Positions 1 through 64,000 of a stretch of DNA of 64,000 nt are shown here, piece by piece. The notes under the pieces are model-generated. The model worked only from the letters and a program-made list of their open reading frames with translations. It ran no database searches and was not told the origin of the DNA. Where the stretch lies: IMG/VR virus record IMGVR_UViG_3300045988_174371, positions 32,001 to 96,000 of that record, one strand, 5' to 3'. The DNA is from a virus. Position numbers and translations under genes: made by a program. The number at the start of each line of letters is the position of its first letter. Position 1 is the first letter of the stretch.

Positions 1-12
1 TGTGGTAGTAAT
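1..12 (+). promoter_or_regulatory. possible extended -10 promoter core cut by window edge
   Basis: TGTGGTAGTAAT matches the window-wide TGTGGTA..A.T core (cf. 62098..62108); -35 would lie outside the window. Confidence 0.3.
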
Positions 13-26
13 TGCGTGAAGTCAAA

Positions 27-79
27 CCCCCTGCTGGTAAGGAGTATTTCCTTACTGGCAGGGGGTATAACTATTTTTT
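27..79 (+). terminator. intrinsic terminator hairpin plus T-run
   Basis: 17-bp stem CCCCCTGCTGGTAAGGA/TCCTTACTGGCAGGGGG (G-U pairs only work in plus-strand RNA) followed by TATAACTATTTTTT. Confidence 0.6.
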
Positions 80-478
80 CTATTCGCCAAAGTAGTCAAT
101 GGATTCGATGGAGAGGTTGGCATCTGCACCCGCCGTTTCACTACCGGCAGTCACCTTGAAATGGCGGAGTCTGATTTCACCGAAAAGCTCGGAGGTCTGC
201 TTCATCTGCTCATAGTTCGGCGGGTTGGGGATGCTGTACACCGTTTCGCCAAGCTTAGTGTCGCCCTGATAGAACTCTACGGCATATCGCTTATTAGCGG
301 TGTCCACGGTAAGCATCGCATCATGGAAGGTTCCATTGAGGAAGCTCACCGCGTCCTCTGCGTTTACACCGGGGAACAGCTTTAGGGATAGGGGGATGTT
401 GAAGTCGTGGAAGAACCTACCTGGGGTGAACCCTGCGGGGACGTTGTTCCAATACATTGAGTCCATAAACATTGTCAC
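80..478 (-). CDS. hypothetical small acidic protein (132 aa)
   Basis: complete ORF; AAGGAAC SD about 7 nt before ATG; stacked directly after 493..822. Confidence 0.7.
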   Translation of the reverse strand: MTMFMDSMYWNNVPAGFTPGRFFHDFNIPLSLKLFPGVNAEDAVSFLNGTFHDAMLTVDTANKRYAVEFYQGDTKLGETVYSIPNPPNYEQMKQTSELFGEIRLRHFKVTAGSETAGADANLSIESIDYFGE

Positions 479-492
479 TGGTTCCTTTGGGG

Positions 493-822
493 CTAGATGT
501 TTACGCGATAGCTATCAATGTGGAGGTAGAGGCGTTCATTATCAATGGTGATACGTGCCTTGTTCTCGAAAGGGCTGTCAAGGATGAACATGCCGAACTC
601 ATGTACGGGGTCGATGGTTACGGCGTATTCCTTACCTTCGGCAGTAATGGTGCTTTCGAGGTATTCAACGGTAAGCTCATCACCACTGAAGCTGTCCGGG
701 TTAATGCTGAAGCGCGCTTCGTCCAGGTTAGCATTAGCGAGCGCTTCGAAGGTTTCCGCATCTGCGCTAATGGGGAAGTCGATGTCGGTGAAATGTGCGG
801 TGAGAAAATGGTTCTTTGCCAT
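493..822 (-). CDS. hypothetical acidic protein (109 aa; track ORF 493..831 trimmed)
   Basis: GAAAGGA SD lies 8-9 nt upstream of the ATG at 822; the first ATG overlaps the SD. Confidence 0.65.
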   Translation of the reverse strand: MAKNHFLTAHFTDIDFPISADAETFEALANANLDEARFSINPDSFSGDELTVEYLESTITAEGKEYAVTIDPVHEFGMFILDSPFENKARITIDNERLYLHIDSYRVNI

Positions 823-869
823 GATTATCATCCTTTCAGATAGCGGTAGTTGTCGTGGTGTGGCTTGCG

Positions 870-1184
870 TTATGCAAGGGTGCCCATGAGGGCAACGATG
901 AGCTGGTATGCTTCGGTGTTTTCGGAGCCGTCTGCCTTGTCCTCCATGTCAGTTACGGGGCTGATGCGGATGACAGGGGTAGTTGCCAGGCTATCGGTGG
1001 TGATGGTAACCAAGTAGGTGCCTTCGCGGGTTTCTACCAGGTAGGAGGTGCCGCCTTCGATGGAGACAGTATCAATATCGTCGATGATACCCAGGTGCTC
1101 GCGGTTGCTTTCTAGGATATTGAGTGCATCCTGGGTTGCGGTAGCGGTCTTTGCTTCGATGATGTGGGTGGAGGTGATGTACAT
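870..1184 (-). CDS. hypothetical protein (104 aa)
   Basis: GAAAGG SD; family promoter 1224..1253 directly upstream. Confidence 0.75.
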   Translation of the reverse strand: MYITSTHIIEAKTATATQDALNILESNREHLGIIDDIDTVSIEGGTSYLVETREGTYLVTITTDSLATTPVIRISPVTDMEDKADGSENTEAYQLIVALMGTLA

Positions 1185-1223
1185 GATTGTTGCCTTTCAA
1201 GCTAAAGCTAACTTACAGAAAAT

Positions 1224-1253
1224 AGTGTATCACATGTTTCAGCCCCTGCGCAA
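1224..1253 (-). promoter_or_regulatory. family promoter
   Basis: minus-strand reading TTGCGC-N13-TGTGATACACT, upstream of 870..1184. Confidence 0.6.
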
Positions 1254-1254
1254 G

Positions 1255-1283
1255 TCGCTATACGGTCTTTTCTGTGGTACTAT
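1255..1283 (+). promoter_or_regulatory. family promoter (divergent from 1224..1253)
   Basis: TCGCTA-N12-TGTGGTACTAT, 38 nt upstream of 1321 start. Confidence 0.55.
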
Positions 1284-1320
1284 CGATAATAACACATAAG
1301 CCCCATAAGAAAGGAATAGA

Positions 1321-2748
1321 ATGCGAGTTAATGCCGCAGGGGAAGATAATGTCATGTTTGCTGGGTGGCGCAATATTATCGCTCACATGCAGAGGAATCA
1401 CTCTGTCCCCGCTACTGCGCCGTCATGGGCAGGAGCTAAGCATATCCAGAAAGCCCCCGGCTGGAAGCTTGAAAAATTCTGTAGCAATAAGGGTCCCTAC
1501 TACGGTTGGTCAGACATGGACGGTGTTAATAGCGTTCACACCGACCAGGACTGCGTTATTCCAGAGGAGAAGTTCGTTGCAGGCGACATCTATAGCACAG
1601 CCTCAGTGACGCTACGACCTAAGAACCTCGTGACTGGCTCCATCCTCACCCATGACGCTGTTATCGAGCGCCACTGCCTTGTTGCAGGTGGAGTTAGCGT
1701 CCGCAACAGTGTCCATATTGAGCATGGCGCACTCATCGGCGCACCTTACCGCGTCGCACCCCACAAAGCACCCCTGCCTCTATGGTGTACTGTTGCAGTG
1801 CTTGCTGACGGTGACATCACTATTGATAGCGGCGCGGTAATCTTCGGCAGTGTCATCTCCCTATCGGGTGAAGTACACGTAAAGGATGGCGCACACATCT
1901 TCGGGCGCGTCTATGACAGCAAGCGGGGGCTTCCACATGACGGATTGGACATTGAGGAAGCAAGAAAAATGCCTGGCGTTGTAGCCGCCTACTCTCCTAT
2001 TGGCGTATCCCCCGCAGGGAAAGAGCCAATGTTTGCGAATACCTGGCTTGGTCAAGGTTATCCCATCCCTAAGGCGCGCCACAAGGAATGGCGCAAGGAC
2101 AGGGCGCTTTGGTATGGCGCATGGGATGACAACCTTCGCCGTATCCCCCTCGGCAACTACCAGCGTGAGCACGTCTCCCCTCTTGGTTGCTCATGCGTAG
2201 ACGGCAGTCGCGACAAGATGGAACCCAAATCTAAAGTCTACCCCTACTTCGCATCCGATGTGGAGACCTGGCTCAAAAGCTGGCTTATGGGTGGCGCGCC
2301 CGGTCTATGGGAAAACAGCTTCATCCTCGGTGATGTAGTGGTACCCAGGCGTAAGACGCTCATCATCCCTAAGGATTCATTTGTTGATGGAACCATCACT
2401 CTTAAACCAGGTGCCCACCTCTATCTGAGGGATGGGGCGCAGGTGTCCGGCGGCATCATCACCACCTCAAGGAACCACATTACTATCGGCAGGGAGTGCG
2501 TGGTGTACAACGGTATCATGGGGGACGGAAAGACCATGACGCTGGACTCTGTTGGAGATTTGAAGACCCCCACACTGCATACCCTTGAGGCTGGCATCAC
2601 CAAAGATTTTGCAGATAGCGTGTGGGGGTGGGGTGCTCGACATGCAGAGCGGATGAAGCGAACCTGTAGGTTTAGCGATGAGTTCATGGTTCTGCATGGC
2701 AGGTACCATATAGATATGTATGCTCTCTTTGTGGGGCAGTACGTCTAG
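1321..2748 (+). CDS. hypothetical protein with beta-helix-like repeats (475 aa)
   Basis: AGAAAGGAA SD; own promoter and terminator; segments such as AVIERHCLVAGGVSVRNSVHIEHGALIG and GDITIDSGAVIFGSVISLSGEVHVKDGAHIFG resemble bactofilin/hexapeptide-type repeats. Confidence 0.75.
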   Translation: MRVNAAGEDNVMFAGWRNIIAHMQRNHSVPATAPSWAGAKHIQKAPGWKLEKFCSNKGPYYGWSDMDGVNSVHTDQDCVIPEEKFVAGDIYSTASVTLRPKNLVTGSILTHDAVIERHCLVAGGVSVRNSVHIEHGALIGAPYRVAPHKAPLPLWCTVAVLADGDITIDSGAVIFGSVISLSGEVHVKDGAHIFGRVYDSKRGLPHDGLDIEEARKMPGVVAAYSPIGVSPAGKEPMFANTWLGQGYPIPKARHKEWRKDRALWYGAWDDNLRRIPLGNYQREHVSPLGCSCVDGSRDKMEPKSKVYPYFASDVETWLKSWLMGGAPGLWENSFILGDVVVPRRKTLIIPKDSFVDGTITLKPGAHLYLRDGAQVSGGIITTSRNHITIGRECVVYNGIMGDGKTMTLDSVGDLKTPTLHTLEAGITKDFADSVWGWGARHAERMKRTCRFSDEFMVLHGRYHIDMYALFVGQYV

Positions 2749-2769
2749 ACGCTTACTATCACTACCAAA

Positions 2770-2817
2770 GTAAAACCCCCTCAGGAAGCCGCATGCGGCT
2801 TCCTGAGGGGGTTTTAC
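2770..2817. terminator. bidirectional hairpin terminator
   Basis: GTAAAACCCCCTCAGGAAGCCGC/GCGGCTTCCTGAGGGGGTTTTAC between convergent genes. Confidence 0.75.
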
Positions 2818-2834
2818 TTACTTATGCAGGGGCT

Positions 2835-3374
2835 TTATGCTCCCGCGTAGAAGAAGTGCTTGAGGGTGGCGTGGCGAACCTTGCCGTAAGCCTTACTGGT
2901 CTGGATGGTAGCAACCATACCCTTGATGTTCTGGATGGACTCATTGCGCTTCGCAACAGGCTTCTTCTGCTCCTGCTGAACGACAGGGACAGCGCTCTCT
3001 ACGCGAGCCTCCAGCTTCACCGCCATGTCTTCAAGGTCAGATACCTTAATGGCGTAGAACTTACCTTGAATAGCGGCAGGGAGCTTGCCGCTTCGAATGA
3101 GTGCCATGACTTCCGGGCGGGTGATGCCTAGAATCTGTGCCGCCTCTACAGGGGACACCTCGGAGCGGCGAATTTCAATGTGGGTTGCGTTGCCCTCTGC
3201 AAGGGTTGCGATAAGGGCTTCCAGGACACTGCTCAGGTTTGCAGGCATTACGCGCTGACCCATGCGGGTAGTAAATGCCGCCTTGTTCTTGTTGCCGGTG
3301 AGCTTGGTCAGTTGGCGGGCTTCCTTGCAAGCCTGCATAAGAACTTCGGGGTTGATGGTGATGCGGTTCTGCAT
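2835..3374 (-). CDS. excisionase/MerR-like HTH DNA-binding protein (179 aa)
   Basis: AAGGAG SD; SPVEAAQILGITRPEVMALIRSGKLPAA..YAIKVSDLE resembles Xis-type winged HTH; paralogous C-terminus at 63960..64000. Confidence 0.7.
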   Translation of the reverse strand: MQNRITINPEVLMQACKEARQLTKLTGNKNKAAFTTRMGQRVMPANLSSVLEALIATLAEGNATHIEIRRSEVSPVEAAQILGITRPEVMALIRSGKLPAAIQGKFYAIKVSDLEDMAVKLEARVESAVPVVQQEQKKPVAKRNESIQNIKGMVATIQTSKAYGKVRHATLKHFFYAGA

Positions 3375-3466
3375 TGGCTAAACTCCTTAGCGTTGATGGC
3401 AGTTTAAATTAGTGAGCGGTAGAAGTCTTACCCCTTGTGGAAGGATAACCCCTCGCTACATATCTA

Positions 3467-3496
3467 AGTGTATCACATATTTTAATGGGGCAACAA
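3467..3496 (-). promoter_or_regulatory. family promoter
   Basis: minus reading TTGTTG-N13-TGTGATACACT upstream of 2835..3374. Confidence 0.55.
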
Positions 3497-3540
3497 GTTG
3501 AATGTTGGTGAGGTGCATCACTCTCGAATGTGGGCATAAA

Positions 3541-3580
3541 TGTGGCGGGTACCAAGCTCTAAGTCTCAGTACCCGCCACA
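3541..3580 (-). terminator. hairpin terminator
   Basis: TGTGGCGGGTAC ... GTACCCGCCACA, 15 nt downstream of 3595 stop. Confidence 0.65.
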
Positions 3581-3594
3581 CATGCATATGAACG

Positions 3595-4035
3595 CTATGC
3601 GCCCTTCTCATTCTCGGGAGAGTTCACCACAGTATTATCCGCGTCGTGAGTTACTTCGCTAGAGGTCTTAGCTACAGGCTTCTCACCCTCCTCAGCTTCC
3701 ACCGGCGCACCTTCCGACTCTTCCTTGATACCCTTCCGTACTTCTCGGAAAGGACCAACGAGCGCAAAGGTAGCTAGAACCACACAAATGACCGCAATAA
3801 CCAACTGAACAACCTTCAGGGCAATATTGTCGCCCCTAAAGACCTCAAGAAGGTTACCCACACCCATCAAGGCGAGCATCAGCATAAAGAGAACCGGCTG
3901 GCTACAGCTCATGAGTGACTTCATGAAGGTCTGACCATTTGGTCGGAAATTAAAATAGACAATAGCGATACCAGCGGCAAGGAAAATGTCACCGATAAAG
4001 CCAAGCAAATAGTGAATAGAATGCATGTCAAGCAT
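3595..4035 (-). CDS. small membrane protein, about 3 TM plus acidic tail (146 aa)
   Basis: GAAAGG SD; three hydrophobic stretches then an E/K-rich C-terminus; the holin-like topology is speculation. Confidence 0.7.
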   Translation of the reverse strand: MLDMHSIHYLLGFIGDIFLAAGIAIVYFNFRPNGQTFMKSLMSCSQPVLFMLMLALMGVGNLLEVFRGDNIALKVVQLVIAVICVVLATFALVGPFREVRKGIKEESEGAPVEAEEGEKPVAKTSSEVTHDADNTVVNSPENEKGA

Positions 4036-4091
4036 CTTGAAAACCTTTCGTATGTGCAGGCATGACAGGGAGCCTGCAAGGACTATGTGCT

Positions 4092-4134
4092 CTCGCCCCC
4101 GCCGTGGTTAGTGTAGAACCGTGGCAGGGGCGAG
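4092..4134 (-). terminator. hairpin terminator
   Basis: 18-nt arms CTCGCCCCCGCCGTGGTT/AACCGTGGCAGGGGCGAG with wobble pairs. Confidence 0.55.
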
Positions 4135-4147
4135 AACCTAAATACTT

Positions 4148-5446
4148 CTAGTCTACCTCGGTGGCGGTAGAGGGCTTGAAGCGTTCCGGGAAGTATAGGC
4201 AGAAGTCGGTAATCTTACCGTCAATCCCCTCATCCTCATCCTCATCACCTTCATTGCCTTCAATGAGGCATAGAGGTGACTCAGAATCATCAAGCGTATA
4301 CTTCACACTCGCATTAACTGGGAGCTTATACGTACCCATCAGCTTATAATCATCTTCTTCAAGAAGTACATACTTCTTACCCTCGTGAGACTTAATGTAG
4401 TCATCAAGAACAGCATCCTCGCTATCGAGACCATTGAAAGGCAAGACAGCGAACTCCAACGAAGAGTAATCCCACACCTTATCGTAAGGAGCGCACTCCT
4501 CATCAGCCGGAATACTAGGGTTGAAGAAAATCATTGCGAGAACCAAAGCACCGGAAGCGTACATGAGCCACACCGGAGCTGACTGCGTGAAGAAGAACAG
4601 AGAGTACAATGCAACTAGTGCAATAGCCAGAAGAGCGGCGGAAGCAGTCATCACCAGCGAAGAGAAGGGGCGATGCAGAAGGCTCCAGCCGGGGAACTCC
4701 AAATCCCCCATCATCTTATCGTGATTGATACGCAGAATAGGCTCATCAATCAGACGGCTAACCTCATTCTCTCCAAAGTTCTCAACAGCCGCCGCATAAC
4801 GCTCAGCACGAGACTTCTCATAGACCGAACGAATCAAACCCTTAACAGGCTTCTTCTCAGACATCGGAACATGAATCTCATAATGCAGATAACGCCTAGC
4901 AGACTCCCACTCACCAAAGACAACCTTCAGCCTCGGAGCAGAACCCTCAATCGCATCATAAACAGTGCGGACGCTATCGACCCTATCCAGGGAACCCTTC
5001 GAGAAAACCGGAGCCACCGGCAAGACCTTAGCCTCACCATCATCCGAAACAGTGACCCAAAGCTTACCGTCAGCAACCTTGAAGAACCGCTCCACATACG
5101 GAGCACCCTCAGCGACACCCTCAACAGGTAGCACTTCATACTCGACAGCCTCATCATCACTGTAATCCTTCACAGCAAGAGGCTCACCGCTGGTACGCTT
5201 CCACAATGAAAAGCCAATGAGTGAACAAGTGAACGTAATCACCGAAGCGGGCAAAAGAAAAATTCCACTAACGAAAATGAAAAAGCCCGTAACCGGCGAA
5301 TAGCCGCCCGCAGTCGTAAGGTTAAACCCAGACAATGCGACACCGCCCAAGGACAGAAGTAGCATAGCCGCCGCGAAAGCGAACAGGTTACGCCGCGAAA
5401 GCTTAGTCAAAGCCCTAGGCTTAATCAATTTCTCGTAAAGAGACAA
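4148..5446 (-). CDS. membrane protein with internal duplication (432 aa, TTG start)
   Basis: two halves, each with about 3 TM followed by an acidic soluble segment (VEYEVLPVEG.. / LEFAVLPFNG..); GGAAGG SD 12 nt before TTG; preceded by structured leader element A. Confidence 0.7.
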   Translation of the reverse strand: MSLYEKLIKPRALTKLSRRNLFAFAAAMLLLSLGGVALSGFNLTTAGGYSPVTGFFIFVSGIFLLPASVITFTCSLIGFSLWKRTSGEPLAVKDYSDDEAVEYEVLPVEGVAEGAPYVERFFKVADGKLWVTVSDDGEAKVLPVAPVFSKGSLDRVDSVRTVYDAIEGSAPRLKVVFGEWESARRYLHYEIHVPMSEKKPVKGLIRSVYEKSRAERYAAAVENFGENEVSRLIDEPILRINHDKMMGDLEFPGWSLLHRPFSSLVMTASAALLAIALVALYSLFFFTQSAPVWLMYASGALVLAMIFFNPSIPADEECAPYDKVWDYSSLEFAVLPFNGLDSEDAVLDDYIKSHEGKKYVLLEEDDYKLMGTYKLPVNASVKYTLDDSESPLCLIEGNEGDEDEDEGIDGKITDFCLYFPERFKPSTATEVD

Positions 5447-5767
5447 ACCGATACACTACCTTCCAGTAATAAGAACGAATAAGAATGAGGAACAGCAAGA
5501 AGAAGCCACTCCCTTGTGTATGGGAAAGCTGAGCAGGCATCTAGAGAAGGATGCACCCAAATTAGGGAGAATGCTCACCTAATACATGAAGCGCATCCAG
5601 TTTCCCAACTCAGTTAGATGAGTCAAGGCTTAGCCCTGACGGTAACCCTTAGTCGGTAGATGCCAGCCTTTCCTGGTCTTGACACCGCCGCCACCTAATT
5701 ACTATCAGGCTCGGCAATGCCCATTTATTTCACGCACCTCGCCCGTCTCTCACAGGCAAGGTGCGTT
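5447..5767 (-). ncRNA. structured 5' leader carrying RNA element copy A
   Basis: about 320 nt without an ORF between promoter 5774..5803 and the 5446 start; hairpin 5735..5763 (loop UGUGAGAGAC) plus domain 5617..5695 (GGUGGCGGCGGUGUCAAGACCAGGAAAGGCUGGC ... CCUUGACUCAUC), homologous to 28463..28542 and 56070..56191. Confidence 0.6.
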
Positions 5768-5773
5768 AGCTCA

Positions 5774-5803
5774 AGTGTAACACAGACGAGCCCTGTGTGT
5801 GAA
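5774..5803 (-). promoter_or_regulatory. family promoter driving element A and 4148..5446
   Basis: minus reading TTCACA-N13-TGTGTTACACT. Confidence 0.55.
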
Positions 5804-5866
5804 AAACGCGGACTCCCTGCACTGTATATTCCCTGCCCGCCTCTTCTTGAGGTGGATGCCGTGGGG

Positions 5867-6136
5867 TTACTCTGGGGTTATAACGCATTCTGTGGTACTG
5901 CGTATGGTGGCTTCGTAGTCCTTTGTCCAGTAGTTGTCTGGGGCGTACCCGAATAGAACGTCAAATACGGCTCGTATTTCGCCGTTGGGTTTGCGCTCTG
6001 CGCCTAGCAGGAATACGCCTATGGGCTCTTCTAGCCCTTCGGCTTTACACTTCTTGAGGTATTCATTTTCGGCAAGTTCTGTGATACGCTGTTTCACTGC
6101 CGGGGTGATAGTCTGCGCTTGTTGTGACGAAGGCAT
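5867..6136 (-). CDS. hypothetical protein (89 aa; track ORF extends to 6163)
   Basis: GAAAG 8 nt before the ATG at 6136, giving TAAgATG coupling with 6138..6413; earlier ATGs at 6163 and 6151 are possible. Confidence 0.6.
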   Translation of the reverse strand: MPSSQQAQTITPAVKQRITELAENEYLKKCKAEGLEEPIGVFLLGAERKPNGEIRAVFDVLFGYAPDNYWTKDYEATIRSTTECVITPE

Positions 6137-6137
6137 C

Positions 6138-6413
6138 TTAGAAGCTTTCATAGTATTCGACATCTTCTTCGATTGTGTAGGTGTTGGTTGCGCTGATGGT
6201 TACTCGGTAGCCCCTTTGCCACTGGTGGTATCGAGAGTCTTCGTAGTGGGCGAACGCTAGGGCTTTGATGGAGCCGTCGTTGGTGCGTTCAAGTTCTTCT
6301 AGGTAGACCTCGTGAGGGTCGCTTTCGGACGGGTCCATAACGCTTACTGCCTTGGTCTTAACCAGGTTCGCAATGTATTCCTGGGTGGTTTCGCTAATGC
6401 TGGTGGCGGTCAT
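6138..6413 (-). CDS. hypothetical acidic protein (91 aa)
   Basis: GGAAAGG SD; promoter 6476..6505. Confidence 0.75.
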   Translation of the reverse strand: MTATSISETTQEYIANLVKTKAVSVMDPSESDPHEVYLEELERTNDGSIKALAFAHYEDSRYHQWQRGYRVTISATNTYTIEEDVEYYESF

Positions 6414-6475
6414 GAGGTTTGCCTTTCCTGATTGGGTAGTGGGTGGGGAGCTTTGAGTCCACCCCTCATATGTAA

Positions 6476-6505
6476 TAGTTTACCACAGATTTTATGCCTT
6501 AAAAA
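6476..6505 (-). promoter_or_regulatory. family promoter
   Basis: minus reading TGTGGTAAACT core; weak -35. Confidence 0.5.
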
Positions 6506-6579
6506 CATTGAGAGCCTGTCATTTTAAAGATGAGCCAGTAGTGTTTGCGAGGTGCGCATGTTAATTATTAAGAAATTGC

Positions 6580-6642
6580 GAAAAACAGTACCAATATGAG
6601 GCTAGACCCTTAGGGATGAACTTCATATTGGTACTGTTTTTC
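6580..6642. terminator. long palindromic bidirectional terminator
   Basis: 20-bp perfect arms GAAAAACAGTACCAATATGA/TCATATTGGTACTGTTTTTC. Confidence 0.7.
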
Positions 6643-6781
6643 ACTTCTTATAGAGTGCCCGACACGTAACATACTGCAAAGATTGAGTGTGATAGATATG
6701 CGGCTACCACACTGCCAATCCTAGAAGATTCTTCGTCCGTTGGGGACTGAGGTTAATGTGGCGCAAACCACCCTGACGAAT

Positions 6782-6811
6782 TTTTGTCGTGTCTCAAAAC
6801 TGTGGTACAGT
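6782..6811 (+). promoter_or_regulatory. family promoter
   Basis: TGTGGTACAGT core 60 nt upstream of the 6871 start. Confidence 0.55.
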
Positions 6812-6870
6812 GTATTTCGTGAAGCTTCGCGCTTCCACACCCATAGTACGGTAACTACCAAAGGAGGACA

Positions 6871-7293
6871 ATGACTACCAACACCATTACTCTTGCCAAC
6901 TTCTCCATGCTCGGCTTCTTTGAGGGCGACTTTAGCGCCCAGTACATTGAAGCACTCAAGGGTGAGACCTCGACGGTAATCAAGAACCCGTCCATCAAGC
7001 TTGATAAGACTTCGGGTGCTCACGGTCGTCAGGAGCATCTTTTCCTGGATGTTGAATTTGAAGCACCCGCTGAGTTGGAGCCTGCGCGCACTGAGGAATC
7101 TAACGACGAGCAGGATACCATCATTTTGAAGGCGGTTTTTGGTATCACCTCGGGTGCTATTCGAGACATTGCCGAAAATATTGTGGCGATGGATGATATT
7201 CCCGTGGAAGTTGAAGTTACCAACATCTCCACCTCTGGAGGCGGTTTGAAGATGTCACTTGGCGGCTCTGGATTGCTGGAGCTGACCGCCTAG
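6871..7293 (+). CDS. hypothetical acidic protein (140 aa)
   Basis: AAAGGAGG SD 5 nt before ATG; terminator 7332..7370. Confidence 0.8.
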   Translation: MTTNTITLANFSMLGFFEGDFSAQYIEALKGETSTVIKNPSIKLDKTSGAHGRQEHLFLDVEFEAPAELEPARTEESNDEQDTIILKAVFGITSGAIRDIAENIVAMDDIPVEVEVTNISTSGGGLKMSLGGSGLLELTA

Positions 7294-7331
7294 CATCTTC
7301 CCTGCCTGATTGAGCTGACTACCGTATAGAG

Positions 7332-7370
7332 CAAAGTGCCCCTCGCATTGAATTTGCGAGGGGCACTTTG
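7332..7370. terminator. bidirectional hairpin terminator
   Basis: CAAAGTGCCCCTCGCA/TGCGAGGGGCACTTTG between convergent genes. Confidence 0.75.
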
Positions 7371-7401
7371 TTGCGCCATTTGCTATTGGTGTGCGTTGGG
7401 G

Positions 7402-8508
7402 TTAGCCGCCAGAGGTGCCACCGCCGGACTTCGAACCGCCACCAAAGCCGCCCTTTGAACCGCCCGAGGAGGAGCCGCCAGACTTTGAGCCGCCACTTGA
7501 TGGGGAGCCACTGTTAGACGATGAGTTACCGGACTTCTGAGAGCTGTTCGAGCTGTTACTGGATGAGTCGCTGGACTTCGAGCTACTGGAGCCGTTCTGG
7601 GAGCCATTGGAGCCACTGTTGGGCTTCGAGTTAGTGTCTGCCGCCTTGTCGGACTTGGAAGCGCCCTGGGAGCCGCTGGAGCCGTTCGGGGAGGTGTTAT
7701 TGTTCTTGTTGCCAGTATTGCCAGAGTCAGGCTTGTTTCCTGCCTTGTTTGCGGCAACAGCACCTGCCGCCGCTCCAGCCGCCGCGCCTGCACCTGCCGC
7801 CGCCGCTCCATTATTGGAGGAGCTTGAGTTGGATGAGGAGTTGGAAGACGAGGAATTGCCAGCAGGCTTGCCTGCCGCGCTCTTCATGTTGTTGCGCTCA
7901 ATGGTGGCAACCTTGCCGTCCTTCATGCCTGCCTTTGCGCGAGCGGAGCGGTAAGAGTCTGCGAAGGAGCCGCCGGTTGAGGGGAGCCCTTGGTATACGG
8001 TGCCTTTCTGCGGTGCAGTATTGGAGCCGCCATGCAGGGAAGCGCCAACGCTGGGTACGTTGCCGTTGTTGTAGCCGCCCGTGTATGCGTAACTGCCGCC
8101 GCCATTGGAGTTCTGCGACATCATGTAGCCGATGTAGTACCAGATGAAGGGGTTTCCGCCGCCGCCGCCGTTATGCGAGTCACCGCCCGAGCCTGCACTG
8201 CGTGCATGTTCTGCCGCCGCCTCGCCGGTCGGTGAAGCGCCTGCGGTGGTAGGCTCTTCGCAGTTATTGTCTTCCGCGCGGGTATTGTCGGCAGTGTTCT
8301 GGCATACGCGCACATATTCCATCCCCAACGTGCTGAAAGGGGTTTCCGTAGGCTGGGGTGAGGTATTTGAGTTAGGGGCTGAACAGCCGGATAGCGCGAG
8401 TAGGCTTACGCCAGCCGCCGCCGCAAGGCGAATAGCGGTCTTGTCCCCATGCTTAGGGGGCTTGGAAAAAGAATTGCCGTTCTGCGCGGGGTTGAAGTTA
8501 GTGGACAT
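7402..8508 (-). CDS. secreted lipoprotein with extreme Ser/Gly/Asn low-complexity C-terminal half (368 aa)
   Basis: AAAGGAGG SD; signal peptide with lipobox LLALSGC; about 180 aa of SSNSS / GGSKSGG-type repeats. Confidence 0.75.
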   Translation of the reverse strand: MSTNFNPAQNGNSFSKPPKHGDKTAIRLAAAAGVSLLALSGCSAPNSNTSPQPTETPFSTLGMEYVRVCQNTADNTRAEDNNCEEPTTAGASPTGEAAAEHARSAGSGGDSHNGGGGGNPFIWYYIGYMMSQNSNGGGSYAYTGGYNNGNVPSVGASLHGGSNTAPQKGTVYQGLPSTGGSFADSYRSARAKAGMKDGKVATIERNNMKSAAGKPAGNSSSSNSSSNSSSSNNGAAAAGAGAAAGAAAGAVAANKAGNKPDSGNTGNKNNNTSPNGSSGSQGASKSDKAADTNSKPNSGSNGSQNGSSSSKSSDSSSNSSNSSQKSGNSSSNSGSPSSGGSKSGGSSSGGSKGGFGGGSKSGGGTSGG

Positions 8509-8608
8509 GTGCCTCCTTTGGTGGCTACCACCGTATGTTTAGGTGGGGCAGTTGATGTGGGTAACGTATGTGCGGCGTGTAATGATTGATGCCGTATTTA
8601 TTAAAAAT

Positions 8609-8639
8609 AGTTTATCACATATCTCAGGTTAAGGTGCAT
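8609..8639 (-). promoter_or_regulatory. family promoter
   Basis: minus reading ATGCAC-N14-TGTGATAAACT upstream of 7402..8508. Confidence 0.5.
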
Positions 8640-8775
8640 AGATAAAAGTTGGTTCTCTTTCTCGCATATCACTACCACCCATTCTTAAATGTGATACGAA
8701 TAGGTGGGGTGAAGTCACCGCCCAGCTGTCCGCTGAGTGGCAACCTCGCCCCACCTATTATCTCAAGGGCGCTTT

Positions 8776-9846
8776 CTAGCGCTTACGCTTCTTCTTCTTA
8801 GTGAGGAAGGCATTGGAAACTACCTTGAAGTGGGCGCGGTTTCCCAGCTCCCTGCGGGGCTTGCCGTCCTTGAAGTACCAGACGATACCCTCTACGGTTT
8901 CACCCGGCGCAACGGCAGAGGTGATGGTGTCAGGCTGAGCAACGGCATTGCCTGCGTCCCAGGTAACGTTGTCGAGGATGGGAACCCAGAGCCCTGCGTC
9001 CTTGAATCGACGTTCAACATCTGCGTTAGATGCGTGGAAAGCGCGGAAGTCTGCAACGTCGCCGGTGGCGAACTTAAACTTCGAGCTAATCTTGTTGCAG
9101 AAGAGTTCACCCTGTACCCATTCACCAGGCTTGAGGCTGTCGAACAGTTCTGCGTAGCGGGAGTAGCCGTCGCGGTAGTACTTCCAAGCGGAGCTGTTGA
9201 GTGCGTCCTGCTTGATGGCGTAGTTGCGGTTAGCGATGCGGATAGCGCCAGTTTCAACATCTCGCCAGACGGTCATGGAGGTTCCGTCAATCTTCTCGGT
9301 AGCGTACACATCATCAGCAGAGATGTTTTCGAAGAAGGAGGCGGGAATGTTCTGGACGCGCTCAGCATCAGTAGTGCCAATGAACCCTGGGAAGCTTTCC
9401 AGACCCTCTTCGCCAACCGCGAGGATAGCATCTTCAATGTGCTTGGTGACAATGCCGTCAAAGTAAGCATCAACCTCATCCTGGGAAGCCTCCGCAGATA
9501 GACCTTCAAAGCTTTCCAGGGGAAGCAGGAGACCTTGGGAGAGGCTTTCACGGAAGTGCTGGCTACGGAGCACAACACCTGAGATTGCCTTGCCGTTAAT
9601 GATGCGGGTTGCCTTCTTGCCCTTAATGGGGGCAAATGCAGGGAAGTCGCTACTCAGCAGGGAGTCAATCTCAAAGTAGACCGCCTTGTCGCCTTCCTGC
9701 ATGGTCTTGGGTGCTACCACCCACCATAGGGTGTTCTTAGGGTTTGCCATGTGGATGAAGTTTGCGGGGTCGTTGCATTCCTTGGTCTTGTCGATGGTGA
9801 CAATGCGGGCGAGGTGGCGGATGCCGTCTACAGCAGTCGATGCCAT
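8776..9846 (-). CDS. ATP-dependent RNA ligase, DRB0094/Rnl5-like (356 aa)
   Basis: nucleotidyltransferase motif I EKIDGTS (KxDG), motif III-like GELFC, motif IV EGIVW, motif V FKVVS; N-terminal OB-like region with AVYFEIDSLL, typical of the DRB0094 family; GAAAGGA SD. Confidence 0.8.
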   Translation of the reverse strand: MASTAVDGIRHLARIVTIDKTKECNDPANFIHMANPKNTLWWVVAPKTMQEGDKAVYFEIDSLLSSDFPAFAPIKGKKATRIINGKAISGVVLRSQHFRESLSQGLLLPLESFEGLSAEASQDEVDAYFDGIVTKHIEDAILAVGEEGLESFPGFIGTTDAERVQNIPASFFENISADDVYATEKIDGTSMTVWRDVETGAIRIANRNYAIKQDALNSSAWKYYRDGYSRYAELFDSLKPGEWVQGELFCNKISSKFKFATGDVADFRAFHASNADVERRFKDAGLWVPILDNVTWDAGNAVAQPDTITSAVAPGETVEGIVWYFKDGKPRRELGNRAHFKVVSNAFLTKKKKRKR

Positions 9847-9933
9847 AAGAGTATTTTCCTTTCAGGAAGTGATGTGTAAGCAATGGTTTTGTTGAGTATG
9901 TATAAGGTTCTCACTCAATCACCATATACATAA

Positions 9934-9962
9934 AGTCTACCACAGATTTGGGACTATGGCAA
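9934..9962 (-). promoter_or_regulatory. family promoter
   Basis: minus reading TTGCCA-N12-TGTGGTAGACT upstream of the RNA ligase gene. Confidence 0.55.
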
Positions 9963-10098
9963 AGTGTCTGGCGTATGGGTGTGGTGTATACTGGTTACAT
10001 GATTACCCACCTATTGAAAGGATAACGCCTACTGTGAATAACAGTGTGATGCGAGTTTTGAAGATGCACGCCAAGAAGTATGGCGGGGAGGTTTCTTA

Positions 10099-10515
10099 AT
10101 GAGTGAGTTCGTCCGGGCGTTTGAGACATTGCTACTGTCGCAGTTCTGGTTGTTCGGCATGTATACCTTGTATCTGCTAGTAACTGGCTCCAGACTATAC
10201 AGAGCGGTCTTCATGCAACGCGAGCTACCCGAACGTATTGCGTTGCCTGCGCTACTGCTCTTCACGGGGGTGTTTCGCCTAAGTATGGATAGGCAGGTTC
10301 CTGGTTATGCTGTGATTGCTGTTCCTGTGGTGTTGCTTGTTGCTGTCGTGGTTGCGGTGAAGCTTGTTCAGCTTATTGTGCCGCCGACGTTGTTCTTTTT
10401 CTTCGGCTGGGTTTTTCTGCTTATGGTCTCTATTCTGAAGGTTGCCCCGGAGGAGGTTCGCGATAAGGTGTTTAGCATACTGAGGGGGCTTCTAGAGCGC
10501 GGTGAGGCAAGCTAA
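10099..10515 (+). CDS. membrane protein, about 4 TM (138 aa)
   Basis: GGGGAGG SD 8 nt before ATG; hydrophobic throughout; terminator 10557..10613. Confidence 0.75.
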   Translation: MSEFVRAFETLLLSQFWLFGMYTLYLLVTGSRLYRAVFMQRELPERIALPALLLFTGVFRLSMDRQVPGYAVIAVPVVLLVAVVVAVKLVQLIVPPTLFFFFGWVFLLMVSILKVAPEEVRDKVFSILRGLLERGEAS

Positions 10516-10556
10516 TCATTCGCATAAGCTTAGCGCCTGTTGAGGGAAGTAGAAGC

Positions 10557-10613
10557 GCCCGACCACTCTGCATCCGTTTAGTACGGAGTATTGCAGAGGG
10601 TCGGGCACTTTTA
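10557..10613. terminator. bidirectional terminator
   Basis: GCCCGACCACTCTGCA ... TGCAGAGGGTCGGGC followed by ACTTTTATT. Confidence 0.75.
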
Positions 10614-10628
10614 TTGTGCTAGATACTG

Positions 10629-11051
10629 TTAGAAGTTGTCCATCTTGAGAGTGATGTCTTCGCGCGTGATGTTCAGCTGTTCGAGCAGTGCGTCTTCAGT
10701 GGCTACATAGGACCCAGGTGCTTCACCATCAACGGTGCTGTCGAGAATTAGGAGTTCAGAGGTTGCCTCCAGTACGGAGTCTTCATCCTTGAAGTCGTAT
10801 TTATTCTTACCAGGCTGTACATCGAACGCAAGGAGCTTCAGATGGCAACAGGGGGCATAGGTGTCGTCTTCGTAAGACCACATGTGCGTGTCGGTGGCAC
10901 GCCATTCTAGCGCAAGCTTACCGCCTCGCTTGAGGTATTCGTGAACGTCTTCAGCGGTGGACAGGTAAGAGCGTTCGATTACTTCGTGGAGCTGTTCTTC
11001 TTCCTTGCGGGCAAGGTGGAAGATGTGGGTTGATTCGAGCTGGTTAGTCAT
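10629..11051 (-). CDS. hypothetical protein, GGKL-family paralog of 29445..29867 (140 aa; track ORF trimmed)
   Basis: start MTNQ.. aligns with the paralog start MTTN..; shared motifs EYxxxGGKLxLxWR and C-terminal ..REDITL/KEDITF. Confidence 0.7.
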   Translation of the reverse strand: MTNQLESTHIFHLARKEEEQLHEVIERSYLSTAEDVHEYLKRGGKLALEWRATDTHMWSYEDDTYAPCCHLKLLAFDVQPGKNKYDFKDEDSVLEATSELLILDSTVDGEAPGSYVATEDALLEQLNITREDITLKMDNF

Positions 11052-11132
11052 GGGGCAGAGAGCCTTTCTGTAAGGTTTCGATTTGGTGTCTTTCAAGGGG
11101 GCGGATTATGCCTACCCCAACCATATGCGGGT

Positions 11133-11162
11133 AGTCTACCACATATTCTGTGTATCGAGCAA
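11133..11162 (-). promoter_or_regulatory. family promoter
   Basis: minus reading TTGCTC-N13-TGTGGTAGACT. Confidence 0.55.
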
Positions 11163-11217
11163 GAAGTGGGTGTACACCACGGGGATATGCCTGTGGAAAA
11201 ATATTTGACACTACATA

Positions 11218-11247
11218 TTGCATACCGAGGATTTTATGTGGTACAGT
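11218..11247 (+). promoter_or_regulatory. family promoter
   Basis: TTGCAT-N13-TGTGGTACAGT. Confidence 0.65.
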
Positions 11248-11309
11248 ATTCATGTCGGCAGGAATTGCAGACATCAACAACTTTACCCAATCAATCTAAG
11301 GAGAGCATT

Positions 11310-11750
11310 ATGGCTCAGGCAACCCAGGCACTCACTATCGAAGGTCAGCTCCACATGGACGAAGCTCAGAAGAAGATTGTGAAGCTTCCCAAGTATGGCG
11401 AACCAACCGGCAATCACTACCAGCACCTCATCAACTTCCTGCAAGGTGAACACACCAAGAAGACCAACACCCCCTACCAGATGTACGGAAAGTTCAACAT
11501 CTGGAGCAACAGTGAAGAAGGCGAAGAACCCTACGAGATTGGCTACGAAGTAGAGTTCACCTCTGACGCAGAATGCGAGAAGCCGACCGGCATCCGAATC
11601 TTCGAATACCGCGAAGACGACGAAGAAGGTTGCGAGAGCAACAAGGAACTTCTCGCCCTGAATGGTCGAAAGTTCAAGGTTACCAGTGCAATGCCCTTCA
11701 GCTCCGCAGGTGACTACCTGGCAGAAACGACTATCGCCCTCATCGACTAA
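11310..11750 (+). CDS. hypothetical acidic protein (146 aa; track ORF 11166.. trimmed)
   Basis: TAAGGAG SD 6 nt before the ATG at 11310; the promoter lies inside the longer track ORF. Confidence 0.75.
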   Translation: MAQATQALTIEGQLHMDEAQKKIVKLPKYGEPTGNHYQHLINFLQGEHTKKTNTPYQMYGKFNIWSNSEEGEEPYEIGYEVEFTSDAECEKPTGIRIFEYREDDEEGCESNKELLALNGRKFKVTSAMPFSSAGDYLAETTIALID

Positions 11751-12055
11751 GCACAGTAAGGTAAGGCGGGGCATCTCCAACTAAGGAGGTGTCCCGCCTT
11801 ACCATGCCCTGCAACCCCTGAGCCTGCCATGAGCGCCACTTTTGGCGGATGTGAGGTAAATATTCCACCGTCTCGCTTACCGTTATGGTAGGGGCGTTCC
11901 GCTTCTCGCGCAGTATTCTTCGCGGTGTTAAGGTCATGGTCAAGCTTGTACCCACAATGCCCGCAGTGGAACATGCGGTCACTCAACCCCTGCTTCTCAG
12001 TTGCGCGCTCCTCACAGTTACTACAGGTCTGAGATGACGAATTGAAATGCGTCAA
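11747..12055 (-). pseudogene. tnpB: truncated TnpB (IS200/IS605-family OrfB) C-terminal remnant
   Basis: SSQTCSNCEE..GLSDRMFHCGHCGYKLDHDLNTAKN matches the TnpB zinc-ribbon/RuvC-III C-terminus (TSQxCSxCG...LSxRxxxCxxCG...DRDxNAAxN); the ~350 aa N-terminal part is absent and the region upstream is the promoter/RBS of 12140..12574. Confidence 0.65.
11760..11803 (+). terminator. hairpin terminator
   Basis: GGTAAGGCGGGG ... CCCGCCTTACC immediately after the 11750 stop. Confidence 0.65.
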
Positions 12056-12139
12056 TACTAAATAGGTGGGAAGATAGTTCTGTCAAGCCGCTACAAACTG
12101 GCGGCACACATTCATGCTATCAACATCAAGGAGACCCCT

Positions 12140-12574
12140 ATGCAGAACGACTACCAGCCGGGCGAAGACCTCACCATCACCATTGCGCACATCGAGCACA
12201 ACATCAAGGTTCTTACCGTCATTCATAAGAAGGCGCAGGCATTGCTCGACAAGCCCATTGAGGCGCTATATGCCATGACCGATGCCTTTGAGGAAGGGGA
12301 GCCGGTAAACATGCCGATGAACCTCAAGGCTGTTACCCGCATTCAGAAAGTAGATGCTATCTTGAGGGATGCGCGGGCGGTTATTGAGGATGCGCGGCTA
12401 TCCCTTGCTATTATGGCGTGCGGCGGCATTAACCTAGAGTCTTTCAACTCTGACAGTATGGTGATGCGAGATGCTGTGGCGCTTGAGGTTACTACAGGGA
12501 AGGCAGTGGAGGAGCTTTCTGTTCGCTGGTTGGAGCACTCCACTCACCTAGATACCGTAGGTGAGGAGTTCTAA
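12140..12574 (+). CDS. hypothetical protein (144 aa)
   Basis: AAGGAG SD; terminator 12587..12624. Confidence 0.75.
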   Translation: MQNDYQPGEDLTITIAHIEHNIKVLTVIHKKAQALLDKPIEALYAMTDAFEEGEPVNMPMNLKAVTRIQKVDAILRDARAVIEDARLSLAIMACGGINLESFNSDSMVMRDAVALEVTTGKAVEELSVRWLEHSTHLDTVGEEF

Positions 12575-12586
12575 GGCGTAGCACTA

Positions 12587-12624
12587 GGCAGAAGGGGTAA
12601 GCATAGTTGCCGCCCCCTTCTGCC
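12587..12624 (+). terminator. hairpin terminator
   Basis: GGCAGAAGGGG ... CCCCTTCTGCC. Confidence 0.7.
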
Positions 12625-12656
12625 TAATATTATTTCTGGAGCTACATCTAATCGGC

Positions 12657-12686
12657 TTGCAAAAATAGTTCCTAGTGTGGTACTAT
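12657..12686 (+). promoter_or_regulatory. family promoter
   Basis: TTGCAA-N13-TGTGGTACTAT. Confidence 0.65.
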
Positions 12687-12737
12687 TTAAGTGTAGTAAG
12701 GAGCTACAGTAAAGCAACTACCGAAAGGTTCTCAATC

Positions 12738-13046
12738 ATGTACAAGTTCAACTTCTCCATCCCCGAAGCCATGTACGAAAAGTACGGCTGGGATTTTGAC
12801 ACTGAATGGGACCTCAACATCACCGGCTTCCGCGTCTACAATAAGACCCAGCGCATTACCATGCAGGTTATCGTTGAAGCAACTGATGAGGTTTTCAATG
12901 TTGAACTGGAAGGTATGGATTACGTAAAGTTCCCTCTGACTAAGGAGCTTATCGAACACGCACGCAAGAGCAAGAAGCCTCTGTCTTGTGTGGAGGTCGT
13001 ATGCTTCAATAAGCACTACGTCAAGTTCACTGCAAAGAACCTTTAA
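12738..13046 (+). CDS. hypothetical protein (102 aa; track ORF trimmed)
   Basis: CCGAAAGGTT SD 7 nt before the ATG at 12738; the promoter lies inside the longer track ORF. Confidence 0.75.
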   Translation: MYKFNFSIPEAMYEKYGWDFDTEWDLNITGFRVYNKTQRITMQVIVEATDEVFNVELEGMDYVKFPLTKELIEHARKSKKPLSCVEVVCFNKHYVKFTAKNL

Positions 13047-13047
13047 T

Positions 13048-13099
13048 ATACGCATAGTTAGCCCCTAGCATAGCCACCCTAGGGGCTAACTATGCGTAT
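13048..13099 (+). terminator. long palindromic terminator
   Basis: 21-bp perfect arms ATACGCATAGTTAGCCCCTAG/CTAGGGGCTAACTATGCGTAT. Confidence 0.75.
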
Positions 13100-13159
13100 G
13101 GGCAGACATGCTCATCCTTCTCAGAGATGGCGTGGGTAGCCACTTACATAGTCCACCAC

Positions 13160-13189
13160 TTGCACACCGCAATAAATATGTGCTATACT
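13160..13189 (+). promoter_or_regulatory. family promoter
   Basis: TTGCAC-N13-TGTGCTATACT. Confidence 0.65.
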
Positions 13190-13227
13190 TGAATCATCAA
13201 GTCAAAATCTACCGAAAGGTTCCTAAA

Positions 13228-13488
13228 ATGCCTCTCTACATCCCCCTCATGCTGGCGGGCGGCTTCACCGCATACGTCGCGCTCATGAACGAACCCAAGT
13301 TCCGTAGCCTCCTGCGCATCTGGCACACCGCTGAAAAGTTTAAGCCGCTCGCCGCAAACGCTAAGCCCAGCGAGGAAAGCGCTAAGTCCGACAATGAGGA
13401 CGTAAAGCCCAAGGTTCCCGAACACCACATGTGCGTTGCAGACGACAAGTGTATCTATAAGCATATAGACCACGCCAAGAGTAAGTAG
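13228..13488 (+). CDS. small single-TM protein (86 aa; track ORF trimmed)
   Basis: CCGAAAGGTT SD; N-terminal TM PLYIPLMLAGGFTAYVALM then a charged tail. Confidence 0.7.
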   Translation: MPLYIPLMLAGGFTAYVALMNEPKFRSLLRIWHTAEKFKPLAANAKPSEESAKSDNEDVKPKVPEHHMCVADDKCIYKHIDHAKSK

Positions 13489-13490
13489 TG

Positions 13491-13547
13491 ACATACACAT
13501 AAAAAGACCTCAGAGGGCGTACCTCTGAGGTCTTTTTATGTGTATGT
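13491..13547. terminator. 26-bp perfect palindrome, bidirectional terminator
   Basis: ACATACACATAAAAAGACCTCAGAGG-gcgta-CCTCTGAGGTCTTTTTATGTGTATGT. Confidence 0.75.
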
Positions 13548-13686
13548 GAGCAAGTGTACCCAGTGAGCCTTTAAATGTCTCAGGCAGGCGCACGGAAGCT
13601 CCTAAAGGCACCTGTGTGGCACTTAGTCCATCCGCCCTACCCGCACATTCCAGTCAGCGTTTCCGTAAAGGCGGGCGTTCGAAGTG

Positions 13687-14514
13687 CTACGTAACCGGCG
13701 GAAACTCCTGCTCCCATGAGTCACCATAAGTACTCATGGTGTTACCCCACGGGTCGTAGCGCACCTGCGCCTGTGCCTTCATTTCAGAAACCTCACGGCT
13801 ATGCGCCTGGAAGATTTCCAGCAGGTATGCAATGTGCGCGTATCGTGCGGGGGGAAGGGTACTGGTTCCTGTGAAGCCCTCGGTGGTCGGATAGAGACCG
13901 TTTGTGTCACGCTCATCCTGCATAATGTCGCCTGACTCAGCTTCTACGCAGGTAATCCAGTCGGTATCAGAGGTGTCCACCATGATACCGCTATAGTAAG
14001 CACATTCTTCATAGGTGAGGTCGCTTTCTGCGGGGACGATACGCATCTGGTAGCGGAGCGTATTCTGCTGGTCACGCTTCTTCTCGCTATCGTATGCAAG
14101 CTCCATGCCTGCCGCAGAGATAACTTCCGTAGCAGTGCTTGGCGGGACTATAACCTCACCATCAGGGAGGGAGATGTAGAAGTAGCTACTTTCCTCCTCT
14201 ATGATGTCAATTGCCGGGTCAGCGGGGCGGGTAGCAATGTCTTCTGGGGTGCTCAGCTGGCGGTCGATAACCATCCGCTGTAGAGCATGGTCGTTCCAGT
14301 ATGCAAGAAGTTCTAGGGCGTTATATGTTTCGCCGGTGGTGGTGGTCACTTCCGGGTACTTGCGGTAGCGGTTTTTGCTGTAGGTTCCGTGGATTGCGCC
14401 GCCACCAAACTCGGCGGGGATGAGTAGCTTCACAGCATCATGACGCTTAATATGCCACTTTTTACGAGGGGTGGGCGTATCCCCCTGCGCATAGGTTACC
14501 ATGATGCGGCTCAT
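13687..14514 (-). CDS. hypothetical protein (275 aa)
   Basis: GAGGGAG SD; promoter 14582..14611. Confidence 0.75.
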   Translation of the reverse strand: MSRIMVTYAQGDTPTPRKKWHIKRHDAVKLLIPAEFGGGAIHGTYSKNRYRKYPEVTTTTGETYNALELLAYWNDHALQRMVIDRQLSTPEDIATRPADPAIDIIEEESSYFYISLPDGEVIVPPSTATEVISAAGMELAYDSEKKRDQQNTLRYQMRIVPAESDLTYEECAYYSGIMVDTSDTDWITCVEAESGDIMQDERDTNGLYPTTEGFTGTSTLPPARYAHIAYLLEIFQAHSREVSEMKAQAQVRYDPWGNTMSTYGDSWEQEFPPVT

Positions 14515-14581
14515 TGCCTTCTTACTCCCTCAGATTGATTACTGGAATGTCTGAGCTATACGCCCAGCAACTATGCAACCA

Positions 14582-14611
14582 ATTATACCACATATTTAAA
14601 CGCTGGAAAGA
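14582..14611 (-). promoter_or_regulatory. family promoter
   Basis: minus reading TGTGGTATAAT core. Confidence 0.6.
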
Positions 14612-14613
14612 AA

Positions 14614-14663
14614 GGGCTTGAGGTATGGCGCGGGAAATGAAACCCGCGCCGCACCTCAAGCCC
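14614..14663 (-). terminator. hairpin terminator
   Basis: GGGCTTGAGGT ... ACCTCAAGCCC with an inner GGCGCGGG/CCCGCGCC stem. Confidence 0.7.
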
Positions 14664-14684
14664 TGAGTGACCTACAAGTCCCTA

Positions 14685-15290
14685 CTATTCGTTATGCAAC
14701 ACGCGGCGCAAAGAACCCGTATCCACAGGCACAGTAAGACCAGATGCCGTAATAGTAGGCGGCTCAGCAGTACGTCGAGCCCTCTGCCAAATACTCACAA
14801 TAACACCAACAAGCACAAAAGCATTACCAATGAGATTCGTGTAACTGCCCACCGCAATGTAGTAGCTAACCCACGCGGCAACATTCAGCAATGTAACAGT
14901 TTTAAGCAACGCGAAACTCTCCATGAGCGCCATAGCAAGCCCAGTAGCACCACCCAAAAGAGCAAGAGTGCCCGGAGACCAAACCCCACGCCCAAGAACC
15001 GCATACTGAGTAACCGCCGCCGCCACAACCGCAACACCCATAGACGTTACCCTATAGACGGTCGTCTGCACGAACTTCAGCCTATCCTCCAGCATGAGCA
15101 TACTGTAATAAGTGAGGTTCACCAGGTTCATCACCAGCACACTCGACTGCCCAAGCAGAAACGACTGTATGCCTGTCATGAGGCACATGCCAAAGCTTAG
15201 GTTCCTCACCCATCGCCGGTCAGCATAGCCAATAAAGAATAGCGAAGCGCTAATACACAGCCCCAATACCTGAACGATAATCATAGACAT
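14685..15290 (-). CDS. YgjV-like inner membrane protein (201 aa)
   Basis: multi-TM; the N-terminal FFIGYADRRWVRNLSFGMCLMTGIQSFLLG and C-terminal NVAAWVSYYIAVGSYTNLIGN blocks resemble my recollection of E. coli YgjV; SD spacing is long. Confidence 0.5.
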   Translation of the reverse strand: MSMIIVQVLGLCISASLFFIGYADRRWVRNLSFGMCLMTGIQSFLLGQSSVLVMNLVNLTYYSMLMLEDRLKFVQTTVYRVTSMGVAVVAAAVTQYAVLGRGVWSPGTLALLGGATGLAMALMESFALLKTVTLLNVAAWVSYYIAVGSYTNLIGNAFVLVGVIVSIWQRARRTAEPPTITASGLTVPVDTGSLRRVLHNE

Positions 15291-15420
15291 AGGTTACAAT
15301 ACTGCCTTTCTGAGTGACCCAGCACCTCGCGCCCAGCGAAGCACCCCCCCCCACGCATAACCTGCATGAGAGGGGGTGCTTTAATTCCGCACTACTTCCA
15401 GCAATGCGCTTACATCACTT

Positions 15421-15451
15421 AGCTTAGCACAGCTTCCATATGCCGTAAAGC
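15421..15451 (-). promoter_or_regulatory. family promoter
   Basis: minus reading TTTACG-N12-TGTGCTAAGCT. Confidence 0.45.
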
Positions 15452-15453
15452 GG

Positions 15454-15561
15454 CTAGAATGGGAGCATGGTGGAGATTACGCCAAGAACGACGAAGAACG
15501 CCATAGCGCACAAGCCAACAGTAATATTTCGGTCGGGGTTATCGTTACGGTTGCTACTCAT
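15454..15561 (-). CDS. candidate 35-aa single-TM micro-protein (not in ORF track)
   Basis: AGGAG SD 5 nt before ATG; MSSNRNDNPDRNITVGLCAMAFFVVLGVISTMLPF, a polar head plus one TM. Confidence 0.45.
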   Translation of the reverse strand: MSSNRNDNPDRNITVGLCAMAFFVVLGVISTMLPF

Positions 15562-15606
15562 TATTGCTCCTATCGGGGGGTACTTACTAATTGCGCCCTT
15601 GGGGGA

Positions 15607-16185
15607 CTACAGCTTTTCCGCCCATTCCTGGTACTCTGTCAGCATCTTACGGGCGGGGATGATGTCGATATGGTTGATGTGGCTGTAGCCAAATACAGCG
15701 GACTTAGCGTATTCCAGTAGGTTAGGGATGCTCACCTCTAGCGGTGCTTCATGAACCGCGATTTTGGGAAAGTAATCCCATTCGTCGTCATCTTCCTTGT
15801 CAGGGACAGTTGCAGAGTCCACAAGGTAGACGTATTTAGCGGTTTCGGGTTCTATGTCTTCACTCCAGTATTCGTACATGGGCTTACTGACGGGGATTTC
15901 ATTGCGCGCTTCGTCGTACAGACCGCCGTATTCGTTGGCATTGCGGCAGAACTCTGAACTGTGAGCGAGTGCGTTTCGGCTCAGGTGCTCCGCAATATCA
16001 TCAAGAGTGTTTACGGGTTCCCCGTAGACGGTGATTTCAGTGCCGCCCATGAGGGACTGGCGGGGCGCATGAATGATGACGCTGTAGGCTTTACCTCCAG
16101 CGCGTTCAATCTCTTCAATGCTGGACTGGATGCCTTCGATGTCGTTACGGTAGATACCTGAATACTCCACAGGTTCGTGAATCAT
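15607..16185 (-). CDS. hypothetical acidic protein (192 aa)
   Basis: AGAAAG SD; complete ORF. Confidence 0.7.
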   Translation of the reverse strand: MIHEPVEYSGIYRNDIEGIQSSIEEIERAGGKAYSVIIHAPRQSLMGGTEITVYGEPVNTLDDIAEHLSRNALAHSSEFCRNANEYGGLYDEARNEIPVSKPMYEYWSEDIEPETAKYVYLVDSATVPDKEDDDEWDYFPKIAVHEAPLEVSIPNLLEYAKSAVFGYSHINHIDIIPARKMLTEYQEWAEKL

Positions 16186-16341
16186 TGGGGTTATACTTTC
16201 TGTTAGGTGCCTGCTGTGGCTAATGGTCTATTTGCACCCACATGATGTAGGGGTGCTTAAATCTGTAAATATGGCGAGTGTTCCTCGCGCCTGCAAGACG
16301 TAGGGATATAGGGGCACTCATCGCTTAGCCCGTATATGACT

Positions 16342-16833
16342 CTACTGGGGCTTGACCCAGGTGCGGCGACGAGGAACCTTCTCCCACGTAAGAAGCTCTT
16401 CAGCCTCCCCATGATACTCATTGTAGTCATTGACGGCATCAACGATGTAGTCATCCACCTCTCCTAATGCGCGTTCAGTGGCATCAAAGTGCTCCTGGGG
16501 CGTAACTGAATATCGCTTGCTACCGTAAAGTTCAGTACCGTAGTTGGAGCTAGGCATGAAGAACAGGTTGATGGGGCCTCTAGAGAGCTTGATGATAGCG
16601 CCTTCGATTGCTTCCAGATATTCGCGGCTTGCCTTGGTATTCCAGCCCTTGTGCTGGATATGGTAGCGAACATCCTGCCTACGCTCAATTAGTCCCGCTT
16701 CCAGTTCGCCTAGCATGTTGCATACATGCCAGTATTCTAGGTGCATGAGTCGGGACAGTTCCCAAATTTCATCATTATTATCGTGAGGCATCCATTCGTA
16801 GCTACCGGGGGTGTAGTACTTACGCTCATACAT
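16342..16833 (-). CDS. hypothetical protein (163 aa)
   Basis: CCGAAAGGA SD; promoter 16878..16908. Confidence 0.75.
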   Translation of the reverse strand: MYERKYYTPGSYEWMPHDNNDEIWELSRLMHLEYWHVCNMLGELEAGLIERRQDVRYHIQHKGWNTKASREYLEAIEGAIIKLSRGPINLFFMPSSNYGTELYGSKRYSVTPQEHFDATERALGEVDDYIVDAVNDYNEYHGEAEELLTWEKVPRRRTWVKPQ

Positions 16834-16877
16834 TGGGTATGCATCCTTTCGGGCTGAAATTTCGATTAACTACTAAT

Positions 16878-16908
16878 AGTGTACCACATATTAGTTGGTA
16901 TTTGTACA
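16878..16908 (-). promoter_or_regulatory. family promoter
   Basis: minus reading TGTACA-N13-TGTGGTACACT. Confidence 0.55.
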
Positions 16909-16916
16909 CCTATATG

Positions 16917-16963
16917 TATAGGTTTGCCAGGCATCTCAGTTACGAATGCCCGGCAAACCTATA
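16917..16963 (-). terminator. hairpin terminator
   Basis: TATAGGTTTGCC ... GGCAAACCTATA directly after the 16966 stop. Confidence 0.7.
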
Positions 16964-16965
16964 TG

Positions 16966-17997
16966 CTAGTCAGTCCAGATGCTTGCCATAGTGTCGCGCC
17001 AGATGCGTTCCACGGCGGCAACATCCATGCCCTCCATGACGGCGGGGTCTACAGTGTTGCCGATTTGTGCGTTACGCCACACCCAAACCTGACGCGCGTC
17101 AGCACTGCCAGCATCACGGAAGAACAGCCAGGTAGCACAGTCGCAGTCAGCCGCGTCGTTTGCAGGGTTCACGCAGAAGGTGTTGAACTGAGGTGCTTCA
17201 CCTTCTTCAATCTCTGCACGAAGAACACCTGCCATATCCAGTGACCACCCATCCATGTTGCTTTCGCCGGTAGCCTTCTCCGCAATGTCTACCCATTCAG
17301 TACCCTCGGAGGTAATGAAACCGTTACGAGCGTCCACGAAGCAGGTAGCTTCACTCTCGGTGGCATCCAGGGCTACCTCGCCAACGATGCCAATAGTTTC
17401 CAGGGAGAAGGAGCCGCTAGTGCGAATAGTGCCTGAGATGAGCGTGGCAAACATGCTGGTTACGCCACTAAAGTCAGAGCCGGTACCGTCAATAAAGCTG
17501 TCGCGGAACTCACCGCTAGTCAGCGGGGTATCCGTCTTGACAACCATGCTATCAAACGAACCAGAGAATAGAATGGGTGCTTCACTAGTTGTCTGGAGGA
17601 AGTTGAAGCCAGTCAGCAGAGTACCTACACGCTTGCGAGGACGGCGCACCTGCATATCCAGCTGGGCGTTACCCAGAATGAAGGTGGTGGAGCTGGTGGC
17701 GAAGACCTTGTTTGCGCCAGCAGGGAGGCGGACAGCTTCGAGCTTACTTGCGTTGATGCCAGGAATGGTGTCCAGCGAGTCGGTAATGATAGTGATTTCC
17801 TCGTCGCCATTGGAAGTGAGGAAGGAGAGCTTAATGTCCGCTTGAGCCAGTGCGTCCATTTCGTCACAGAAGAACTCTACAGAGGAGATGTCGCCCTCAT
17901 TCCAGCGGGTGTCCAGCGCGCGGCGCTGTTCCTTGAATCGTTCCGCATCTTCGGTAGTGAAGGGGCGGGTTTCGATGGTGAATGTATTGCGTGACAT
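16966..17997 (-). CDS. hypothetical protein (343 aa)
   Basis: AAGGGAG SD; promoter 18047..18076. Confidence 0.8.
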   Translation of the reverse strand: MSRNTFTIETRPFTTEDAERFKEQRRALDTRWNEGDISSVEFFCDEMDALAQADIKLSFLTSNGDEEITIITDSLDTIPGINASKLEAVRLPAGANKVFATSSTTFILGNAQLDMQVRRPRKRVGTLLTGFNFLQTTSEAPILFSGSFDSMVVKTDTPLTSGEFRDSFIDGTGSDFSGVTSMFATLISGTIRTSGSFSLETIGIVGEVALDATESEATCFVDARNGFITSEGTEWVDIAEKATGESNMDGWSLDMAGVLRAEIEEGEAPQFNTFCVNPANDAADCDCATWLFFRDAGSADARQVWVWRNAQIGNTVDPAVMEGMDVAAVERIWRDTMASIWTD

Positions 17998-18046
17998 GAT
18001 TACTCCCTTTAGGGTGATGACTTAATGATTGACTGTAACTACTATT

Positions 18047-18076
18047 AGTGTATCACATATTTTAGGGTATGTGCAA
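18047..18076 (-). promoter_or_regulatory. family promoter (consensus copy)
   Basis: minus reading TTGCAC-N13-TGTGATACACT. Confidence 0.7.
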
Positions 18077-18097
18077 TATATTGGATGTGATTACGAC

Positions 18098-18131
18098 AAC
18101 ACCCCCTAGTGGACATACACTAAGGGGTGTT
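18098..18131 (-). terminator. hairpin terminator
   Basis: AACACCCCCTAGTG ... CACTAAGGGGTGTT. Confidence 0.65.
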
Positions 18132-18144
18132 ATCGCAGTACATG

Positions 18145-18480
18145 TTAGGCGATTCGGAAGATGCCGCGCTCCTCTAGAGCCGCCTCAATAATGGGGCGAA
18201 CCTCATGCTCCGGCATCACCGACTTGCAATGCACATGGTCAATATGAAGGGTATGCGCCTCATCAAGCCACAGCTTCATGCCAATAAGCCGATTTGCGGC
18301 AGTATTAGAGATAGCTTCACCGTTAAGCGTCGCCCAGCGAACGAAGCCAGATTTAAAGGTCTTATAGTGAAGACCGATTAGCTTTTCCCATCCGTTGAGG
18401 TATAGGCGCGGGCACTCGATAGCTGTAGGCTTCCACCGTGACACAATAATGGACTCCTCGGCTGTTGATTCGCGGTACAT
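18145..18480 (-). CDS. hypothetical protein (111 aa)
   Basis: GGGGGAGG SD; promoter 18532..18561. Confidence 0.75.
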   Translation of the reverse strand: MYRESTAEESIIVSRWKPTAIECPRLYLNGWEKLIGLHYKTFKSGFVRWATLNGEAISNTAANRLIGMKLWLDEAHTLHIDHVHCKSVMPEHEVRPIIEAALEERGIFRIA

Positions 18481-18531
18481 AAAGACCTCCCCCTTTTTTA
18501 GGTGTGGCTATAGGAATTACTTCTATAGGTA

Positions 18532-18561
18532 ACCATACCACATATTTTAAGGGTCGCGAAA
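18532..18561 (-). promoter_or_regulatory. family promoter
   Basis: minus reading TGTGGTATGGT core, overlapping the 3' end of 18547..18870. Confidence 0.5.
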
Positions 18562-18870
18562 GTCCTCCTCGTACTGTCGCTTGCCCCAAGTGTTCCAGTA
18601 CGCCACCGCCAGGGGTGTAGGCGGCGCGGGTGTAGATAGCTCTTCCCAGTCAATATAAACAATGCTCACACTCGCATCGCCACTATCATCAGGCATAACA
18701 CACAACTTACTGGCACAGCCGCAACAGCATGTTTCAGCATCCTGCAAATCCCCCGCAGGTACCCAAACGCATATGGGCGTAAACGTTGCTGGAGCTTTTC
18801 GGGAAGCAGTCGAGCTGTTGCCGGTATGCCTTCTACCTATCAGCCTTTTCATGAAGTTGAGAACCTTCAC
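18547..18870 (-). CDS. hypothetical Cys-rich protein (107 aa, GTG start)
   Basis: AAGGAAG about 10 nt before GTG; CCCGCASKLC cluster; no clear own promoter. Confidence 0.5.
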   Translation of the reverse strand: MKVLNFMKRLIGRRHTGNSSTASRKAPATFTPICVWVPAGDLQDAETCCCGCASKLCVMPDDSGDASVSIVYIDWEELSTPAPPTPLAVAYWNTWGKRQYEEDFRDP

Positions 18871-18899
18871 CTTTTCATCACTTCCTTGCTATGCCGTGT

Positions 18900-18949
18900 C
18901 ATTATGGGGTGGTCGCTAGTCACTAAGAGTTCACGCCCTCCCCATAATG
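18900..18949 (-). terminator. hairpin terminator
   Basis: CATTATGGGG ... CCCCATAATG. Confidence 0.6.
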
Positions 18950-18966
18950 ATGTATGCATGTTAGAG

Positions 18967-20055
18967 CTACTGTCCTGAACTGCCTGCATTGTAGTCCCAG
19001 GGGCGGTCATTCAGCTCTGGGTAGGGGAAGTTAGGGTTGTTCTTGAAAGCGCCTCGGGCAATGAGATGGCGGAGCTGGTACCAGTAGATGTCTCGTGCCA
19101 CCTCATAGCTATACTCGTCAGTTGCCTTCACCGCGTCATGGTATGCCTGCAAGCTTTCGCGAATGTCTCCAATTGCCGCCTCTAGCTTATCCAAAGAAAG
19201 GACTGCGTGGTCGATACGGTTTGCGAGGTCATTCATTTCCCAGGTGAGCTTAGAGCCGCCAACTACCTGCCGCTCTTCCTTAGTCGTATCCTCCCAGCCA
19301 CGCTCATGACGCTTGAAGCACCGCAAGGAAGCAGAGTTGAAACCCCTCAAGGCAGAGTCCATAACGTTCGCGTAAGCCGCATAGAAGTCCGTATCAGCGT
19401 CCACGATAGCCGCGCCATACTCATTGCACCAGCTGGCGTAATGCAAGCCGCTGAGTGCATAGTTAGTGCTAGGGTGATTGACCTTCTCATAAATCTTGGC
19501 GGCAAGGCTGTCCACTAGTGCGAACGCGATACCAGCAGGCGGCTCACCGGAGCTATCTTCAGGTACACCGCTAAACCCCGCCTCATACACCTTGTACGGT
19601 ACTGGCGGGAACGACTCACCCACGGTTGAGATAGGTGACCCTGGAATCACCTTGTGCTGACGTGCATCCTCGCCAGAGGTCACGGGGGCACCCAAGTAGA
19701 AGGCGCACACCGGCGGCTCAGTGAGAACGGATACTTGACCATCAATTTCCTCGCGGTACGTCACCAGGACTGAGGTCAGCTTCGAGCCTGCTTCAAGCTG
19801 ACTGCCCTCGCTAGGATGGATGAAACCAGCAACCTGGAGCACTCGCTCGCTGGTGAGAAGGTGACCCTCAAAACTACCCGTCTCCGGGTCGTACTTTTCA
19901 ATCTCACCCATTGCTGGCTTGACGAACGCTAGGCTTTCCTCCAGTTCTTCGTTGTCTCCTGTAGAGAGAGTTGCCATCACATGCCTAGCAAGAATGGGGC
20001 TGTCTTTGACGACGGCGAAAATGCCGTGCCCTACGATGGTTTCGGATGTGTTCAT
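18967..20055 (-). CDS. hypothetical protein (362 aa)
   Basis: AGAAAGG SD; complete ORF. Confidence 0.8.
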   Translation of the reverse strand: MNTSETIVGHGIFAVVKDSPILARHVMATLSTGDNEELEESLAFVKPAMGEIEKYDPETGSFEGHLLTSERVLQVAGFIHPSEGSQLEAGSKLTSVLVTYREEIDGQVSVLTEPPVCAFYLGAPVTSGEDARQHKVIPGSPISTVGESFPPVPYKVYEAGFSGVPEDSSGEPPAGIAFALVDSLAAKIYEKVNHPSTNYALSGLHYASWCNEYGAAIVDADTDFYAAYANVMDSALRGFNSASLRCFKRHERGWEDTTKEERQVVGGSKLTWEMNDLANRIDHAVLSLDKLEAAIGDIRESLQAYHDAVKATDEYSYEVARDIYWYQLRHLIARGAFKNNPNFPYPELNDRPWDYNAGSSGQ

Positions 20056-20130
20056 TTGGTTTCACCTTTCTTGTGGGGTGTAATATATGCTGGTATGTGC
20101 CCATTCTAGCAGGGTGGGTACCCTGCCAGC

Positions 20131-21213
20131 TCAGCTGGTGTAGGTTGCGGGGGTATTACATGTCACTTTGGCGGCTCCGTCCTCTGCAACTTCGATAGAT
20201 TCGATGCCGACGATATGCCCTGCCGGGTAGCCTCTTAGTGGTTCTTTCAGATGGAAGAAAGGGACGGTTGTGGTGGGTATACCAGATGAGGTGTTGGTGA
20301 TGATAGCTAGGGAGGGCGTGAGGAATAGCGCTTCGAAGTTGTTTCTTGTGGTTGATATGTCCATGCGGTGTATGTTGTTGAGTCGTAGTTCGCCAACGTT
20401 CAGGAACTCGTAAGAGCCCATACTGCGACTGAGGCGATGTGCCCTGTAATCTTCATGTATGTAGAGAACTGCTTCCGCGTCACGCTTTTCAAAAACTCCT
20501 GACACAGTACCTGTGTTGGCTTCCTTGAGTGTTTCAGTGAACCAGTAGATAGCATCTGCTCTGGCGTTATCTTCGTCCATGTCAGTCCAGTATCTCATGG
20601 AATCTGAAGCGTCACGCTTAACCGGCTTGCCTTTGTCGTTCCACCCGTAGAGGTGGTTGTGTGAACGAGGGTGTATTAGCTTCATGTAGTCATCAGTGGA
20701 ATGCTCTTTGTCGAGCAGTATTACCTCAGGTGAGCCGCCCCTAAGTGCTGGGAGCCTAACGCCCGTGGGGTCAGTGACATACAATCCAGGCTGTCCCCAG
20801 TACTGATGATTCTTCCTTAGCTTTGGGTGAGTCTCAGCTATCTTCGGGGTAAGAAAGCTGACTTTCTTGTCGGCTACAAGTAGCTGTATCTGCCAGTTAT
20901 GGTAAGAATGTTCGATGTCTCGCAGGCAACCGTCAATGACATGGTTCCAGCCCTTCGCTTTCCCCCAGGCGCTTTCGCTTGTGGTGTCGCCGCAGAAAAT
21001 CGACACATACTCCTGCATGTCACGCATACCTTCTAGGGCGCAGGTGAGGGGATGGATGGTGAAGATGTCTTTGAGTGGTTTGCCGATAGCGATAGGCGGG
21101 AAGTCATACTTGGGCTCAAACACCATGTCGCGCCATGCGCCACGCATAAAAGGAGTTCCCCCTGCCTGTGCAGAGGACACTCCTTGGTTATGGCGACTAC
21201 CTGGACGAAGCAT
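20131..21213 (-). CDS. SHN-YGW family paralog (360 aa)
   Basis: GGAGA SD; shares the DPxGVRxP...ILLD..H......R.SHNHLYGW block with 24264.., 25069.., 25848.., 26345.., 42827.. and 45630..; lies downstream of tRNA-Leu in the same transcription direction. Confidence 0.8.
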   Translation of the reverse strand: MLRPGSRHNQGVSSAQAGGTPFMRGAWRDMVFEPKYDFPPIAIGKPLKDIFTIHPLTCALEGMRDMQEYVSIFCGDTTSESAWGKAKGWNHVIDGCLRDIEHSYHNWQIQLLVADKKVSFLTPKIAETHPKLRKNHQYWGQPGLYVTDPTGVRLPALRGGSPEVILLDKEHSTDDYMKLIHPRSHNHLYGWNDKGKPVKRDASDSMRYWTDMDEDNARADAIYWFTETLKEANTGTVSGVFEKRDAEAVLYIHEDYRAHRLSRSMGSYEFLNVGELRLNNIHRMDISTTRNNFEALFLTPSLAIITNTSSGIPTTTVPFFHLKEPLRGYPAGHIVGIESIEVAEDGAAKVTCNTPATYTS

Positions 21214-21257
21214 TAGATGTCTCCAATCTGCAAAATAGTTAAGCGGTTGTGCTTACG

Positions 21258-21342
21258 TGTGCCTGGCGGGATTCGAACCCGCACGTCCTATTGCGGACAC
21301 CAGCCCCTCAAGCTGGCGTGTCTACCATTCCACCACAGGCGC
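21258..21342 (-). tRNA. tRNA-Leu(GAG), class II, copy 1
   Basis: cloverleaf read by eye: D-arm GTG/CAC with GAATGGTAGA loop, anticodon stem CCAGC/GCTGG, loop TTGAGGG, long variable arm, T-arm GCGGG-TTCGAAT-CCCGC; C2-A71 mismatch in the acceptor stem relative to copy 2. Confidence 0.8.
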
Positions 21343-21504
21343 TAAAGTCAAAGCCAGGCAGGGCTTCCACCCCCTCCGCCTCATTGTATCCCCGTCCAGG
21401 GTGAGGCGGTGAGAACGGATGCCTTCCGGGTGCTATCCAACACCCCTTGCCTGGCTCCTGGGGTCTCAATCCGAAACCCTTTAGGCGGTTTCTCAACCGT
21501 TGAT
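21343..21504 (-). ncRNA. structured RNA (copy D1) co-transcribed upstream of tRNA-Leu(GAG)
   Basis: about 160 nt between the promoter and the tRNA 5' end; homologous to 47912..48073 (shared GAGUUAUCAACGGUUGAGAARCCGCC, GGAGCCAGGYAAGGGG, CGGAAGG, GCCURGCUUUGA); local helices differ by compensatory changes. Confidence 0.6.
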
Positions 21505-21510
21505 AACTCC

Positions 21511-21540
21511 ACTGTACCACAATGATTTTGAGGTATGCAA
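21511..21540 (-). promoter_or_regulatory. family promoter (strong)
   Basis: minus reading TTGCAT-N13-TGTGGTACAGT. Confidence 0.7.
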
Positions 21541-21630
21541 GTCGAATTGATGTGAGGTGAGACATGTGGCATTGCGGATTACCTCGCCGTTACCTGGGTC
21601 GCTTCACGGAGATTCCCGTCAGCACTTTTG

Positions 21631-21641
21631 TGTGGTACACT
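21631..21641 (+). promoter_or_regulatory. family promoter core
   Basis: TGTGGTACACT, 55 nt upstream of the 21696 start. Confidence 0.55.
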
Positions 21642-21695
21642 GTAAGTATGTCCCCGCATGGGGGTACATCTACTACTACGACAGGAGCTACTAAG

Positions 21696-22316
21696 ATGGC
21701 ATATTTCCCCCGCTGGGATTATGGCGACGACTACACTGAATGGAATTACCCCACTGGCGTTGAGCTTGCCGAATACCTCAAGGAGGAGCTGGTCGGTAAG
21801 AAAATTACCTACATGGACGACACTCTGATTGAGCTCGATAACGGTCGAGTCCTGGAAATTGCCCCTAATGAGGGGTGTGATTGTTGCCCTAACGGTAACG
21901 CTAGTATTGTGGGTGATTCTGTGCGCGCCGCATCTGAATCCGCCATTCTAGACGTGAAGTACTCTGAGTGGGAAACTCATGGTGAATCTTCAAGCTTCGG
22001 CATCTTCATCCTTACCGCCAATAAGCATGAGAGCAACCTGTATGATACGGTCTCAATTAGCGGCTATGACGCTTTCGATGTACCGTCTTACTATGGGACT
22101 GGCTTCTGGGTCAGGGCGGCTTTCAAGGAGGGGATGAAGCCCACTGAAGCTGATGTAGCTGAGTCCTCCAATGTGGGCGGCAACAATGCGGCAGGTAAGC
22201 GTGAGCTTCCTGGTGCAATGGGCTACATGTCGAACCCGCCAATTATTCGCCCTAAGAAGCGTAAGGGCAAGCCATCCGGTACGTTGAAGCTTCGAGGTGA
22301 CATCTTCAAGCAGTAA
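21696..22316 (+). CDS. hypothetical protein with basic tail (206 aa; track ORF trimmed)
   Basis: CAGGAGC SD 8 nt before the ATG at 21696; the promoter lies inside the longer track ORF; C-terminal RPKKRKGKPSG. Confidence 0.7.
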   Translation: MAYFPRWDYGDDYTEWNYPTGVELAEYLKEELVGKKITYMDDTLIELDNGRVLEIAPNEGCDCCPNGNASIVGDSVRAASESAILDVKYSEWETHGESSSFGIFILTANKHESNLYDTVSISGYDAFDVPSYYGTGFWVRAAFKEGMKPTEADVAESSNVGGNNAAGKRELPGAMGYMSNPPIIRPKKRKGKPSGTLKLRGDIFKQ

Positions 22317-22378
22317 TGCGCACATCAAGGTCATCCGAAGCGCGCCGAAACCAATATTCATCTAAGCAATACAGGAAT

Positions 22379-22425
22379 ACACCCCATATGCACACCGTCA
22401 GCAATGAAGTGTGCATATGGGGTGT
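22379..22425. terminator. bidirectional terminator
   Basis: 17-bp arms ACACCCCATATGCACAC/GTGTGCATATGGGGTGT. Confidence 0.75.
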
Positions 22426-22458
22426 ATGTTAGCCCTAGGTATCTACTCGCAGATAGGG

Positions 22459-22722
22459 CTAAGCGTCGTCCGATTGCGACTTCTCGCCCGTCTTCGAAAC
22501 AGCCTGCATGAAAGATTTACGAACCTCACTAGAGATGTAATCTCCAGGCATTAGCTTCCGCTCCGTCACCTCTGCGGCAGGTGTTACTGCATCACTGCCT
22601 GTTGCTTCCGCGAAGGGGTCGCCTGGCGCTGGGGCGCAGAACAAAGGCAGGTCGTATTCCTTGCCATTAAGGTATGCCTTACCTTCGCCAAGTACAGTGG
22701 GAATAGGGTCACAGTTGGGCAT
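22459..22722 (-). CDS. hypothetical protein (87 aa; track ORF trimmed)
   Basis: AAAGGAG SD about 10 nt before the ATG at 22722. Confidence 0.65.
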   Translation of the reverse strand: MPNCDPIPTVLGEGKAYLNGKEYDLPLFCAPAPGDPFAEATGSDAVTPAAEVTERKLMPGDYISSEVRKSFMQAVSKTGEKSQSDDA

Positions 22723-22759
22723 AGTGGGTGTACTCCTTTTCAAACGATGGGCTACCCCT

Positions 22760-22768
22760 AGTATAACA
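22760..22768 (-). promoter_or_regulatory. possible extended -10
   Basis: minus reading TGTTATACT. Confidence 0.35.
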
Positions 22769-22853
22769 GTACACATGCGCTCATTACTAGGAGTATTTTC
22801 TTAGCGATAAGGAATGGCGTGAGCGCCCTCACAGGAAAATGTTGCGGTAGCGC

Positions 22854-22882
22854 TTGCATCCTGCTTGGGAGGCTGTTATGCT
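22854..22882 (+). promoter_or_regulatory. promoter for leader + tRNA-Leu(TAG)
   Basis: TTGCAT-N17-TATGCT with a TG extension (TGtTATGCT). Confidence 0.6.
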
Positions 22883-22888
22883 AGTATT

Positions 22889-23014
22889 ATCCATAAGGGA
22901 AATGAGGCTAACTCCCTTCGTTCCCGCCTTTACAGTAAAATGCTGTCAAAGGTTCCATCTTGGATGACTCTGTGTTCAGAGGGGGACTTTGGAAGTCTCT
23001 AAAGTCCCCCGTTA
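22889..23014 (+). ncRNA. about 125-nt structured 5' leader of tRNA-Leu(TAG)
   Basis: no ORF; hairpins AAGGGA..TCCCTT and GGGGGACTTT-ggaagtctct-AAAGTCCCCC (22981..23010) immediately 5' of the tRNA. Confidence 0.45.
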
Positions 23015-23097
23015 GCGCCCGTGGTGAAATTGGTAGACACGCAGGATTTAGGTTCCTGTGCCTTTACGGTGTGTGGGTTCGAGTCCCACCGGGCGTA
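23015..23097 (+). tRNA. tRNA-Leu(TAG), class II
   Basis: acceptor GCGCCCG/CGGGCGT (G1-U72), D-loop AAATTGGTAGA, anticodon stem CAGGA/TCCTG, loop TTTAGGT, long variable arm, T-arm GTGGG-TTCGAGT-CCCAC. Confidence 0.8.
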
Positions 23098-23137
23098 CTT
23101 GCTTTTCGAAGAAGTGATGCTAGATATTGGTCTAGAT

Positions 23138-23197
23138 AAAGGGCTGTCCCCCGTTCATATCCCCTGTATAGGGAATGTGGGCGGGGGACAGTCCTTT
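23138..23197. terminator. bidirectional terminator
   Basis: AAAGGGCTGTCCCCCG ... CGGGGGACAGTCCTTT. Confidence 0.7.
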
Positions 23198-23206
23198 ATG
23201 GCGCTA

Positions 23207-23413
23207 CTATTGTTCGCGCATCATATCCCGTCTTGCGACTTCCAGAGACCCCGCAGGCACACGCTTCATGAAGTCCTTATTGCGGGGCTCTCCAACCGAG
23301 TAATAAAGCGGCTCTACTGAGGTGGTGTTTTCGTTGGGTGGCAAACACGGCTCAGTGTGTGACTCCTTGTTGCTGACGCGCGGTTCGCTTCCCTCGCTCC
23401 TTGAGGTGGTCAT
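23207..23413 (-). CDS. hypothetical small protein (68 aa)
   Basis: AAAGGAG SD about 8 nt before ATG. Confidence 0.6.
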   Translation of the reverse strand: MTTSRSEGSEPRVSNKESHTEPCLPPNENTTSVEPLYYSVGEPRNKDFMKRVPAGSLEVARRDMMREQ

Positions 23414-23530
23414 ATGTTTAGCTCCTTTTCAATACGGTAGTGGGACTTACTATTGTATATCCGTGATGATGGCTATAGCAACGAGAAGGCATCATTCTTA
23501 TGGCATGTGACTCGGCTCATGCAAAACGAG

Positions 23531-23560
23531 TTGCACAACCTCCGAAATATGTGTTAGACT
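23531..23560 (+). promoter_or_regulatory. family promoter
   Basis: TTGCAC-N13-TGTGTTAGACT. Confidence 0.65.
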
Positions 23561-23626
23561 ATAGATGTAGCGAGGGAAACCTAGTGAGCTACAGTAAATC
23601 ATCCATCCACCGAAAGGTTAGCAATC

Positions 23627-24007
23627 ATGCAGGCAGTCCCGTTCATTAACTTCATGGAGAACTTCACCTTCCACGCTGAGGCTATCAGCTCCGGCATCTT
23701 CACCGCCGAGCAGGTTGCCCAGGAAATTAAGGCGAAGGCAACCTACCTGAGCACCGCCGTCACTGACGAAGGCGTTAAGACTTTCTACTTCACCGAGCGC
23801 AACGGCACCCCGGTAATGCTGGAAGAAGGTCTTGAGCTTCGCGAGGCTGTGGCAAACTTCTTCCGTGACGATGACCGCAAGGAAAACGCCTTCAACTTCA
23901 TGGAAAGTGAGGACTTGGTAGGTCGCATTGAGTCGATTGAAATTCACGGTGGCAACAACCTCCGCATCAACATTCAGCACTGCTTCCTGAACGACGGTTC
24001 CCTCTAA
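23627..24007 (+). CDS. hypothetical acidic protein (126 aa)
   Basis: CCGAAAGGTT SD; its leader shares GAGCTACAGTAAA..ACCGAAAGGTT..CAATCATG with the leader of 12738..13046. Confidence 0.8.
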   Translation: MQAVPFINFMENFTFHAEAISSGIFTAEQVAQEIKAKATYLSTAVTDEGVKTFYFTERNGTPVMLEEGLELREAVANFFRDDDRKENAFNFMESEDLVGRIESIEIHGGNNLRINIQHCFLNDGSL

Positions 24008-24014
24008 ACCGTGC

Positions 24015-24050
24015 AAGAGCCCCTAGCCAGACAAACGGCTAGGGGCTCTT
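24015..24050 (+). terminator. hairpin terminator
   Basis: AAGAGCCCCTAGCC ... GGCTAGGGGCTCTT then TTTGG. Confidence 0.75.
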
Positions 24051-24099
24051 TGGTTGCCCCATAGAATGCAAGACAGCCCTTCCCACGCCATTCCTAAAT

Positions 24100-24141
24100 A
24101 AACCCCCTCAAGATGCCCGCATGGAGCTTCTGAGGGGGTTT
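24100..24141. terminator. hairpin terminator
   Basis: AAACCCCCTCA ... TGAGGGGGTTT downstream of 24264 stop. Confidence 0.6.
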
Positions 24142-24263
24142 GCCCCATCGCTCTCACCCAAAAGGCGCATACGTGAAGACCATGCAGGCGTTAGGGGTAG
24201 TACCCAATGAGGAAACCTTGCCGCCTACCTTCCGGTGAACAGCAACACCCTATTCACTATTTG

Positions 24264-25115
24264 CTATCGCCTAAAGGTTACCATCGCTGGTTCCCATTCG
24301 CCGCCTGGCTTCACTGACTCGATAATGTAGCTGTACCCGGTGAGGTCTTGACTCATCGGTTTAGCCGCGCTTAGGACAATGAACGGGGCGGGCACCCTGC
24401 GGTTGATGCCGGTGACGCTGGTTACGACGGCAACATCCTTTGCAATGAAAGTTACCTGAGCCCTCCCCCTCCCAGACAAGTATTCTGCTGGGTTTCTATC
24501 CCTCAGATGATAGTATTGCGATTCGCGGTAAAGGAACGAATCGAATGCCCAACCGTCGCCCTTGCTGAAGTCTACATACATGGGGATGGTGGACTCGTTG
24601 AGGGTGGGTGCATTAGTGTTGTCGAGGGAATTGACATGCCATGTTAGGGCGTGTGACATTTCCTCAATGTCCCCATCAGACCCATCTGGGTTGTGGGGGC
24701 GGTTTGAGCCAGAAAATGATGCGGTTTTAAAACCTGACTTACCGAGAATGGTGCTGTGGTCCCACCAGCGAACAAGTTTTCCACCCCATTCCGCTACGTC
24801 GTATTTGGTGTTTAGTAGAATAGTGAGGGAGTTCGCCCCGAAGGTTTCAGGGAACACTACACCGCGAGGGTCGTGAACATAGATGCACCTGTCCCTATCA
24901 TAAAACTCTCTGGGGGTGTCGCCACCGAAATACTTCGCGGCATCTCGGTCGGTCGCATATCGCGCCTTACCCGTGTCGATGATGGACTGAATCTGGTGCT
25001 TCCTGTATCCGCGTTTAATCTCGTAGAAACCGTCACGGGCGGCACTTGCGCGTAACTGCTGATTCTCTTCACCCACACCTACAAGGGATAGGGCGGCGCA
25101 CCTCCTCTTGAACAC
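24264..25115 (-). CDS. SHN-YGW family paralog, distal part of a frame-split gene (283 aa)
   Basis: contains the second-type core (IYVHDPRGVVFPETFGANSLTILLN...RWWDHSTILG) and the C-terminal MYVDFSKGDGWAF...TGYSY domain; its N-terminus (VGVGEENQQLRASAAR) continues the homology interrupted in 25069..25752. Confidence 0.7.
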   Translation of the reverse strand: MFKRRCAALSLVGVGEENQQLRASAARDGFYEIKRGYRKHQIQSIIDTGKARYATDRDAAKYFGGDTPREFYDRDRCIYVHDPRGVVFPETFGANSLTILLNTKYDVAEWGGKLVRWWDHSTILGKSGFKTASFSGSNRPHNPDGSDGDIEEMSHALTWHVNSLDNTNAPTLNESTIPMYVDFSKGDGWAFDSFLYRESQYYHLRDRNPAEYLSGRGRAQVTFIAKDVAVVTSVTGINRRVPAPFIVLSAAKPMSQDLTGYSYIIESVKPGGEWEPAMVTFRR

Positions 25116-25752
25116 TCTTATCCACCATTATGTCCTTGTCAATGGTGTTTGCGTAAGCTGGAACCCACCCACCGTATGCTACAGCTTTCTCGCCACCATT
25201 CGTCCAGCCGAACATATTGTTGTGGGAGCTTCTGCTAACGAACTTGTGGGAGTGCTCCTTCGCGTCAATCTTTGGCGACAGAATGTATTCACGCGACTTA
25301 GCGCCACACATATCGCTCAAGCTCCCCTTCGGGCGCTGTTTATGCGGGTCTGAAACCACCGCAAAATGCGGGTAGTCGTAATCATAGAAGTGTGTGATGT
25401 GATTGCCTTGCAGTAGATAATCCTTGAGCCACAGGTTGTATGCGGCAAGGTCATCCATCTTGTCCCAGTCACGCTTCTTAGGGTTCCGGCGCATACGCTC
25501 CATCTGCTTCTCGCTGAGAGGGTTGATACGCTGAGATTCAATCAGATGCTCAGTAATGAATCTGCTAGTAGTGACGTTAGCTTCCTTGCGGCGCACTTCC
25601 TTCTTCATGTCAGACGCATGGGCAACAGAGCTATCATCCAGGGCGACGTTTCCACAGAAGCTAGTGGACGCTTGGCGTGCTTCGGCTTCTACAGCAAGAG
25701 TCTCGCCAAAACTGAAGTTCCGCCACGCGGATTTGAAAGCATATCGCGGCAC
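25069..25752 (-). CDS. SHN-YGW family paralog, proximal part of a frame-split gene (227 aa, GTG start)
   Basis: AAGGAG SD 7 nt before GTG; YNLWLKDYLLQGNHITHFYDYDYP...FVSRSSHNNMFGWTNGG...NTIDKDIMVDKSV matches the N-domain of 42827.. and 45630.. Confidence 0.75.
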   Translation of the reverse strand: MPRYAFKSAWRNFSFGETLAVEAEARQASTSFCGNVALDDSSVAHASDMKKEVRRKEANVTTSRFITEHLIESQRINPLSEKQMERMRRNPKKRDWDKMDDLAAYNLWLKDYLLQGNHITHFYDYDYPHFAVVSDPHKQRPKGSLSDMCGAKSREYILSPKIDAKEHSHKFVSRSSHNNMFGWTNGGEKAVAYGGWVPAYANTIDKDIMVDKSVQEEVRRPIPCRCG

Positions 25753-25847
25753 GTTAATTCTCCTTTATAGTCAATAAGTGATGGGCTTTGCACAGGTTAG
25801 GCGATAGTCGCCTACTACCACCTAACCTGATGTCTAGCGTCAGCGTG

Positions 25848-26321
25848 CTACCATTGCTCTACTTGGCGCGCCAACAAAACCCTCAGTCTGTTACTGACAC
25901 CCCAAGGGATGTTATGGTCAGTCAGCATGTCTTTATCGGCGGTATTCGTGTATACACATACGCCGTCAGGACTATGGTGAACTGGTTTCTGCCCGTTATG
26001 AGTCCACCCGTAGAGGGAGGCGTGAGAATAGCGCGACACAAACCTATGGTCGTAGCCATTAACGTCAAATTCGGGGCTAAGGATGTAGATGGGAGCGTTG
26101 CCACCCCATAGACTGTCAGGGTCACTGGGTGCCTGTGTGTCAGGGTTATCTACAGGGATGACTTTGCTGGCAGGGAGGTTAGTGTCGTAGTACTGGTGAA
26201 TTTCTCCGCCTTTGAGCAGGTAATCTTTAAGCCAGATGTTGTAGGCGGTGAGTCCATCCAGTTTTCCCCATTCACCCCATAGGTAGCTATTCGAAGCTGT
26301 GGTGAGCTCTTGCTTGGTCAA
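25848..26321 (-). CDS. SHN-YGW family paralog, N-domain only (157 aa, TTG start)
   Basis: AAGGAGG SD 8 nt before TTG; AYNIWLKDYLLKGG...FVSRYSHASLYGWTHNG. Confidence 0.75.
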   Translation of the reverse strand: MTKQELTTASNSYLWGEWGKLDGLTAYNIWLKDYLLKGGEIHQYYDTNLPASKVIPVDNPDTQAPSDPDSLWGGNAPIYILSPEFDVNGYDHRFVSRYSHASLYGWTHNGQKPVHHSPDGVCVYTNTADKDMLTDHNIPWGVSNRLRVLLARQVEQW

Positions 26322-26344
26322 TGTTCACTCCTCCTTTTGGGGAT

Positions 26345-27295
26345 TTATGCCTGGAAGGTGAAGGTCGCGGGCTTGCCGCTACCGGCTTCTTCGGCATGTG
26401 CAATGGTGAAGGTCTTGCCTGCCATAGTGAATGCGGGCGGGTTTGCGAGGGTGAGGCAGGTAAGCGGAACCTTCGGGGTTTTGCCTGCGATGGTGGTTAC
26501 TACGGCGAAGGTGTCGCTAATGAAGGTTGCTTTAACCTTCTGGTACTTTGAGCCCTGAGCCTGTTTCACTGCATTTGAAAGGTAATGCGTCGGGTTCTTC
26601 TGGTGCTCTTCAATGATGCGGGCTGATACCGGGTCGAGTTCCTTAGTGAAGGTGCTGATGGTGTAAATGTCGCCAAGGCTGAAATCCACGAACGCCTGGA
26701 TGGTGAATGGTTCTGCGTTAGGGGTGGTCTTTCCAGCGTTGGTGTGCGCATACCAGCGGCAGGCAGTCATGTATTCCTCGGATTTATGCTGGTCGCTGGA
26801 GTGAGGGCGGTCGGAACCATCAATCACAACAGGTGAGCCGTTATTCCAGCCATAGAGTGTATTGTGGCTCCAGTAGCGCAGAACTTCGCCGTAGTGTTCC
26901 TCGGTGTCATACTCGGGGTCGAGGATGATGTTGATGGAGTGTGCGCCGTACAGTTCAGGGATGCGAATATCTGCGGGGTTATCAACGTAGATTACTCGGT
27001 CGTAGCTGGAGCGTCGCTTATCCTTATAGAGAGGGTGAGTATGCTCTGCTTCATCGTTGGAGATGAAACGTACCTTGTCGGTGTTCATCGCAATGTTAAG
27101 AAGGTTCTTTCGGTAGTCAGAAAGGATTTCTCCCAGTAGGCGACCAATCTCGCGGATGCGGTCTTCCTCGGTGGAGCCCTGTAGCTCCTGATATGCCTCA
27201 CGGATGATGGAAGCTACAGTGTAGGGGTCTTTGCAGGACTCAAGGGCGCGTTCAAGGTGGTAGATATCCAAGGTATTAGCCTTTCTATTGCTCAT
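26345..27295 (-). CDS. SHN-YGW family paralog (316 aa; track ORF trimmed)
   Basis: the track ATG at 27343 lies inside the promoter -10, so the next ATG (MSNRKANT..) is used; VIYVDNPADIRIPELYGAHSINIILD...RYWSHNTLYGW plus a C-terminal domain. Confidence 0.7.
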   Translation of the reverse strand: MSNRKANTLDIYHLERALESCKDPYTVASIIREAYQELQGSTEEDRIREIGRLLGEILSDYRKNLLNIAMNTDKVRFISNDEAEHTHPLYKDKRRSSYDRVIYVDNPADIRIPELYGAHSINIILDPEYDTEEHYGEVLRYWSHNTLYGWNNGSPVVIDGSDRPHSSDQHKSEEYMTACRWYAHTNAGKTTPNAEPFTIQAFVDFSLGDIYTISTFTKELDPVSARIIEEHQKNPTHYLSNAVKQAQGSKYQKVKATFISDTFAVVTTIAGKTPKVPLTCLTLANPPAFTMAGKTFTIAHAEEAGSGKPATFTFQA

Positions 27296-27343
27296 TGCTA
27301 GTGGTTGCGGGGCGTTTATACCCCTTTTTTCGCTTATATGCAT

Positions 27344-27373
27344 AGTTTACCACAGATTTTAGAATATGTGCAG
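27344..27373 (-). promoter_or_regulatory. family promoter
   Basis: minus reading CTGCAC-N13-TGTGGTAAACT. Confidence 0.65.
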
Positions 27374-27541
27374 TTGCGTGTTGCGGCTTAGGAACATGCC
27401 CTGTTACAAAATAAGGTTATCACTAAGCGCCCAGCCACCCTTTTGTTTTCAAAGAAGAAGACCTCACCAAGCTTCCCAAGGGCTTAGTAAGGTCTTCTAG
27501 GTCTTGCTAGTTAGTCGCTCCTCCTGCGTTGCGGGCAAAGC

Positions 27542-27568
27542 GGGGTTTCAGGAGCACTCCTGAAACCC
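27542..27568 (-). terminator. hairpin terminator
   Basis: GGGGTTTCAGGA-gca-CTCCTGAAACCC abutting the stop codon. Confidence 0.6.
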
Positions 27569-27984
27569 TATTCTGTCACCACCGGAACCGCCTTCTCTGC
27601 GCTACCTACGGGTACATGGATAATCGTTTCCGCCTTCACAAACTTCACGGTAACGTTCCTGGTACAAGAGCCATACAGGGTAACATCTGCTTTTTCGTAC
27701 CTTAGTGGGTCGATGCATTCTTTGTGTCCGGCAGCGATTTCCTCAGGATTGAGCGCGTACTCGTACTTACGTTCGACGCGAGCCTCCGTATCAGTAGCGG
27801 GCAAGTCGTCCTTCACAACCACTTCCATTGGCGCATCTAGCGACCCTTTATACACCTTTCGAGCGGCAAGAGTGCCATCAGAGCGCTTCTCAACCCACCT
27901 ATAAGTGGTGCCTTCAGGATTGACTCTCAGATTTGAGATGGGGTAGGTGTGTTTCGCCTTCCATTTTACGGTTGTCGGCATCAA
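27568..27984 (-). CDS. C-terminal (extracytoplasmic-domain) half of a frame-split TM-domain family paralog (138 aa)
   Basis: HTYPISNLRVNPEGTTYRWVEKRSDGTL...DLPATDTEARVE...IIHVPVGS aligns with residues ~165-291 of 30028..30903. Confidence 0.65.
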   Translation of the reverse strand: MMPTTVKWKAKHTYPISNLRVNPEGTTYRWVEKRSDGTLAARKVYKGSLDAPMEVVVKDDLPATDTEARVERKYEYALNPEEIAAGHKECIDPLRYEKADVTLYGSCTRNVTVKFVKAETIIHVPVGSAEKAVPVVTE

Positions 27985-28453
27985 CGTAGTGCGTCACAGG
28001 CTGAGTGAACTTCGCATCCTCAGCCTTTGCGCCATTGACCATTGAGGTAGCCATCCCTACAAGAAGTAGGGAGAGTAGGTAGATAAGCCCGGTCAGGTAC
28101 ACATCTTCAGCCTTTATACCCTCCTTGTACTCTTCCACTGCTCCCCCTTGGTTGAAGGAGCTGATGGCGGCGACAAGGGTTATGATAGCCGCAATGATGA
28201 CGTGAGCTATAAGCCAGCGTGCGTCAAAGAATAAGACGAGCACACATGACACTGCTACGTGGGCGGCAACGAATAGGCGCGCCCACCGCCGCATAAACGA
28301 GTTCACGGCATAAGTTGTCCTGCTTACCTGCCGGTCTTTAGTGATGATGGCAGTGACCACTATAAGCGGGATGAGGATATAGGCGGCAATGCTCACAACG
28401 GTGGCTATAAGCCATGCTGTATTGGTGTCCATAAAGGGTTGTTGTCCTCTCAT
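27914..28453 (-). CDS. N-terminal (multi-TM) half of a frame-split TM-domain family paralog (179 aa)
   Basis: 4 TM then KFTQPVTHYVDADNRKMEGE aligning with KFTQSVSYYLDADNHKLEGD of 30028..30903; the frame is lost near 27950. Confidence 0.65.
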   Translation of the reverse strand: MRGQQPFMDTNTAWLIATVVSIAAYILIPLIVVTAIITKDRQVSRTTYAVNSFMRRWARLFVAAHVAVSCVLVLFFDARWLIAHVIIAAIITLVAAISSFNQGGAVEEYKEGIKAEDVYLTGLIYLLSLLLVGMATSMVNGAKAEDAKFTQPVTHYVDADNRKMEGETHLPHLKSESQS

Positions 28454-28576
28454 GTATAGTCAGGTGGGTCAAGGTTTAGCTCCTGGCGATAGTCCTCCAG
28501 GTAACTAACGCCAGCCTTCTCGGTCTTGACACCGCCGCCACCCCATAGAGCTTTGGCAGTGCCCCCTCGCTGGCGG
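28454..28576 (-). ncRNA. structured leader carrying RNA element copy B
   Basis: GGUGGCGGCGGUGUCAAGACCGAGAAGGCUGGCG...CGCCAGGAGCUAAACCUUGACCCACC (28463..28542), ending 10 nt before the ATG at 28453. Confidence 0.55.
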
Positions 28577-29341
28577 TTAGCGATTGAGCTTGTTGTCTAT
28601 TTCAGTGGCAATTACGTCCCTGATGATTTCGTCTATAGTGTGTCGCTCCTGGTGGTCTGCCCAGGTGGTTGCCTCAATGGTGGCGTGGGTGGGGAGTCTG
28701 TCGATGAGGTGCGCGAGCTTCGCTGAGGTTTCCTTAATCTCGTTGTAGAGTTCTTCGAGTGCTTCGCCGGTCAGCCATTCCTTTTGGGTTACAGGCGGCG
28801 TAGCGCTAGTGGGCGGGGTAGTGAGAAGGTTTAACACTTCTCGTACTGCTTCCACTGCGGGCTCGGTGGTTGCCAGGGCGTTCTCCAGGTGTGAGGTGAA
28901 GGTGCGGAGGTTGATGTTTGCCACTGCTTCACGGTAGGACTCATGCTTGTACTGCTCGGCTTCGGCGTATTCCATAATTGGCGCAATGTAGGGGCTGTTT
29001 CGCAAGGTAGCCGGAAGGCTGTGGCGACTGTAGCTTGTGTCATGGTCGTGCAGTAGCGTGTAGTATGCCAGGGCATGTAGCTTCTGGGTAAGTACAGTGT
29101 CTTGAGTGGGGATGTTCGTTTCGGGCATGAACGTGTAACCTGCGTGTTCGTAGCCGCCTACGTAGTCGTCGCTCCTATGCCAACCGGCAAGGTTTTCGGT
29201 GGGTACGTAGTATCCGTGCCCGTTGCGGTCAAGGTGTAGGGTGGCACCTAGCACGTTGAACCAGGTTGCGCCGGTTTCCTTGTCGTGGTGTTGGGCTACG
29301 AGGGTGTTTACGTATTCTTCTAGGGTGATTTCTGTGGACAT
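28577..29341 (-). CDS. hypothetical protein (254 aa; track ORF trimmed)
   Basis: AGAGGAA SD before the ATG at 29341 (MSTEITLEE..). Confidence 0.7.
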   Translation of the reverse strand: MSTEITLEEYVNTLVAQHHDKETGATWFNVLGATLHLDRNGHGYYVPTENLAGWHRSDDYVGGYEHAGYTFMPETNIPTQDTVLTQKLHALAYYTLLHDHDTSYSRHSLPATLRNSPYIAPIMEYAEAEQYKHESYREAVANINLRTFTSHLENALATTEPAVEAVREVLNLLTTPPTSATPPVTQKEWLTGEALEELYNEIKETSAKLAHLIDRLPTHATIEATTWADHQERHTIDEIIRDVIATEIDNKLNR

Positions 29342-29444
29342 TATTTCCTCTAGTTCTTTCGTTGGCTTGTGATACCCCTGCATAATCATGGTTCGGTTAA
29401 TGCAGGGGTATCCAGTGTGGCACTGCTGGAGTGCCTTGTGATGG

Positions 29445-29867
29445 CTATGCGGGGTGGGTGAGGGGTACGTAGAAGGTAATATCCTCCTTGGTTAGCCTAT
29501 ACCGCCCCAGTAGCTTATTTTCCATCTCTACTGCTTCGCGTTCGTACAGGTGGCGAGAGTTGGGTGTCCATGAGCGTTCGGTGTCCTTGATGTAGATGTC
29601 TCCGCCGAAAGACATGTCTAGCTTCACTACGTCGCTTTCTGGGTGTAGAGGGGTGTCTGCGATGCCTAGCGAAAGTTCGTAACCTTCACTGGGGAGTAGC
29701 GCTGACATGTTGCAACGTGTGCGCCAACCCAGGAAGAGTTTGCCTCCGGCGGCGTGGTATTCCTGTACTGCTTCGTAGATGTTGTCTGCCTTGGTTCCAG
29801 CCCACCAGAGCTTTGTAGATTCTTCGGCGGTTAGGGTGTAGGTGTAATCTTGAGTGTTGGTCGTCAT
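29445..29867 (-). CDS. hypothetical protein, GGKL-family paralog of 10629..11051 (140 aa)
   Basis: TGAAAGGTT SD; promoter 29936..29965. Confidence 0.8.
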   Translation of the reverse strand: MTTNTQDYTYTLTAEESTKLWWAGTKADNIYEAVQEYHAAGGKLFLGWRTRCNMSALLPSEGYELSLGIADTPLHPESDVVKLDMSFGGDIYIKDTERSWTPNSRHLYEREAVEMENKLLGRYRLTKEDITFYVPLTHPA

Positions 29868-29935
29868 TTGTAGGGGAACCTTTCAGTAGGTAGCGTTGTT
29901 GATGGTGGGCGGGTAGCCCGTTCAGTAATACCCAT

Positions 29936-29965
29936 AGTGTATCACATAATTTAGCTTGGGTACAG
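29936..29965 (-). promoter_or_regulatory. family promoter
   Basis: minus reading TGTGATACACT core. Confidence 0.6.
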
Positions 29966-30016
29966 CAACAAGCACGCTGGGGTAGAGAAGTTCCCCTCCC
30001 CCAGCGTGCTTGTTGC
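29965..30016 (-). terminator. hairpin terminator
   Basis: 18-bp arms GCAACAAGCACGCTGGGG/CCCCAGCGTGCTTGTTGC. Confidence 0.75.
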
Positions 30017-30027
30017 ATACTTGATAA

Positions 30028-30903
30028 CTAATCCACTACGGACAGCATCCTACCGGCGCTACCCTGCGGAATATGAATAACCGCCTCAGCTTTCACGAAC
30101 TTTACGGTACTCGCGCCATCCTTGCATACGGGGTAGATGCCTGCGTCTTCGTCCACAATGCGCGAGGCAACACACGCCTCCTTACCCTCAGCAATTTCTT
30201 CAGGGATAGGCACATACTCATACCTGCGTTCGACGCGCGCCTCCGTATCAGTAGCGGGCAAGTCGTCCTTCACAACTACCTCCCAGTGCCCATCAGTAAC
30301 GTGCCTGAAAGCTTTGCGGGTAGTTAGCGTACCGTCCTCACGCTTCTCAATCCAGGTGTAAGTGTCGCCCTCATCATTAACTGCAATATTTGAGATGGGG
30401 TAGGTATGCGAATCGCCCTCTAGCTTATGATTGTCAGCGTCCAAGTAGTAGCTGACCGACTGGGTGAATTTCGTATCCCTTGCGGCTTCCTTCGCCTTCT
30501 CCTGACCATACAAGACAGAAGCTTCCGCGAAGAACATTAGCGCTCCGAAGAAGATAAGCCCAACAAACAGAGTATCAAAGAAAGTTCCTGACGTGCCCTC
30601 CGACTCTGTGCGCCTAGCCCAAACGAGAAAAGCGGCAAAGAGTGCAATTAAAGTCGCCCCCAGAACATGCAATCCAAGCCACATAGTGCCAGTCGCGATT
30701 GCTAGAACAAAGAATCCCAACATAGATAGGCAAGGAATTAGCACGCTCCACAGTTCGCGGAATGTAGACATGCGACGATGGGCGCGTTCTGAAATCTTCG
30801 CGCGGAAGACCTTGCCTGCCAAGAATACTGCCAGTAGGGGCAATAGGTATATACCAAGGAAAATGAGTGTAAGAATCGGTTCCCAGGTTTCTCTAATCTG
30901 CAT
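30028..30903 (-). CDS. TM-domain family paralog, intact (291 aa)
   Basis: AGGAG SD; 4 TM plus a C-terminal domain (YTWIEKREDGTL...DLPATDTEARVE...C...C...VIHIPQGS). Confidence 0.8.
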   Translation of the reverse strand: MQIRETWEPILTLIFLGIYLLPLLAVFLAGKVFRAKISERAHRRMSTFRELWSVLIPCLSMLGFFVLAIATGTMWLGLHVLGATLIALFAAFLVWARRTESEGTSGTFFDTLFVGLIFFGALMFFAEASVLYGQEKAKEAARDTKFTQSVSYYLDADNHKLEGDSHTYPISNIAVNDEGDTYTWIEKREDGTLTTRKAFRHVTDGHWEVVVKDDLPATDTEARVERRYEYVPIPEEIAEGKEACVASRIVDEDAGIYPVCKDGASTVKFVKAEAVIHIPQGSAGRMLSVVD

Positions 30904-30924
30904 GGTGGGTAAACTCCTGAGGGG

Positions 30925-31326
30925 TTAGTTGATGGGGGTGAAGCTGAGCCAAGCGGCATAGAGCGCAAGAAAAGCTAACATGAACATAATTTGATTCAGG
31001 TTGCGCAGAACGGTTTGGTGCGCACCTTGAGCAGTCAGGGAAAGCTCATTCATGCTCGTGGTCGAACCTGAAATTACCATGAGCACAAAGCATGAGCCGC
31101 GAAGGTTGTCGGCGGCAACACCTTCCCACAGTAGAGTACTGAGTAAGAGTATGAACAGGACGAACGCTGTCACTGCCCATTGCAGGTAGAGGTTGCGGGT
31201 AGCTCGCCGGTCAATCTCGCTATCGGTAGCGCTCTTAAGCTCTTTGTTTGCCTTGAGTCGGAAGAAGTACCAGTATGCGAGTGTGTATGCGGCTAGTGAT
31301 GCCGCTGAGAAGAGTTCAGGTTTCAA
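30925..31326 (-). CDS. membrane protein (133 aa, TTG start; track ORF trimmed)
   Basis: CGAAAGGG SD 7 nt before the TTG at 31326; the longer track ORF overlaps 31400..31747. Confidence 0.5.
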   Translation of the reverse strand: MKPELFSAASLAAYTLAYWYFFRLKANKELKSATDSEIDRRATRNLYLQWAVTAFVLFILLLSTLLWEGVAADNLRGSCFVLMVISGSTTSMNELSLTAQGAHQTVLRNLNQIMFMLAFLALYAAWLSFTPIN

Positions 31327-31399
31327 GAGTATCCCTTTCGTTGATGTGGGCGCACCCAGCTTACCTTCTTGGGTTTGCTGGGTGCATACTACGGTTGCT

Positions 31400-31747
31400 C
31401 TATGCGGAATAGTTGTTGAGGGCGGTCTGGTGCTTGTTTGCAATGGAGATGTAGAGGCTAGTAAGCTCATTGATTCGGTTCTTGCGAACCTCTTCCATTG
31501 CTTCCATGCCTTCGCGCCTAGCAATGTAGAGGTCTGCGTCACGCATCATCTCGTAGTCGCCTACGGTCAGGTACAGCTCATGTGCCTTAGGGGTTAGTTC
31601 CTTTAGTGCTTCATGCAGGTACCCGTGCTTGTTGGGCATGTTTTCGACGGCTTCGGTCAGTTCCTCGTGAAGTGCCTTTGCGTACTTGCGAACCTTGCGG
31701 AGGGAGCCAAGGTAGGTCTTGGTGTGGAAGTTTACAGATGCGCTCAT
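31400..31747 (-). CDS. hypothetical helical protein (115 aa; track ORF trimmed)
   Basis: CCGAAAGG SD before the ATG at 31747. Confidence 0.75.
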   Translation of the reverse strand: MSASVNFHTKTYLGSLRKVRKYAKALHEELTEAVENMPNKHGYLHEALKELTPKAHELYLTVGDYEMMRDADLYIARREGMEAMEEVRKNRINELTSLYISIANKHQTALNNYSA

Positions 31748-31813
31748 GACTTGAAGCCTTTCGGTTGAGATGTGCGGTTCGGTATTCCGAGGGGTTCCCC
31801 TCACTACATAAAT

Positions 31814-31843
31814 AGTGTATCACATAAATAACCTTGTGTGCAA
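31814..31843 (-). promoter_or_regulatory. family promoter (consensus copy)
   Basis: minus reading TTGCAC-N13-TGTGATACACT. Confidence 0.7.
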
Positions 31844-32071
31844 CGCGGGTATGTTGCATTGCCGCTCAGAACGCTTTCGAGTCCCGAGCTGTATCATGGT
31901 CGGGATGGTCTGCTTACCTGTATTGAACAGTACTACATCCAAGCTCCCCGGTAGTGGCAAGCTTCAGTGAACACCCGTCACCGTAACGCTACTGACACTA
32001 TCTCTTGCGCCCGCATTCTTTGGCGTGCTGTGTGATGCCATCACCCACTTCGCCACATGGGGAAAGGAAAA

Positions 32072-32119
32072 TAAAAGCCGCCCCATCTACCGTATTGAAA
32101 AGGTAGATGGGGCGGCTTT
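32072..32119. terminator. bidirectional terminator
   Basis: 19-bp arms AAAAGCCGCCCCATCTACC/GGTAGATGGGGCGGCTTTT. Confidence 0.8.
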
Positions 32120-32155
32120 TACGTATTAGGGGTAGCTCGCCGGGGTTATATTGCG

Positions 32156-32878
32156 CTACCTCTTATAGACGTACTCTAGAAGCCTCAGAATCTCTAGGTA
32201 TACCCAAATGATAGACAGCATCAGCCCAAACGCTAGAGTCCAGCCAAAAGCATCTGGCGCGCCAGCGTCCACCGCCTCACCAATTTCAGTGAAGTCCATG
32301 AGGAGGCAGTAGACACCCATGCCGACGGCAAGCACTCCAAGAATAGCGCCAAGGGGTAGACCGAAAACGACGGTATCACTAATACTGAAACCAGTAAACG
32401 CCTGTATTGCGATAGAAGCAAACAGATAGATGATGTATGCGACCATGCCGATAAGGACGATGCGGGTCAGCTTCGGGTTTGACCTCGCGCCGAACATATA
32501 TGCCGCAAAGACTGTCATAAACGCAACAAGCGTGCCTAGTACAGCCGCCAATGCGATACCGGGGTATCGAGTCTGCGCCCACATGGTTACAGCACCAAGA
32601 GCAACGCCCTCAATACCGGCATACAGCAGTACAGCCCAAGCAGGAATATTGCCGCCACTCTTGAAAGCAAGCACTAGACCAAGCACGAACGCGATAAGCG
32701 CCGCCGGTAAAGCAAGTACAGGCGTGTACCAGCCGACAATACCACCAAGAAGCAAAACAGCAAACGAAAAGCCTGTCTTTGCGACGACACTGCTAGTGGT
32801 TAGCGGCTCAGCGTTAGTGCCATTTAAGCCCGGAATGTCTTTCATGCGACCATTCAGATAGGGGTTACGCGCACTCAC
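32156..32878 (-). CDS. Bax inhibitor-1/YccA family membrane protein (240 aa, GTG start)
   Basis: 7 predicted TM; N-terminal S-x-NP...TxxxVVAKT and C-terminal FGLMLSIIWVYLEILRLL are typical of actinobacterial BI-1/YccA proteins; GGGAGGA SD. Confidence 0.75.
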   Translation of the reverse strand: MSARNPYLNGRMKDIPGLNGTNAEPLTTSSVVAKTGFSFAVLLLGGIVGWYTPVLALPAALIAFVLGLVLAFKSGGNIPAWAVLLYAGIEGVALGAVTMWAQTRYPGIALAAVLGTLVAFMTVFAAYMFGARSNPKLTRIVLIGMVAYIIYLFASIAIQAFTGFSISDTVVFGLPLGAILGVLAVGMGVYCLLMDFTEIGEAVDAGAPDAFGWTLAFGLMLSIIWVYLEILRLLEYVYKR

Positions 32879-33038
32879 CTAAAAATCCTCCCTGCTACAA
32901 AACATTACCTATAAGTAATAGCAAGAATGCGCATCATGCCCATTGCATCGTCTCTTACATGTGGGGTATGCCAATTCGGTTACGGTCGCCTGTGCCATAT
33001 TGCGCTCTTCAAGCGCCTATTCGTGCGCACATAAACGC

Positions 33039-33080
33039 CCTTCCACTCTCTAATTGAAAAGACTCAGCCAGAGTGGAAGG
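33039..33080 (-). terminator. hairpin terminator
   Basis: CCTTCCACTCT ... AGAGTGGAAGG, 19 nt after the 33099 stop. Confidence 0.7.
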
Positions 33081-33098
33081 AATGTGACGCTTATCCGT

Positions 33099-33680
33099 TT
33101 AGCCTGCTACGTCTCGCAGGTTCACCGCGTTACCATTGTCATTGCTGGTGGCATTGAGCGGCACCTCGAAGATGACCTCACCATTGGCAACCTGCTCCTT
33201 AGTTCCATATGCAAGGGTGTAATCCCTATCTACAGTAACGACTCGCACCTTATCGCGCGGCACAGTCTTGGTGATGATTTCGCCATCAACACCGCGCAGG
33301 GTGTAGGTGACGGTCACGTCGTAGCGGGTACGGGATTCACCGGCGAGGGGGGTGAAATGACCATTGCTCCAATTCATAATGTGCTCATTGTCTCTGGATT
33401 CGTAGGTGTCGCCGGGCTTGATGCGGTAGGGGTGCATGGTTGCGTCGGTGTAGGCGCGGTTGCTCATGGATGCGCTGATGACGACATACTGCTCCATCTT
33501 TGGGGTGGGGCTTACGGTAGGGGTCGGGTTTGCAGTGGGCGTTACGGTTACAGTGACCGGCTGGGTGGGGGTTTCTGCGTTTGTGGGGGTGGTGCGCGAG
33601 GTGGCGCAAGCGGTAAGGGACGCGGCAACCAGCAGTACGGTGGCTACTGCGGTACGGCGCGAGGACTTATCGGTAAACAT
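33099..33680 (-). CDS. lipoprotein, paralog of 61594..62016 (193 aa; track ORF trimmed)
   Basis: TGAAAGGAA SD before the ATG at 33680; signal peptide plus lipobox LTAC; Pro/Thr linker; shared YTLRG.DG.I...V.RD.V.VV block. Confidence 0.8.
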   Translation of the reverse strand: MFTDKSSRRTAVATVLLVAASLTACATSRTTPTNAETPTQPVTVTVTPTANPTPTVSPTPKMEQYVVISASMSNRAYTDATMHPYRIKPGDTYESRDNEHIMNWSNGHFTPLAGESRTRYDVTVTYTLRGVDGEIITKTVPRDKVRVVTVDRDYTLAYGTKEQVANGEVIFEVPLNATSNDNGNAVNLRDVAG

Positions 33681-33750
33681 TGATGTGTTCCTTTCAGAGG
33701 GGGTTGTAATACGTGTGGTGATTGTGAGGTTTCGACCTCTCAATAGGTAT

Positions 33751-33780
33751 ATTGTAGCACAGAATAACCCTTCCATGTAA
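33751..33780 (-). promoter_or_regulatory. family promoter
   Basis: minus reading TTACAT-N13-TGTGCTACAAT. Confidence 0.65.
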
Positions 33781-33828
33781 CGCGATAGACGTGTCATGTA
33801 CATGGAAGGGTTACATGTAAGGTGTTTC

Positions 33829-35088
33829 TTAATTTGCGATAGAGTGCTTGCCATTGATGGTAGCCAGCCCGGAAATAACCCGCTGAACCTCCTCCTCGCG
33901 CTCTTTAACCACGCGCTCAGCGTCCAGGACAGCCTTATCTAAGGTGTCCTGTAGGGCATTGTTGCAGTACTGGATACACTCAACACCATTTCGACCATGC
34001 AGAGAGTTGAAGATAACTTCTAGAACCTCGTAGGCGGTGTCGAAGCCGTAAGAGTTAGCACATTCACTAATGGGTTTATGTGCAATTTCATCAATATTGC
34101 GTAGCTCCGCCTCCTGCCATGCCTGCCACTTTGCGTATGCCGCCTCCTGCTCGAAGCTTAGAGCCTCACTAGCGGTATACTTCTCAATGCATTCAGTGTC
34201 TCCTTGAGAGTCGGTGAGCATGAGCATATCCACCTGCCATACCGGGTCGGAACAGCCGGTGCATACGTCACGTTTCCTATAGTAGCTACCCAAGTCGTTG
34301 ATTGCCATGTCGTCTACATGCGCCAAGTGCTCACGGCGTAGCGTGATGGTGCCTGCCGCATTGCCTTCACTGTCGGCTAGGTAGATGGTTGAGCTATTGC
34401 CGACGGTCACCTGTAGCTTCTTAGTGGCATTGCGGGTCTCCACGGTGATAATGGTACCTTCCATGAAGCAGTAGCCGGTTGCCAGTCCATCTGCATTGGT
34501 GAGCATGTGGAACTTGCCGCTAGAGCCGCTATTGATGGCATTGTACTTGGTGTGCATCTTTGAGTCTGCTACAGCAAGTTCTTCCATCTTCTCACGAATG
34601 AGTGTAAGGGTTTCCAGTAGGGATTTCATGCCGTCATGCATATGGTTACGGGTCGCCACCAATACGTTCGCCTGCACGTCAGAAGTGATGGTGTGCGGTT
34701 CACGCTGGGAGCCTGCCATACCCTTAACGCCCTTAAGAAGCTCTCTTGCCTCATTCAGTAGCTTCACATAGCTGTCAGCTTCACTCTTAGCCGTGTCGCC
34801 TGCAAAGGTCTTGACGAGGGCTACCTGCCAGGTATCGACTTCACGCAAGCATGGCGAGGTTACGTAGAAGTTCTTACGGTAATTAGTGATGAGCTTCTGA
34901 ATGGCGTATGCGCCCTGCTGGTCACGGCTAGGGATAAGGGCATATGCTCCATCATTTAGAATTGCCATATCTCCTGCGTGTGAGGTAACGCTGTAGGCGG
35001 CGTACTTGCGCTCCTTATATGCTTCAAGGTGTTGGGTGGTTTGGGTAACAATTACGCTATCGAGAGTGAGCGCCTTAGCGTTTTCCAT
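33829..35088 (-). CDS. hypothetical protein (419 aa)
   Basis: AAAAGGAG SD; complete ORF. Confidence 0.8.
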   Translation of the reverse strand: MENAKALTLDSVIVTQTTQHLEAYKERKYAAYSVTSHAGDMAILNDGAYALIPSRDQQGAYAIQKLITNYRKNFYVTSPCLREVDTWQVALVKTFAGDTAKSEADSYVKLLNEARELLKGVKGMAGSQREPHTITSDVQANVLVATRNHMHDGMKSLLETLTLIREKMEELAVADSKMHTKYNAINSGSSGKFHMLTNADGLATGYCFMEGTIITVETRNATKKLQVTVGNSSTIYLADSEGNAAGTITLRREHLAHVDDMAINDLGSYYRKRDVCTGCSDPVWQVDMLMLTDSQGDTECIEKYTASEALSFEQEAAYAKWQAWQEAELRNIDEIAHKPISECANSYGFDTAYEVLEVIFNSLHGRNGVECIQYCNNALQDTLDKAVLDAERVVKEREEEVQRVISGLATINGKHSIAN

Positions 35089-35130
35089 GAAGGGGGTTCT
35101 CCTTTTTAGTAGTTTGATGGGGGTGAGTGT

Positions 35131-35164
35131 TGCCCCGGCGAAGGGCTGGTTCCTTGCCGGGGCA
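35131..35164 (-). terminator. hairpin terminator
   Basis: TGCCCCGGC ... GCCGGGGCA. Confidence 0.6.
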
Positions 35165-35177
35165 CAGTGTGTGAGAT

Positions 35178-35597
35178 TTAGCGGGTCTGGATAGTGAATG
35201 AGAACTGGCTGGGAGCGTCGGTGATAGCTACCAGCTTCTTGATGCCCTTGAAGGTGTTCTCGCGCTTGACGCGGAACTCGAACTCCGGCTCCTCGCTAGA
35301 GCACTCCTTATCAAGGAAGATTCCAATGCGAACGTAGGCTCGGGTTCGCTTAACCTCCTTTGCGAACAGGTTCAGGTCGTCAAGGTTGTGTGCCTTCCTG
35401 AGGTATTCAAGGCTTTCACGCCACACGTAGCCCTTGTCGATAAAACGCTTCCCGGATTCCCTTTCTGCATTGTAGTGCTCGTAGTTGAAGTGTCCGAACT
35501 GTCCACGAAGGGTAACATCCTTCGCCTCGATAGTCTTCTTATTCTTGCCAATGCATACGTCTGCCTGCCAGTCGGTAGTGATGATGTGGATAGCCAT
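35178..35597 (-). CDS. hypothetical protein (139 aa; track ORF trimmed)
   Basis: CCGAAAGGTT SD before the ATG at 35597. Confidence 0.75.
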   Translation of the reverse strand: MAIHIITTDWQADVCIGKNKKTIEAKDVTLRGQFGHFNYEHYNAERESGKRFIDKGYVWRESLEYLRKAHNLDDLNLFAKEVKRTRAYVRIGIFLDKECSSEEPEFEFRVKRENTFKGIKKLVAITDAPSQFSFTIQTR

Positions 35598-35662
35598 GAT
35601 AGGGGAACCTTTCGGTAGGAATTGATTGCTGGAAGATTTCTTTACTCTTCCTTTCTGTAAAT

Positions 35663-35692
35663 AGTGTATCACATATTTTAGAAACTATGCAA
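35663..35692 (-). promoter_or_regulatory. family promoter (consensus copy)
   Basis: minus reading TTGCAT-N13-TGTGATACACT. Confidence 0.7.
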
Positions 35693-35868
35693 GCCGTCTA
35701 TTGATGGGGTTGCTGTCAGGTTTAGCGCTTCACCTCAATGTTGCACTCGTCACATTTGTGTCATGTTGGCAAGCTGGAGGACGTGTCGCCGTCACCTTAG
35801 ATGCTATCCTGATAGGTAGTTATTTTAAGGGTGAGGTTTCGCCCACTCCTCAAGAAAGGCTTTGCACC

Positions 35869-36807
35869 ATGTTCCACTACCTATCACTGCCCGCGTGGGT
35901 ACTGGCAACGCTCTACATCATTATCGTGCTCATTGTGTTGTTTATAGGAGTTGCTACCTTAACGTCCTACTTAATGTTGCGACGGCAAAGGCGGAACTCT
36001 GCTGAGATAATCCCTGGCGGCGGCGAAATACAGGCGGCAGGCTGGCGAAAAGCGGTTGCTAGAGTTACTGACATTGAGGCGGTGGAGGGAGCTGGCATTG
36101 TGGCGCTTCTTACAGTCACCCTTCTTGGTATCGTTACTTGCTCACTACTGCTAATGTCGCCAATACTCATTATGGTTCCTTTGGTTGGCATACTGATGTT
36201 TCTGCCCTTGAAAAGCAAAGAGGGTGGATTGTCAGCTTCCGAAAAGTTTGGTTACTTGTCGATTGTTGCGTTGCTTCTATCTATCGCTGTTCCTGCTGGT
36301 GTAGATGCGTACTTCGTTTACAATTCTCATTCATCTGTGACGTACTATCAGGACGCTTCTGGCGGATACCATGAGTCAGCTCAGCGCAACATTCTTGCCG
36401 GGCGGGTTGTTGAGTCTCGCAAGGCGGACGGTCTGGTTGAGTACCAGTGGGGCGAGATAAGCGCGAGGGACGGCAATGTTATATTGCCGAATACTGGCAA
36501 CAGTAAAGATTCCCAGAAGCGCGTTGAGATTGTAGAAGACCTAGCGCCCGGTGAAGCGCCGTATGTTGTTCGCAGAATCGACGTTGCAAAGCCTGTGGGG
36601 GTGCCTGAAAGCTTGCGGCTTTGCCTTGCTGGTCAGGATGATGTGAAGTCGTCGCCCTGCGCCCCTCATCACGAGAGAGTGGACAAGAGAAACGTCAGTG
36701 TTATTAGCAGTATCCATATTCCTGCTGGTGAGCGAGATAAGTATGTTACCTCATCCTTGGCGGACAGTTCAGTAGCTGGTAAGGAGGAGAACTCTAATGA
36801 TTCCTAA
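35869..36807 (+). CDS. TM-domain family paralog 1 of a tandem triplet (312 aa; track ORF trimmed)
   Basis: AGAAAGG SD 9 nt before the ATG at 35869; N-terminal TMs; C-terminal ..VEIVEDLAPGEAPYVVRRI..C..C..SIHIPAGE. Confidence 0.75.
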   Translation: MFHYLSLPAWVLATLYIIIVLIVLFIGVATLTSYLMLRRQRRNSAEIIPGGGEIQAAGWRKAVARVTDIEAVEGAGIVALLTVTLLGIVTCSLLLMSPILIMVPLVGILMFLPLKSKEGGLSASEKFGYLSIVALLLSIAVPAGVDAYFVYNSHSSVTYYQDASGGYHESAQRNILAGRVVESRKADGLVEYQWGEISARDGNVILPNTGNSKDSQKRVEIVEDLAPGEAPYVVRRIDVAKPVGVPESLRLCLAGQDDVKSSPCAPHHERVDKRNVSVISSIHIPAGERDKYVTSSLADSSVAGKEENSNDS

Positions 36808-37714
36808 TTTCGATGCTCTATGGCCCGTTGTTCTGCATCTTGCGGGACTGGCAGTGTACGTTGTTGTTGCTACAGTTCTTTATTTCCGTGTTAGGCGGAT
36901 TGATGATGCTGTGGTGGCGCGCGGTAAAGCTGAAAACATTGAGTACACATTCTGGATTTATGGTCTAGGTGGAGGCTTCCTGTCGCTTGTGGTTTCCAGT
37001 ATCTTGACACAGAGCTTAGTCCTGCCTGTAGTTGCTTTTGTGGCTGGCTTTATTGCACTGGCTGTTACGTGTGCGTATGCCTGTACACAGCCAACAATGA
37101 GCAACGGTTATTCACTTCAGGGGCTTGCCTTGCTTCGCACGTGGGTTGTTTTCACGCTTGTTTACGGGACGCTGTTCGCTGGGGTGCTGAGTATGATTGC
37201 TCCGGCTCTTCCTAAGACTTTCTTCTATAGCGCGGATGGCACTAAGACTGTCACCTTTTATCGTGGCGACGGGTTCACCCCGGTAGAGCGTGAGGTGCGC
37301 AATGAGCTGGTTGGCGTTGTTTCGGTACATACTTCGGGTAGGGACGTGACGGCAGGCGACCCTGTGTATGAGTGGGTTGAGCGAACTGATGGCGGCGAGT
37401 TGCGCCCTATCTACAAGAAGTCTAGCGGCGACCTCGGCGCATATGTCCTTATGATAAGCACTTTAAATGAAACGCCTGCCGACACGTGGGTTAGTAACGT
37501 TGAGGTAGTCAGCGACTTGAAACCTGGCGAAGCTCCGTATGCAGTCCATCAGATTACTTACAAGGTACCCAACTCATATGACGGGAAGAGCCCTCTGTGC
37601 ACTAGGTATCATTCTGCCAGGAGTAAGTGCTCAGTCAATGTTGATAGCATTAAAACGAAGGCTACTATCCACATTCCAGAGGGTTCTTACGACCAGTATG
37701 TGAAGGTTTTCTAG
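36797..37714 (+). CDS. TM-domain family paralog 2 of a tandem triplet (305 aa)
   Basis: AAGGAGG SD; 11-nt overlap with the upstream gene; ..YEWVERTDGGEL..DLKPGEAPYAV..C..C..TIHIPEGS. Confidence 0.8.
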   Translation: MIPNFDALWPVVLHLAGLAVYVVVATVLYFRVRRIDDAVVARGKAENIEYTFWIYGLGGGFLSLVVSSILTQSLVLPVVAFVAGFIALAVTCAYACTQPTMSNGYSLQGLALLRTWVVFTLVYGTLFAGVLSMIAPALPKTFFYSADGTKTVTFYRGDGFTPVEREVRNELVGVVSVHTSGRDVTAGDPVYEWVERTDGGELRPIYKKSSGDLGAYVLMISTLNETPADTWVSNVEVVSDLKPGEAPYAVHQITYKVPNSYDGKSPLCTRYHSARSKCSVNVDSIKTKATIHIPEGSYDQYVKVF

Positions 37715-37726
37715 GAGGTAAGTAGA

Positions 37727-38791
37727 GTGGTTCTGTTGATGAGTGTTGCTGATGGCGTGTACATGTACCCGCTTATCGGGTTCTTGGGGTTGAGTGCTGT
37801 CGCGTTTGTTGCGTCACTGTTTTCTTGGTGGCGTTATCGTGGAGCGGCTGAGCAGGTGAGTTCCGCTATTAACCGCGTGCAGGCGGCTAGGGAGGATGCT
37901 GAGCGGCTACTAGAAAAGCGCGAACAGGAGCTTCTTGACGAGTATAGCCTCAAGCGCAAAGGCTGGGCAGATAGGGGTGATGCTTACTTTGATGAGATTG
38001 AGCGGATGTGGGCTGATTATCGCAAGAACCCGGCAAAGTATGCAGGCGACAGGCTATCTGGTGAGGAGTCTGGTAACCGCAGTAAGCTTGAGTTCATCTA
38101 CAATTCCTACATGGGCGTTGGGTTGCTACTGGCGGTGCTACTACTACTGACTTTCACCGTTGTAGGATTATGGGGTATGGCGATTCTTGCCGGGGTTCTA
38201 TTCTTCCTATCGGCAGGTTGGGCTGTCCTTGATGACTCTGAGCTGAGGGGGACGAAGCTTTGGGCTATCCCCGCTAGTATTGCCGCAAGCGCGCTTGTGG
38301 CGCTATTGCTAATCCCTGTTTCTGGGATGGCGACGAATAGCAACCCGCCGCCGGGATGGATTGCACACACTCATGAGGTTACGCTTGCTCAGCAGGCGGA
38401 CGGCACATATGGTGTAGGTGAGCCTGCTAGGATGCGTCTAGACGGTACGGTAACTAAGAGTAAAGAGCCTGATGCTGACTACTCCTGGGTTGAGCTGGAC
38501 TCACGTAATGTGAAGCGGTCTTACGACTCGTACTATTACAGGGGTGTTGAGAAGCAGGTTCGTGTTATGGATGACCTTGCGGCAGGCGAAGCTCCATATG
38601 TCGTGCATCACCATGTGTTCAATGTGCTGGATGGGTATGCTGATGGTGAGGTCTGTGCCGCCAGGTTTAGTGCTTCACCTGCCCTAACTACCTCATGCTC
38701 TGACCGTAATGCGTGGAGTAAGCGTGATGATGCTGTTATTCATATCCCTAGGGGTGAGTATGAGCGCTGGGTAGTCGCTAAGCAGAAATGA
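37727..38791 (+). CDS. TM-domain family paralog 3 of a tandem triplet (354 aa, GTG start)
   Basis: AGGAGG SD 8 nt before GTG; ..YSWVELDSRNV..DLAAGEAPYVV..C..C..VIHIPRGE. Confidence 0.8.
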   Translation: MVLLMSVADGVYMYPLIGFLGLSAVAFVASLFSWWRYRGAAEQVSSAINRVQAAREDAERLLEKREQELLDEYSLKRKGWADRGDAYFDEIERMWADYRKNPAKYAGDRLSGEESGNRSKLEFIYNSYMGVGLLLAVLLLLTFTVVGLWGMAILAGVLFFLSAGWAVLDDSELRGTKLWAIPASIAASALVALLLIPVSGMATNSNPPPGWIAHTHEVTLAQQADGTYGVGEPARMRLDGTVTKSKEPDADYSWVELDSRNVKRSYDSYYYRGVEKQVRVMDDLAAGEAPYVVHHHVFNVLDGYADGEVCAARFSASPALTTSCSDRNAWSKRDDAVIHIPRGEYERWVVAKQK

Positions 38792-38849
38792 TAGGCGGTT
38801 CCCCATTAGCTGTACTCACTGTTCTTGTGGGGCATTTTGATGGGGCATA

Positions 38850-38901
38850 AAGGATAAGCGGCGGAACTTCATGTTTTCTTGAAGTTCCGCCGCTTATCCT
38901 T
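38850..38901. terminator. long palindromic bidirectional terminator
   Basis: 21-bp perfect arms AAGGATAAGCGGCGGAACTTC/GAAGTTCCGCCGCTTATCCTT. Confidence 0.8.
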
Positions 38902-38941
38902 AGCATTATGAGGGAATGACCTTCTAGCGTTCCGTCGTTGC

Positions 38942-40354
38942 TCAGTCGGTGAAGGCGGCGCTACCAGCTTCCCAAATGTCGTTAGGTGCCCATTCCTGAA
39001 TGCCCTTTCGGGTCTTCTGGTAGCCCTTCCACAGGGAGCGCCAGGCAGGGAGCCCAGTATTGGCAATCAGGGTGTCTTTGTGTTCCTCAAGTGCCTGTTG
39101 CACGTCTTCATACAGCTCGGGTGTTGCGTTGCTTTGCGTCTGGAGAGCACGCAAATACTTTACAAGTTCAGGGATGTACGGAGCGCCCGTCCGAAGGCGT
39201 CGCTGGACAGTATCGCTAGGAGTTTCCCTAAGCTCGTCCATAACGCTTTCGAAACGGCGTTTCGCCTCAATGTATTGTTGCGCCTCTTCGGAGGTGCTAC
39301 CAGGCATTGAGGCAACAGGGTCAAGGGTCGCGTAGTCAAGCCCTTCATAGGTGATGTTGCCGTGACCGTCAGGGGTAATGCAGAGAGTTGCCGTGTCGCC
39401 GTCAGGGAAAGTGATGACGGCTTCCTGCTTGTCAGCATCAACAGCTGTAAGATGTGCCAGGAGGAAGCTTACCGGCTGGGTGGGGTACATGCCTTCACTG
39501 ATGGGCTTGTATGCGTTGAATCGGGTGAGGATGTGGTCACCTTCGTGGAGAGTGCCGCCGCCGGGGATTGCTAGCCCTCCACTGCGTCCGCTAGGTGCCA
39601 CAGGTGCCTGCTGGAACTTCTCCCATTCGTTGCGTGCGTCAAGATACTGCTTGTACTTGTTGTAGGAGCGGCGAAGCTCTGCGAGCGCCGCTTCATACTC
39701 TTCCTTGATTCGTCCAGTGGTTCTCTTAGTTGCGGTACGCATCTTACGGATGGTGTCCGTGTAGTCGAGAAAGAGGCTGAACGCGGTACCTTCGAAGGCG
39801 TAGCCGTCGTTGATGCCGTCTACTACGGCGGGGAGCTTATGGTTGGCTTCCTGGACTAGGCTCTCCTGTGCTTCCCATGCGAGGATTACCTCGTTGATGA
39901 GGGCTTTCTCTTCTTGGGGGATATGGTAGATGTGGCTACAGTCTGCGCTGTAGCGGTGGACGAGGATGTCTTCATCGTACTCATCTCCTTCTTCTAGGAA
40001 GGATAGCTTGTAGATTGGTTCACCAGCGGAGTAGGTCACATTATGGTAGAACTTGCCGGTGTACTGCTTGCCGGTGGGATGCAGGGCTACGGTGATGTAG
40101 CCCTCTGCGTCGATGGAGATGACTTTGAGGATGCTGTCGGCATTGACGAGAACGGGTCGATGCTTAGCGCTTTCCCATGCTTTCCCGTTAAGGTCGATGT
40201 AGCGGGTGGGGTCGAATAGGTTTGCGGTGACGAGAATATCGCCAGCGGAGACGTTGAGTTCGTTGAGTGTCTTTACGATTCCGCTCGTTGTGTTCCTCCA
40301 CTTACCTGTGCGGTAGCGGTGGGGGTAGACGCGGTTAATCTTCGTGCTGGTCAT
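38942..40354 (-). CDS. hypothetical protein (470 aa)
   Basis: complete ORF; weak SD (AAAGAG). Confidence 0.75.
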   Translation of the reverse strand: MTSTKINRVYPHRYRTGKWRNTTSGIVKTLNELNVSAGDILVTANLFDPTRYIDLNGKAWESAKHRPVLVNADSILKVISIDAEGYITVALHPTGKQYTGKFYHNVTYSAGEPIYKLSFLEEGDEYDEDILVHRYSADCSHIYHIPQEEKALINEVILAWEAQESLVQEANHKLPAVVDGINDGYAFEGTAFSLFLDYTDTIRKMRTATKRTTGRIKEEYEAALAELRRSYNKYKQYLDARNEWEKFQQAPVAPSGRSGGLAIPGGGTLHEGDHILTRFNAYKPISEGMYPTQPVSFLLAHLTAVDADKQEAVITFPDGDTATLCITPDGHGNITYEGLDYATLDPVASMPGSTSEEAQQYIEAKRRFESVMDELRETPSDTVQRRLRTGAPYIPELVKYLRALQTQSNATPELYEDVQQALEEHKDTLIANTGLPAWRSLWKGYQKTRKGIQEWAPNDIWEAGSAAFTD

Positions 40355-40405
40355 GGGTTACTCTTTTTCTTTACGCACTTAGCGTCTTACAGGTCTGCTT
40401 GCCGC

Positions 40406-41416
40406 TCATTGCTGGGCGTGCTTGTTGATGAATTGTTGAGTGAGGCGAATTACTGCCTCTAGTCGGTAAAGGGTGAGGTCTGTGTCGTGAATTACTGCCC
40501 CTATGTGGTGGGCGAGGGCTTCACGAATCTTGTAGGGTGTGTATCCGTGCCCTGTGGTGATGCAGGTGAGAGCTTTGTGGCTGTAGGCGGTCGGGGTTCT
40601 ACCTTCAAAGGTTGCCCTGTATAGTTTGGCTACTTTGATGCGGTATTGCTCTTGTGCCTTCATGCCGTCAATGTATGCTTGAACCTGCTTGAATGAGATG
40701 ATGGGGACTGGGACTATCGCGTCGATAGGGTATTGCGCGTCACCTGTCACGACTGCGTTTCGGTAGGGGGTTTTCAGGTGTCCTTCCCTGCCGTCACTGA
40801 GTTTGATGCTGACATGCTCAGCTGTGATGTTGGTGACTTGGAAGTATGCGGTTGCGCGGTTGTAGCGGTAGGTGGCGTAGAACTTTCCCCGCTCCACCTC
40901 ACGTGCGTAGTTCTTCTTAACACCTGGGATGATGAGGTTTGAGTATCTGCCGGTTGGCTCCTTGAGGGTTGCAAGCGCGGCGATATACTGCTCTACCTTA
41001 TTGTTGAGCCACTTGGAGCCTTCTAAGAGCTCCCCCTCAATGGCTTCAAGGTGGCTCAACAGGTTTGTTGCTGACTGCTTATCGTTCAGGGTTACTTTTG
41101 AGATGGCGCACAATGCTTCATAAAGGCGCGGGGTGATACCTGCTAGGTCTGCTCCTCTGATGTGTTGTAGGTGCTTGTTTATGGCGCGTGCTTGATGCTC
41201 CTGCCGGTGGTATGCGTCGAGGGTTTGCTTGCTGGGGTTTGGGATGATAGCGGCGCGGGACTCTTGCAGGTTGATTTCCATGACCTTTAGGATTCCTCCT
41301 CGGTTACGGTAGGTGACATGCACGCTGTCGCTGTTCACTGGGGATGGGGTGACTTTTTCGGCTACTATCGCCTCATCTTCAAGGATAATGAGGTTGCCGG
41401 GTGTGAGCGTCTGCAT
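40406..41416 (-). CDS. hypothetical protein (336 aa; track ORF trimmed)
   Basis: CCGAAAGGAA SD before the ATG at 41416 (MQTLTPGN..). Confidence 0.75.
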   Translation of the reverse strand: MQTLTPGNLIILEDEAIVAEKVTPSPVNSDSVHVTYRNRGGILKVMEINLQESRAAIIPNPSKQTLDAYHRQEHQARAINKHLQHIRGADLAGITPRLYEALCAISKVTLNDKQSATNLLSHLEAIEGELLEGSKWLNNKVEQYIAALATLKEPTGRYSNLIIPGVKKNYAREVERGKFYATYRYNRATAYFQVTNITAEHVSIKLSDGREGHLKTPYRNAVVTGDAQYPIDAIVPVPIISFKQVQAYIDGMKAQEQYRIKVAKLYRATFEGRTPTAYSHKALTCITTGHGYTPYKIREALAHHIGAVIHDTDLTLYRLEAVIRLTQQFINKHAQQ

Positions 41417-41492
41417 TGCGTTTTCCTTTCGGGTTAGGGATATGCCCCCCCTGTCACGGTTGGCAACTAGGGGGTATTCGGCTTTATCTCCT

Positions 41493-41945
41493 CTATGCGT
41501 TGAGGCTTTCGGGAGTGGGCATTGTTGCGGTGTGAGCACGCCGGGTAAGTTCCTTGGCGTGGCTGTAAAGGACTTCTTCGAGGTCTTCGGGGTGGTAGAG
41601 TCGGATTTCTCCAAAGCAGACCTCCTCAGCGCACAGGCGGTAGACCTTGTACCACCATTCGCGCTTGGTCTCCTCTGGGAGGGCATCTAGGGCATCCAGC
41701 AGGTCTGGGTGGATGATTGCATTGTAGAGCTGAGTAATGCGCTCCCAATAGATTTCACTGGGCGCGCTCTTGTCGGACATGATAATGCCGCTGGTACCCC
41801 AGACGTAGCCGCCTTCCTTGTCGTAACGCACTGACAGGGTGGTTGGCATCAGGCGCGGCATGAGCAGAAACTCTATTTCCTTGACAGGTACAAGCACGTC
41901 CAGCAGGGGTGTTACAGTTTCTTCGATAGTGCGGATTAGCGACAT
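41493..41945 (-). CDS. hypothetical protein (150 aa)
   Basis: GAAGGAG SD. Confidence 0.75.
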   Translation of the reverse strand: MSLIRTIEETVTPLLDVLVPVKEIEFLLMPRLMPTTLSVRYDKEGGYVWGTSGIIMSDKSAPSEIYWERITQLYNAIIHPDLLDALDALPEETKREWWYKVYRLCAEEVCFGEIRLYHPEDLEEVLYSHAKELTRRAHTATMPTPESLNA

Positions 41946-41976
41946 TTGGGTTCTCCTTCGTATGTTGCCATGTTGG

Positions 41977-42453
41977 TTAAATGTAGAACTCTACGCGGTG
42001 GTAGGTCGAGCTGATTTTGCCATTCTTTTCTGCGTGCTCGGGGCGACCGTCGCACACCTGAACGTCGTGGCTAATTTCCCTGCGGTAGGGGTGTTCGTTG
42101 TCGGTTCCTGCGGGGTCTACACTTTCGCGTACCCAGTCTTCGGTTCCGACGTAGCGCCATTCAAAGGTTGCAGGTTCGTAACGTTCCACCATTCGAGAGG
42201 TTCCTTCCCATTGACCCTCTGAGTTGATGTGGTAACCAGCTTCTTCTTCGAACCAGCGCCTAGATGGTTCGAAGTTCTGAATCTCAATGCTTGAGTCCAC
42301 CTGCTTTTCATTGACGATGCAGGTATTGGGTGTAGAGCGGATGCCTAGGATGACTGCTACGGCAATAGGGATGATGGCTATGGCGATTATAAGACCGCCC
42401 ACAATATCGTCGCCTGTGAACTTCACGACCTGCGAGGTGTTCTCCTTAGGCAT
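41977..42453 (-). CDS. TM-anchored Cys-containing protein, paralog of 46843..47310 (158 aa)
   Basis: N-terminal TM; shared NTCI.NE..VD..IE..N..PSR.W......FEWRYVGTE.W..ES..P.G.DN..PYRR....DVQVCDGR.E. Confidence 0.8.
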   Translation of the reverse strand: MPKENTSQVVKFTGDDIVGGLIIAIAIIPIAVAVILGIRSTPNTCIVNEKQVDSSIEIQNFEPSRRWFEEEAGYHINSEGQWEGTSRMVERYEPATFEWRYVGTEDWVRESVDPAGTDNEHPYRREISHDVQVCDGRPEHAEKNGKISSTYHRVEFYI

Positions 42454-42491
42454 TGATGCCCCTTCTGTAAGTGATTTCCTAAACTAATTAA

Positions 42492-42521
42492 AGTGTAGCA
42501 CATAATTCACAGTGAACACAA
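42492..42521 (-). promoter_or_regulatory. family promoter
   Basis: minus reading TTGTGT-N13-TGTGCTACACT. Confidence 0.6.
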
Positions 42522-42589
42522 GCGCGCAATTCCTTTATATAAGGCAGGTGCAACTATACCCAGTGTGTCACGCGCTACACTCTACCAAC

Positions 42590-42619
42590 TTGCCTGCTAT
42601 TCAAAATATGTGCTACACT
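42590..42619 (+). promoter_or_regulatory. family promoter
   Basis: TTGCCT-N13-TGTGCTACACT. Confidence 0.6.
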
Positions 42620-42654
42620 GTTTATGTAAGCAAATCATATATGGAGGTACAGAT

Positions 42655-42696
42655 ATGGGATTCCTTGGTTTTCTCTTGACCCTCTGGTTCGGATAA
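42655..42696 (+). CDS. candidate 13-aa hydrophobic micro-peptide MGFLGFLLTLWFG
   Basis: perfect GGAGG SD 7 nt before ATG; dedicated promoter 42590..42619 and terminator 42712..42750; could instead be a noncoding sRNA. Confidence 0.4.
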   Translation: MGFLGFLLTLWFG

Positions 42697-42711
42697 CCCG
42701 AATGAACCAAC

Positions 42712-42750
42712 AGTAAAAGCCCCTCAGCTTGTCACTGAGGGGCTTTTACT
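42712..42750. terminator. hairpin terminator
   Basis: AGTAAAAGCCCCTCAG ... CTGAGGGGCTTTTACT. Confidence 0.75.
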
Positions 42751-42826
42751 ATGCCTTATTGGGATTTCCCTGTCTGATGACCAATAAGACGGGGAAATGA
42801 CCATTGATGGCTTTCATGCAGTAGAA

Positions 42827-43978
42827 TTAGTTGGTCAGGAAAGCGACACTAGCAGGCTCCCATTCTTCACCAAGATTCATTGAGTCAATGGTGTAGCTAT
42901 ACCCGGTGAGGTCTTGGTTTAGCGGCATTTCTGCCGTGAGGCAGATAAGCGGCAACGGGACATTGCTTGATGCGCCAATCCTGGTAACTACCGCAGATTC
43001 CTTATTGATGAACGTTACCGTCACCGAACCCCGGCGTTCTACTAGGTTGCCTAGGTATTTAGCGGGGTTAGTGTCCTTGAGGTGGTAGAAGCCTGAGTTC
43101 TCATAAAGGAAGCTCTTAAATGCCCATCCATCACCCTTATTGAAGTCCACGTACATAGGGAGCCGCGTGTAGTTGAGAGCGGGCGCATCACTGTTATCCT
43201 TAGATGCGACGTACATCTCCAGGACTTTAGATACATATTCGGCATCACTGCGACACTGGTTTCGCATAGGGGTGCGCGGTTTATCCCCTTGTAGCTCGTA
43301 GGCAATTCGCCAGAATGCGTCTTGCAGTTCGCTTGCGCGAGACTGCTCCTTAGACTCTGCTACACCCTTCAAGAGGTGGTGGCGAATCTCCTTAGGAATA
43401 GACTTGTCGTACATCATCTCTTTGTCAATGGTGTTCGTGTAGACGGGGACAAAGGTTCCGTATGTGGTAGGTTTCTTGCCCTGCTTTTCCCATCCAAACA
43501 CTCCACGCATACTGAGGTAATCCCTACTGCTGGCAGTGATGCCGCAATATTCCCACACATCAATCCCCGGCGATAGGATGCGTTCTCTATTGGTGCGTGG
43601 TCGATAGCTGTGACTGTCAGTAATCACTTCCATGCCTCGGCAGGGGTAGTCGTAAAAGTGGGTGGCTTTCCCGCCGCTCAGCAGATACTCTTTCAGCCAG
43701 AGGTTATACGCGGCTAGATAGTCAGGTTCCTCCACTTTCTCCGCCTTAACGGTTGCAAAGTTGATTCCAACCCTCCCCTTCAGGCGGTGTGCCCGCGCAT
43801 GGTTGATACGGGGCTCCGGCAAGAGGACAGTACTGGTCTTGCTTTGACTAGGCGCAGTTTGTGCAGTATTCACCTTAAGAAGGGTGATACTGTTCTTAGG
43901 GTCGCGCCATGCGGCACGGTAGGTGTTGCCGCGAGCGCCTGCGTATCGTGCAGTGAATTTCGAGAGCACGTCTTTCAT
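42827..43978 (-). CDS. SHN-YGW family paralog, fused N- and C-domains (383 aa)
   Basis: GGAG SD; AAYNLWLKEYLLSGG...RGVFGWEKQG...NTIDKEMMYDKSIP... plus MYVDFNKGDGWAF...TGYSYTI. Confidence 0.8.
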   Translation of the reverse strand: MKDVLSKFTARYAGARGNTYRAAWRDPKNSITLLKVNTAQTAPSQSKTSTVLLPEPRINHARAHRLKGRVGINFATVKAEKVEEPDYLAAYNLWLKEYLLSGGKATHFYDYPCRGMEVITDSHSYRPRTNRERILSPGIDVWEYCGITASSRDYLSMRGVFGWEKQGKKPTTYGTFVPVYTNTIDKEMMYDKSIPKEIRHHLLKGVAESKEQSRASELQDAFWRIAYELQGDKPRTPMRNQCRSDAEYVSKVLEMYVASKDNSDAPALNYTRLPMYVDFNKGDGWAFKSFLYENSGFYHLKDTNPAKYLGNLVERRGSVTVTFINKESAVVTRIGASSNVPLPLICLTAEMPLNQDLTGYSYTIDSMNLGEEWEPASVAFLTN

Positions 43979-44068
43979 CCTTTCAAGCTCCAGTTAGTAT
44001 GTCGGGTTTCTTGATGTATAACTGCGCAACACATGGCAATAAGAACACCCCATCAGCGGCTTCACACC

Positions 44069-44389
44069 TTACGGCAGATACGAGTGAGAAATCTGTGCTT
44101 GAGCCAAAAACTCTGGCGAACAGGTCACCGTCACATTAGTAAGACCCTCAACCGTACCCCCGAAATTCCCCTCAGCACTAGCGGAAACCTCATACTCGAT
44201 TACTGGCTGAGCATCTGCAACAGTGATAACACGCGCCGGGAACGGCATACGCACAAACTCAAACGTGCGCGATTGACGCGGGACAAAATACACCACCAAT
44301 TCAACACCACCACGCGAACCACGCACGCTACGGTAATAGCGGTGCTCAATCATAAGATGGGTAATATCCCCATAAAACGTACTAGCCAT
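44069..44389 (-). CDS. hypothetical protein (106 aa)
   Basis: GGAAAGGA SD; the antisense ORF 44033..44467 is R/H/T-rich junk. Confidence 0.7.
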   Translation of the reverse strand: MASTFYGDITHLMIEHRYYRSVRGSRGGVELVVYFVPRQSRTFEFVRMPFPARVITVADAQPVIEYEVSASAEGNFGGTVEGLTNVTVTCSPEFLAQAQISHSYLP

Positions 44390-44502
44390 TTAAATCCTTT
44401 CCAAAAACAAAGGGTTGATAGGAGGTTGGGTGAAAATCCAACGATACCCCACCACCATACCAGATGAAGGGTGGCGAGGGTATCAGTGCTCACTGCGTGG
44501 GC

Positions 44503-44892
44503 TTAGTGTTGCCAGTACAGGGCATCTACGGTGAATCGAAGCATATTCTCCTCCTCGGGGTGCTCTTCGATAATCGGGGCGATACCACATACGGAGTACT
44601 GAGAAGCGAAAACGAGGATACCGTCTTCCTTATCACCGTAGACAGTGGTGGCACCATTGAGCATGATGTTCGGGCCCCCTGCATTCAGAGTCAGGGGTTC
44701 ATGTCCTTCGCCACAGGGAGTTAGATACAGCTCGCCAGTGTCCGTATCCTCGTCAATAGTGAAGTAGGTAGCATCTTCCTTCACCTTATTTAGAATCTCC
44801 TGCACGGTGACACCCTCAATCTCATACGGGGCGTACTCAATGACGATGCCCCGAGGGGGGAAGGACATTGCAAGCTTAGGGGTGGCACTCAT
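44503..44892 (-). CDS. hypothetical protein (129 aa; track ORF trimmed)
   Basis: AAAGGAG SD before the ATG at 44892. Confidence 0.75.
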   Translation of the reverse strand: MSATPKLAMSFPPRGIVIEYAPYEIEGVTVQEILNKVKEDATYFTIDEDTDTGELYLTPCGEGHEPLTLNAGGPNIMLNGATTVYGDKEDGILVFASQYSVCGIAPIIEEHPEEENMLRFTVDALYWQH

Positions 44893-44970
44893 GGAAGTCT
44901 CCTTTGTAAAGGTGGTAAATCTTAGGTTGGTAGTTCTTAGTGGGAGGCTTTCTCCCTCACCAACAATTAT

Positions 44971-45000
44971 ATTGTACCACACTTTTAAATGCCTACACAA
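44971..45000 (-). promoter_or_regulatory. family promoter
   Basis: minus reading TTGTGT-N13-TGTGGTACAAT. Confidence 0.65.
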
Positions 45001-45130
45001 CTCTTAGGTTGGTGGTTTTTGGGAAAATTTTCCAACACTCACCAGCATCCCACATGTGCAGGGAAGCAGGGAAGGGCATCACCATGAAGAGTATTGCCAT
45101 ATTGCCAGGTACTACCCAGTACCAGGATTG

Positions 45131-45538
45131 TCAATGCCTACGGTAGGCATTCTTACGAATCGCAATACTGTAGATTGCGGTAGTAACCGTACTAGTGACC
45201 GCAAGTATGAGCCAGATGCCGTACCCAACCGCCACGCCGCCGCCGGGGGCAACTCCGTTCGCTTCAAAGATGCCCTTCGACAGGAACAATGCGGGCATGT
45301 CGATAGCCACAAAGCACGCCATGCAACCCAGGAATATGATAATCCCATCGAAGAAGAGCGCCACGTCCTCAGAGGTGCCTTCTGGCAGGCTGTCGCTAGT
45401 GGTTCGCAAATTAGCTACCCACACAACGAACAGGAATAGCAGGTTGAACACGTGAGGTAGGGCAAAGAATGCCCATAGCGGCATGGTTCTAAAGAAGTTT
45501 GCGGGGTCTTGGAACAGGTTGAGAAAATCGGCAAACAT
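45131..45538 (-). CDS. membrane protein (135 aa; the start could be 45583)
   Basis: AGAAAG SD 9 nt before the ATG at 45538; about 4 TM. Confidence 0.6.
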   Translation of the reverse strand: MFADFLNLFQDPANFFRTMPLWAFFALPHVFNLLFLFVVWVANLRTTSDSLPEGTSEDVALFFDGIIIFLGCMACFVAIDMPALFLSKGIFEANGVAPGGGVAVGYGIWLILAVTSTVTTAIYSIAIRKNAYRRH

Positions 45539-45629
45539 ATCGCGACACTTTCTTTTGGTAAGAGGCGCGGCAATGGCTTGCATAGCACAAGCCGTTACCG
45601 CGCCTTAATTGCAGGTTTCTGACATGAAA

Positions 45630-46793
45630 TTAGCAGGGCTGGAAAGTGACCTTTGCGGGCTCCCATACGTCGCCGGGTTCCACGGATGCGATGGTGTAGC
45701 TATATCCAGTGAGATTCTGACCGGCAGGCTTGGTTGCCGTGAGGATAATGAGGGGCGTGCGGTTGCCCACATCGCCACCAGTAATGACTGCCACTTTGTC
45801 AGTGATGAACATTGCGGTGGCGTTCCTCATGTGAGATAGGTATTCTGCGGGGTCGATACCTTTAAAGTGGGAGAACTTTGAGTCGTCATAAAGGAATGTT
45901 TCAAAAGCCCAGTTGTCGCCTTTGTTGAAGTCCACAAACATGGTCATGGTCGGCTGACTGAGGGTGGGCGCGGCGCTGTTATCCTTGGAGTTGGTGTACC
46001 AGTTAATAGCGCGTCCTACTCGCTCAGCTTCATTGTCGCGGCTATTGCGGTAGTCCCTACGCTTGGATGCATGGGCGGACTCTCCACTCTTCGCGTATTC
46101 GCACATAATGGAGTGAAAGTCGAGGCTCCATGCGCGGGCTTGCTTCGCTTCTTCTGCTACGCCGTGTCGTATGTGAAGGCGGACACTTTCTGGCACAGAC
46201 TCATCATGCATCATTTCCTTGTCAATGGTGTTCGTGTATGCCGGTACCCAATGACCGTCATAGGCGACAGCGGTTTTGCCGCCGTTAGTCCAACCGTACA
46301 TGTTATTGTGACAGCGGTCACCCGTGAAGTCGCTCACATAGTGGTTGGCGGTAAACTCGCGGGACAGAATGTAGTTGCGAGAATTAGCGCCACACATCCC
46401 ATACGTAGACGATGGGCGCTGGTTACGGGGGTTGGTCACCACTTCAATACGCGGGCAGGGGTAGTCGTAGAAGTGGGTAATCCTGTTGCCTTGCAACAGG
46501 TAGTCCTTGAGCCAGCTGTTGTACATGGCTAGATAGTCAGTTTCCTCTACTTCTTCCGCCTTGACGGTTGCGAAGTTGGGCTTAATTCTTTCTCTCTGGA
46601 GGCGCACCCATGCAGGGTTGATACGGGACTCCGGCTGGAGAGGAGAGCCAGCTTCGGTTTTACTAGGGACAGCTTGTGCAGTATCCACCTTAAGGGGGAT
46701 ACTGTTGCCGGGGTCGCGCCAGGTGGCGTGAAAAACGGTGCCTTGCGCAGTGTCTTCCGTGCCAATAAGTCGGCTAATGAGGTTAGTGAACAT
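45630..46793 (-). CDS. SHN-YGW family paralog, fused N- and C-domains (387 aa)
   Basis: CGAAAGGG SD; closest paralog of 42827..43978. Confidence 0.8.
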   Translation of the reverse strand: MFTNLISRLIGTEDTAQGTVFHATWRDPGNSIPLKVDTAQAVPSKTEAGSPLQPESRINPAWVRLQRERIKPNFATVKAEEVEETDYLAMYNSWLKDYLLQGNRITHFYDYPCPRIEVVTNPRNQRPSSTYGMCGANSRNYILSREFTANHYVSDFTGDRCHNNMYGWTNGGKTAVAYDGHWVPAYTNTIDKEMMHDESVPESVRLHIRHGVAEEAKQARAWSLDFHSIMCEYAKSGESAHASKRRDYRNSRDNEAERVGRAINWYTNSKDNSAAPTLSQPTMTMFVDFNKGDNWAFETFLYDDSKFSHFKGIDPAEYLSHMRNATAMFITDKVAVITGGDVGNRTPLIILTATKPAGQNLTGYSYTIASVEPGDVWEPAKVTFQPC

Positions 46794-46842
46794 TTTCGGG
46801 CACCCTTTCGAGGTGGTTGATAGTGGTTAGGTTTAGGTGTTG

Positions 46843-47310
46843 CTAAATGTAGTAGGAAACAACAGAGCGGTGGGAGCGAATCGAGCCGTTAATGTCGGCA
46901 TACTCTGCGCGTCCATCACAGACCTGCACGTCGTATTCTTTGACTCGACGGTAAGGGGCGGTGTTATCTCTGCCTTCCGGTTCGCGCGACTCATGCGCCC
47001 AGTTTTCAGTACCTACATAACGCCACTCAAAGCTTGCAGGCGAAGAGTACTCAACATCCTTCATGCATGATTCATACTTTGCCGTGGTGGGATTCAGGCA
47101 ATAGCTGAACTCGCGGTCTGTCCATTTACGGGAAGGGGTGTAGTTGCGAGTCTCAATAGGCGTATCCACCACCGTTTCATTGATAATGCAGGTATTGGGG
47201 TAGGTGTAAGTTGAGCACGCCGTCAGTCCCACAATAGGAGCAAGACATAGGGTGATAGCTCCGGCGGCGCGAGTGATGCGCGGCTTAGCGGCAGGCTTAT
47301 TGGCGCTCAT
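46843..47310 (-). CDS. Cys-containing lipoprotein, paralog of 41977..42453 (155 aa; track ORF trimmed)
   Basis: GAAAGGA SD 9 nt before the ATG at 47310; lipobox GLTAC. Confidence 0.8.
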   Translation of the reverse strand: MSANKPAAKPRITRAAGAITLCLAPIVGLTACSTYTYPNTCIINETVVDTPIETRNYTPSRKWTDREFSYCLNPTTAKYESCMKDVEYSSPASFEWRYVGTENWAHESREPEGRDNTAPYRRVKEYDVQVCDGRAEYADINGSIRSHRSVVSYYI

Positions 47311-47341
47311 GGGTATATTTCCTTTCAATGTGAGGGTTTGT

Positions 47342-47375
47342 CCCGCCTGACACTAAATCTCAGGTGCCAGGCGGG
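47342..47375 (-). terminator. hairpin terminator
   Basis: CCCGCCTG ... CAGGCGGG. Confidence 0.6.
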
Positions 47376-47393
47376 GTCTAATTGGAAGCTTTA

Positions 47394-47738
47394 CTACTTA
47401 GCTTCGGTGCGATTGGGGACATTGTACTTCACATCGTTCAGGACTGCTACACCTTCCTTACCCCATACAATTTCCTGAAATGCTTCCTGCGGGGAGGAGA
47501 GGTAGGTGAAGAGTGCGAAGTGGGCTTCCCAAGAGTGGTTAATGAGAGGCAGGCGGAACAGGGCTCCAGTCTCGTAGAAGCGAACATCCATAAAAGCATC
47601 GGAGAGAGGCTTAAGGGGAGAGTCGAGCTTCACACCAATTCCTACCACCTTCGGGGAGTAGCCCTCATTGAGAAGTTCCTGGAAACGCTCAGGGATGGAG
47701 AAGGTGAACTCGACGTTGGAGATGGAAATGTTAGACAT
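47394..47738 (-). CDS. hypothetical protein (114 aa; track ORF trimmed)
   Basis: CCGAAAGG SD before the ATG at 47738. Confidence 0.75.
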   Translation of the reverse strand: MSNISISNVEFTFSIPERFQELLNEGYSPKVVGIGVKLDSPLKPLSDAFMDVRFYETGALFRLPLINHSWEAHFALFTYLSSPQEAFQEIVWGKEGVAVLNDVKYNVPNRTEAK

Positions 47739-47809
47739 GATGTAAAAGCCTTTCGGTAGGGTTTGAAGGTTTTCGCTTGAGATTTCTACTCTCTCAAGCT
47801 CATATACAT

Positions 47810-47839
47810 ATCGTACCACATATTTTGGGGAATGTGCAA
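47810..47839 (-). promoter_or_regulatory. family promoter
   Basis: minus reading TTGCAC-N13-TGTGGTACGAT. Confidence 0.7.
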
Positions 47840-47875
47840 CACGTAGTCACGTGGGACACCTCACACCAATTCGAC

Positions 47876-47905
47876 TTGCATACCCCAAATAATCTGTGAT
47901 ACGAT
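47876..47905 (+). promoter_or_regulatory. family promoter (strong), divergent from 47810..47839
   Basis: TTGCAT-N13-TGTGATACGAT. Confidence 0.7.
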
Positions 47906-47911
47906 AGAGTT

Positions 47912-48073
47912 ATCAACGGTTGAGAAGCCGCCCAAACAAACCCCGGATGGGGTTTAAGGGAGCCAGGTAAGGGGCGCTGGAAAGCCGCTCGGAAGGTTTC
48001 TCACTTACTGTCTTGCCCCGGATGGGGACTACCCGCTAGACACTAAGTGAGAAACCCGCCTAGCTTTGAGTAA
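47912..48073 (+). ncRNA. structured RNA (copy D2) co-transcribed upstream of tRNA-Leu(GAG)
   Basis: no ATG at all; hairpins AAACCCCGGAUGGGGUUU, CCCCGGAUGGGG and GUUUCUCACUUA...UAAGUGAGAAAC; homologous to 21343..21504. Confidence 0.6.
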
Positions 48074-48158
48074 GTGCCTGTGGTGGAATGGTAGACACGC
48101 CAGCTTGAGGGGCTGGTGTCCGACACAGGACGTGCGGGTTCGAATCCCGCCAGGCACA
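48074..48158 (+). tRNA. tRNA-Leu(GAG), class II, copy 2
   Basis: perfect acceptor GTGCCTG/CAGGCAC, anticodon loop TTGAGGG, variable arm GTCCGACACAGGAC, T-arm GCGGG-TTCGAAT-CCCGC. Confidence 0.85.
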
Positions 48159-48289
48159 CTAGTCACCCCCTATATGGGGTGGTGAGAAGCTTCAGGCTAA
48201 TCTTCTGCCCCCTGCATGGCTTCATCTCATGTAAACCTGGTGGTAATCCCATCACTGGAGTTAAAAGACCTAACGAAAGGTATGTCATT

Positions 48290-48538
48290 ATGTCCGATAT
48301 TCAGTACCTCGGTAACGACGAGTTTAAGATTTCCCGCAATGAGCTTGCAGGGCTCCTTAAGTCTGACGCTATCCTCTCTGCGCTTGAATGGGCAGGTGTA
48401 GATAATTGGTGTGGCTGGGATGATGCGCGCGGCGATTACGTCCGCGAATACGTAGAAGAGCACGAGGATATGGAAGCCGAAGACCCGTGGTTTGATGAGA
48501 TTGTCGCTCACAAGCTGAAGCTCATCGAAGAGGCATAA
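48290..48538 (+). CDS. hypothetical acidic protein (82 aa; track ORF trimmed)
   Basis: CGAAAGG SD about 10 nt before the ATG at 48290; the longer track ORF overlaps the tRNA. Confidence 0.7.
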   Translation: MSDIQYLGNDEFKISRNELAGLLKSDAILSALEWAGVDNWCGWDDARGDYVREYVEEHEDMEAEDPWFDEIVAHKLKLIEEA

Positions 48539-48562
48539 GGTAAGTAAACCTCAATAAGGAAG

Positions 48563-48606
48563 TAAGGGAGCCGCCTAACCCGGTATGGGGTTAGGCGGCT
48601 CCCTTA
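48563..48606. terminator. bidirectional terminator
   Basis: 19-bp arms TAAGGGAGCCGCCTAACCC/GGGTTAGGCGGCTCCCTTA. Confidence 0.8.
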
Positions 48607-48655
48607 TGCTCTACATACGACTACATACCGCTTCATGGTACTCTACTCTCAGCTT

Positions 48656-49126
48656 CTAGCTTTGCAAGAACCTTTCCTTCACCGCAACAAGTAGCGCAAA
48701 CCCGCCAATATACCCAAGGATACCTGCACCTGTCCCAAACGTTGCTACGCCAAGAATGGCGATAGTGCCGATTACCACTGCAACGAAGGTGAGCTTCAAG
48801 CTATTGTTTACGTCTTTCCATGTAGCAGGTTCGTCACTTCCTGGGTTCTCATCGAGGAGTACGACGACGCTAAAGAGAGAGGGGAAGAATGCGACCATTT
48901 GAGCGCCATCAAAGGATACCAGCAAGGAAGTTATAAAGAATAGCGCCGCAAGCACCGCTTTATGCGCAGTGAGCAGAGTGCTTGGCTTTCCATGCCATGT
49001 CTCACCATCAGGCGACAAGCCCATATTGGGCGCAAACACTGTACTATTGATGCAGTAGAACATGGTGGCGTTGAACGCCGCCCATACGGTGAGTCCAATA
49101 AGCGGTATTGTGATATTGGCAGTCAT
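48656..49126 (-). CDS. membrane protein, paralog of 52104..52562 (156 aa; track ORF trimmed)
   Basis: AGAAAGGGG SD; shared N-terminus PLIGLTVWAAFNATMFYCINSTVFAP / PLMGLALWLAFNATVYYCINSATFAP. Confidence 0.75.
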   Translation of the reverse strand: MTANITIPLIGLTVWAAFNATMFYCINSTVFAPNMGLSPDGETWHGKPSTLLTAHKAVLAALFFITSLLVSFDGAQMVAFFPSLFSVVVLLDENPGSDEPATWKDVNNSLKLTFVAVVIGTIAILGVATFGTGAGILGYIGGFALLVAVKERFLQS

Positions 49127-49266
49127 GGTGTGTCGCCCCTTTCTTGGCGTAGACCGTGAGCTAATCAAGTTTGCGCTGAGCTAGAGGCGCGTCCCTTCTA
49201 TTGCTCTCTTGGGGGTGTGGTTTCACATATGCGCTTCTAGGTGATGGTCTAGCGCCTATCTTTCTA

Positions 49267-50073
49267 CTATCGGCTGGTTGCGCCTAGAGTCCCTTGGTGT
49301 AGGTCATCCCAATTCACCTTGAGGTCATGCACCTCACCAATTACGTTATGAGTCTCGTCTACATACTCAACAACTGAGCGCGTATTGTATCCGCCGCATG
49401 TAGTGCGATGCTCTTCCCACTCTTCTACAAGGCGCTGGTTGGTCGGGTCGTCATCAACTGCATCAAGTAGCAGGTTGCATGTTTCGCAGTCGTGACGGCG
49501 CATCACATGCCGCAGGTGACCTACATGCTCATCCTGCTCATTGAAAAGCCGCATATTTCGGTATGCGCGGTAGGTGCGGGTTGCGCCTTCCTGACCATCA
49601 ACCTTAAACTCTACCCGGTCGCCCCTGAAAATGAGCAACTGAGCGTTTTCGCTAAGAGGAATGGGGTTAGAGCTGTCGGCGTTAAACTCACGCAATTCTT
49701 CGCGGTAGGCGCTGGGTACCTTGCGGGGTTCATCTCCTTCTTTCGCTAGGGTCACGTATACGGCAACAGCTTCCTTGTGGGCACCTTCTGGAAGCGTTCC
49801 GTCGTGACTAATTTCGCCTAGGTATATGGTCTTCCTGTAGCCGCTGTACAGACCGTGAGGAGCAAGCAGGGCGGCTAGTACGTCCATATTAGCTACTTCG
49901 CCGGTATCGATGTTCACGTATTCACCAATGATGCCTGTGTCGCCAACGCGCGAGACGCGAATATGCTTACGTTCGCGGTGGGCATCATCTGTAGTAGGTG
50001 ATACTTCTACAATGTCGCCGGGGTTCACGGTTCGGAGAGTGTCGAATGTGAGGTTTTCGAGGTCGGTGGTCAT
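49267..50073 (-). CDS. hypothetical protein (268 aa)
   Basis: GGAAAGGA SD. Confidence 0.8.
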   Translation of the reverse strand: MTTDLENLTFDTLRTVNPGDIVEVSPTTDDAHRERKHIRVSRVGDTGIIGEYVNIDTGEVANMDVLAALLAPHGLYSGYRKTIYLGEISHDGTLPEGAHKEAVAVYVTLAKEGDEPRKVPSAYREELREFNADSSNPIPLSENAQLLIFRGDRVEFKVDGQEGATRTYRAYRNMRLFNEQDEHVGHLRHVMRRHDCETCNLLLDAVDDDPTNQRLVEEWEEHRTTCGGYNTRSVVEYVDETHNVIGEVHDLKVNWDDLHQGTLGATSR

Positions 50074-50164
50074 GTTGTTATCCTTTCCTGCCGCGCATTA
50101 GGGTGTAGATGTTTACGGGTGGTCTTGCTTGCTGGTGGTATGTATCGTGGGGGGTTCTAAGGGG

Positions 50165-50201
50165 GAGCCTGCCGAAACGCCTAGCACATTTCGGCAGGCT
50201 C
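50165..50201 (-). terminator. hairpin terminator
   Basis: GAGCCTGCCGAAA ... TTTCGGCAGGCTC. Confidence 0.7.
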
Positions 50202-50227
50202 TTGGGTTTAAGTTCTCAGAATGGCGG

Positions 50228-51076
50228 CTAGAGAATAAAGTGCCCCAGAATGAATCCTGCAAGGAATAGGAGTACTAGAAGGAGCGTCACAATGGCGGGG
50301 TGGCTATACACCGCCTGCTTCACCTGGCTCACAGTTACCGTGTCGCTCGAAGCTGAACTGCTCAGGGTTGAACTACTCGGGGGCAACACGGCACCCTTCG
50401 GCTTCTTAGGCTTCTTGGGTTCCTTGGGTTTCTTCGGCTTCTTGGGTTCCTTGGGTTTCTTCGGCTTCTTGGGAGGCTTGAGAGCCGCAATTTCCTGGCT
50501 ATAGTCGCTAAAGTCCAGATAGCCGATGAGCTGTTCATTGTCCCATCCCTGAGCAGGAAGTACTCCAATGCTAAGCATTGCCTTGAGAACAATTTCCTCG
50601 GCTTCCTCAAGAGAGATAGCGCCGCCCTGAGTGGTGTCAATGTACTCAGTAATGCGCTTAAGAACTCTGTCCCTATCGTCCCTTACAGCGAAGTGCTTAG
50701 GGCGCTCCGAACTTGGCATACTGTGAAACTCGCTAATCGCTTCACTAATACTGTCAGGTAGCGGGGTGTACGGCAATTGGTGGGTATTGTATGCCCACAG
50801 GTGCCGCAAGTAATCCTTAGGCTCAGTGGTTTTAAGGGGAAGCTGGATTTTCTTGTGGATACCATTCTCCGTTGATGTTAGGTGGAGGGAGTACCCATAT
50901 TCGCCAAGGTGAATATGCATCTCTCCGCCGCCTTCTTCTACGAATCGCGGGTAGATGTCCTTGAGCGTGCTTTTGAATGCTGGCACCTGCTTAGCTACGC
51001 CAACCATCAGCATAAGAGCCTGGGCATACTGTGCGCAGGAGTTAATGACACTGTAATCAAGGGTGCTTTTAGCCAT
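50228..51076 (-). CDS. tail-anchored protein with KPKKPKEP repeat linker (282 aa)
   Basis: AAGGGGA SD; ATGGCTAA overlap with the 51069 stop; C-terminal TM AIVTLLLVLLFLAGFILGHFIL. Confidence 0.8.
   Translation of the reverse strand: MAKSTLDYSVINSCAQYAQALMLMVGVAKQVPAFKSTLKDIYPRFVEEGGGEMHIHLGEYGYSLHLTSTENGIHKKIQLPLKTTEPKDYLRHLWAYNTHQLPYTPLPDSISEAISEFHSMPSSERPKHFAVRDDRDRVLKRITEYIDTTQGGAISLEEAEEIVLKAMLSIGVLPAQGWDNEQLIGYLDFSDYSQEIAALKPPKKPKKPKEPKKPKKPKEPKKPKKPKGAVLPPSSSTLSSSASSDTVTVSQVKQAVYSHPAIVTLLLVLLFLAGFILGHFIL
50399..50473. repeat. 27-nt tandem repeat (about 2.8 copies) encoding (KKPKEPKKP)n
   Basis: CTTCTTGGGTTCCTTGGGTTTCTTCGG repeated exactly at 50411 and 50438, with partial flanking copies. 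Confidence 0.8.
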
Positions 51077-51335
51077 TGTGCATCCCCTTAATCTGCTTCA
51101 CCTTTTCCACCAGGACTAGGTTGGTGAGTTCCCGCTCTTCAGGGGATTCACTTGCGATTTCTGCGGCGGCTTCCAGCTGAGACTCAAGCTTCTTAATGTT
51201 TCGGCTTGCGTCTTCACCGCCAAGGCTGTCTGCGATGCTCGATGCGGTAGATGCGCTGTTGGCGATTCTACCCAGAGCTTCTAGCTGGTTGATGTTAATT
51301 TCCAGGGTGGTGATGTTCGCGTCTAGCGCCTGCAT
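51069..51335 (-). CDS. coiled-coil protein (88 aa), in frame with 51384..51869
   Basis: complete ORF but no SD within 15 nt of ATG; the 16 codons upstream are open and in frame up to the TAG of the preceding gene. Confidence 0.6.
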   Translation of the reverse strand: MQALDANITTLEININQLEALGRIANSASTASSIADSLGGEDASRNIKKLESQLEAAAEIASESPEERELTNLVLVEKVKQIKGMHNG

Positions 51336-51383
51336 GTGGCGCTTGATGTCGTCAATGCTCTTCTTAATGTGCTCAATGGAGCC

Positions 51384-51869
51384 CTAGAGGGAGGTGTAGC
51401 GAGCCGCCATTTCGAGTACTTCCGGGTCGTCTGGGTTGCCGCCGTAGGCGTGGATTTGGCGTGAGAGGGCTTCGTACTCGTTCCTGTAGCTTGCCAGTAG
51501 GTTCTGGAGGTTGCCGTGGGGTTCTGCGACTTCGCCTAGTTCTTGGCGTGCTTGGGCGTGTAGGTGCTTGAGAGTTGCGGTGTTGGGGTGGGTTTCGCGC
51601 ATGTTGTAGAGGTGCTTTCCTTTGAATGCTTGGTACTGGTCGAGGAGGTCTAGTTTGCGGCTTGCTTGTCGGATGCTGATGCGGAATGCGACGCGGAGGA
51701 GTTCTTCAAGGTCTTCCTTGGTGATGCTCTGCTCGTCTGCTTTGAGCTTCTTGTAGTAGTTGCTCAGCGCGTTTGCGAGGGGTGCGCGGTTTCCCTTGTC
51801 GATGGTGTGCATTAGGGTGCGTTCTGCGTCGCTCTGTGCGAAGCGCCTTACGCGAATATCTACGCCCAT
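51384..51869 (-). CDS. helical protein (161 aa)
   Basis: AGAAAG SD; promoter 51910..51939. Confidence 0.75.
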   Translation of the reverse strand: MGVDIRVRRFAQSDAERTLMHTIDKGNRAPLANALSNYYKKLKADEQSITKEDLEELLRVAFRISIRQASRKLDLLDQYQAFKGKHLYNMRETHPNTATLKHLHAQARQELGEVAEPHGNLQNLLASYRNEYEALSRQIHAYGGNPDDPEVLEMAARYTSL

Positions 51870-51909
51870 TGGCTTACTTTCTGTGGGTAATGAATGATTA
51901 CCTGCATAT

Positions 51910-51939
51910 AGTATAGCACATATTTGTGAGTGTAGACAA
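51910..51939 (-). promoter_or_regulatory. family promoter
   Basis: minus reading TTGTCT-N13-TGTGCTATACT. Confidence 0.65.
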
Positions 51940-52103
51940 ACGGCTATACTGGTTTCCTCTGGGGCAATTTACGCAACTGATGAGATAGCCGCTTGAGGCA
52001 CTAGCACTCACCTAGGCGGCTATCTACACAGCATCTTTAGGAAAAGCGACATACTTACTCCACCTCGTGTCACTGGCACGCCACCACACCTTATACCCAC
52101 CCA

Positions 52104-52562
52104 CTAGTCGCTACTTTTCTTGAGCAGGATAAAGAGTGCGCAGATACTGAGCGCAAGCGGTATGAGGACCCCAAGGAAGAGCCATTCAAAAAGTGACACC
52201 ATACTGAGAGCCGTTACCGGGAACATTACTCCAATACACCAATTAACCCCCTTCCAACTTGTCACCCTTGCCCCATCCAGCATCTTGTGCACGAGTACCC
52301 CAATGTAGAACAGCGGATAGAAGAACACCTCGAACGGGGCGGGCTTATATAACCATGTGGGACACAAGGCAATCATTAGAACGATAAGTGCCACAAGGTA
52401 GATTGCAAGTAGCGCCGCCTGCACTCTTCCAGTTGGCTCCTTACCACTATTGGCACCTATCCCAGGGGCGAATGTGGCACTGTTGATGCAGTAATAAACT
52501 GTGGCATTGAAGGCAAGCCACAAGGCGAGACCCATAAGGGGTGTTTCGATACCGGCAGGCAT
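52104..52562 (-). CDS. membrane protein, paralog of 48656..49126 (152 aa; track ORF trimmed)
   Basis: GAGAGGA SD before the ATG at 52562. Confidence 0.7.
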   Translation of the reverse strand: MPAGIETPLMGLALWLAFNATVYYCINSATFAPGIGANSGKEPTGRVQAALLAIYLVALIVLMIALCPTWLYKPAPFEVFFYPLFYIGVLVHKMLDGARVTSWKGVNWCIGVMFPVTALSMVSLFEWLFLGVLIPLALSICALFILLKKSSD

Positions 52563-52589
52563 GTGATATGTGTTCCTCTCTGAGGTGGT

Positions 52590-52626
52590 GCTACGCGGGC
52601 TACCCATACGAGATAGCCCGCGTAGC
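52590..52626 (-). terminator. hairpin
   Basis: 13-bp arms GCTACGCGGGCTA/TAGCCCGCGTAGC. Confidence 0.6.
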
Positions 52627-52793
52627 ATGTTTGGTTGGTGACTGTCTGGGGCTTACGGCTGAAAGCGGTGATAGTGGGCACTTTTTCGGCAATTATTGCC
52701 AATTATTGCACCATAGTGCATAACTCACCGACTAGGGGAAAGGCTCGTTTCTCCGTATACCGGAATACCCATTTTTTCTACCCCTAGATGGCT

Positions 52794-53801
52794 CTACTGG
52801 TAATCCACTTGAACCTTTGAAACATGCGTCGCGATGCACTGCATATTTCGGGTGACAATGACGACAGTCCCAAACTCATCAGGGGCGCTGACACTCCTAA
52901 CGTTCGAATACCTTTCCGAGTCACAGTCATCAGTAATTACCACGTTAATGCGAGGCTCACTGGGCGGCTCCGCGCATACGGTAGGCATAATTTCAAGGGA
53001 TTCAATCTCTCCGATAACCTCAGTAACCCTGCCGCTAGTGTTGAACATAGAAAATGCCAGACCGCCAGATGTATTCTCCTGAATGCACATGCTGACCGAC
53101 CGCACACCTGAAATGCCTTGAACAGGGGTGACAGAGAAGAAGTTATGGTCATTATGATTAACCCAGAAGAAGCGAGGCTCGTCGGGTCTACCGACCAAGG
53201 TAATCTTTAGGCACTCCCCATAGTGTAGGTGTGTGCCTACAATGCTTGCCGCATGATAGGCGTAATCGCGGTATGTAACCCCTTCATTAGGTGCGGGACT
53301 TCCCTGAATAGTGTGTTTCGCCAGTGTGTCTAGAGCGCCTGCGACGGTGTGGGATTCTGCACCCCATCCGCGAAGCTCCTCTGCCAGCGTGTGCAATTGC
53401 ATTTCATTCATGACATGCGGGGATACTTGAGCGATATGCAGTAATGCGGGTGTGCTGGGTGCCTGACTTGCATTAGTGGTCACCTGCTTCGCTAAAGTCA
53501 CCACATTGTTAAGTGCGTTACTTAGGGGTTCGAGTTCGTTAAGGTCTCCAACAATGAGGACTGAGACGATTTCAGTACTCATTTCGAAGAACGCGCCTTT
53601 CCTGTATTTCGTGGGGTAGGTGTAGAGTTCGTGGCGGTGGGTGTGGCAGGTGCTTCGGAACCCGTTCTCTTCGGCAAATGTGATGTAGGTGAAGCTTGTG
53701 CTGATGTGCTCTATGCGGCGTACCTGGTAGGTTCCTGAGTTGCGGTGGTAGAGTAGTGCGGCACTGTTGGGCTTAGTGGTGCTGGATGGGGCGAACTTCA
53801 T
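52794..53801 (-). CDS. hypothetical protein (335 aa)
   Basis: AGAAAG SD. Confidence 0.8.
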   Translation of the reverse strand: MKFAPSSTTKPNSAALLYHRNSGTYQVRRIEHISTSFTYITFAEENGFRSTCHTHRHELYTYPTKYRKGAFFEMSTEIVSVLIVGDLNELEPLSNALNNVVTLAKQVTTNASQAPSTPALLHIAQVSPHVMNEMQLHTLAEELRGWGAESHTVAGALDTLAKHTIQGSPAPNEGVTYRDYAYHAASIVGTHLHYGECLKITLVGRPDEPRFFWVNHNDHNFFSVTPVQGISGVRSVSMCIQENTSGGLAFSMFNTSGRVTEVIGEIESLEIMPTVCAEPPSEPRINVVITDDCDSERYSNVRSVSAPDEFGTVVIVTRNMQCIATHVSKVQVDYQ

Positions 53802-53831
53802 GGGTAGCTTTCTGTAGTGGAGGTATTGGGG

Positions 53832-54062
53832 TTAGTTTGCGGTTGGGGGCGTGTGCTTGTAGCGCTTATCGGTGGCTCCTGCTTTGGCGCGGAGCTTATT
53901 CCATGCTTCTACGTCTTCTAGGGTGTACCCGTACTGGTTGCCGGTTTTGGAGGCAACTTCGAGTTCGCCGCGTTCTCGCGCCTTGTCTACGCCTCGTCTG
54001 GAGAAGTTGGTTAGCTTGGCAACTTCTTCGGTGGTGAGGTAGATGATGGGCTTTTTAGCCAT
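53832..54062 (-). CDS. excisionase-family HTH protein (76 aa)
   Basis: AGAAAGAG SD; IYLTTEEVAKLTNFSRRGVDKARERGEL..YTLEDVEAW is a typical Xis/MerR-like HTH. Confidence 0.75.
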   Translation of the reverse strand: MAKKPIIYLTTEEVAKLTNFSRRGVDKARERGELEVASKTGNQYGYTLEDVEAWNKLRAKAGATDKRYKHTPPTAN

Positions 54063-54179
54063 TTTTTCTCTTTCTGTCTTGTGGGTGTCCGGTTAAGGTG
54101 TGGTAGCTCAGGTTTGCGAGCCGCCACTGGGTGCTGTGGGTAACCATAGGTGGCGCGCTTCACCTTGCCATTTGGGGTA

Positions 54180-54209
54180 ATAGTACCATGAAGGGGACTA
54201 TTTTGTCGA
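54180..54209 (-). promoter_or_regulatory. promoter
   Basis: minus reading TCGACA-N18-TACTAT with a TGg extension. Confidence 0.5.
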
Positions 54210-54263
54210 TATTGCCGCACCTAAAATTGGGGGTGTGCTACTAAACTCTTCAAGTAACACCAC

Positions 54264-54292
54264 TTGCAAAACAGTTCCAACTGTGGTACTAT
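54264..54292 (+). promoter_or_regulatory. family promoter
   Basis: TTGCAA-N12-TGTGGTACTAT. Confidence 0.65.
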
Positions 54293-54358
54293 TTAATTGT
54301 TGGTTCGAACAGAGCCGCAACAATTAGTTACTAGTCATCTTGAAAGGATGAAACCATC

Positions 54359-55531
54359 ATGCGCAACCTTGACCTCTCCACCCTGAATGCAGGCGACATT
54401 CTGCTCGCAGTGTATAACGACAACTTCGTTCGCACTTTCTGGAAGGGTGTTCACCCTAACCTGCTGGTCGTACACTCTGTAGACCCGGCAAGCTCCACTG
54501 CCATTGTCGCCGCCGCCGGGGAGGGAAACTACGGTATGTACCTGCTGAGCATTAACGAAGACGGCATCACCTTTGAAAGGTTCGCTGATGCCACCGATAA
54601 GTTCGCCCCGGTTCAGGTATTCCAGTTCACCCCCGCCGAAGCTCAGGCACAGGGTTTGGTTCGCCGCCTGAATGCGGAGGGTAAGCTGTTCAAGTTCCTT
54701 GAATCCATCAATGATGACGCTCTTATCCACGACGTGCGCCAGGCGGTAGCAAAGGAATACTCTCTTCACTACTTCATGGGTAAGCCCAACACCCTTCTTG
54801 GTGACCTGGAACACGCCCGCAAGGTAACGCAGAACATGTACACTGTTGCAGAGAATGAGTATGAGCGAATCTTGCGAGAAAAAGGTGAGATTCTGGATAA
54901 GATGGTCGAACTTGTGGATGAGGCTATCGCTAAGGTAAACCCGCTCCTTGCTGGCTCTGGCATGACCTCCAACCGCTCCACTGACGCTAACACCATTCAG
55001 CACCACTTTGAATACACTAAAGACGCTCACACTTTCCGCGTGGGTAGCACTTTCGCTGTACATGATGTAAACTACACGGTTACTCGCGTCTCTAAGTCCC
55101 GCGCATACGTAGTGAAGACTGATACGGGTGAAGATGCTGGCTACGTCACCTACACGAAGAGCCGCGGTGTGCGCCTGCATGTCGGCAATGGCGAGCCCGC
55201 TGTGTCTTTCCGCTATTCCCCTGTCCCGGTTGCTAATGCGGATGACATGCAGGCATTTGATGCGACTAAGCGCGAAATTCACGACATTGCCACTGAGTGC
55301 ATGGCAAACCTTCGAGACCTGCTACTCAAGGTTGCCGTCAGCAATAAGTTTGGTGATACCCTGAGCCGCGTATACCGCCGCAATATCGTACCTCACGGCG
55401 TTACCACCACTACCTCCCTCCTGTATGACCTGCTTTCCGAAATTGAAGCCGTAAAGGAAGCCCTGCATGAGCAGGCTGAGGTGAGCATGTTCAAGATGGA
55501 GCGCCTGATTACCCAGACCTACGGCAAGTAA
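54359..55531 (+). CDS. hypothetical protein (390 aa)
   Basis: GAAAGGA SD; promoter and strong terminator; the antisense 315-aa ORF is rejected. Confidence 0.8.
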   Translation: MRNLDLSTLNAGDILLAVYNDNFVRTFWKGVHPNLLVVHSVDPASSTAIVAAAGEGNYGMYLLSINEDGITFERFADATDKFAPVQVFQFTPAEAQAQGLVRRLNAEGKLFKFLESINDDALIHDVRQAVAKEYSLHYFMGKPNTLLGDLEHARKVTQNMYTVAENEYERILREKGEILDKMVELVDEAIAKVNPLLAGSGMTSNRSTDANTIQHHFEYTKDAHTFRVGSTFAVHDVNYTVTRVSKSRAYVVKTDTGEDAGYVTYTKSRGVRLHVGNGEPAVSFRYSPVPVANADDMQAFDATKREIHDIATECMANLRDLLLKVAVSNKFGDTLSRVYRRNIVPHGVTTTTSLLYDLLSEIEAVKEALHEQAEVSMFKMERLITQTYGK

Positions 55532-55541
55532 CAAACTGAGA

Positions 55542-55599
55542 GCATAAAAGGTGCCCTAGAAGTATTCCATGCGAGATACTTCTAGGGCACCTTTTATGC
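55542..55599 (+). terminator. long palindromic terminator
   Basis: 23-bp perfect arms GCATAAAAGGTGCCCTAGAAGTA/TACTTCTAGGGCACCTTTTATGC. Confidence 0.8.
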
Positions 55600-55780
55600 A
55601 TCCTGTGCGCTGACTGGTCGAATAACATGTCTACAGGTGACACATGCGCCCCTAAGGGGATAAAGCGGTGATAATGGGTTCTCTACCTCAGTGGTAAAGT
55701 TAGGGGCTTAGGGAGCCGCGTGTAGCTTAGCCCCAATGGGAAGCCCTCCGCTTAAACATCTCTCCATTCAGTCCACTTTT

Positions 55781-55791
55781 TGCGGTATAAT
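55781..55791 (+). promoter_or_regulatory. extended -10 promoter
   Basis: TGCGGTATAAT. Confidence 0.5.
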
Positions 55792-55820
55792 GGAAAGCAG
55801 TCAATCAGAAAGGAGCGAGT

Positions 55821-55946
55821 GTGGTCACCGCTGGAGACATGTTCATGCGGGCTATTGCTGAGGCGGAAGCTATTAAGGCAACATGGGAAGAAGCTGGGCT
55901 AACCCCTCAGGAAGCCCTGGAACTTCTACGCCACCTTCAATACTAG
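55821..55946 (+). CDS. candidate 41-aa helical protein (not in ORF track, GTG start)
   Basis: AGGAG SD 5 nt before GTG; MVTAGDMFMRAIAEAEAIKATWEEAGLTPQEALELLRHLQY; own promoter and terminator. Confidence 0.5.
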   Translation: MVTAGDMFMRAIAEAEAIKATWEEAGLTPQEALELLRHLQY

Positions 55947-55950
55947 AAAC

Positions 55951-55990
55951 ACAGTAAAAGCCCTCACGACTAGGTGAGGGCTTTTACTGT
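55951..55990. terminator. bidirectional terminator
   Basis: 17-bp arms ACAGTAAAAGCCCTCAC/GTGAGGGCTTTTACTGT. Confidence 0.8.
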
Positions 55991-56200
55991 ACCTACATGG
56001 GTTACAGGAGCCACCTCAAAGCACAGGGGGGGGAGAAGCTTGGATTATAAGCTACTCTTCCCACTGCTGGGTGGGTCAGGGATTTTCCCTGGCGGTACCC
56101 CCCCCCGCCAGCCGAAGCCAGCCTTCCTGGTCTTGACGTGTTAGCGTCCGTTTAGTTTACCCACCTCTCCCAGTCTCTCACAGGCGAGGTGTATTGGTTG
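55991..56200 (-). ncRNA. free-standing RNA element copy C
   Basis: starts right after the 56201 stop and ends at terminator 55951..55990 with no ORF; hairpin 56162..56191 (loop UGUGAGAGAC) plus domain 56070..56137 (GUCAAGACCAGGAAGGCUGGC..CUGGCGG..CCGCCAG..CCCUGACCCACC). Confidence 0.55.
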
Positions 56201-56710
56201 CTACTGCTCCAGGTATTCCAGGAGGAAGCGCTTTACGGATGCCGCCGCGTGGTCAGCTTCGGCATTAGTGTTGCGACTGCGGGTTAGGGCGTACAGGTAT
56301 AGGGCGTATCCTTCCGTGAACTCATCTAGCTCACCGGCAGGCTTGCGTCCGTGCTCGTTAGCGAGGTGTCCTACAAGGGCGAGCTGGGCTTCTTGGCGGG
56401 TCATTTCGGCGGGGTGGGTGTCGGGTCGCCCAACTTCAACATACCTGCCCGCCTTGTTGATACTGAAAAGGGATGCTACGGCGACTTCGTGTGCGTCCGC
56501 ATTTGAGCGGTAGGTCATATGCATCTGCGGGATGTACGCCCCCTCATTGATAGCGTAGCCGCCGTCGGGTAGGGGCGCGGTGTGGAAGCGGGTGGGGTTG
56601 GTGTTGTCGCCTGCTGGGTAGTAGATGTATTCCCACCGCCCGGAGGTGCGGTTGAGGGTTGCTTCGATGTGCTTGTCGAGGAAGTTCTGTAGGGTGGTTT
56701 CGGTGGTCAT
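56201..56710 (-). CDS. hypothetical protein (169 aa; track ORF trimmed)
   Basis: AGAAAGAG SD before the ATG at 56710 (MTTETTLQ..). Confidence 0.7.
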   Translation of the reverse strand: MTTETTLQNFLDKHIEATLNRTSGRWEYIYYPAGDNTNPTRFHTAPLPDGGYAINEGAYIPQMHMTYRSNADAHEVAVASLFSINKAGRYVEVGRPDTHPAEMTRQEAQLALVGHLANEHGRKPAGELDEFTEGYALYLYALTRSRNTNAEADHAAASVKRFLLEYLEQ

Positions 56711-56775
56711 GGGTGGTGTTTCTCTTTCTGTGGATGCCCTGCGGGGTTGCAGGGGTTTGTAGTTGAGTGTTTGTT

Positions 56776-56813
56776 GCGCGCCCCACTGCCCGATGATGGG
56801 TGGTGGGGCGCGC
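56776..56813 (-). terminator. hairpin terminator
   Basis: GCGCGCCCCAC ... GTGGGGCGCGC. Confidence 0.65.
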
Positions 56814-56862
56814 CGGTGGGCGGGTATCCTTTGGTGACCTGCGGGATGCCCACCCAAAGCCT

Positions 56863-57975
56863 TTAGTGGTACTTGTAGAGCGCCTGAACGTCTTCCAGAC
56901 CGTACTCGGTGCGGATGAGGTTCTTCCAGTCGTCCAGGTTGCGGATGCTGGTGGGGATGCGCTTGCCGTCTTTCTTGATGATGAGGGTGTCGCCGCAGAG
57001 CTTGTTGGCGTAGACGTAGATGCCTTCCAGCTCTGCGAGCATCTGCTCTTCGGTCATGCCTGCGTATTCTGCGGGGATGTATTCGGTCAGACCTGCGCGG
57101 TTAAGTAGGTAGCTGATTGCCACAGGGAGACCGGCGAGCGCCAGCGGGGTTACATAACCGCACTTGCAGGGGGTGTCATCGCTGGTTTCGTGGAGCGCGT
57201 TGTTGAGGCAGAAGGTGTCGAGGTTGCTAGTGGGGTTGGGGGTCAGGGGCGCAGATGCTTCTCGGACAGCGTATCGCCATGCCGCATCGGATACCTCGAT
57301 TGCTTCTCCCCACTCGGGGCTACCGTTCACGGTTCCATCTGCGGCGAGGCGGTAGTTATTGACGGTTGCCTTGCCGGGCTCTGCGGACAAGATGACATTG
57401 CCTGACAGTCGAGCGCCGGAGGTATTTACGTCGTACACGATAACCTGTCCGGTGGTGCTGAGTCCTTCATGTTCACCACCGATAACGCTACTGTACCCGT
57501 CAATGACACAGTTCTTGAGGGTGGTTCGCGCGGCGAAAGCGTGACCCATAAGCACGGTGTCTTCCATGTAGAGCTGGTCGAGAGCTACGCCCGCCTTGTC
57601 AATAATGGCATTGCAACCCAGCAGGCGCTTACCCAGCTCATTGTTGCAGGTGTAGAGGTTGTTGCGCACCTTTTCTACCTGGAGCTGGTCGGCTACAGCA
57701 TCAAGGGTCTCAATGAAGGTAGCCTTAGGGCGGACGGAGGTGCCACTGTAGAGTACCGCTCCGGGGCGGTTCAGCATGGCTTCGCGGCGGAACTGAGAGA
57801 GCTCCCGGACGGGGTTGTGGAGGCTCAGGCTGTCCTCATGCAGGCTTGCTTTGTTGGTGGGCATGGTCAAGCCGTGGCGCGCGCGGCTCCAAGCAGGAAG
57901 CTTCATCTGCGCGGTGACGTTCTTGGAGGTCTTGATGATGCAAGCGGTAGGCTTAGTGCTTTCACGAAGGGTCAT
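56863..57975 (-). CDS. hypothetical protein with beta-helix-like central repeats (370 aa)
   Basis: AAAGGAG SD; promoter 58038..58067. Confidence 0.8.
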   Translation of the reverse strand: MTLRESTKPTACIIKTSKNVTAQMKLPAWSRARHGLTMPTNKASLHEDSLSLHNPVRELSQFRREAMLNRPGAVLYSGTSVRPKATFIETLDAVADQLQVEKVRNNLYTCNNELGKRLLGCNAIIDKAGVALDQLYMEDTVLMGHAFAARTTLKNCVIDGYSSVIGGEHEGLSTTGQVIVYDVNTSGARLSGNVILSAEPGKATVNNYRLAADGTVNGSPEWGEAIEVSDAAWRYAVREASAPLTPNPTSNLDTFCLNNALHETSDDTPCKCGYVTPLALAGLPVAISYLLNRAGLTEYIPAEYAGMTEEQMLAELEGIYVYANKLCGDTLIIKKDGKRIPTSIRNLDDWKNLIRTEYGLEDVQALYKYH

Positions 57976-58037
57976 TGGTCAGCTCCTTTGAAGGTAGGTC
58001 ATTCATGATTACTGGTTACTTCCGAACCAATAATCAT

Positions 58038-58067
58038 ATAGTACCACATAATGAACCATCTATGCAA
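58038..58067 (-). promoter_or_regulatory. family promoter (consensus copy)
   Basis: minus reading TTGCAT-N13-TGTGGTACTAT. Confidence 0.7.
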
Positions 58068-58123
58068 GCGCTACGGCTTTCCTTAGATGCTTAAAACATG
58101 CCCCCAAGGAGGAAATATAGATG

Positions 58124-58196
58124 TACCCCTTGCCGGGTTCGAACCGGCGACTTCTAGATTCGGACTCTAGCGCTCTATCCACTGAGCTAAAGGGGC
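58124..58196 (-). tRNA. tRNA-Arg(CCG)
   Basis: GCCCCTT-TA-GCTC-AGTGGATA-GAGC-G-CTAGA-GTCCGAA-TCTAG-AAGTC-GCCGG-TTCGAAC-CCGGC-AAGGGGT-A; G1-U72 and an unusual G32. Confidence 0.75.
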
Positions 58197-58200
58197 TTTG

Positions 58201-58233
58201 CCACCCCATACGGGCTTACTATGTATGGGGCGG
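58201..58233 (-). terminator. hairpin between 58253 stop and tRNA-Arg
   Basis: CCCCATAC ... GTATGGGG. Confidence 0.5.
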
Positions 58234-58252
58234 CGGGTAAGCAGGTCACACG

Positions 58253-59176
58253 TTATGCCGCTTCGCCGGATGCCAGCGCATCAAAAGCGCCCACAATCTC
58301 ACACGTACTTGCGATGGACTGCGTGGCAAAGTTGATGAACACTGGCAGGGCGTACATGTCATCAAAGAACAGACCCATCTTGCGGGGTTTTAGTGCGACA
58401 GGCTTATATGCGCCAGAAAAGCACTTATAAGCAGGCGGGTTACCCTCAATGTCTAGCCCTTCACACCCGCGCATAGCGCTCACATAACGACCATACTCAC
58501 CGCTCTCTTCAACTAGCTCCTTAAGTGCGCCTAGAAGCTTAGGTGAATAGGTTTGGCGGAAGTACTTGTCAGAGCGGCGGTCAGGCAAACCTACGCCCGC
58601 GTGGACAGTGATTATCATGTCGTCGTCACGCCCTGGGTCACCCCACACAAGCCAGCCAGCGGTACTTTCAGGGTATGCCGATACTACCGACGTGTTAATA
58701 CCGGGAAGCTCTGCAAGTTCCTGCGCCCGCTTAGGCTGAATAACGTTACCAATGCATTCCACCATGTAGCAGGGCTGGGAGGCGGGGGTGTCTCGCAACA
58801 TGTCCTTTAGTTCAGGGTATACCTGGAGCGGGTTCACGACCCTCACAGGTGAGTTCTTGACTGCGGAGAAGCTGACGAACGGGTCTGCGTAGCTTGCGGA
58901 GTAACAATGAGTTCCCTGCTCTACTAGGGTTTCTGCGATGCCGTGGAAGTAATCATCAAAGCTATTCACGTTGCCGGGAGACTCAGGGGCGATAACCTCT
59001 GCAAGGTACGGGTGGACGGGGAGGACAACGCTCTGTTCCGCATTCAAGGGTGCGTGGACGAATCCGTGGGTGAACCACAGCTTATCGCCCTCCTGGTCGG
59101 CAAACAGTAGCAGGTTTACGGGTACGCCTTCTGAGACATGGGAGAACGTCTCGAAGTCGATAGTGGGGGAAGTCAT
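58253..59176 (-). CDS. hypothetical protein (307 aa)
   Basis: GGAAAGGAG SD. Confidence 0.8.
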   Translation of the reverse strand: MTSPTIDFETFSHVSEGVPVNLLLFADQEGDKLWFTHGFVHAPLNAEQSVVLPVHPYLAEVIAPESPGNVNSFDDYFHGIAETLVEQGTHCYSASYADPFVSFSAVKNSPVRVVNPLQVYPELKDMLRDTPASQPCYMVECIGNVIQPKRAQELAELPGINTSVVSAYPESTAGWLVWGDPGRDDDMIITVHAGVGLPDRRSDKYFRQTYSPKLLGALKELVEESGEYGRYVSAMRGCEGLDIEGNPPAYKCFSGAYKPVALKPRKMGLFFDDMYALPVFINFATQSIASTCEIVGAFDALASGEAA

Positions 59177-59261
59177 TAGGGGCTCCTTTCCTTATTTGGC
59201 GGTTGTATTCTATGGGTGAGTTGTCTCGTGGGTTATCTCACCTCTGGTGGTGTGCTTTCTG

Positions 59262-59561
59262 CTAGTTCTTGCGGTTGAGCAGTTCGTAGCAGTTGTGGAA
59301 GTTGTCAGGCTTGTAGTAGAGCTGGGGGTATCCGCTACTCGGGGCGGTAGAGCGGAGAGCCCAGGTGAACTTACCTCTGTTGCCGGTGGTGTTGGAGGTG
59401 AAGTATGCGTACTTCTGGTCGGTATGGGTGATGGTGACTGCTTCTGCGCCTTCTTCGGTAGCGTCCCAGTTGATGCTTGTGCCGTCTACGGGGAATAGTC
59501 CGATGGTGTCGCCAACTTTCAGGGGGGAGGTGATGCCGTTGTGGATGATTTCATTGCTCAT
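59262..59561 (-). CDS. hypothetical protein (99 aa)
   Basis: AGAAAGGAA SD. Confidence 0.75.
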   Translation of the reverse strand: MSNEIIHNGITSPLKVGDTIGLFPVDGTSINWDATEEGAEAVTITHTDQKYAYFTSNTTGNRGKFTWALRSTAPSSGYPQLYYKPDNFHNCYELLNRKN

Positions 59562-59594
59562 GGTGGCGGGTTCCTTTCTTGCGGTCAGCTTTCG

Positions 59595-59897
59595 TTATGC
59601 CTTAAATAGCGATGCGACAGCTTGGTTGATGTGGTTGATGATGCGAGTTTGCGCCTTGTCCTCGTCTTCGTAGTCCCATTCGTTTTCAGCCCAGATGGTC
59701 GGCGCGCGGTTAGTGACACTGTAACCGATGGGTACTTTGGTGAAGCGGACGGTGTACTTGTCGTCGCCGTCTTTGAGTGAGATGGTGAAGCCGCTCTTGT
59801 TGCGCTCTTCAATAGATGCGTTAAGCGTCGGTAGCGCCGTCTGTAGCGCGTCTTTTACTTTGGCGGGTTTGATGGTGTGGTTGATTTCGTAGTGCAT
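59595..59897 (-). CDS. hypothetical protein (100 aa)
   Basis: CAGGAGGAA SD. Confidence 0.75.
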   Translation of the reverse strand: MHYEINHTIKPAKVKDALQTALPTLNASIEERNKSGFTISLKDGDDKYTVRFTKVPIGYSVTNRAPTIWAENEWDYEDEDKAQTRIINHINQAVASLFKA

Positions 59898-59928
59898 GGG
59901 TTCCTCCTGTGGTGGGTGAGTGTGGGTG

Positions 59929-60342
59929 TTACAGCTTCACGGTGAAGTCTGGTAGTTGGAATGTGGTGGTAACGTAAAGTGTGCCTGGCGCAAATTCGTT
60001 ATCGTACTCATAGGTGACTTTGGATGCTTTGATAGGCAGTATGTCTGCGGTGATTGACTTGATGAGCTCAGCTTCGATGAAGTCGTTACCTAGGTCAAGT
60101 TTCTTGGTCACGGTTGCAGAGCCACATGTGAAGGTTGCAGGGGCAGTGTTTCGGCTATGGTCGCCGCTAAAGCCTGTCTTCTCGAACGCTCCTCCGGTCA
60201 GCTCGTGCTTCATCTCACCCACGGCGACTAGGTAGACATCTTCACCGCGTTCTAGTTGATGCGTGATGTCTGCGTCGTAGCTTAGGGCTAGGGTGGTAAA
60301 TGATGGGTTGCTGAACTTTATTTCAGCTGAATAGTCTTCCAT
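59929..60342 (-). CDS. hypothetical protein (137 aa)
   Basis: CCGAAAGGAA SD; promoter 60376..60405. Confidence 0.8.
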   Translation of the reverse strand: MEDYSAEIKFSNPSFTTLALSYDADITHQLERGEDVYLVAVGEMKHELTGGAFEKTGFSGDHSRNTAPATFTCGSATVTKKLDLGNDFIEAELIKSITADILPIKASKVTYEYDNEFAPGTLYVTTTFQLPDFTVKL

Positions 60343-60375
60343 GAGTGGGTTCCTTTCGGTTACGATTCATGTTCC

Positions 60376-60405
60376 AGTGTATCACACATATAAAGGTGAT
60401 TGCAG
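60376..60405 (-). promoter_or_regulatory. family promoter
   Basis: minus reading CTGCAA-N13-TGTGATACACT. Confidence 0.65.
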
Positions 60406-60527
60406 ACCATATTTAGGTGGCGTACACCACAATGCCCATAGGTCAAGCACTCCGCCTCACATCACCCCTTACATGGTATTCTAAATGAGGTAAACCCATA
60501 AAACTACTACTCCAAGGAGAACCCCTT

Positions 60528-61448
60528 ATGCGCCTTAGGTTTGTGACTGATTACCCTGACATTGGTGACGGTCTGCTCTATATCCGCTATCCCTCTAGCT
60601 CGTCTGATAGACATGATGTGTCTATTGAGCTCTATGAAGTGTCCAGCGCGGATGCGGACGGTCTGCTCTATGCTCGCAGAGTGAGTGATGCGGGCGGGAA
60701 TGACTCGCAGGAAGTTATTACCTTCCGTTATAGAGATGAGAATGTACATATTTATCCGCCTGTAGATGGGGTACTGCTCGCCGCTGTCGGCAAGCCCACC
60801 ACTGCTGAAAAGGCGGGGTTGCCCACTTCCATGTTCTTTATGCACGGCGGGCGCATTACACATGCGGAAGCTAAGATGGCGTACAGTGATGGTGTCGCAC
60901 CCATTCGAGATGGTAAGAACATTCTCTTTTCAGCTGATGCGTGGCGCATGATTGCCGACTATTTCCACCACACTGTGGGTGACGTATATGGTGGCAGGCA
61001 ATTCCTTCATTCATGGGTTCGGTCTAATGCGGCTGTCGCGGTGACCGATGTGCTCACGTGCCCGGTGGATGCAGACTCAGCTCTGCGGGAGTTCCTGTCA
61101 GACCCATATATCACTGACGCTATTTCACTTCATATTGAGCGTGAAAGGGATGCGGATGAGAGCCGCTGGCGGCTTCTCACCCTGGATAGGGGGCTGATTG
61201 AGAAGCAGACCTGCGTCAAGTTGCTTGACGATGCTTATGATGACTATGGTCTACTCACTGCTGAGCTATCGGGGGACGACGTGAAGAAGCGGAGCGTGAC
61301 AAGGTATCTGACTATCTGGTTTGAGGCATTCCTATCACTAGCTAAGGTGGTTGATGAGGACGTTGCGGAAGCCACTGTTCTCCCAGCCGTCAGTAGGGCT
61401 AGGGGTATTATTGCCACCCTAGTTGCCCGCCCCACGTATTGCAAGTAG
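60528..61448 (+). CDS. hypothetical protein (306 aa)
   Basis: CAAGGAG SD. Confidence 0.8.
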   Translation: MRLRFVTDYPDIGDGLLYIRYPSSSSDRHDVSIELYEVSSADADGLLYARRVSDAGGNDSQEVITFRYRDENVHIYPPVDGVLLAAVGKPTTAEKAGLPTSMFFMHGGRITHAEAKMAYSDGVAPIRDGKNILFSADAWRMIADYFHHTVGDVYGGRQFLHSWVRSNAAVAVTDVLTCPVDADSALREFLSDPYITDAISLHIERERDADESRWRLLTLDRGLIEKQTCVKLLDDAYDDYGLLTAELSGDDVKKRSVTRYLTIWFEAFLSLAKVVDEDVAEATVLPAVSRARGIIATLVARPTYCK

Positions 61449-61511
61449 CAATACCTCTGCGGGTTTACGCATGTGTATGTGTGGGTAGGGTGGCTGGAGC
61501 GACAGGAATAC

Positions 61512-61540
61512 TAGCAAAGTAGTTCACCTTGTGGTACTAT
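61512..61540 (+). promoter_or_regulatory. family promoter
   Basis: TAGCAA-N12-TGTGGTACTAT. Confidence 0.6.
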
Positions 61541-61593
61541 ATTGTTTGTAGGCGGGATTGAATAGCAGTCCCGCATAGAGAAGGAGAGCTATC

Positions 61594-62016
61594 ATGCTTA
61601 CCCGTAAATCTTTTGTCGCCCTGGCTGTCGCTGGTGTTCTGCTCACCGGATGCGCAGGAACCGCCAATACTCACTCGACTCAGGCACCCACTGGAACCAA
61701 TGTGTCTCAGGCGGCAAGTCCGACCGCTTCAGAAACCGCTAAGCAGAAGCAGTACATTGTGCTTTCAGCGCATATGTTCACTCGCACCAATGATAGTGGC
61801 AAGCAGGTCACTATGATTGCCTATACGTTGCGCGGTCAGGATGGTGCTATTTACAGCCACACCATTATTCGTGATGCTGTAAAGGTAGTTGCTGAGGACA
61901 TGGATTACGCTGTCGCTTATGCTACGGACTCCCAGCTGATGCTTGGTGAGGTAACCTTTGTGGTTCCTAAGGATGGCATTGCTCCCAATATTGACTTCGT
62001 GAATATTGCTCACTAG
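61594..62016 (+). CDS. lipoprotein, paralog of 33099..33680 (140 aa)
   Basis: GAAGGAG SD; signal peptide plus lipobox LLTGC. Confidence 0.85.
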   Translation: MLTRKSFVALAVAGVLLTGCAGTANTHSTQAPTGTNVSQAASPTASETAKQKQYIVLSAHMFTRTNDSGKQVTMIAYTLRGQDGAIYSHTIIRDAVKVVAEDMDYAVAYATDSQLMLGEVTFVVPKDGIAPNIDFVNIAH

Positions 62017-62023
62017 TGACGGT

Positions 62024-62056
62024 GGAAGCCCTGGCAGATTGCTTGCCGGGGCTTCC
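62024..62056 (+). terminator. hairpin terminator
   Basis: GGAAGCCCTGGCA ... TGCCGGGGCTTCC then TTTC. Confidence 0.7.
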
Positions 62057-62078
62057 TTTCGTATTCTCACCTAAATAA

Positions 62079-62108
62079 TTGGCATAATAGTTCCAGATGT
62101 GGTAGTAT
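62079..62108 (+). promoter_or_regulatory. family promoter
   Basis: TTGGCA-N13-TGTGGTAGTAT. Confidence 0.65.
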
Positions 62109-62162
62109 TATATTGTTATCGAGGGAACCCCTCAATCATACTTCCAGCAAAAGGAGTCTACA

Positions 62163-62531
62163 ATGTTCCAGGCAGAAACCTTCCAGTACCCCACCGAATA
62201 CACCGCCCGCCTTGCAGTGTCAGCCCAGGAAGCCAGCGACTCATTCCTGGAGCACGACTACTACTACATCGACACGCTCGCATACACCCACAATAAAGCA
62301 AAGACTGAATGGGGTATTGAAGCCACCATTGAAGAGCCTTACCACATTGGCGACGAGAAGCCGGAAGGCTGGACTCCCGAAACCCTCACCCTCACCACCA
62401 CTGAACCCCTTAGCGAAGAGCACGCAGAGCTTCTTATGGGCACCCTAGAGTATGTACAGCGTCACGGCATCGAACTTTCCCTCGACCGTGAAGATGACAC
62501 GCTCTTCGTGGATGCCACCTATACCAACTAA
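62163..62531 (+). CDS. hypothetical acidic protein (122 aa)
   Basis: AAAGGAG SD. Confidence 0.8.
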   Translation: MFQAETFQYPTEYTARLAVSAQEASDSFLEHDYYYIDTLAYTHNKAKTEWGIEATIEEPYHIGDEKPEGWTPETLTLTTTEPLSEEHAELLMGTLEYVQRHGIELSLDREDDTLFVDATYTN

Positions 62532-62543
62532 CACAAGCCACCT

Positions 62544-62581
62544 GCTACACCCCGCACCTACAACACAGGGCGGGGTGTAGC
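62544..62581 (+). terminator. hairpin terminator
   Basis: GCTACACCCCGC ... GCGGGGTGTAGC. Confidence 0.7.
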
Positions 62582-62613
62582 AATACCACCACCCACCCAC
62601 AGGAAGGCATGAC

Positions 62614-63531
62614 ATGACCATTCTTCAAAAGTATATGATGGGCTCTTCCGCCGCGCTCCTAACATGCTTCCTAACGGCGGCGCTACTAATCGCCATTATT
62701 GCCTCTGTTCGCCGCTATCTTGATGCGCGGGCGGTAAGGAAGGGTTTGGCTTTACCAAGCGGCGCTTCCTCTTGGTTCACCTACGCATACGGTGTCGTAG
62801 CTCTGCTTCACCTAATCATTGCCCTTACTTTGGCAGGGGACAACCAGGACATGTTTGTCACTGTTTTTTGGACGGGTCTAGCAATACCCTTGATGGTACT
62901 AGTCCTCTATCACGTCATTCAAGGCATAGGTAATGATAGTGCCCCTCAGGATGCCCCCAGCGAATCCGACCTCATATCGCAGTATAAGGCGACATACTTC
63001 GACACTCTTCTACTGACTGCAATATGTACTATCTTTGCGACCATTTTTGCCGTCGTCGGTAGCACTGTCTATGAGAGTAAAACGGTCGTTACCGAGGTTA
63101 TAGATGGGCGAGTAGTGGAGTATCGAGGCGAAATTGAACTCACCTCTAACGGTGTAGCTGTCACTATAGCGCCCGCAACGAGTGAATATGAAGAATACGA
63201 CTATGTTTCGAAGAACCATCAGCGGAGGGAAGCTACGAGCACTGTTGCCACCTGGCTTGAGCGTGACTCTAGCGGCTCTGTAAAGACCGTCTCTATCGAC
63301 ACGGGCGGGCGGGGCGGTTTCAACATTGCCGATGACCTACCTGCCGGTGAAGCGCCTTACGTCACCTACACGCCTCAGTACAGCTTGGATAGTTACAGTA
63401 AGCCAGGTGATGCCCTCTGCGTCATGAAGCGTGACACTGGTTGCCCGCTAAATGCACGCCATATCTATGATTCTGTCACGATACATATTCCTGCTGGGTC
63501 TACAGACAGGATGGTGAGCACGAAAGCTTAA
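62614..63531 (+). CDS. TM-domain family paralog (305 aa)
   Basis: AGGAAGG SD; N-terminal TMs; ..TWLERDSSGSV..DLPAGEAPYVT..C..C..TIHIPAGS. Confidence 0.8.
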   Translation: MTILQKYMMGSSAALLTCFLTAALLIAIIASVRRYLDARAVRKGLALPSGASSWFTYAYGVVALLHLIIALTLAGDNQDMFVTVFWTGLAIPLMVLVLYHVIQGIGNDSAPQDAPSESDLISQYKATYFDTLLLTAICTIFATIFAVVGSTVYESKTVVTEVIDGRVVEYRGEIELTSNGVAVTIAPATSEYEEYDYVSKNHQRREATSTVATWLERDSSGSVKTVSIDTGGRGGFNIADDLPAGEAPYVTYTPQYSLDSYSKPGDALCVMKRDTGCPLNARHIYDSVTIHIPAGSTDRMVSTKA

Positions 63532-63550
63532 CAGTTGCTCCACTGGACAC

Positions 63551-63596
63551 AAATGCACCCCCTAACGCAAGAACTTTCACGTTAGGGGGTGCATTT
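63551..63596. terminator. bidirectional terminator
   Basis: 17-bp arms AAATGCACCCCCTAACG/CGTTAGGGGGTGCATTT. Confidence 0.8.
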
Positions 63597-63611
63597 CGTT
63601 AGGGCTGTGTA

Positions 63612-63845
63612 TTACTGACCGCTCTTAATGCGGGCAATTTCAGCTTCTACCGCCTCTTCGCCGCTCTCGTAGCCGTAGTACCTAAGGATTTCGGAGCGAT
63701 AGTAGCAGAACTCATCAGTCAGGCGTAGCTTATAAGAGCTACTCTTTACGAGCTCAGCATCAATAATTTCCCTGAGCGTATCCTCAGGGACGATAAAACC
63801 AATACCTTCACGATAGGTAATATCCTCGATAATGGGTTTGCTCAT
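63612..63845 (-). CDS. hypothetical protein (77 aa; track ORF trimmed)
   Basis: AAGAGGAG SD 7 nt before the ATG at 63845. Confidence 0.7.
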   Translation of the reverse strand: MSKPIIEDITYREGIGFIVPEDTLREIIDAELVKSSSYKLRLTDEFCYYRSEILRYYGYESGEEAVEAEIARIKSGQ

Positions 63846-63898
63846 GCGGGTACTCCTCTTTCTCTGCGGCATGAATCATTGGGGTGAATTACCTCTTA

Positions 63899-63909
63899 AT
63901 TATACCACA
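63899..63909 (-). promoter_or_regulatory. family promoter core
   Basis: minus reading TGTGGTATAAT. Confidence 0.55.
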
Positions 63910-63959
63910 TATTCAATGCTTGCTGGAAATACTGGCGTGTAGCGTCCGTCACAAGATAC

Positions 63960-64000
63960 CTATATGCCCGCGTAGAAGTTCTTGAGCTCACTACGCACCC
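63960..64000 (-). CDS. 3' end of a paralog of the HTH protein 2835..3374 (partial, runs off the window)
   Basis: the minus frame reads ..VRSELKNFYAGI-stop, versus ..RHATLKHFFYAGA-stop at 2835; the DNA is also similar (cgcgtagaag..cttgag). Confidence 0.5.
   Translation of the reverse strand, partial: VRSELKNFYAGI

What the first reader, a model, noticed from the sequence alone, without database searches (positions are those of the whole stretch)
5447..5803. Three-copy structured RNA element, copy A: promoter-proximal 320-nt leader of a membrane-protein gene
A roughly 320-nt ORF-free leader sits between a family promoter (TGTGTTACACT) and the TTG start of 4148..5446.

It has two blocks that recur at 28463..28542 and 56070..56191:
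- Block 1 is a hairpin, CACCUUGCCUGUGAGAGACGGGCGAGGUG. Copy C has CACCUCGCCUGUGAGAGACUGGGAGAGGUG, with the same UGUGAGAGAC loop.
- Block 2 is a domain, GGUGG-cggcggu-GUCAAG-ACCAGGAAAGG-CUGGC...GUCAG-GGCUAAG-CCUUGAC-UCAUC.

Base changes between the copies preserve pairing:
- The inner helix is CUGGC/GUCAG in A, CUGGCG/CGCCAG in B and CUGGCGG/CCGCCAG in C.
- The outer strand is CCACC in B and C but UCAUC in A, which still pairs with GGUGG through G-U.
- A G(U/G)UACC motif sits in the enclosed loop of all three copies.

This pattern argues for a selected RNA fold, either a riboswitch-like cis-regulator or a processed sRNA. I cannot assign it to a known class from memory.
Basis: partly seen in the sequence, partly recalled or inferred. 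Interest (0 to 1): 0.8.

Follow-up and report, generated by a model that had tools for sequence, protein, structure and literature searches.

The report
Phage Cas12n guide-RNA genes
The three-copy "mystery RNA" is the guide-RNA scaffold (tracrRNA fused to one CRISPR repeat and one spacer) of a Cas12n nuclease carried by an uncultured clade of jumbo phages, which scatter dozens of such single-guide genes through their genomes, apparently aimed at sister phages.

Summary
The three copies are real and all lie on the minus strand: A 5616-5764, C 56069-56192, and B 28462-28579, which is decayed. More than 300 further copies occur in about 85 metagenomic contigs of related 240-370 kb phages. Across them 98% of predicted pairs hold and 25 of 37 pairs show compensatory changes.

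No Rfam family matches, but this is not a new class. In relatives the element starts about 20 nt after an intact Cas12n gene (E=4e-171 to the solved Rothia dentocariosa Cas12n structure). My model of the element also hits the tracrRNA region beside a bacterial Rothia cas12n gene (E=8e-12). The element's 3' hairpin-plus-UGGCUC module is homologous to that locus's CRISPR repeat.

The about 20 nt after each repeat behave as spacers. They match sites in other phages of the clade that carry the Cas12n-type AAN PAM.

The new part is the arrangement:
- fused single-guide units, tens per genome
- many units interleaved with tRNAs or starting at promoters
- many spacers equal to the unit's own flank, which is homing logic

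The riboswitch reading is rejected. No cas12n gene lies in the window, and no target was found for the spacers of A or C.

The parts
5774..5784 (-). Copy A promoter: extended -10 (TGTGTTACACT). The element starts 10 nt downstream, at about the transcription start.
   Evidence: Sequence. In related loci, 18 of 23 promoter-proximal copies start 8-13 nt after a TGnTAnA(A/C)T motif. Transcription itself is not shown.
5616..5764 (-). Copy A scaffold, tracrRNA-like. P1 5735-5763, A-rich J1/2 5722-5734, P2 5681-5721, P3/P3a 5644-5678, P4 5622-5640, tail 5616-5621.
   Evidence: Covariance model hit of 104 bits, E 3e-27. Helices supported by family covariation. Coordinates.
5528..5615 (-). Copy A 3' extension of the scaffold: the CUCA..UGGG hairpin, GGAAAC, and the long hairpin GGAUGCGC...GGGUGCAUCC.
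   Evidence: Sequence comparison with other long-type members and with the Rothia tracrRNA tail ...GGAAAC. The structure was not tested by covariation.
5502..5527 (-). Copy A CRISPR repeat, a divergent version: UUUCCCAUACACAAGGGAGUGGCUUC.
   Evidence: Hairpin-plus-GGCU(C/U) module found by scan. The family consensus is UUCCCC-N7-8-GGGG-N-UGGCUC. It is homologous to the Rothia V-N repeat GTTCCCCGTATGCGCGGGGATGAGCC.
5480..5501 (-). Copy A predicted spacer (UUCUUGCUGUUCCUCAUUCUUA). It overlaps the 5' UTR of ORF 4148-5446.
   Evidence: Assigned from its position after the repeat. No target was found in the held loci, the window or IMG/VR.
28462..28579 (-). Copy B: decayed scaffold remnant between ORF 28577-29389 and ORF 27914-28453. 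P2, P3 and P4 are recognisable; P1, the repeat and the spacer are absent.
   Evidence: Covariance model hit of 24.7 bits with mismatched P3/P3a/P4 pairs and 12 model positions deleted. Sequence.
56069..56192 (-). Copy C scaffold. P1 56162-56191, P2 56135-56149, P3/P3a 56097-56132 (P3a has a UUCG loop, followed by a run of 9 G), P4 56075-56093, tail CCACCC.
   Evidence: Covariance model hit of 102 bits, E 1e-26. Coordinates. Orthologue in L014.
56008..56035 (-). Copy C CRISPR repeat: CUCCCCCCCCUGUGCUUUGAGGUGGCUC. Its GGUGG is complementary to the tail CCACC (anti-repeat).
   Evidence: Sequence. The same repeat type occurs in L010, L014 and L104.
55986..56007 (-). Copy C predicted spacer (CUGUAACCCAUGUAGGUACAGU).
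   Evidence: Assigned from its position after the repeat. Only the orthologous self copy was found in IMG/VR; no target in the held data.
55956..55985 (-). Intrinsic terminator directly after the copy C spacer (AAAAGCCCUCAC..GUGAGGGCUUUU).
   Evidence: Sequence. Terminator-like Rfam sub-threshold hits at 55951-56005.
62797..62820 (-). Predicted protospacer (62797-62817) plus AAT PAM (62818-62820) inside ORF 62614-63531. It is matched by the spacer of a guide unit in a related phage (L125).
   Evidence: 21/21 match after the PAM. L125 1-260 equals window 62558-62817 at 97%, and the L125 unit replaces window 62818 to about 63959.
11894..12145 (-). C-terminal relic of a second Cas12n/TnpB-like gene (zinc ribbon plus RuvC-III motif DHDLNTAKN). 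It is not adjacent to any copy of the element.
   Evidence: Pfam Cas12f1-like_TNB 2.5e-10. 50% identity to the last 54 aa of the clade's Cas12n. tblastn.

Best explanation
Copies A and C are genes for single-guide-like RNAs of a phage-borne type V-N CRISPR-Cas12n system.

Each transcript has three parts:
- a tracrRNA-like scaffold of about 130-230 nt. It has a P1 hairpin with an invariant GUGAGAGAC loop, an A-rich linker, three further helices P2, P3/P3a and P4, and an anti-repeat tail
- one CRISPR repeat (a small hairpin ending ...GGGG-N-UGGCUC)
- about 20 nt of spacer

A is made from its own promoter. C is made by read-through of the upstream operon and ends at a terminator.

The RNA would load onto a Cas12n nuclease encoded elsewhere in the phage genome. 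In close relatives that gene sits at the head of the tRNA array. The complex would cut DNA that carries 5'-AAN followed by the spacer sequence.

Targets seen for other family members are alleles in sister phages. In the unit's own genome, a sample of 10 homologous sites mostly carried mismatches, and at flank-type units the repeat takes the place of the PAM. For many units the spacer is simply the unit's own flank. Cutting the unit-less allele of a co-infecting relative and repairing it from the unit-bearing genome would then copy the unit, which is homing or marker exclusion.

Copy B is a dead remnant.

Shown: homology, structure, genomic association, repeat identity, PAM-flanked matches. Inferred: expression, processing, loading, cleavage and homing.
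For: 1. Structure. 23 copies give 37 pairs, 20 of them compensatory. 136 distinct copies give 98.0% of cells paired, against 31-44% when partners are slid by 1-3 columns, and 25 of 37 pairs have double changes. That alignment was fitted to the model.

2. Abundance. 240 plus 73 covariance model hits in loci from about 85 contigs.

3. Effector.
- A 520-aa ORF ending ...DRDxNAAINIRREAERLHAEA* lies about 20 nt upstream of an element in many of the 28 loci that carry the gene.
- Pfam assigns OrfB_IS605, Cas12f1-like_TNB and HTH_OrfB_IS605.
- It matches PDB 9J09, RdCas12n, at E=4e-171, with the motifs holding D287, E386 and D484 conserved (GVDLG, EDLN, DRD; PMC12216341).

4. Homology of the RNA. Model R1 hits L154-L157 at 4554-4711 (47 bits, E 8e-12), across the 3' end of a Rothia mucilaginosa cas12n homologue. 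This is where Cas12n tracrRNAs lie (PMC12216341).

5. Repeat. That locus continues with a 6-11 repeat CRISPR array, depending on the assembly. Its repeat GTTCCCCGTATGCGCGGGGATGAGCC resembles the phage module UUCCCCGUACACGCGGGGAUGGCUC. The tracr tail CUCAUCCCC is complementary to GGGGAUGAG.

6. PAM and targets.
- [G/C]AA precedes 31% of non-orthologous matches of the stretch just after the repeat. The figure is 0-12% at six control offsets and 3.5% one base out of frame.
- AA is present at 67 of 151 non-self sites with at most 1 mismatch.
- The first base after the repeat is often mismatched, which fits the N of AAN.

7. Self versus non-self. Targets have 0-1 mismatch in other contigs, while the spacer's own contig has 2-4 mismatches or a lost PAM in 9 of 10 cases.

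8. Flank logic. 18 of 40 spacers continue in homology with the target locus. This includes L125 against window 62797-62817.

9. Relatives. The closest relative, IMGVR_UViG_3300045988_174689, carries orthologues of A (L002) and C (L014) and an intact cas12n gene (L028/L016).
Against: - No cas12n gene lies in the 64-kb window, only a C-terminal relic at 11894-12145. Its presence in this phage is inferred from relatives.
- No target was found for the spacers of A or C.
- Copy A's repeat is divergent (GGCUUC), and I could not find a convincing anti-repeat:repeat pairing for it.
- The pseudoknot (CUC with the GAG of the P1 loop) is proposed by analogy only. Mutual information gave no signal for it.
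- The self/non-self comparison rests on about 10 sites in partial metagenomic contigs.
- Many non-PAM matches in the target scans are repeat-family noise.
- There are no expression or biochemical data.
Confidence: 0.85

Rival explanations
1. The element is a riboswitch-like or other cis-acting leader that controls the downstream membrane-protein gene.
For: Copy A starts at a promoter and lies upstream of ORF 4148-5446. Copy B abuts the start of ORF 27914-28453. No Rfam family matches.
Against: Downstream genes of 70 non-tRNA copies fall into more than 40 unrelated clusters. 119 of 225 copies follow a tRNA and 118 precede one. Copy C and L010:7585 are followed by terminators. The fold is homologous to a Cas12n tracrRNA region and carries a repeat and spacer.
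Confidence: 0.02
2. Copies A and C are inert remnants of decayed CRISPR/tracr or IS605-type omega-RNA loci, carried along by duplication and without present function.
For: Copy B is clearly decayed. The window holds a truncated Cas12n/TnpB relic. Copy A's repeat is divergent.
Against: A and C score 104 and 102 bits, like functional-looking members. More than 300 copies keep all helices through compensatory changes. The orthologues in L002, L085, L087 and L014 are conserved, including repeat and spacer. Spacers across the family have PAM-flanked matches.
Confidence: 0.06
3. The RNAs guide Cas12n, but only as conventional interference that destroys competing phages or other invaders, or for gene regulation. 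They would have no homing or self-propagation. The antisense-to-tRNA spacers might even act on RNA.
For: 16 of 40 PAM-flanked matches are true spacer-type with no flanking homology, including 11 antisense-to-tRNA-gene sites. From my own knowledge, phage-borne CRISPR arrays aimed at other phages have been described (Al-Shayeb 2020; Medvedeva 2019).
Against: 18 of 40 spacers are simply the unit's flank, with the PAM at the junction in the unit-less allele. That is the geometry of TnpB-type homing (PMC13565253). The catalytic residues are intact, which argues against a pure repressor.
Confidence: 0.3

Closest known systems
Type V-N (formerly V-U4) CRISPR-Cas12n guide RNA: the tracrRNA plus crRNA of Rothia dentocariosa Cas12n (PDB 9J09/9UDI; PMC12216341)
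   Same: - The effector is about 60% identical over 500 aa, with the catalytic motifs and most PAM-contacting residues kept.
- The scaffold lies at the 3' end of the effector gene.
- It has several stems, with variable upper parts in stems 2 and 3 (my P2 and P3a).
- The repeat is of the same family, and the PAM is A-rich AAN.
- My model detects the bacterial tracr region at E 8e-12.
   Different: - In the phages the tracr scaffold is physically fused to a repeat and a single spacer. In the short type the join is a 4-9 nt loop, giving a natural single-guide RNA.
- There are tens of such units per genome, away from the cas gene, at promoters and between tRNAs.
- Only 1-4 repeats follow a scaffold, and they are degenerate with covarying stems.
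- No adaptation genes were seen.
TnpB omega-RNA/reRNA of IS200/IS605 elements (ISDra2; PMC10097598)
   Same: - One long RNA with scaffold plus 3' guide, starting at the end of the nuclease gene.
- For 18 of 40 units the guide equals the DNA flanking the unit, and the target is the unit-less allele with the motif at the junction. This is the homing logic reviewed in PMC13565253.
   Different: - No TnpA and no left or right end structures were recognised.
- The nuclease is a conserved, syntenic phage gene rather than a sporadic IS.
- A CRISPR-type repeat sits between scaffold and guide.
- The motif is AAN, not TTGAT.
- The Rfam IS605-orfB motifs, which I recall being in Rfam, did not match.
Virus-borne mini-CRISPR arrays and solitary repeat units used in conflicts between viruses (my own knowledge: Medvedeva et al. 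2019; Faure et al. 2019; review PMC11656645 seen only as a search hit)
   Same: One or two spacers per unit, carried by a virus and aimed at close relatives of that virus, with the carrier itself mismatched.
   Different: Those arrays rely on the host's Cas proteins and have no tracr scaffold. Here the phage brings its own Cas12n, and every unit carries its own scaffold.
Free-standing homing endonucleases in phage tRNA regions (T4 SegB; cited in PMC13565253)
   Same: A nuclease activity targets tRNA-gene regions of co-infecting relatives and favours inheritance of the carrier's alleles.
   Different: Recognition here would be RNA-guided and spread over many independent guide genes served by one nuclease in trans.
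Engineered polycistronic tRNA-gRNA arrays (my own knowledge; Xie et al. 2015)
   Same: Guide RNAs alternate with tRNAs on one strand, so RNase P and RNase Z could release them.
   Different: The phage arrangement is natural. Processing by tRNA enzymes is not shown, and several spacers before tRNAs also contain promoters.

Membership tests
Type V-N CRISPR-Cas12n guide RNA (tracrRNA/crRNA) | A Cas12n effector gene is next to the RNA | tested here: met
   Met in related loci: the 520-aa ORF ends about 20 nt before an element in L113, L016, L043, L069 and others, and it matches RdCas12n at E=4e-171. Not met inside the window, which has only a relic at 11894-12145.
Type V-N CRISPR-Cas12n guide RNA (tracrRNA/crRNA) | Scaffold homologous to the tracrRNA region at the 3' end of bacterial cas12n genes | tested here: met
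   R1 hit of 47.1 bits, E 8.4e-12, at L154-L157 4554-4711. The ORF ends at 4689.
Type V-N CRISPR-Cas12n guide RNA (tracrRNA/crRNA) | Multi-stem scaffold with a pseudoknot between the last repeat nucleotides and the stem-1 loop (PMC12216341) | tested here: inconclusive
   The stems are supported by covariation. CUC before the spacer could pair with the invariant GAG of the P1 loop, but there was no covariation signal because both sides are invariant.
Type V-N CRISPR-Cas12n guide RNA (tracrRNA/crRNA) | CRISPR repeat of the V-N type, whose 3' half pairs with the tracr anti-repeat | tested here: met
   The phage module resembles the Rothia repeat. Tail CCA-ACCC pairs with GGGG-A-UGG in the short type, and CCACC with GGUGG in copy C. 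No convincing pairing was found for copy A.
Type V-N CRISPR-Cas12n guide RNA (tracrRNA/crRNA) | 5'-AAN PAM next to protospacers | tested here: met
   AA at positions -2 and -1 in 67 of 151 non-self matches. [G/C]AA in 31% against 0-12% in controls. This is in silico only.
Type V-N CRISPR-Cas12n guide RNA (tracrRNA/crRNA) | Separate tracrRNA gene plus a multi-spacer CRISPR array with uniform repeats | tested here: not met
   The phage units have scaffold, repeat and spacer in one piece, with 1-4 degenerate repeats and variable spacing. This is the main departure from the canonical locus seen in Rothia.
TnpB omega-RNA of IS200/IS605 transposons | Lies inside a transposon with TnpA and left/right end hairpins | tested here: inconclusive
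   No TnpA was seen beside the nuclease in L113 or L016. There is no shared sequence upstream of P1 across contexts. No systematic search for ends was made.
TnpB omega-RNA of IS200/IS605 transposons | Guide equals the flanking DNA, and the target is the empty site preceded by the adjacent motif | tested here: met
   18 of 40 spacers with AA-flanked non-self targets continue in at least 70% homology for 68 nt. Worked example: L125 against the window.
Riboswitch / cis-regulatory leader | Consistent association with one gene family or pathway, with an expression platform at the gene start | tested here: not met
   Downstream ORFs are diverse, and many copies are flanked by tRNAs or terminators.
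Any Rfam 15 family | Score at or above the gathering threshold | tested here: not met
   Only 4 tRNAs pass in the window. Nothing credible at E<=10 over copies A and C, or at E<=1 over a tRNA-array locus.

The most novel reading that the evidence does not exclude
Guide-RNA genes themselves act as selfish homing elements. Each scaffold-repeat-spacer unit uses one phage Cas12n in trans to cut the unit-less or sensitive allele of a co-infecting sister phage, and is then copied in by repair. This has filled these jumbo-phage genomes with tens of units. Those between tRNA genes would form natural tRNA-guide-RNA arrays released by tRNA-processing enzymes. The fused scaffold-repeat form would be a living intermediate between a TnpB omega-RNA and a split tracrRNA/crRNA system.
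Probability: 0.45. Interest if true: 0.9.

Novelty: new variant of a known kind. Interest (0 to 1): 0.78.

Why it matters
The finding turns an unassigned RNA motif into a predicted RNA-guided nuclease system in an almost unannotated clade of jumbo phages.

If the inferences hold, three things follow:
- Natural single-guide RNAs exist for a Cas12 enzyme.
- A virus can spread many independent guide genes, served by one nuclease, across its genome and inside tRNA arrays.
- RNA-guided cutting is used between sister phages with homing geometry. That links TnpB-style selfish homing, CRISPR interference and phage marker exclusion.

It also bears on how omega-RNAs became tracrRNA plus crRNA, and it offers compact natural sgRNA designs for Cas12n editors.

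In practical terms, the window's copies A and C can now be annotated, and a protospacer in ORF 62614-63531 predicts which relatives can attack this phage.

Tried and rejected
Database and pattern searches that gave nothing useful:
- Rfam at gathering and at permissive E-values gave nothing.
- The phage collection gave nothing by DNA or with one large ORF.
- The core pattern in GTDB genomes gave 5 hits, all chance, with no covariance model match.

Resemblances considered from memory and dropped because they do not hold across family members or have no model hit:
- T-box (the GGGUnACCG box)
- SRP domain IV
- hairpin ribozyme
- HDV-like or theta ribozymes
- put-type antiterminators
- CsrA sponge
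- Y RNA

Other ideas that failed:
- The idea that the 3' module is a tRNA 5' fragment or a permuted acceptor stem was dropped once the Rothia CRISPR repeat was seen.
- The idea that the module is a phage promoter or terminator was dropped because it does not occur apart from the element in the window.
- Mutual information to find the pseudoknot partner gave only lineage signal.
- A first count of 'non-orthologous' spacer matches did not separate guides from controls, because the repeat family itself is repetitive. Only the PAM test did.
- Rothia array spacers do not match these phages, so the host is not established.
- Spacers A and C have no target in the window, the held loci or IMG/VR.
- The phage-encoded 'Cas12 hacker' system is different: it has a GTN PAM.
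- Literature searches found no description of dispersed Cas12n or TnpB guide genes in phages, but the library is incomplete.

Full report
**What is in the window.** Read on the minus strand, 5447-5803 holds an extended -10 promoter TGTGTTACACT (5774-5784). It is followed 10 nt later by a hairpin, CACCUUGCCUGUGAGAGACGGGCGAGGUG, and then a longer conserved region. A covariance model built later and run over the whole window with filters off finds exactly three copies. They are A at 5616-5764 (104 bits), C at 56069-56192 (102 bits) and B at 28462-28579 (24.7 bits); the next hit scores 8.6 bits. B lacks the 5' hairpin, has mismatched pairs in P3, P3a and P4, and has no 3' module. I treat it as a decayed remnant.

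**Not a known Rfam family.** At gathering thresholds the window has only four tRNAs. Permissive scans over copies A and C, and later over a tRNA-array locus, give nothing credible.

**A very large family in one clade of jumbo phages.**
- Exact-pattern scans of IMG/VR found the element only in two contigs of 307 and 319 kb, with many copies each.
- A scan of metagenome contigs with the hairpin pattern returned 109 stretches. Most of the longer ones come from contigs of 240-370 kb.
- The covariance model finds 240 and 73 hits in those loci. Five pattern hits in GTDB genomes were chance, with no model match.
- The window is a third, close relative of IMGVR_UViG_3300045988_174689, which has orthologues of copy A (L002) and copy C (L014).
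- The phage is otherwise almost unannotatable. Of 77 ORFs only about ten have Pfam or PHROG matches, and nothing matches isolated phages closely.

**Structure.** RNAalifold on 23 copies gives 37 pairs, 20 with compensatory changes.
- Over 136 distinct sequences, 98.0% of cells pair, against 31-44% when partners are slid by 1-3 columns. 25 of 37 pairs show double changes, and no shuffle out of 500 reaches the observed values.
- That alignment was fitted to the model, so the numbers lean its way. The size of the effect, and the GNRA and UUCG loops on the variable hairpins, leave little doubt.
- The many G-U pairs, and the fact that every neighbouring tRNA is on the same strand, show that this strand is the RNA.
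- The fold is P1 (invariant loop GUGAGAGAC), an A-rich linker UAAAcUAAAC, P2 (variable length), AA, P3 GACC/GGUY enclosing P3a, ACC, P4, then a C-rich tail.

**The 3' module.** Downstream of the core there are one to four copies of a small hairpin plus a fixed tail, consensus UUCCCC-N7-8-GGGG-N-UGGCUC. After it all conservation stops. In the short form, the core tail and the module form one helix: CCA-ACCC / GGGG-A-UGG. In the window the module occurs only with copy A (5502-5527, a divergent version ending GGCUUC) and copy C (56008-56035).

**Context rules out a gene-specific regulator.**
- Of 225 cores found by a regular expression, 119 start 20-40 nt after a same-strand tRNA and 118 are followed by one.
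- At least 18 start 8-13 nt after an extended -10, which is at the transcription start, as copy A does.
- Some are followed directly by terminators, as copy C is.
- The ORFs downstream of 70 non-tRNA copies fall into more than 40 unrelated clusters.

**The link to a nuclease.** Listing what lies upstream of the elements showed a recurrent ORF end...DLNAAINIRREAERLHAEA*, about 20 nt before P1.
- The full ORF is 520 aa (L113:1511-3073). It has OrfB_IS605, Cas12f1-like TNB and HTH_OrfB_IS605 domains.
- It is present at 82-98% identity in about 28 loci, at the head of the tRNA array and followed by an element wherever the 3' flank is held.
- Its best solved relative is the Cas12n of Rothia dentocariosa (9J09/9UDI, E=4e-171). 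The motifs that hold the catalytic D287, E386 and D484 are conserved, as is the PAP part of the PAM-reading loop (PMC12216341).
- The nearest cellular homologues are Rothia TnpB/InsQ-annotated proteins at 54-58% identity.

**The RNA is the Cas12n guide scaffold.** I fetched the Rothia mucilaginosa locus of one such homologue.
- The phage-derived model hits it at 4554-4711 (47 bits, E 8e-12), across the end of the ORF. This is where Cas12n tracrRNAs are reported to lie (PMC12216341).
- A canonical CRISPR array follows, with the repeat GTTCCCCGTATGCGCGGGGATGAGCC. That repeat is plainly the homologue of the phage 3' module.
- The tracr tail CUCAUCCCC is the complement of the repeat's GGGGAUGAG.
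- The published RdCas12n sgRNA has five stems with flexible upper parts of stems 2 and 3. It also has a pseudoknot in which nucleotides -4 to -2 pair with the stem-1 loop. This maps onto P1-P4 plus the tail:repeat helix.
- By analogy, the CUC before the spacer would pair with the invariant GAG of the P1 loop. I could not test this, because both sides are invariant.

**Spacers and PAM.** I took the 22 nt after each repeat and looked for matches elsewhere in the held 1.2 Mb.
- The sites are preceded by [G/C]AA in 31% of cases (11 of 11 antisense-tRNA sites). The figure is 0-12% at six control offsets and 3.5% one base out of frame; chance is about 3%.
- With a stricter repeat definition, 67 of 151 non-self sites with at most one mismatch have AA at positions -2 and -1.
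- The first base after the repeat is often the only mismatch, as expected if it faces the N of AAN. RdCas12n prefers AAC and accepts AAH (PMC12216341).
- Targets match at 0-1 mismatch in other contigs. The spacer's own contig, where covered, has 2-4 mismatches or a changed PAM in 9 of 10 cases. This is a small sample from partial contigs.

**Two kinds of spacer.** Of 40 spacers with AA-flanked non-self targets, 16 are true spacers, where homology stops at the spacer end. Several of these are antisense to tRNA genes of sister phages, with the PAM supplied by the complement of the T-loop. Another 18 are simply the flank of the unit, where homology runs on.

The window gives a worked case. L125 positions 1-260 equal window 62558-62817 at 97%. 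The L125 unit stands where the window has 62818 to about 63959. In the window the junction reads GGGCAAT followed by the spacer sequence. This is the geometry by which TnpB elements home (PMC13565253). By the same logic, the window phage is a predicted target at 62797-62817, inside ORF 62614-63531.

**Reading of the three window copies.**
- A is a promoter-driven unit: scaffold 5616-5764, extension 5528-5615, repeat 5502-5527, spacer about 5480-5501. The spacer overlaps the 5' UTR of ORF 4148-5446.
- C lies at the end of the operon that includes ORF 56201-56857: scaffold 56069-56192, repeat 56008-56035, spacer 55986-56007, terminator 55956-55985.
- Neither spacer has a target in the window, in the held loci or in IMG/VR. 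That is expected if the sensitive alleles are in phages I could not fetch, but it leaves these two units without direct support.
- The window has no cas12n gene, only a 41-50% identical C-terminal relic at 11894-12145. The closest relative has the intact gene.

**Novelty and limits.** The kind of RNA is known, so this is not a new class, although Rfam lacks it. I did not find the arrangement described in the searchable literature. That arrangement is:
- scaffold fused to a repeat and a single spacer
- tens of units per genome served by one nuclease
- interleaving with tRNAs
- sister-phage targets with homing geometry

Everything beyond sequence, structure and association is inference: transcription, processing, loading, cleavage and homing. 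The host is unknown. Rothia or a relative is a guess from protein similarity, and Rothia array spacers do not match these phages.

Noticed in passing
window 1222-1252, 3465-3495, 18045-18075, 27342-27372, 29934-29964, 31812-31842, 35661-35691, 42490-42520, 51908-51938 and others: A promoter-like motif (extended -10, TGTGnTAYACT on the transcribed strand, often with TTGCA 17 nt upstream) recurs more than 20 times on both strands. The same motif drives many guide units and some tRNAs in related loci.
   Followed up: partly
window 11751-11812 and 11894-12145 (-): A truncated second Cas12n/TnpB-like gene (last ~84 aa only, 41-50% identical to the clade's Cas12n) is followed by a 28-nt inverted repeat. 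The downstream sequence does not match the element, so it may be the relic of a different omega/tracr type. An orthologous relic exists in L085.
   Followed up: partly
window 62797-62820 (-), inside ORF 62614-63531 (+): A protospacer with an AAT PAM is matched 21/21 by a guide unit of a related phage (L125, contig ODIQ01000012). In that phage the unit replaces about 1.1 kb, including most of this ORF.
   Followed up: yes
window 21257-21343 and 48073-48159; 21480-21568 and 47848-47936: Two tRNA-Leu(GAG) genes are 95% identical and lie in inverted orientation 26.7 kb apart. Each has a second 89-nt inverted-repeat segment nearby (81%). This is a possible inversion or recombination substrate.
   Followed up: no
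window 24264-25752, 42827-43978, 45630-46793 (-): Three paralogous genes of about 385 aa with no family assignment, 61-73% identical at the DNA level in blocks. The first appears split into two overlapping ORFs.
   Followed up: no
window 8776-9846 (-): An RNA ligase gene (PHROG 968, Pfam RNA_ligase). Its best matches are Microbacterium and Arthrobacter jumbo-like phages at about 32% identity. It may be relevant to tRNA repair in a phage with large tRNA arrays.
   Followed up: partly
window 56097-56105 and 56022-56029 (-): Copy C carries a run of 9 G replacing part of the conserved GAGGGU of P3, and a run of 8 C in its repeat. The orthologue L014 has the normal P3 sequence. These are either assembly-prone homopolymers or real variation that may weaken the fold.
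   Followed up: no
window 50387-50485: A 9-nt tandem repeat (CTTGGGTTY / CTTCGGCTT, 8 or more units) lies inside ORF 50228-51076 (-). It encodes a repetitive Lys/Pro/Glu-rich stretch.
   Followed up: no
related loci, e.g. L008 478-513, L016 4626-4655, L038 2931-2955: Between each tRNA 3' end and the following guide unit there is a conserved ACG(U/C)AR start and a small hairpin with a U-rich loop. CCA is not encoded. Its role is unknown; it could be a processing signal, or a left-end remnant of the unit.
   Followed up: no
window 32156-32878 (-) plus one other ORF; other window ORFs not individually located: Two Bax-inhibitor-1-like membrane proteins, a T7 gp5.9-like RecBCD inhibitor, a YgjV-like inner-membrane protein (14685-15290) and an HTH_17 protein are among the few assignable genes.
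   Followed up: no

What the first reader, a model, noticed from the sequence alone, without database searches (positions are those of the whole stretch)
21258..21559. Homologous ~160-nt structured RNAs fused upstream of duplicated tRNA-Leu(GAG) genes
Each of the two tRNA-Leu(GAG) genes is preceded by a near-consensus promoter (TTGCAT-N13-TGTGGTACAGT or TGTGATACGAT). Between promoter and tRNA lies about 160 nt of ORF-free sequence that is homologous between the copies.

Conserved blocks are GAGUUAUCAACGGUUGAGAARCCGCC, GGAGCCAGGYAAGGGG, CGGAAGG, UUCUCAC and GCCURGCUUUGA.

Between these blocks the helices are replaced rather than conserved:
- GGGU..ACCC in D1 versus AAACCCC..GGGGUUU in D2, both around a CGGAU loop.
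- CCGCCUCA..UGAGGCGG in D1 versus UUUCUCACUUA..UAAGUGAGAAA in D2.
- CCCUGGACGGGG in D1 versus CCCCGGAUGGGG in D2.

Normal tRNA precursors have short leaders. A conserved, structured, strongly transcribed RNA physically linked to a tRNA is unusual. It might be a processed sRNA, a tRNA-maturation or aminoacylation-sensing element, or a Y-RNA-like module. I cannot name a known family.
Basis: partly seen in the sequence, partly recalled or inferred. Interest (0 to 1): 0.8.

Follow-up and report, generated by a model that had tools for sequence, protein, structure and literature searches.

The report
Structured phage RNA fused to tRNA-Leu
A giant bacteriophage from the human mouth carries two copies of an uncatalogued, intricately folded RNA of about 160 bases that is made in one piece with a leucine tRNA; related phages keep its fold, so it very probably has a job, but that job is still unknown.

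Summary
Two tRNA-Leu(GAG) genes (21257-21342 minus strand, 48074-48159 plus strand) each sit behind a phage-wide sigma-70-type promoter. Each also follows a homologous leader that I predict to be 162 nt long.

I collected 22 distinct versions of the leader from about 300-375 kb phage contigs in human (partly salivary) metagenomes. They fall into four sequence groups, down to 31-39% identity between groups.

All of them fit one fold:
- a GNRA-capped hairpin, P2
- a branched arm, P3
- a long-range helix, P4, that closes a three-way junction
- a hairpin, P5
- a helix of about 19 bp, P6, with an apical hairpin, P6c

On this alignment 94% of pair cells are paired, and 24 of 56 pairs show changes on both sides. 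The stems are replaced between groups. Three hairpin loops always begin with GGA, and the P5/P6 junction is GGAA in 18 of 22 sequences.

Nothing similar turned up elsewhere:
- no Rfam family
- no similar DNA in 50,697 GenBank phage genomes
- no genuine match in 185,579 representative bacterial and archaeal genomes
- no conserved ORF

This is a new structured non-coding RNA family. My best guess at mechanism, at low confidence, is that RNase P releases it from the tRNA and that its GGA loops bind a protein, as a decoy or as part of an RNA-protein particle. Function and expression remain untested.

The parts
21511..21540 (-). D1 promoter: -35 TTGCAT, 18-nt spacer containing the TGTG/TGn extended -10, then -10 TACAGT
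   Evidence: Pattern TTGCAY-N12-16-TGNTAYNNT occurs 10 times in the window against 0.11 expected. Sequence read.
21343..21504 (-). D1 leader RNA, 162 nt from the predicted start (A at 21504) to the base before the tRNA
   Evidence: Covariance models score it at 101 bits (R1) and 146 bits (R2), both over the full model length. Folding gives -82.6 kcal/mol, z = -5.2. The start site is inferred: in all 10 promoters a purine preceded by a pyrimidine lies 7 nt after the -10 hexamer.
21486..21499 (-). D1 P2 hairpin, CGGUU-GAGA-AACCG, with a GNRA-type loop
   Evidence: Five pairs, 98% of cells paired across 22 sequences. The loop is GAGA, GAAA, GAAAA or GAGAA in homologues.
21457..21485 (-). D1 P3: CCU...AGG closing the hairpin GGGUUUC-GGAUU-GAGACCC
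   Evidence: The closing pair changes U-A to C-G (8 against 14 sequences). The inner stem is wholly replaced in D2 (AAACCCC/GGGGUUU) while the loop still starts with GGA.
21449..21456 (-). D1 P4, 5' strand: AGCCAGGC
   Evidence: Pairs with 21352-21359. Two of eight pairs carry changes on both sides and 93% of cells are paired. RNAalifold recovers the helix on its own.
21352..21359 (-). D1 P4, 3' strand: GCCUGGCU
   Evidence: As for the 5' strand.
21428..21445 (-). D1 P5 hairpin, GGGUGUU-GGAU-AGCACCC
   Evidence: Three of seven pairs change on both sides. The distant group has GGGAAGCC-GGAC-GGUUUCCC or GGGAGACU-GGAU-AGCCUCCC at this position.
21424..21427 (-). D1 junction between P5 and P6: GGAA
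   Evidence: GGAA in 18 of 22 aligned sequences. The exceptions are GAAA (L018), AGAA (L022), GGAU (L029), and L107, where the stretch reads CCAGGAAGG and the model aligns it one base out of register.
21362..21423 (-). D1 P6: a long interrupted helix (22 positions per strand, with two A/A mismatches) plus an apical region
   Evidence: 14 of the 19 modelled pairs change on both sides across the family, and 93.5% of cells are paired. RNAalifold recovers it.
21390..21401 (-). D1 P6c apical hairpin, CCCU-GGAC-GGGG
   Evidence: CCCY-GGAY-GGGG in the 18 sequences of the three closer groups. The distant group has CC-GGA(C/U)-GG at the same place.
21257..21342 (-). D1 tRNA-Leu(GAG). No CCA is encoded. 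The acceptor stem has a C2/A71 mismatch.
   Evidence: ARAGORN. Rfam tRNA model, 52.5 bits, with the non-canonical pair flagged.
47876..47905 (+). D2 promoter: TTGCAT-N13-TGTGATACGAT
47912..48073 (+). D2 leader RNA, 162 nt from the predicted start (A at 47912) to the base before the tRNA. Helices: P1 47913-47916 with 48066-48069; P2 47917-47930; P3 47931-47960; P4 47961-47968 with 48058-48065; P5 47972-47990; junction GGAA 47991-47994; P6 47995-48056; P6c 48016-48027.
   Evidence: I wrote the structure by hand on alignment A3; it gives 96.8% of cells paired against 29-56% when the partners are slid. Model scores are 176 bits (R1) and 157 bits (R2).
48074..48159 (+). D2 tRNA-Leu(GAG)
48290..48538 (+). 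Gene downstream of the D2 tRNA on the same strand: an 82-aa protein like T7 Gp5.9 (a RecBCD inhibitor). A 19-bp hairpin followed by a T-rich tail, called on the minus strand, lies just beyond it at 48563-48606.
   Evidence: Pfam PF25708 is listed for the orthologous 82-aa genes in relatives, and one of the 50 scanned window ORFs, a set that included this one, matches it at 1.8e-11. Terminator-like hairpin.
20131..21213 (-). Gene downstream of the D1 tRNA on the same strand: 360 aa, no known family, start codon 44 nt after the tRNA
   Evidence: The same gene order holds in relatives L001 and L007.

Best explanation
The element is a previously uncatalogued structured non-coding RNA, present in two paralogous copies. 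It forms the first 162 nt of a transcript that starts at a phage sigma-70-type promoter and runs straight into tRNA-Leu(GAG), and then into protein-coding genes.

Shown here:
- The RNA folds into a conserved multi-branch architecture. P2 is a hairpin with a GNRA-type loop and P3 is a branched arm. P4 is a long-range helix closing a three-way junction with hairpin P5 and the roughly 19-bp helix P6, which carries an apical hairpin P6c.
- Stem sequences are exchanged between lineages, while three hairpin loops always begin with GGA and the P5/P6 junction is nearly always GGAA.

Inferred:
- RNase P cleaves at the 5' end of the tRNA. That cut matures the tRNA and at the same time releases the leader as a discrete RNA of about 160 nt whose 5' end is tucked into the short helix P1. 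In this reading the tRNA doubles as the leader's 3'-end processing signal.
- The released RNA acts in trans early in infection. It offers several GGA sites to a host or phage RNA-binding protein, either as a decoy (as the Csr/Rsm small RNAs do for CsrA) or as the RNA subunit of an RNA-protein particle.
For: Homology and fold:
- A covariance model built only from the D2-type sequences finds the D1-type leaders at 92-108 bits. It finds a distant group at 39-58 bits, always over its full length.
- On the 22-sequence alignment, 94.0% of pair cells are standard pairs, against 83.0% after shuffling (0 of 500 shuffles reach the observed value).
- 24 of 56 pairs change on both sides. The covariation score is 0.391, against 0.186 after shuffling and 0.05-0.11 with slid partners.
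- RNAalifold, predicting freely on that alignment, recovers P2, P4, P5, P6 and P6c.
- Identity between groups in this alignment falls to 31-39%, and only 34 of 160 columns are invariant.

Loops:
- The P3b, P5 and P6c loops read GGAU, GGAA, GGAC or GGAUU in every sequence, over completely different stems.

Transcription unit:
- The same promoter motif occurs 10 times in the window against 0.11 expected.
- A purine preceded by a pyrimidine lies 7 nt after every -10 hexamer.
- The simple scan called no terminator-like site between leader and tRNA.
- The leader keeps its own fold when folded together with the tRNA.

Not coding, not known:
- No frame is open across the family.
- No Rfam family matches.
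- No similar DNA in 50,697 phage records.

Precedents, from my own knowledge rather than tested here:
- T4 makes stable RNAs (species 1 and 2) from its tRNA operon.
- The C4 RNA of phages P1/P7 and the lncRNA MALAT1 are matured by RNase P.
- The 3' external spacer of the E. coli glyW-cysT-leuZ pre-tRNA acts as a sponge for small RNAs.
Against: - There are no expression data, so the start site, the RNase P cut and accumulation of the leader are all inferred.
- No binding partner was identified.
- The 80 window ORFs I scanned against Pfam include no CsrA-like protein. The conserved 114-aa neighbouring gene has no recognisable fold.
- The host is unknown, so I cannot say whether it has CsrA.
- The loops are GGAN tetraloops closed by C-G or U-A pairs. 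Csr/Rsm RNAs typically have A(N)GGA loops of five or six bases. This is from my own knowledge.
- The overall GGA count is only about twice that of shuffled sequence (P = 0.03-0.13). The signal lies in where the GGAs sit, not in how many there are.
- The covariation comes from four lineages only, and the alignment was fitted to the model. The counts are therefore not independent events.
- P1 and the closing pairs of P3 compete with a two-pair G-U extension of P4 that RNAalifold prefers.
Confidence: 0.35

Rival explanations
1. The leader acts only in cis. As the first RNA to emerge from the polymerase, it might modify RNA polymerase (as lambda nut/boxB or HK022 put RNAs do). Alternatively it might guide folding and processing of the tRNA and the downstream mRNA. 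In this reading it has no role after it is cut off.
For: It starts at or near +1 of the transcript in every genome. P2 is a promoter-proximal hairpin whose loop (GAGA, GAAA, GAAAA, GAGAA) looks like a boxB loop. In a distant relative (L106) a similar 5' hairpin follows another promoter of the same type, upstream of the gene like T7 Gp5.9. The module always precedes further genes.
Against: The D2 unit has nothing to read through. The only terminator-like hairpin lies after the last gene (48563-48606). No boxA consensus is present. A polymerase-directed element would not obviously need about 160 nt, a 19-bp helix and three invariant GGA loops. Known put and nut elements are much smaller (my own knowledge).
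Confidence: 0.2
2. The element is an accessory specific to the tRNA. It might hold or chaperone pre-tRNA-Leu. It might instead be a decoy for a host nuclease or defence system that attacks tRNA-Leu.
For: Every copy found is linked to tRNA-Leu(GAG). If the two U-A pairs at the top of P2 open, its loop reads UUGAGAA, against the tRNA's anticodon loop UUGAGGG. The window also encodes an RNA ligase of the kind used for tRNA repair.
Against: Four of the 22 sequences have GAA in place of GAG in the P2 loop, so anticodon mimicry is not conserved. The linker to the tRNA varies from 5 to 16 nt. No complementarity between leader and tRNA emerged when the whole precursor was folded. The third tRNA-Leu gene (TAG anticodon) carries an unrelated leader.
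Confidence: 0.1
3. The element is a ribozyme or a ligand-sensing riboswitch of a new class.
For: It has a complex multi-junction fold, a GNRA-type loop, and strong conservation of structure.
Against: Few unpaired nucleotides are invariant apart from the GGA motifs. There is no terminator, anti-terminator or start-site-sequestering expression platform. The distance to the tRNA 5' end is not conserved, which argues against self-cleavage at that site. No known ribozyme or riboswitch model matches.
Confidence: 0.07
4. It is a spacer with no function of its own. It looks conserved only because the genomes are closely related and the module was duplicated recently.
For: Most of the 22 sequences come from closely related phages. 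The two copies exchange sequence: L020 carries a D1-type leader between D2-type flanks, and the window's D1 tRNA has a D2-type 3' end.
Against: The distant group shares only 31-39% aligned identity yet keeps every helix, through many changes on both sides. It also keeps all three GGA loops. Leader length is held at 161-163 nt in the three closer groups despite wholesale replacement of helices.
Confidence: 0.05
5. It is an RNA anti-CRISPR, in which the CCCC-GGAU-GGGG hairpins imitate CRISPR repeats.
For: The hairpins are G+C-rich with tetraloops and short 3' tails, and the same 12-mer occurs twice in D2. There is one weak Rfam hit to CRISPR-DR60 (15.6 bits, E = 7.6).
Against: That hit lies far below the family's gathering score of 45 and is on the opposite strand. 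Hairpin sequences differ between D1, D2 and the distant group, which repeat mimicry would not tolerate. The hairpins are embedded in a larger conserved fold.
Confidence: 0.03

Closest known systems
Stable RNAs of the phage T4 tRNA operon (species 1 and 2, rnaC/rnaD)
   Same: They are phage-encoded small stable RNAs of 120-140 nt, made from the same precursor transcripts as phage tRNAs and released by the tRNA-processing machinery. Their function is still unknown. (From my own knowledge.)
   Different: I found no sequence similarity to any GenBank phage record. Here each copy has its own promoter and a single tRNA, the fold is larger and multi-branched, and the GGA loops have no T4 counterpart that I know of.
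Csr/Rsm protein-sponge small RNAs (CsrB, CsrC, RsmX/Y/Z)
   Same: They display several GGA motifs in hairpin loops and in single-stranded linkers on one small RNA.
   Different: There is no match to any of the Rfam Csr/Rsm models. The loops here are GGAN tetraloops rather than A(N)GGA loops. The RNA is one compact multi-junction fold rather than a string of short hairpins. It ends in a tRNA rather than a terminator. Neither the host nor any CsrA is known.
RNAs whose ends are made by RNase P: phage P1/P7 C4 antisense RNA, P4 CI RNA, MALAT1 with mascRNA
   Same: A tRNA or tRNA-like structure next to a functional RNA lets RNase P define that RNA's end. (From my own knowledge.)
   Different: Here the downstream element is a genuine tRNA-Leu, presumably functional, so a single cut would yield two products. 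Cleavage has not been shown.
The 3' external transcribed spacer of the E. coli glyW-cysT-leuZ pre-tRNA
   Same: It is a by-product of tRNA (including tRNA-Leu) precursor processing that has a regulatory, sponge-like role of its own. (From my own knowledge.)
   Different: That spacer is short, lies 3' of the tRNA, is unstructured, and titrates small RNAs by base pairing. This element lies 5' of the tRNA, is 162 nt long and is highly structured.
Large ornate phage-associated RNAs (GOLLD, ROOL)
   Same: They are complex structured RNAs of unknown function found in phages and prophages, often next to tRNA genes. (From my own knowledge.)
   Different: They are three to five times larger. Both are in Rfam and neither matches here.
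Lambda nut boxB and HK022 put RNAs
   Same: They are promoter-proximal structured RNAs in phage early transcripts. The P2 loop variants resemble boxB loops.
   Different: There is no boxA and no downstream terminator that needs overriding, and this element is much larger.

Membership tests
Any Rfam 15 family (4227 models) | Covariance-model score at or above the curated gathering threshold | tested here: not met
   Only tRNA passes in the window. At E<=10 on window 21200-21700 nothing credible overlaps the leader. The same holds for relatives L024, L038, L106 and L107.
tRNA (the 3' partner of the leader) | Cloverleaf recognised by ARAGORN and by the Rfam tRNA model, with a Leu-type long variable arm and anticodon GAG | tested here: met
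   52.5 and 57.6 bits against a gathering score of 29.
Csr/Rsm sponge small RNAs | Several GGA motifs exposed in hairpin loops or single-stranded linkers | tested here: met
   Three hairpin loops start with GGA in all 22 sequences, and the P5/P6 junction is GGAA in 18 of 22.
Csr/Rsm sponge small RNAs | GGA presented as A(N)GGA in loops of five or six bases, matching the CsrA binding consensus | tested here: not met
   The loops are GGAU, GGAA or GGAC tetraloops (GGAUU in D1 P3b), closed by C-G or U-A, with no preceding unpaired A. The consensus itself is recalled from my own knowledge.
Csr/Rsm sponge small RNAs | Similarity to the CsrB, CsrC or RsmX/Y/Z models | tested here: not met
   None appears among the Rfam hits even at E<=10.
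Csr/Rsm sponge small RNAs | A CsrA or RsmA protein in the host or phage that binds the RNA | not testable with these tools
   The host is unknown. No CsrA family appears among the 80 window ORFs scanned against Pfam. Binding needs an experiment.
Y RNA / YrlA | Match to the Y RNA or YrlA models, and a Ro (Rsr) gene nearby | tested here: not met
   No Rfam hit. The Pfam scans of 80 window ORFs reported no Ro-related family. Only 64 kb of a genome of about 300 kb or more was examined.
T-box leader | T-box model match, a terminator/anti-terminator switch, and a position upstream of an aminoacyl-tRNA synthetase or amino-acid gene | tested here: not met
   No Rfam hit. No terminator-like site between leader and tRNA. 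The downstream element is a tRNA.
Lambda nut / HK022 put antiterminator RNAs | Promoter-proximal position in an early transcript | tested here: met
   The leader begins at the predicted +1.
Lambda nut / HK022 put antiterminator RNAs | Terminators downstream in the operon that must be read through, and a boxA element for nut | tested here: not met
   The only terminator-like hairpin in the D2 unit follows its last gene. I see no boxA consensus in the sequence.
T4-type stable RNAs from tRNA operons | Encoded in one transcription unit with phage tRNA genes | tested here: inconclusive
   Gene order, a single upstream promoter and the absence of an intervening terminator fit this. Co-transcription itself was not observed.
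T4-type stable RNAs from tRNA operons | Sequence homology to T4 rnaC or rnaD | tested here: not met
   blastn with 11-base words finds nothing in 50,697 phage records. I did not check that T4 itself is among those records.

The most novel reading that the evidence does not exclude
A new class of phage RNA whose release is coupled to tRNA maturation. One RNase P cut would yield both a leucine tRNA and a compact 160-nt RNA. That RNA would use its GGA sites (three loops and one junction) to capture a host regulator or defence protein, or a phage partner, at the very start of a jumbo-phage infection. One possible target is a factor that recognises ACCGAAAGG, the phage's own translation-start motif, which the leader's CCCGGAAGG junction resembles.
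Probability: 0.25. Interest if true: 0.8.

Novelty: new variant of a known kind. Interest (0 to 1): 0.58.

Why it matters
Giant phages of the human mouth are common but almost wholly uncharacterised. Nearly every protein in this window lacks a known family.

A 160-nt RNA whose multi-junction fold survives while most of its sequence is replaced is a rare sign of function in such a genome. Its position at the front of transcription units driven by host-type promoters suggests it acts during host takeover. In one of these units it is followed by a gene for a protein like T7 Gp5.9, a RecBCD inhibitor.

If the leader is released by RNase P and binds a protein, it would be a clear bacterial-virus example of a genuine tRNA doubling as the 3'-end processing signal for a regulatory RNA. 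That would add to the few known cases of functional by-products of tRNA precursors. It would also give a compact, naturally evolved RNA scaffold for structural study.

Practically, the covariance model built here can be used to annotate the family. No current database would recognise it.

Tried and rejected
1. Known RNA families. Rfam at gathering thresholds on the whole window, and at E<=10 on the locus and on four relatives, returned only tRNA. I also compared the sequence by eye with SRP RNA (shared CCGGAAGG), RNase P RNA, 6S RNA, Y RNA (shared GAGUUAUC and UUGACU in human Y1), T-box leaders and CRISPR repeats. These are short chance resemblances that no model supports.

2. Similar DNA elsewhere.
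- Nothing in 50,697 GenBank phage records.
- One megablast hit to a 735-kb phage was only the tRNA, inside a tRNA array.
- A viral-contig pattern hit, L005, was a high-G+C chance match.
- Seven of the 13 metagenome hits were chance matches.
- On inspection I judged all 61 hits in the 185,579 reference genomes to be chance matches.

3. More copies in the window. A full-sensitivity model search found only D1 and D2. The other hits are plain hairpins matching P6.

4. Coding potential. No frame is conserved.

5. A pseudoknot between the P2 loop (UGAGAA) and UUCUCA in P6. I rejected it because the loop changes from GAGA to GAAA or GAAAA without a compensating change.

6. A helix between AGUUA upstream and UGACU downstream. 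It shows some covariation, but its 5' strand lies upstream of the predicted start site, so I set it aside in favour of the 4-bp P1 (UCAA/UUGA, changing to UAAG/UUUA in the distant group).

7. The conserved 114-aa neighbouring gene as a possible binding partner. The AlphaFold model has mean pLDDT 70 and no structural match with E<=0.001 in the PDB. Homologues of this gene also occur without the leader.

8. A CsrA-like or Ro-like gene in the window. None was found.

9. Genome-wide enrichment of hairpins with GGAN tetraloops. There is none: 5 observed against 4 in shuffles.

10. Host identification. I only reached the environment. BNJU01 contigs come from human saliva.

11. The D1 locus in more distant relatives. 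Homologues of the upstream neighbouring gene in L108 and L109 have no leader or tRNA beside them.
Full report
**What is at the locus**

The window carries four tRNA genes. They are tRNA-Leu(GAG) at 21257-21342 (minus strand; I call this locus D1), tRNA-Leu(GAG) at 48074-48159 (plus strand; D2), tRNA-Leu(TAG) at 23015-23098 (D3) and tRNA-Arg(CCG) at 58123-58196. Rfam confirms all four and reports nothing else in the 64 kb.

So it is this phage's standard sigma-70-type promoter with an extended -10, not something peculiar to the tRNAs.

In all ten copies the seventh base after the -10 hexamer is a purine preceded by a pyrimidine. From this I predict transcription starts at A 21504 (D1) and A 47912 (D2). 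That makes both leaders 162 nt long. The start sites are inferred, not observed.

**Checking the observation**

The two leaders align along their whole length. Identity is about 62% in the leader and near-complete in the tRNA.

Each leader folds far better than shuffled controls. D1 gives -82.6 kcal/mol, z = -5.2; D2 gives -68.1 kcal/mol, z = -3.5. The D1 fold persists when the tRNA is included.

An 85-aa ORF overlaps D1. It begins upstream of the promoter's -35 hexamer and has no counterpart in D2. Across the homologues no reading frame stays open.

**Where the sequence comes from**

The window resembles nothing in GenBank phages except through the tRNA itself.

Pattern scans and look-ups through neighbouring proteins led to relatives on contigs of about 300-375 kb. 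These include an IMG/VR contig of 306,861 bp and BNJU01003487.1 of 306,473 bp. BNJU01 is a set of human saliva assemblies. Other samples carry the names of human-microbiome cohorts.

Almost no protein in the window has a Pfam or PHROG family. The exceptions include an RNA ligase. The 82-aa gene just downstream of D2 also appears to be one. Its orthologues in relatives are listed under the T7 Gp5.9 family, a RecBCD inhibitor, and one scanned window ORF matches that family. The host could not be identified.

**The family**

I assembled 22 distinct leader sequences. Every one lies directly upstream of a tRNA-Leu(GAG) and directly downstream of the promoter motif. They fall into four groups:
- eight of D1 type: the window copy plus L001, L007, L009, L013, L017, L018 and L020
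- two of D2 type: the window copy plus L016
- eight of a D2-related type: L022-L025, L027 and L029-L031
- four from a distant group: L033, L038, L106 and L107. In this group the neighbouring 114-aa protein is only 63-68% identical to the window's.

In the structure-based alignment the distant group shares 31-39% identity with the others.

**The fold**

I wrote a structure by hand on the ten collinear D2 and D2-related sequences. It gave 96.8% of cells paired, against 29-56% when the partners were slid by one to three columns.

A covariance model built from those ten sequences alone then found all D1-type leaders at 92-108 bits. It found the distant group at 39-58 bits, each over the full model length.

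On the resulting 22-sequence alignment:
- 94.0% of pair cells are standard pairs, against 83.0% after shuffling (0 of 500 shuffles reach this).
- 24 of 56 pairs carry changes on both sides.
- The covariation score is 0.391, against 0.186 after shuffling and 0.05-0.11 with slid partners.

The long helix P6 is the clearest case: 14 of its 19 modelled pairs change on both sides. P4, the long-range helix that closes the three-way junction, changes from AGCCAGGC/GCCUGGCU (D1) to AGUUAGGU/GCCUAGCU (D2-related) to AGACGGGU/ACCCGGCU (distant).

P5 is GGGUGUU/AGCACCC in D1. In the distant group it is GGGAAGCC/GGUUUCCC or GGGAGACU/AGCCUCCC.

RNAalifold, predicting freely on that alignment, recovers P2, P4, P5, P6 and P6c. 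It does not recover the 4-bp P1 or the three closing pairs of P3. It prefers to extend P4 by two G-U pairs, so I treat P1 and the P3 closing pairs as tentative.

There are caveats. The alignment was fitted to the model, and the sequences represent only four lineages, so the counts are not independent events.

**What stays constant**

Only 34 of 160 columns are invariant.

The striking constants are in the loops. The P3b, P5 and P6c loops begin with GGA in every sequence (GGAU, GGAA, GGAC or GGAUU), although their stems are completely replaced. The junction between P5 and P6 reads GGAA in 18 of 22 sequences.

The P2 loop varies within the GNRA type (GAGA, GAAA, GAAAA, GAGAA). This argues against a pseudoknot with the UUCUCA block in P6.

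Leader length is held at 161-163 nt in the three closer groups and about 173 nt in the distant group. The P6 region is 62 nt in both window copies even though its internal layout differs between them.

**What it is not**

- It matches no Rfam family.
- It resembles no GenBank phage sequence.
- It was not found in 185,579 reference bacterial and archaeal genomes with the pattern I used. I judged all 61 hits to be chance.
- The window holds no third copy.
- It has no terminator or other expression platform between itself and the tRNA. Few unpaired nucleotides are conserved apart from the GGAs, and the spacing to the tRNA varies. These features argue against a riboswitch or a self-cleaving ribozyme.
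- The D2 unit has no internal terminator to override, which weakens an antitermination role.

**Most likely mechanism**

Shown: this is a conserved, independently folding RNA domain at the 5' end of a transcription unit that starts at a host-type promoter and continues into tRNA-Leu(GAG) and then protein-coding genes.

Inferred: RNase P cutting at the tRNA 5' end releases the domain as a discrete RNA. Its invariant GGA loops and GGAA junction are contact points for a protein. This is the logic of the Csr/Rsm sponges, or of the RNA subunit of a particle.

I put about 0.9 on 'functional structured RNA'. I put about 0.35 on the combined release-and-protein-binding model.

Evidence against a literal Csr-type RNA:
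- The loops are tetraloops without the preceding A.
- No Csr/Rsm model matches.
- No CsrA gene was found in the window.
- The host is unknown.
- GGA is only modestly over-represented in bulk.
- Hairpins with GGAN tetraloops are not enriched across the phage genome.

The divergently transcribed 114-aa neighbour gave no functional clue.

**How the module moves**

The module is mobile within the lineage:
- L020 has a D1-type leader between D2-type flanks.
- The window's D1 tRNA has a D1-type 5' end and a D2-type 3' end, which produces a C2/A71 mismatch.
- Homologues of the D1 upstream neighbouring gene in two other relatives have no module beside them.

These facts point to duplication and gene conversion of the whole promoter-leader-tRNA cassette.

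**Comparison with what is known**

The closest precedent in kind is the pair of stable RNAs made from the phage T4 tRNA operon. Related cases are RNAs whose ends are made by RNase P (P1/P7 C4 RNA, MALAT1) and the sponge derived from the leuZ pre-tRNA spacer in E. coli. All of these are recalled from my own knowledge.

As a sequence-and-structure family this element is new. As a kind of thing, a functional RNA riding on a tRNA precursor in a phage, it is a new variant. I therefore score it as moderately to highly interesting: a well-supported, fairly large new RNA fold in an abundant but unstudied group of human-associated phages, with no demonstrated function yet.

Noticed in passing
window 22854-23014 (+), upstream of tRNA-Leu(TAG) at 23015-23098: The third tRNA-Leu gene also has its own promoter of the same type. 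Its leader is about 130 nt long, unrelated in sequence to D1/D2, and built of several hairpins. One hairpin is GGGGGACUUU-GGAAGUCUCU-AAAGUCCCCC. The leader is conserved, with variable patches, in the IMG/VR relative. The tRNA-Arg gene has no such leader.
   Followed up: partly
window 11218, 13160, 18047, 21511, 22854, 31814, 35663, 47810, 47876, 58038: A phage-wide promoter consensus, TTGCAY-N13/14-TGTGRTACNNT, occurs ten times against 0.11 expected. Several are arranged as divergent pairs. In each, a purine preceded by a pyrimidine lies 7 nt after the -10 hexamer.
   Followed up: yes
window 12720, 13211, 23609 (+); 31757, 35608, 47749, 60352 (-): The motif ACCGAAAGG occurs seven times against 0.42 expected. 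In the six cases I checked it ends 8-11 nt before a start codon; 12720 was not checked. It could form a small ACC-GAAA-GGU hairpin that includes a weak Shine-Dalgarno sequence. The leader's P5/P6 junction looks like it: CCCGGAAGG in most sequences and CCCGAAAGG in L018.
   Followed up: partly
window 21257-21342 (-); L020:2129-2400: There are signs of gene conversion between the two cassettes. The window's D1 tRNA has a C2/A71 acceptor-stem mismatch because its 3' end matches D2. In BNJU01003487.1 a D1-type leader sits between D2-type flanks.
   Followed up: partly
window 48290-48538 (+): The gene after the D2 tRNA appears to encode a homologue of T7 Gp5.9, a RecBCD inhibitor (PF25708). This would make the D2 cassette part of an anti-defence transcription unit.
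   Followed up: partly
window 8776-9846 (-): A 356-aa protein has an RNA ligase domain (PF09414, 4.5e-11) and a PHA02142 OB-fold domain. This suggests the phage can repair RNA, possibly tRNA.
   Followed up: no
L106:393-1025 (-) and L107:83-374 (-), downstream of the tRNA in the distant relatives: In L106 about 630 nt with no called gene lie between the tRNA and the next gene. The stretch contains a sequence like a tRNA T-arm (CAGGTTCGATTCCTGG). ARAGORN, run for tRNAs only, found nothing there, and Rfam at E<=1 has no match. Near the end of this stretch in L106 another promoter is followed by AGTTATGTAAGTGGTTAAGGAAACCGCC, which resembles the leader's 5' end and P2.
   Followed up: partly
L026, L027, L029 (positions 1-1030, minus strand); one unlocated ORF in the window: Some relatives carry a 423-aa TnpB-type gene (OrfB_IS605 with a Cas12f1-like TNB domain) about 1 kb beyond the gene like T7 Gp5.9. 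One small window ORF also hits the TNB domain (2.5e-10). Transposon-derived nucleases therefore come and go in this region.
   Followed up: no
window 48563-48606 and 23139-23194: Two very long perfect hairpins lie at the ends of the D2 and D3 transcription units. The first has a 19-bp stem. They are likely terminators that work in both directions. The family model picks up 23139-23194 weakly as looking like P6.
   Followed up: no
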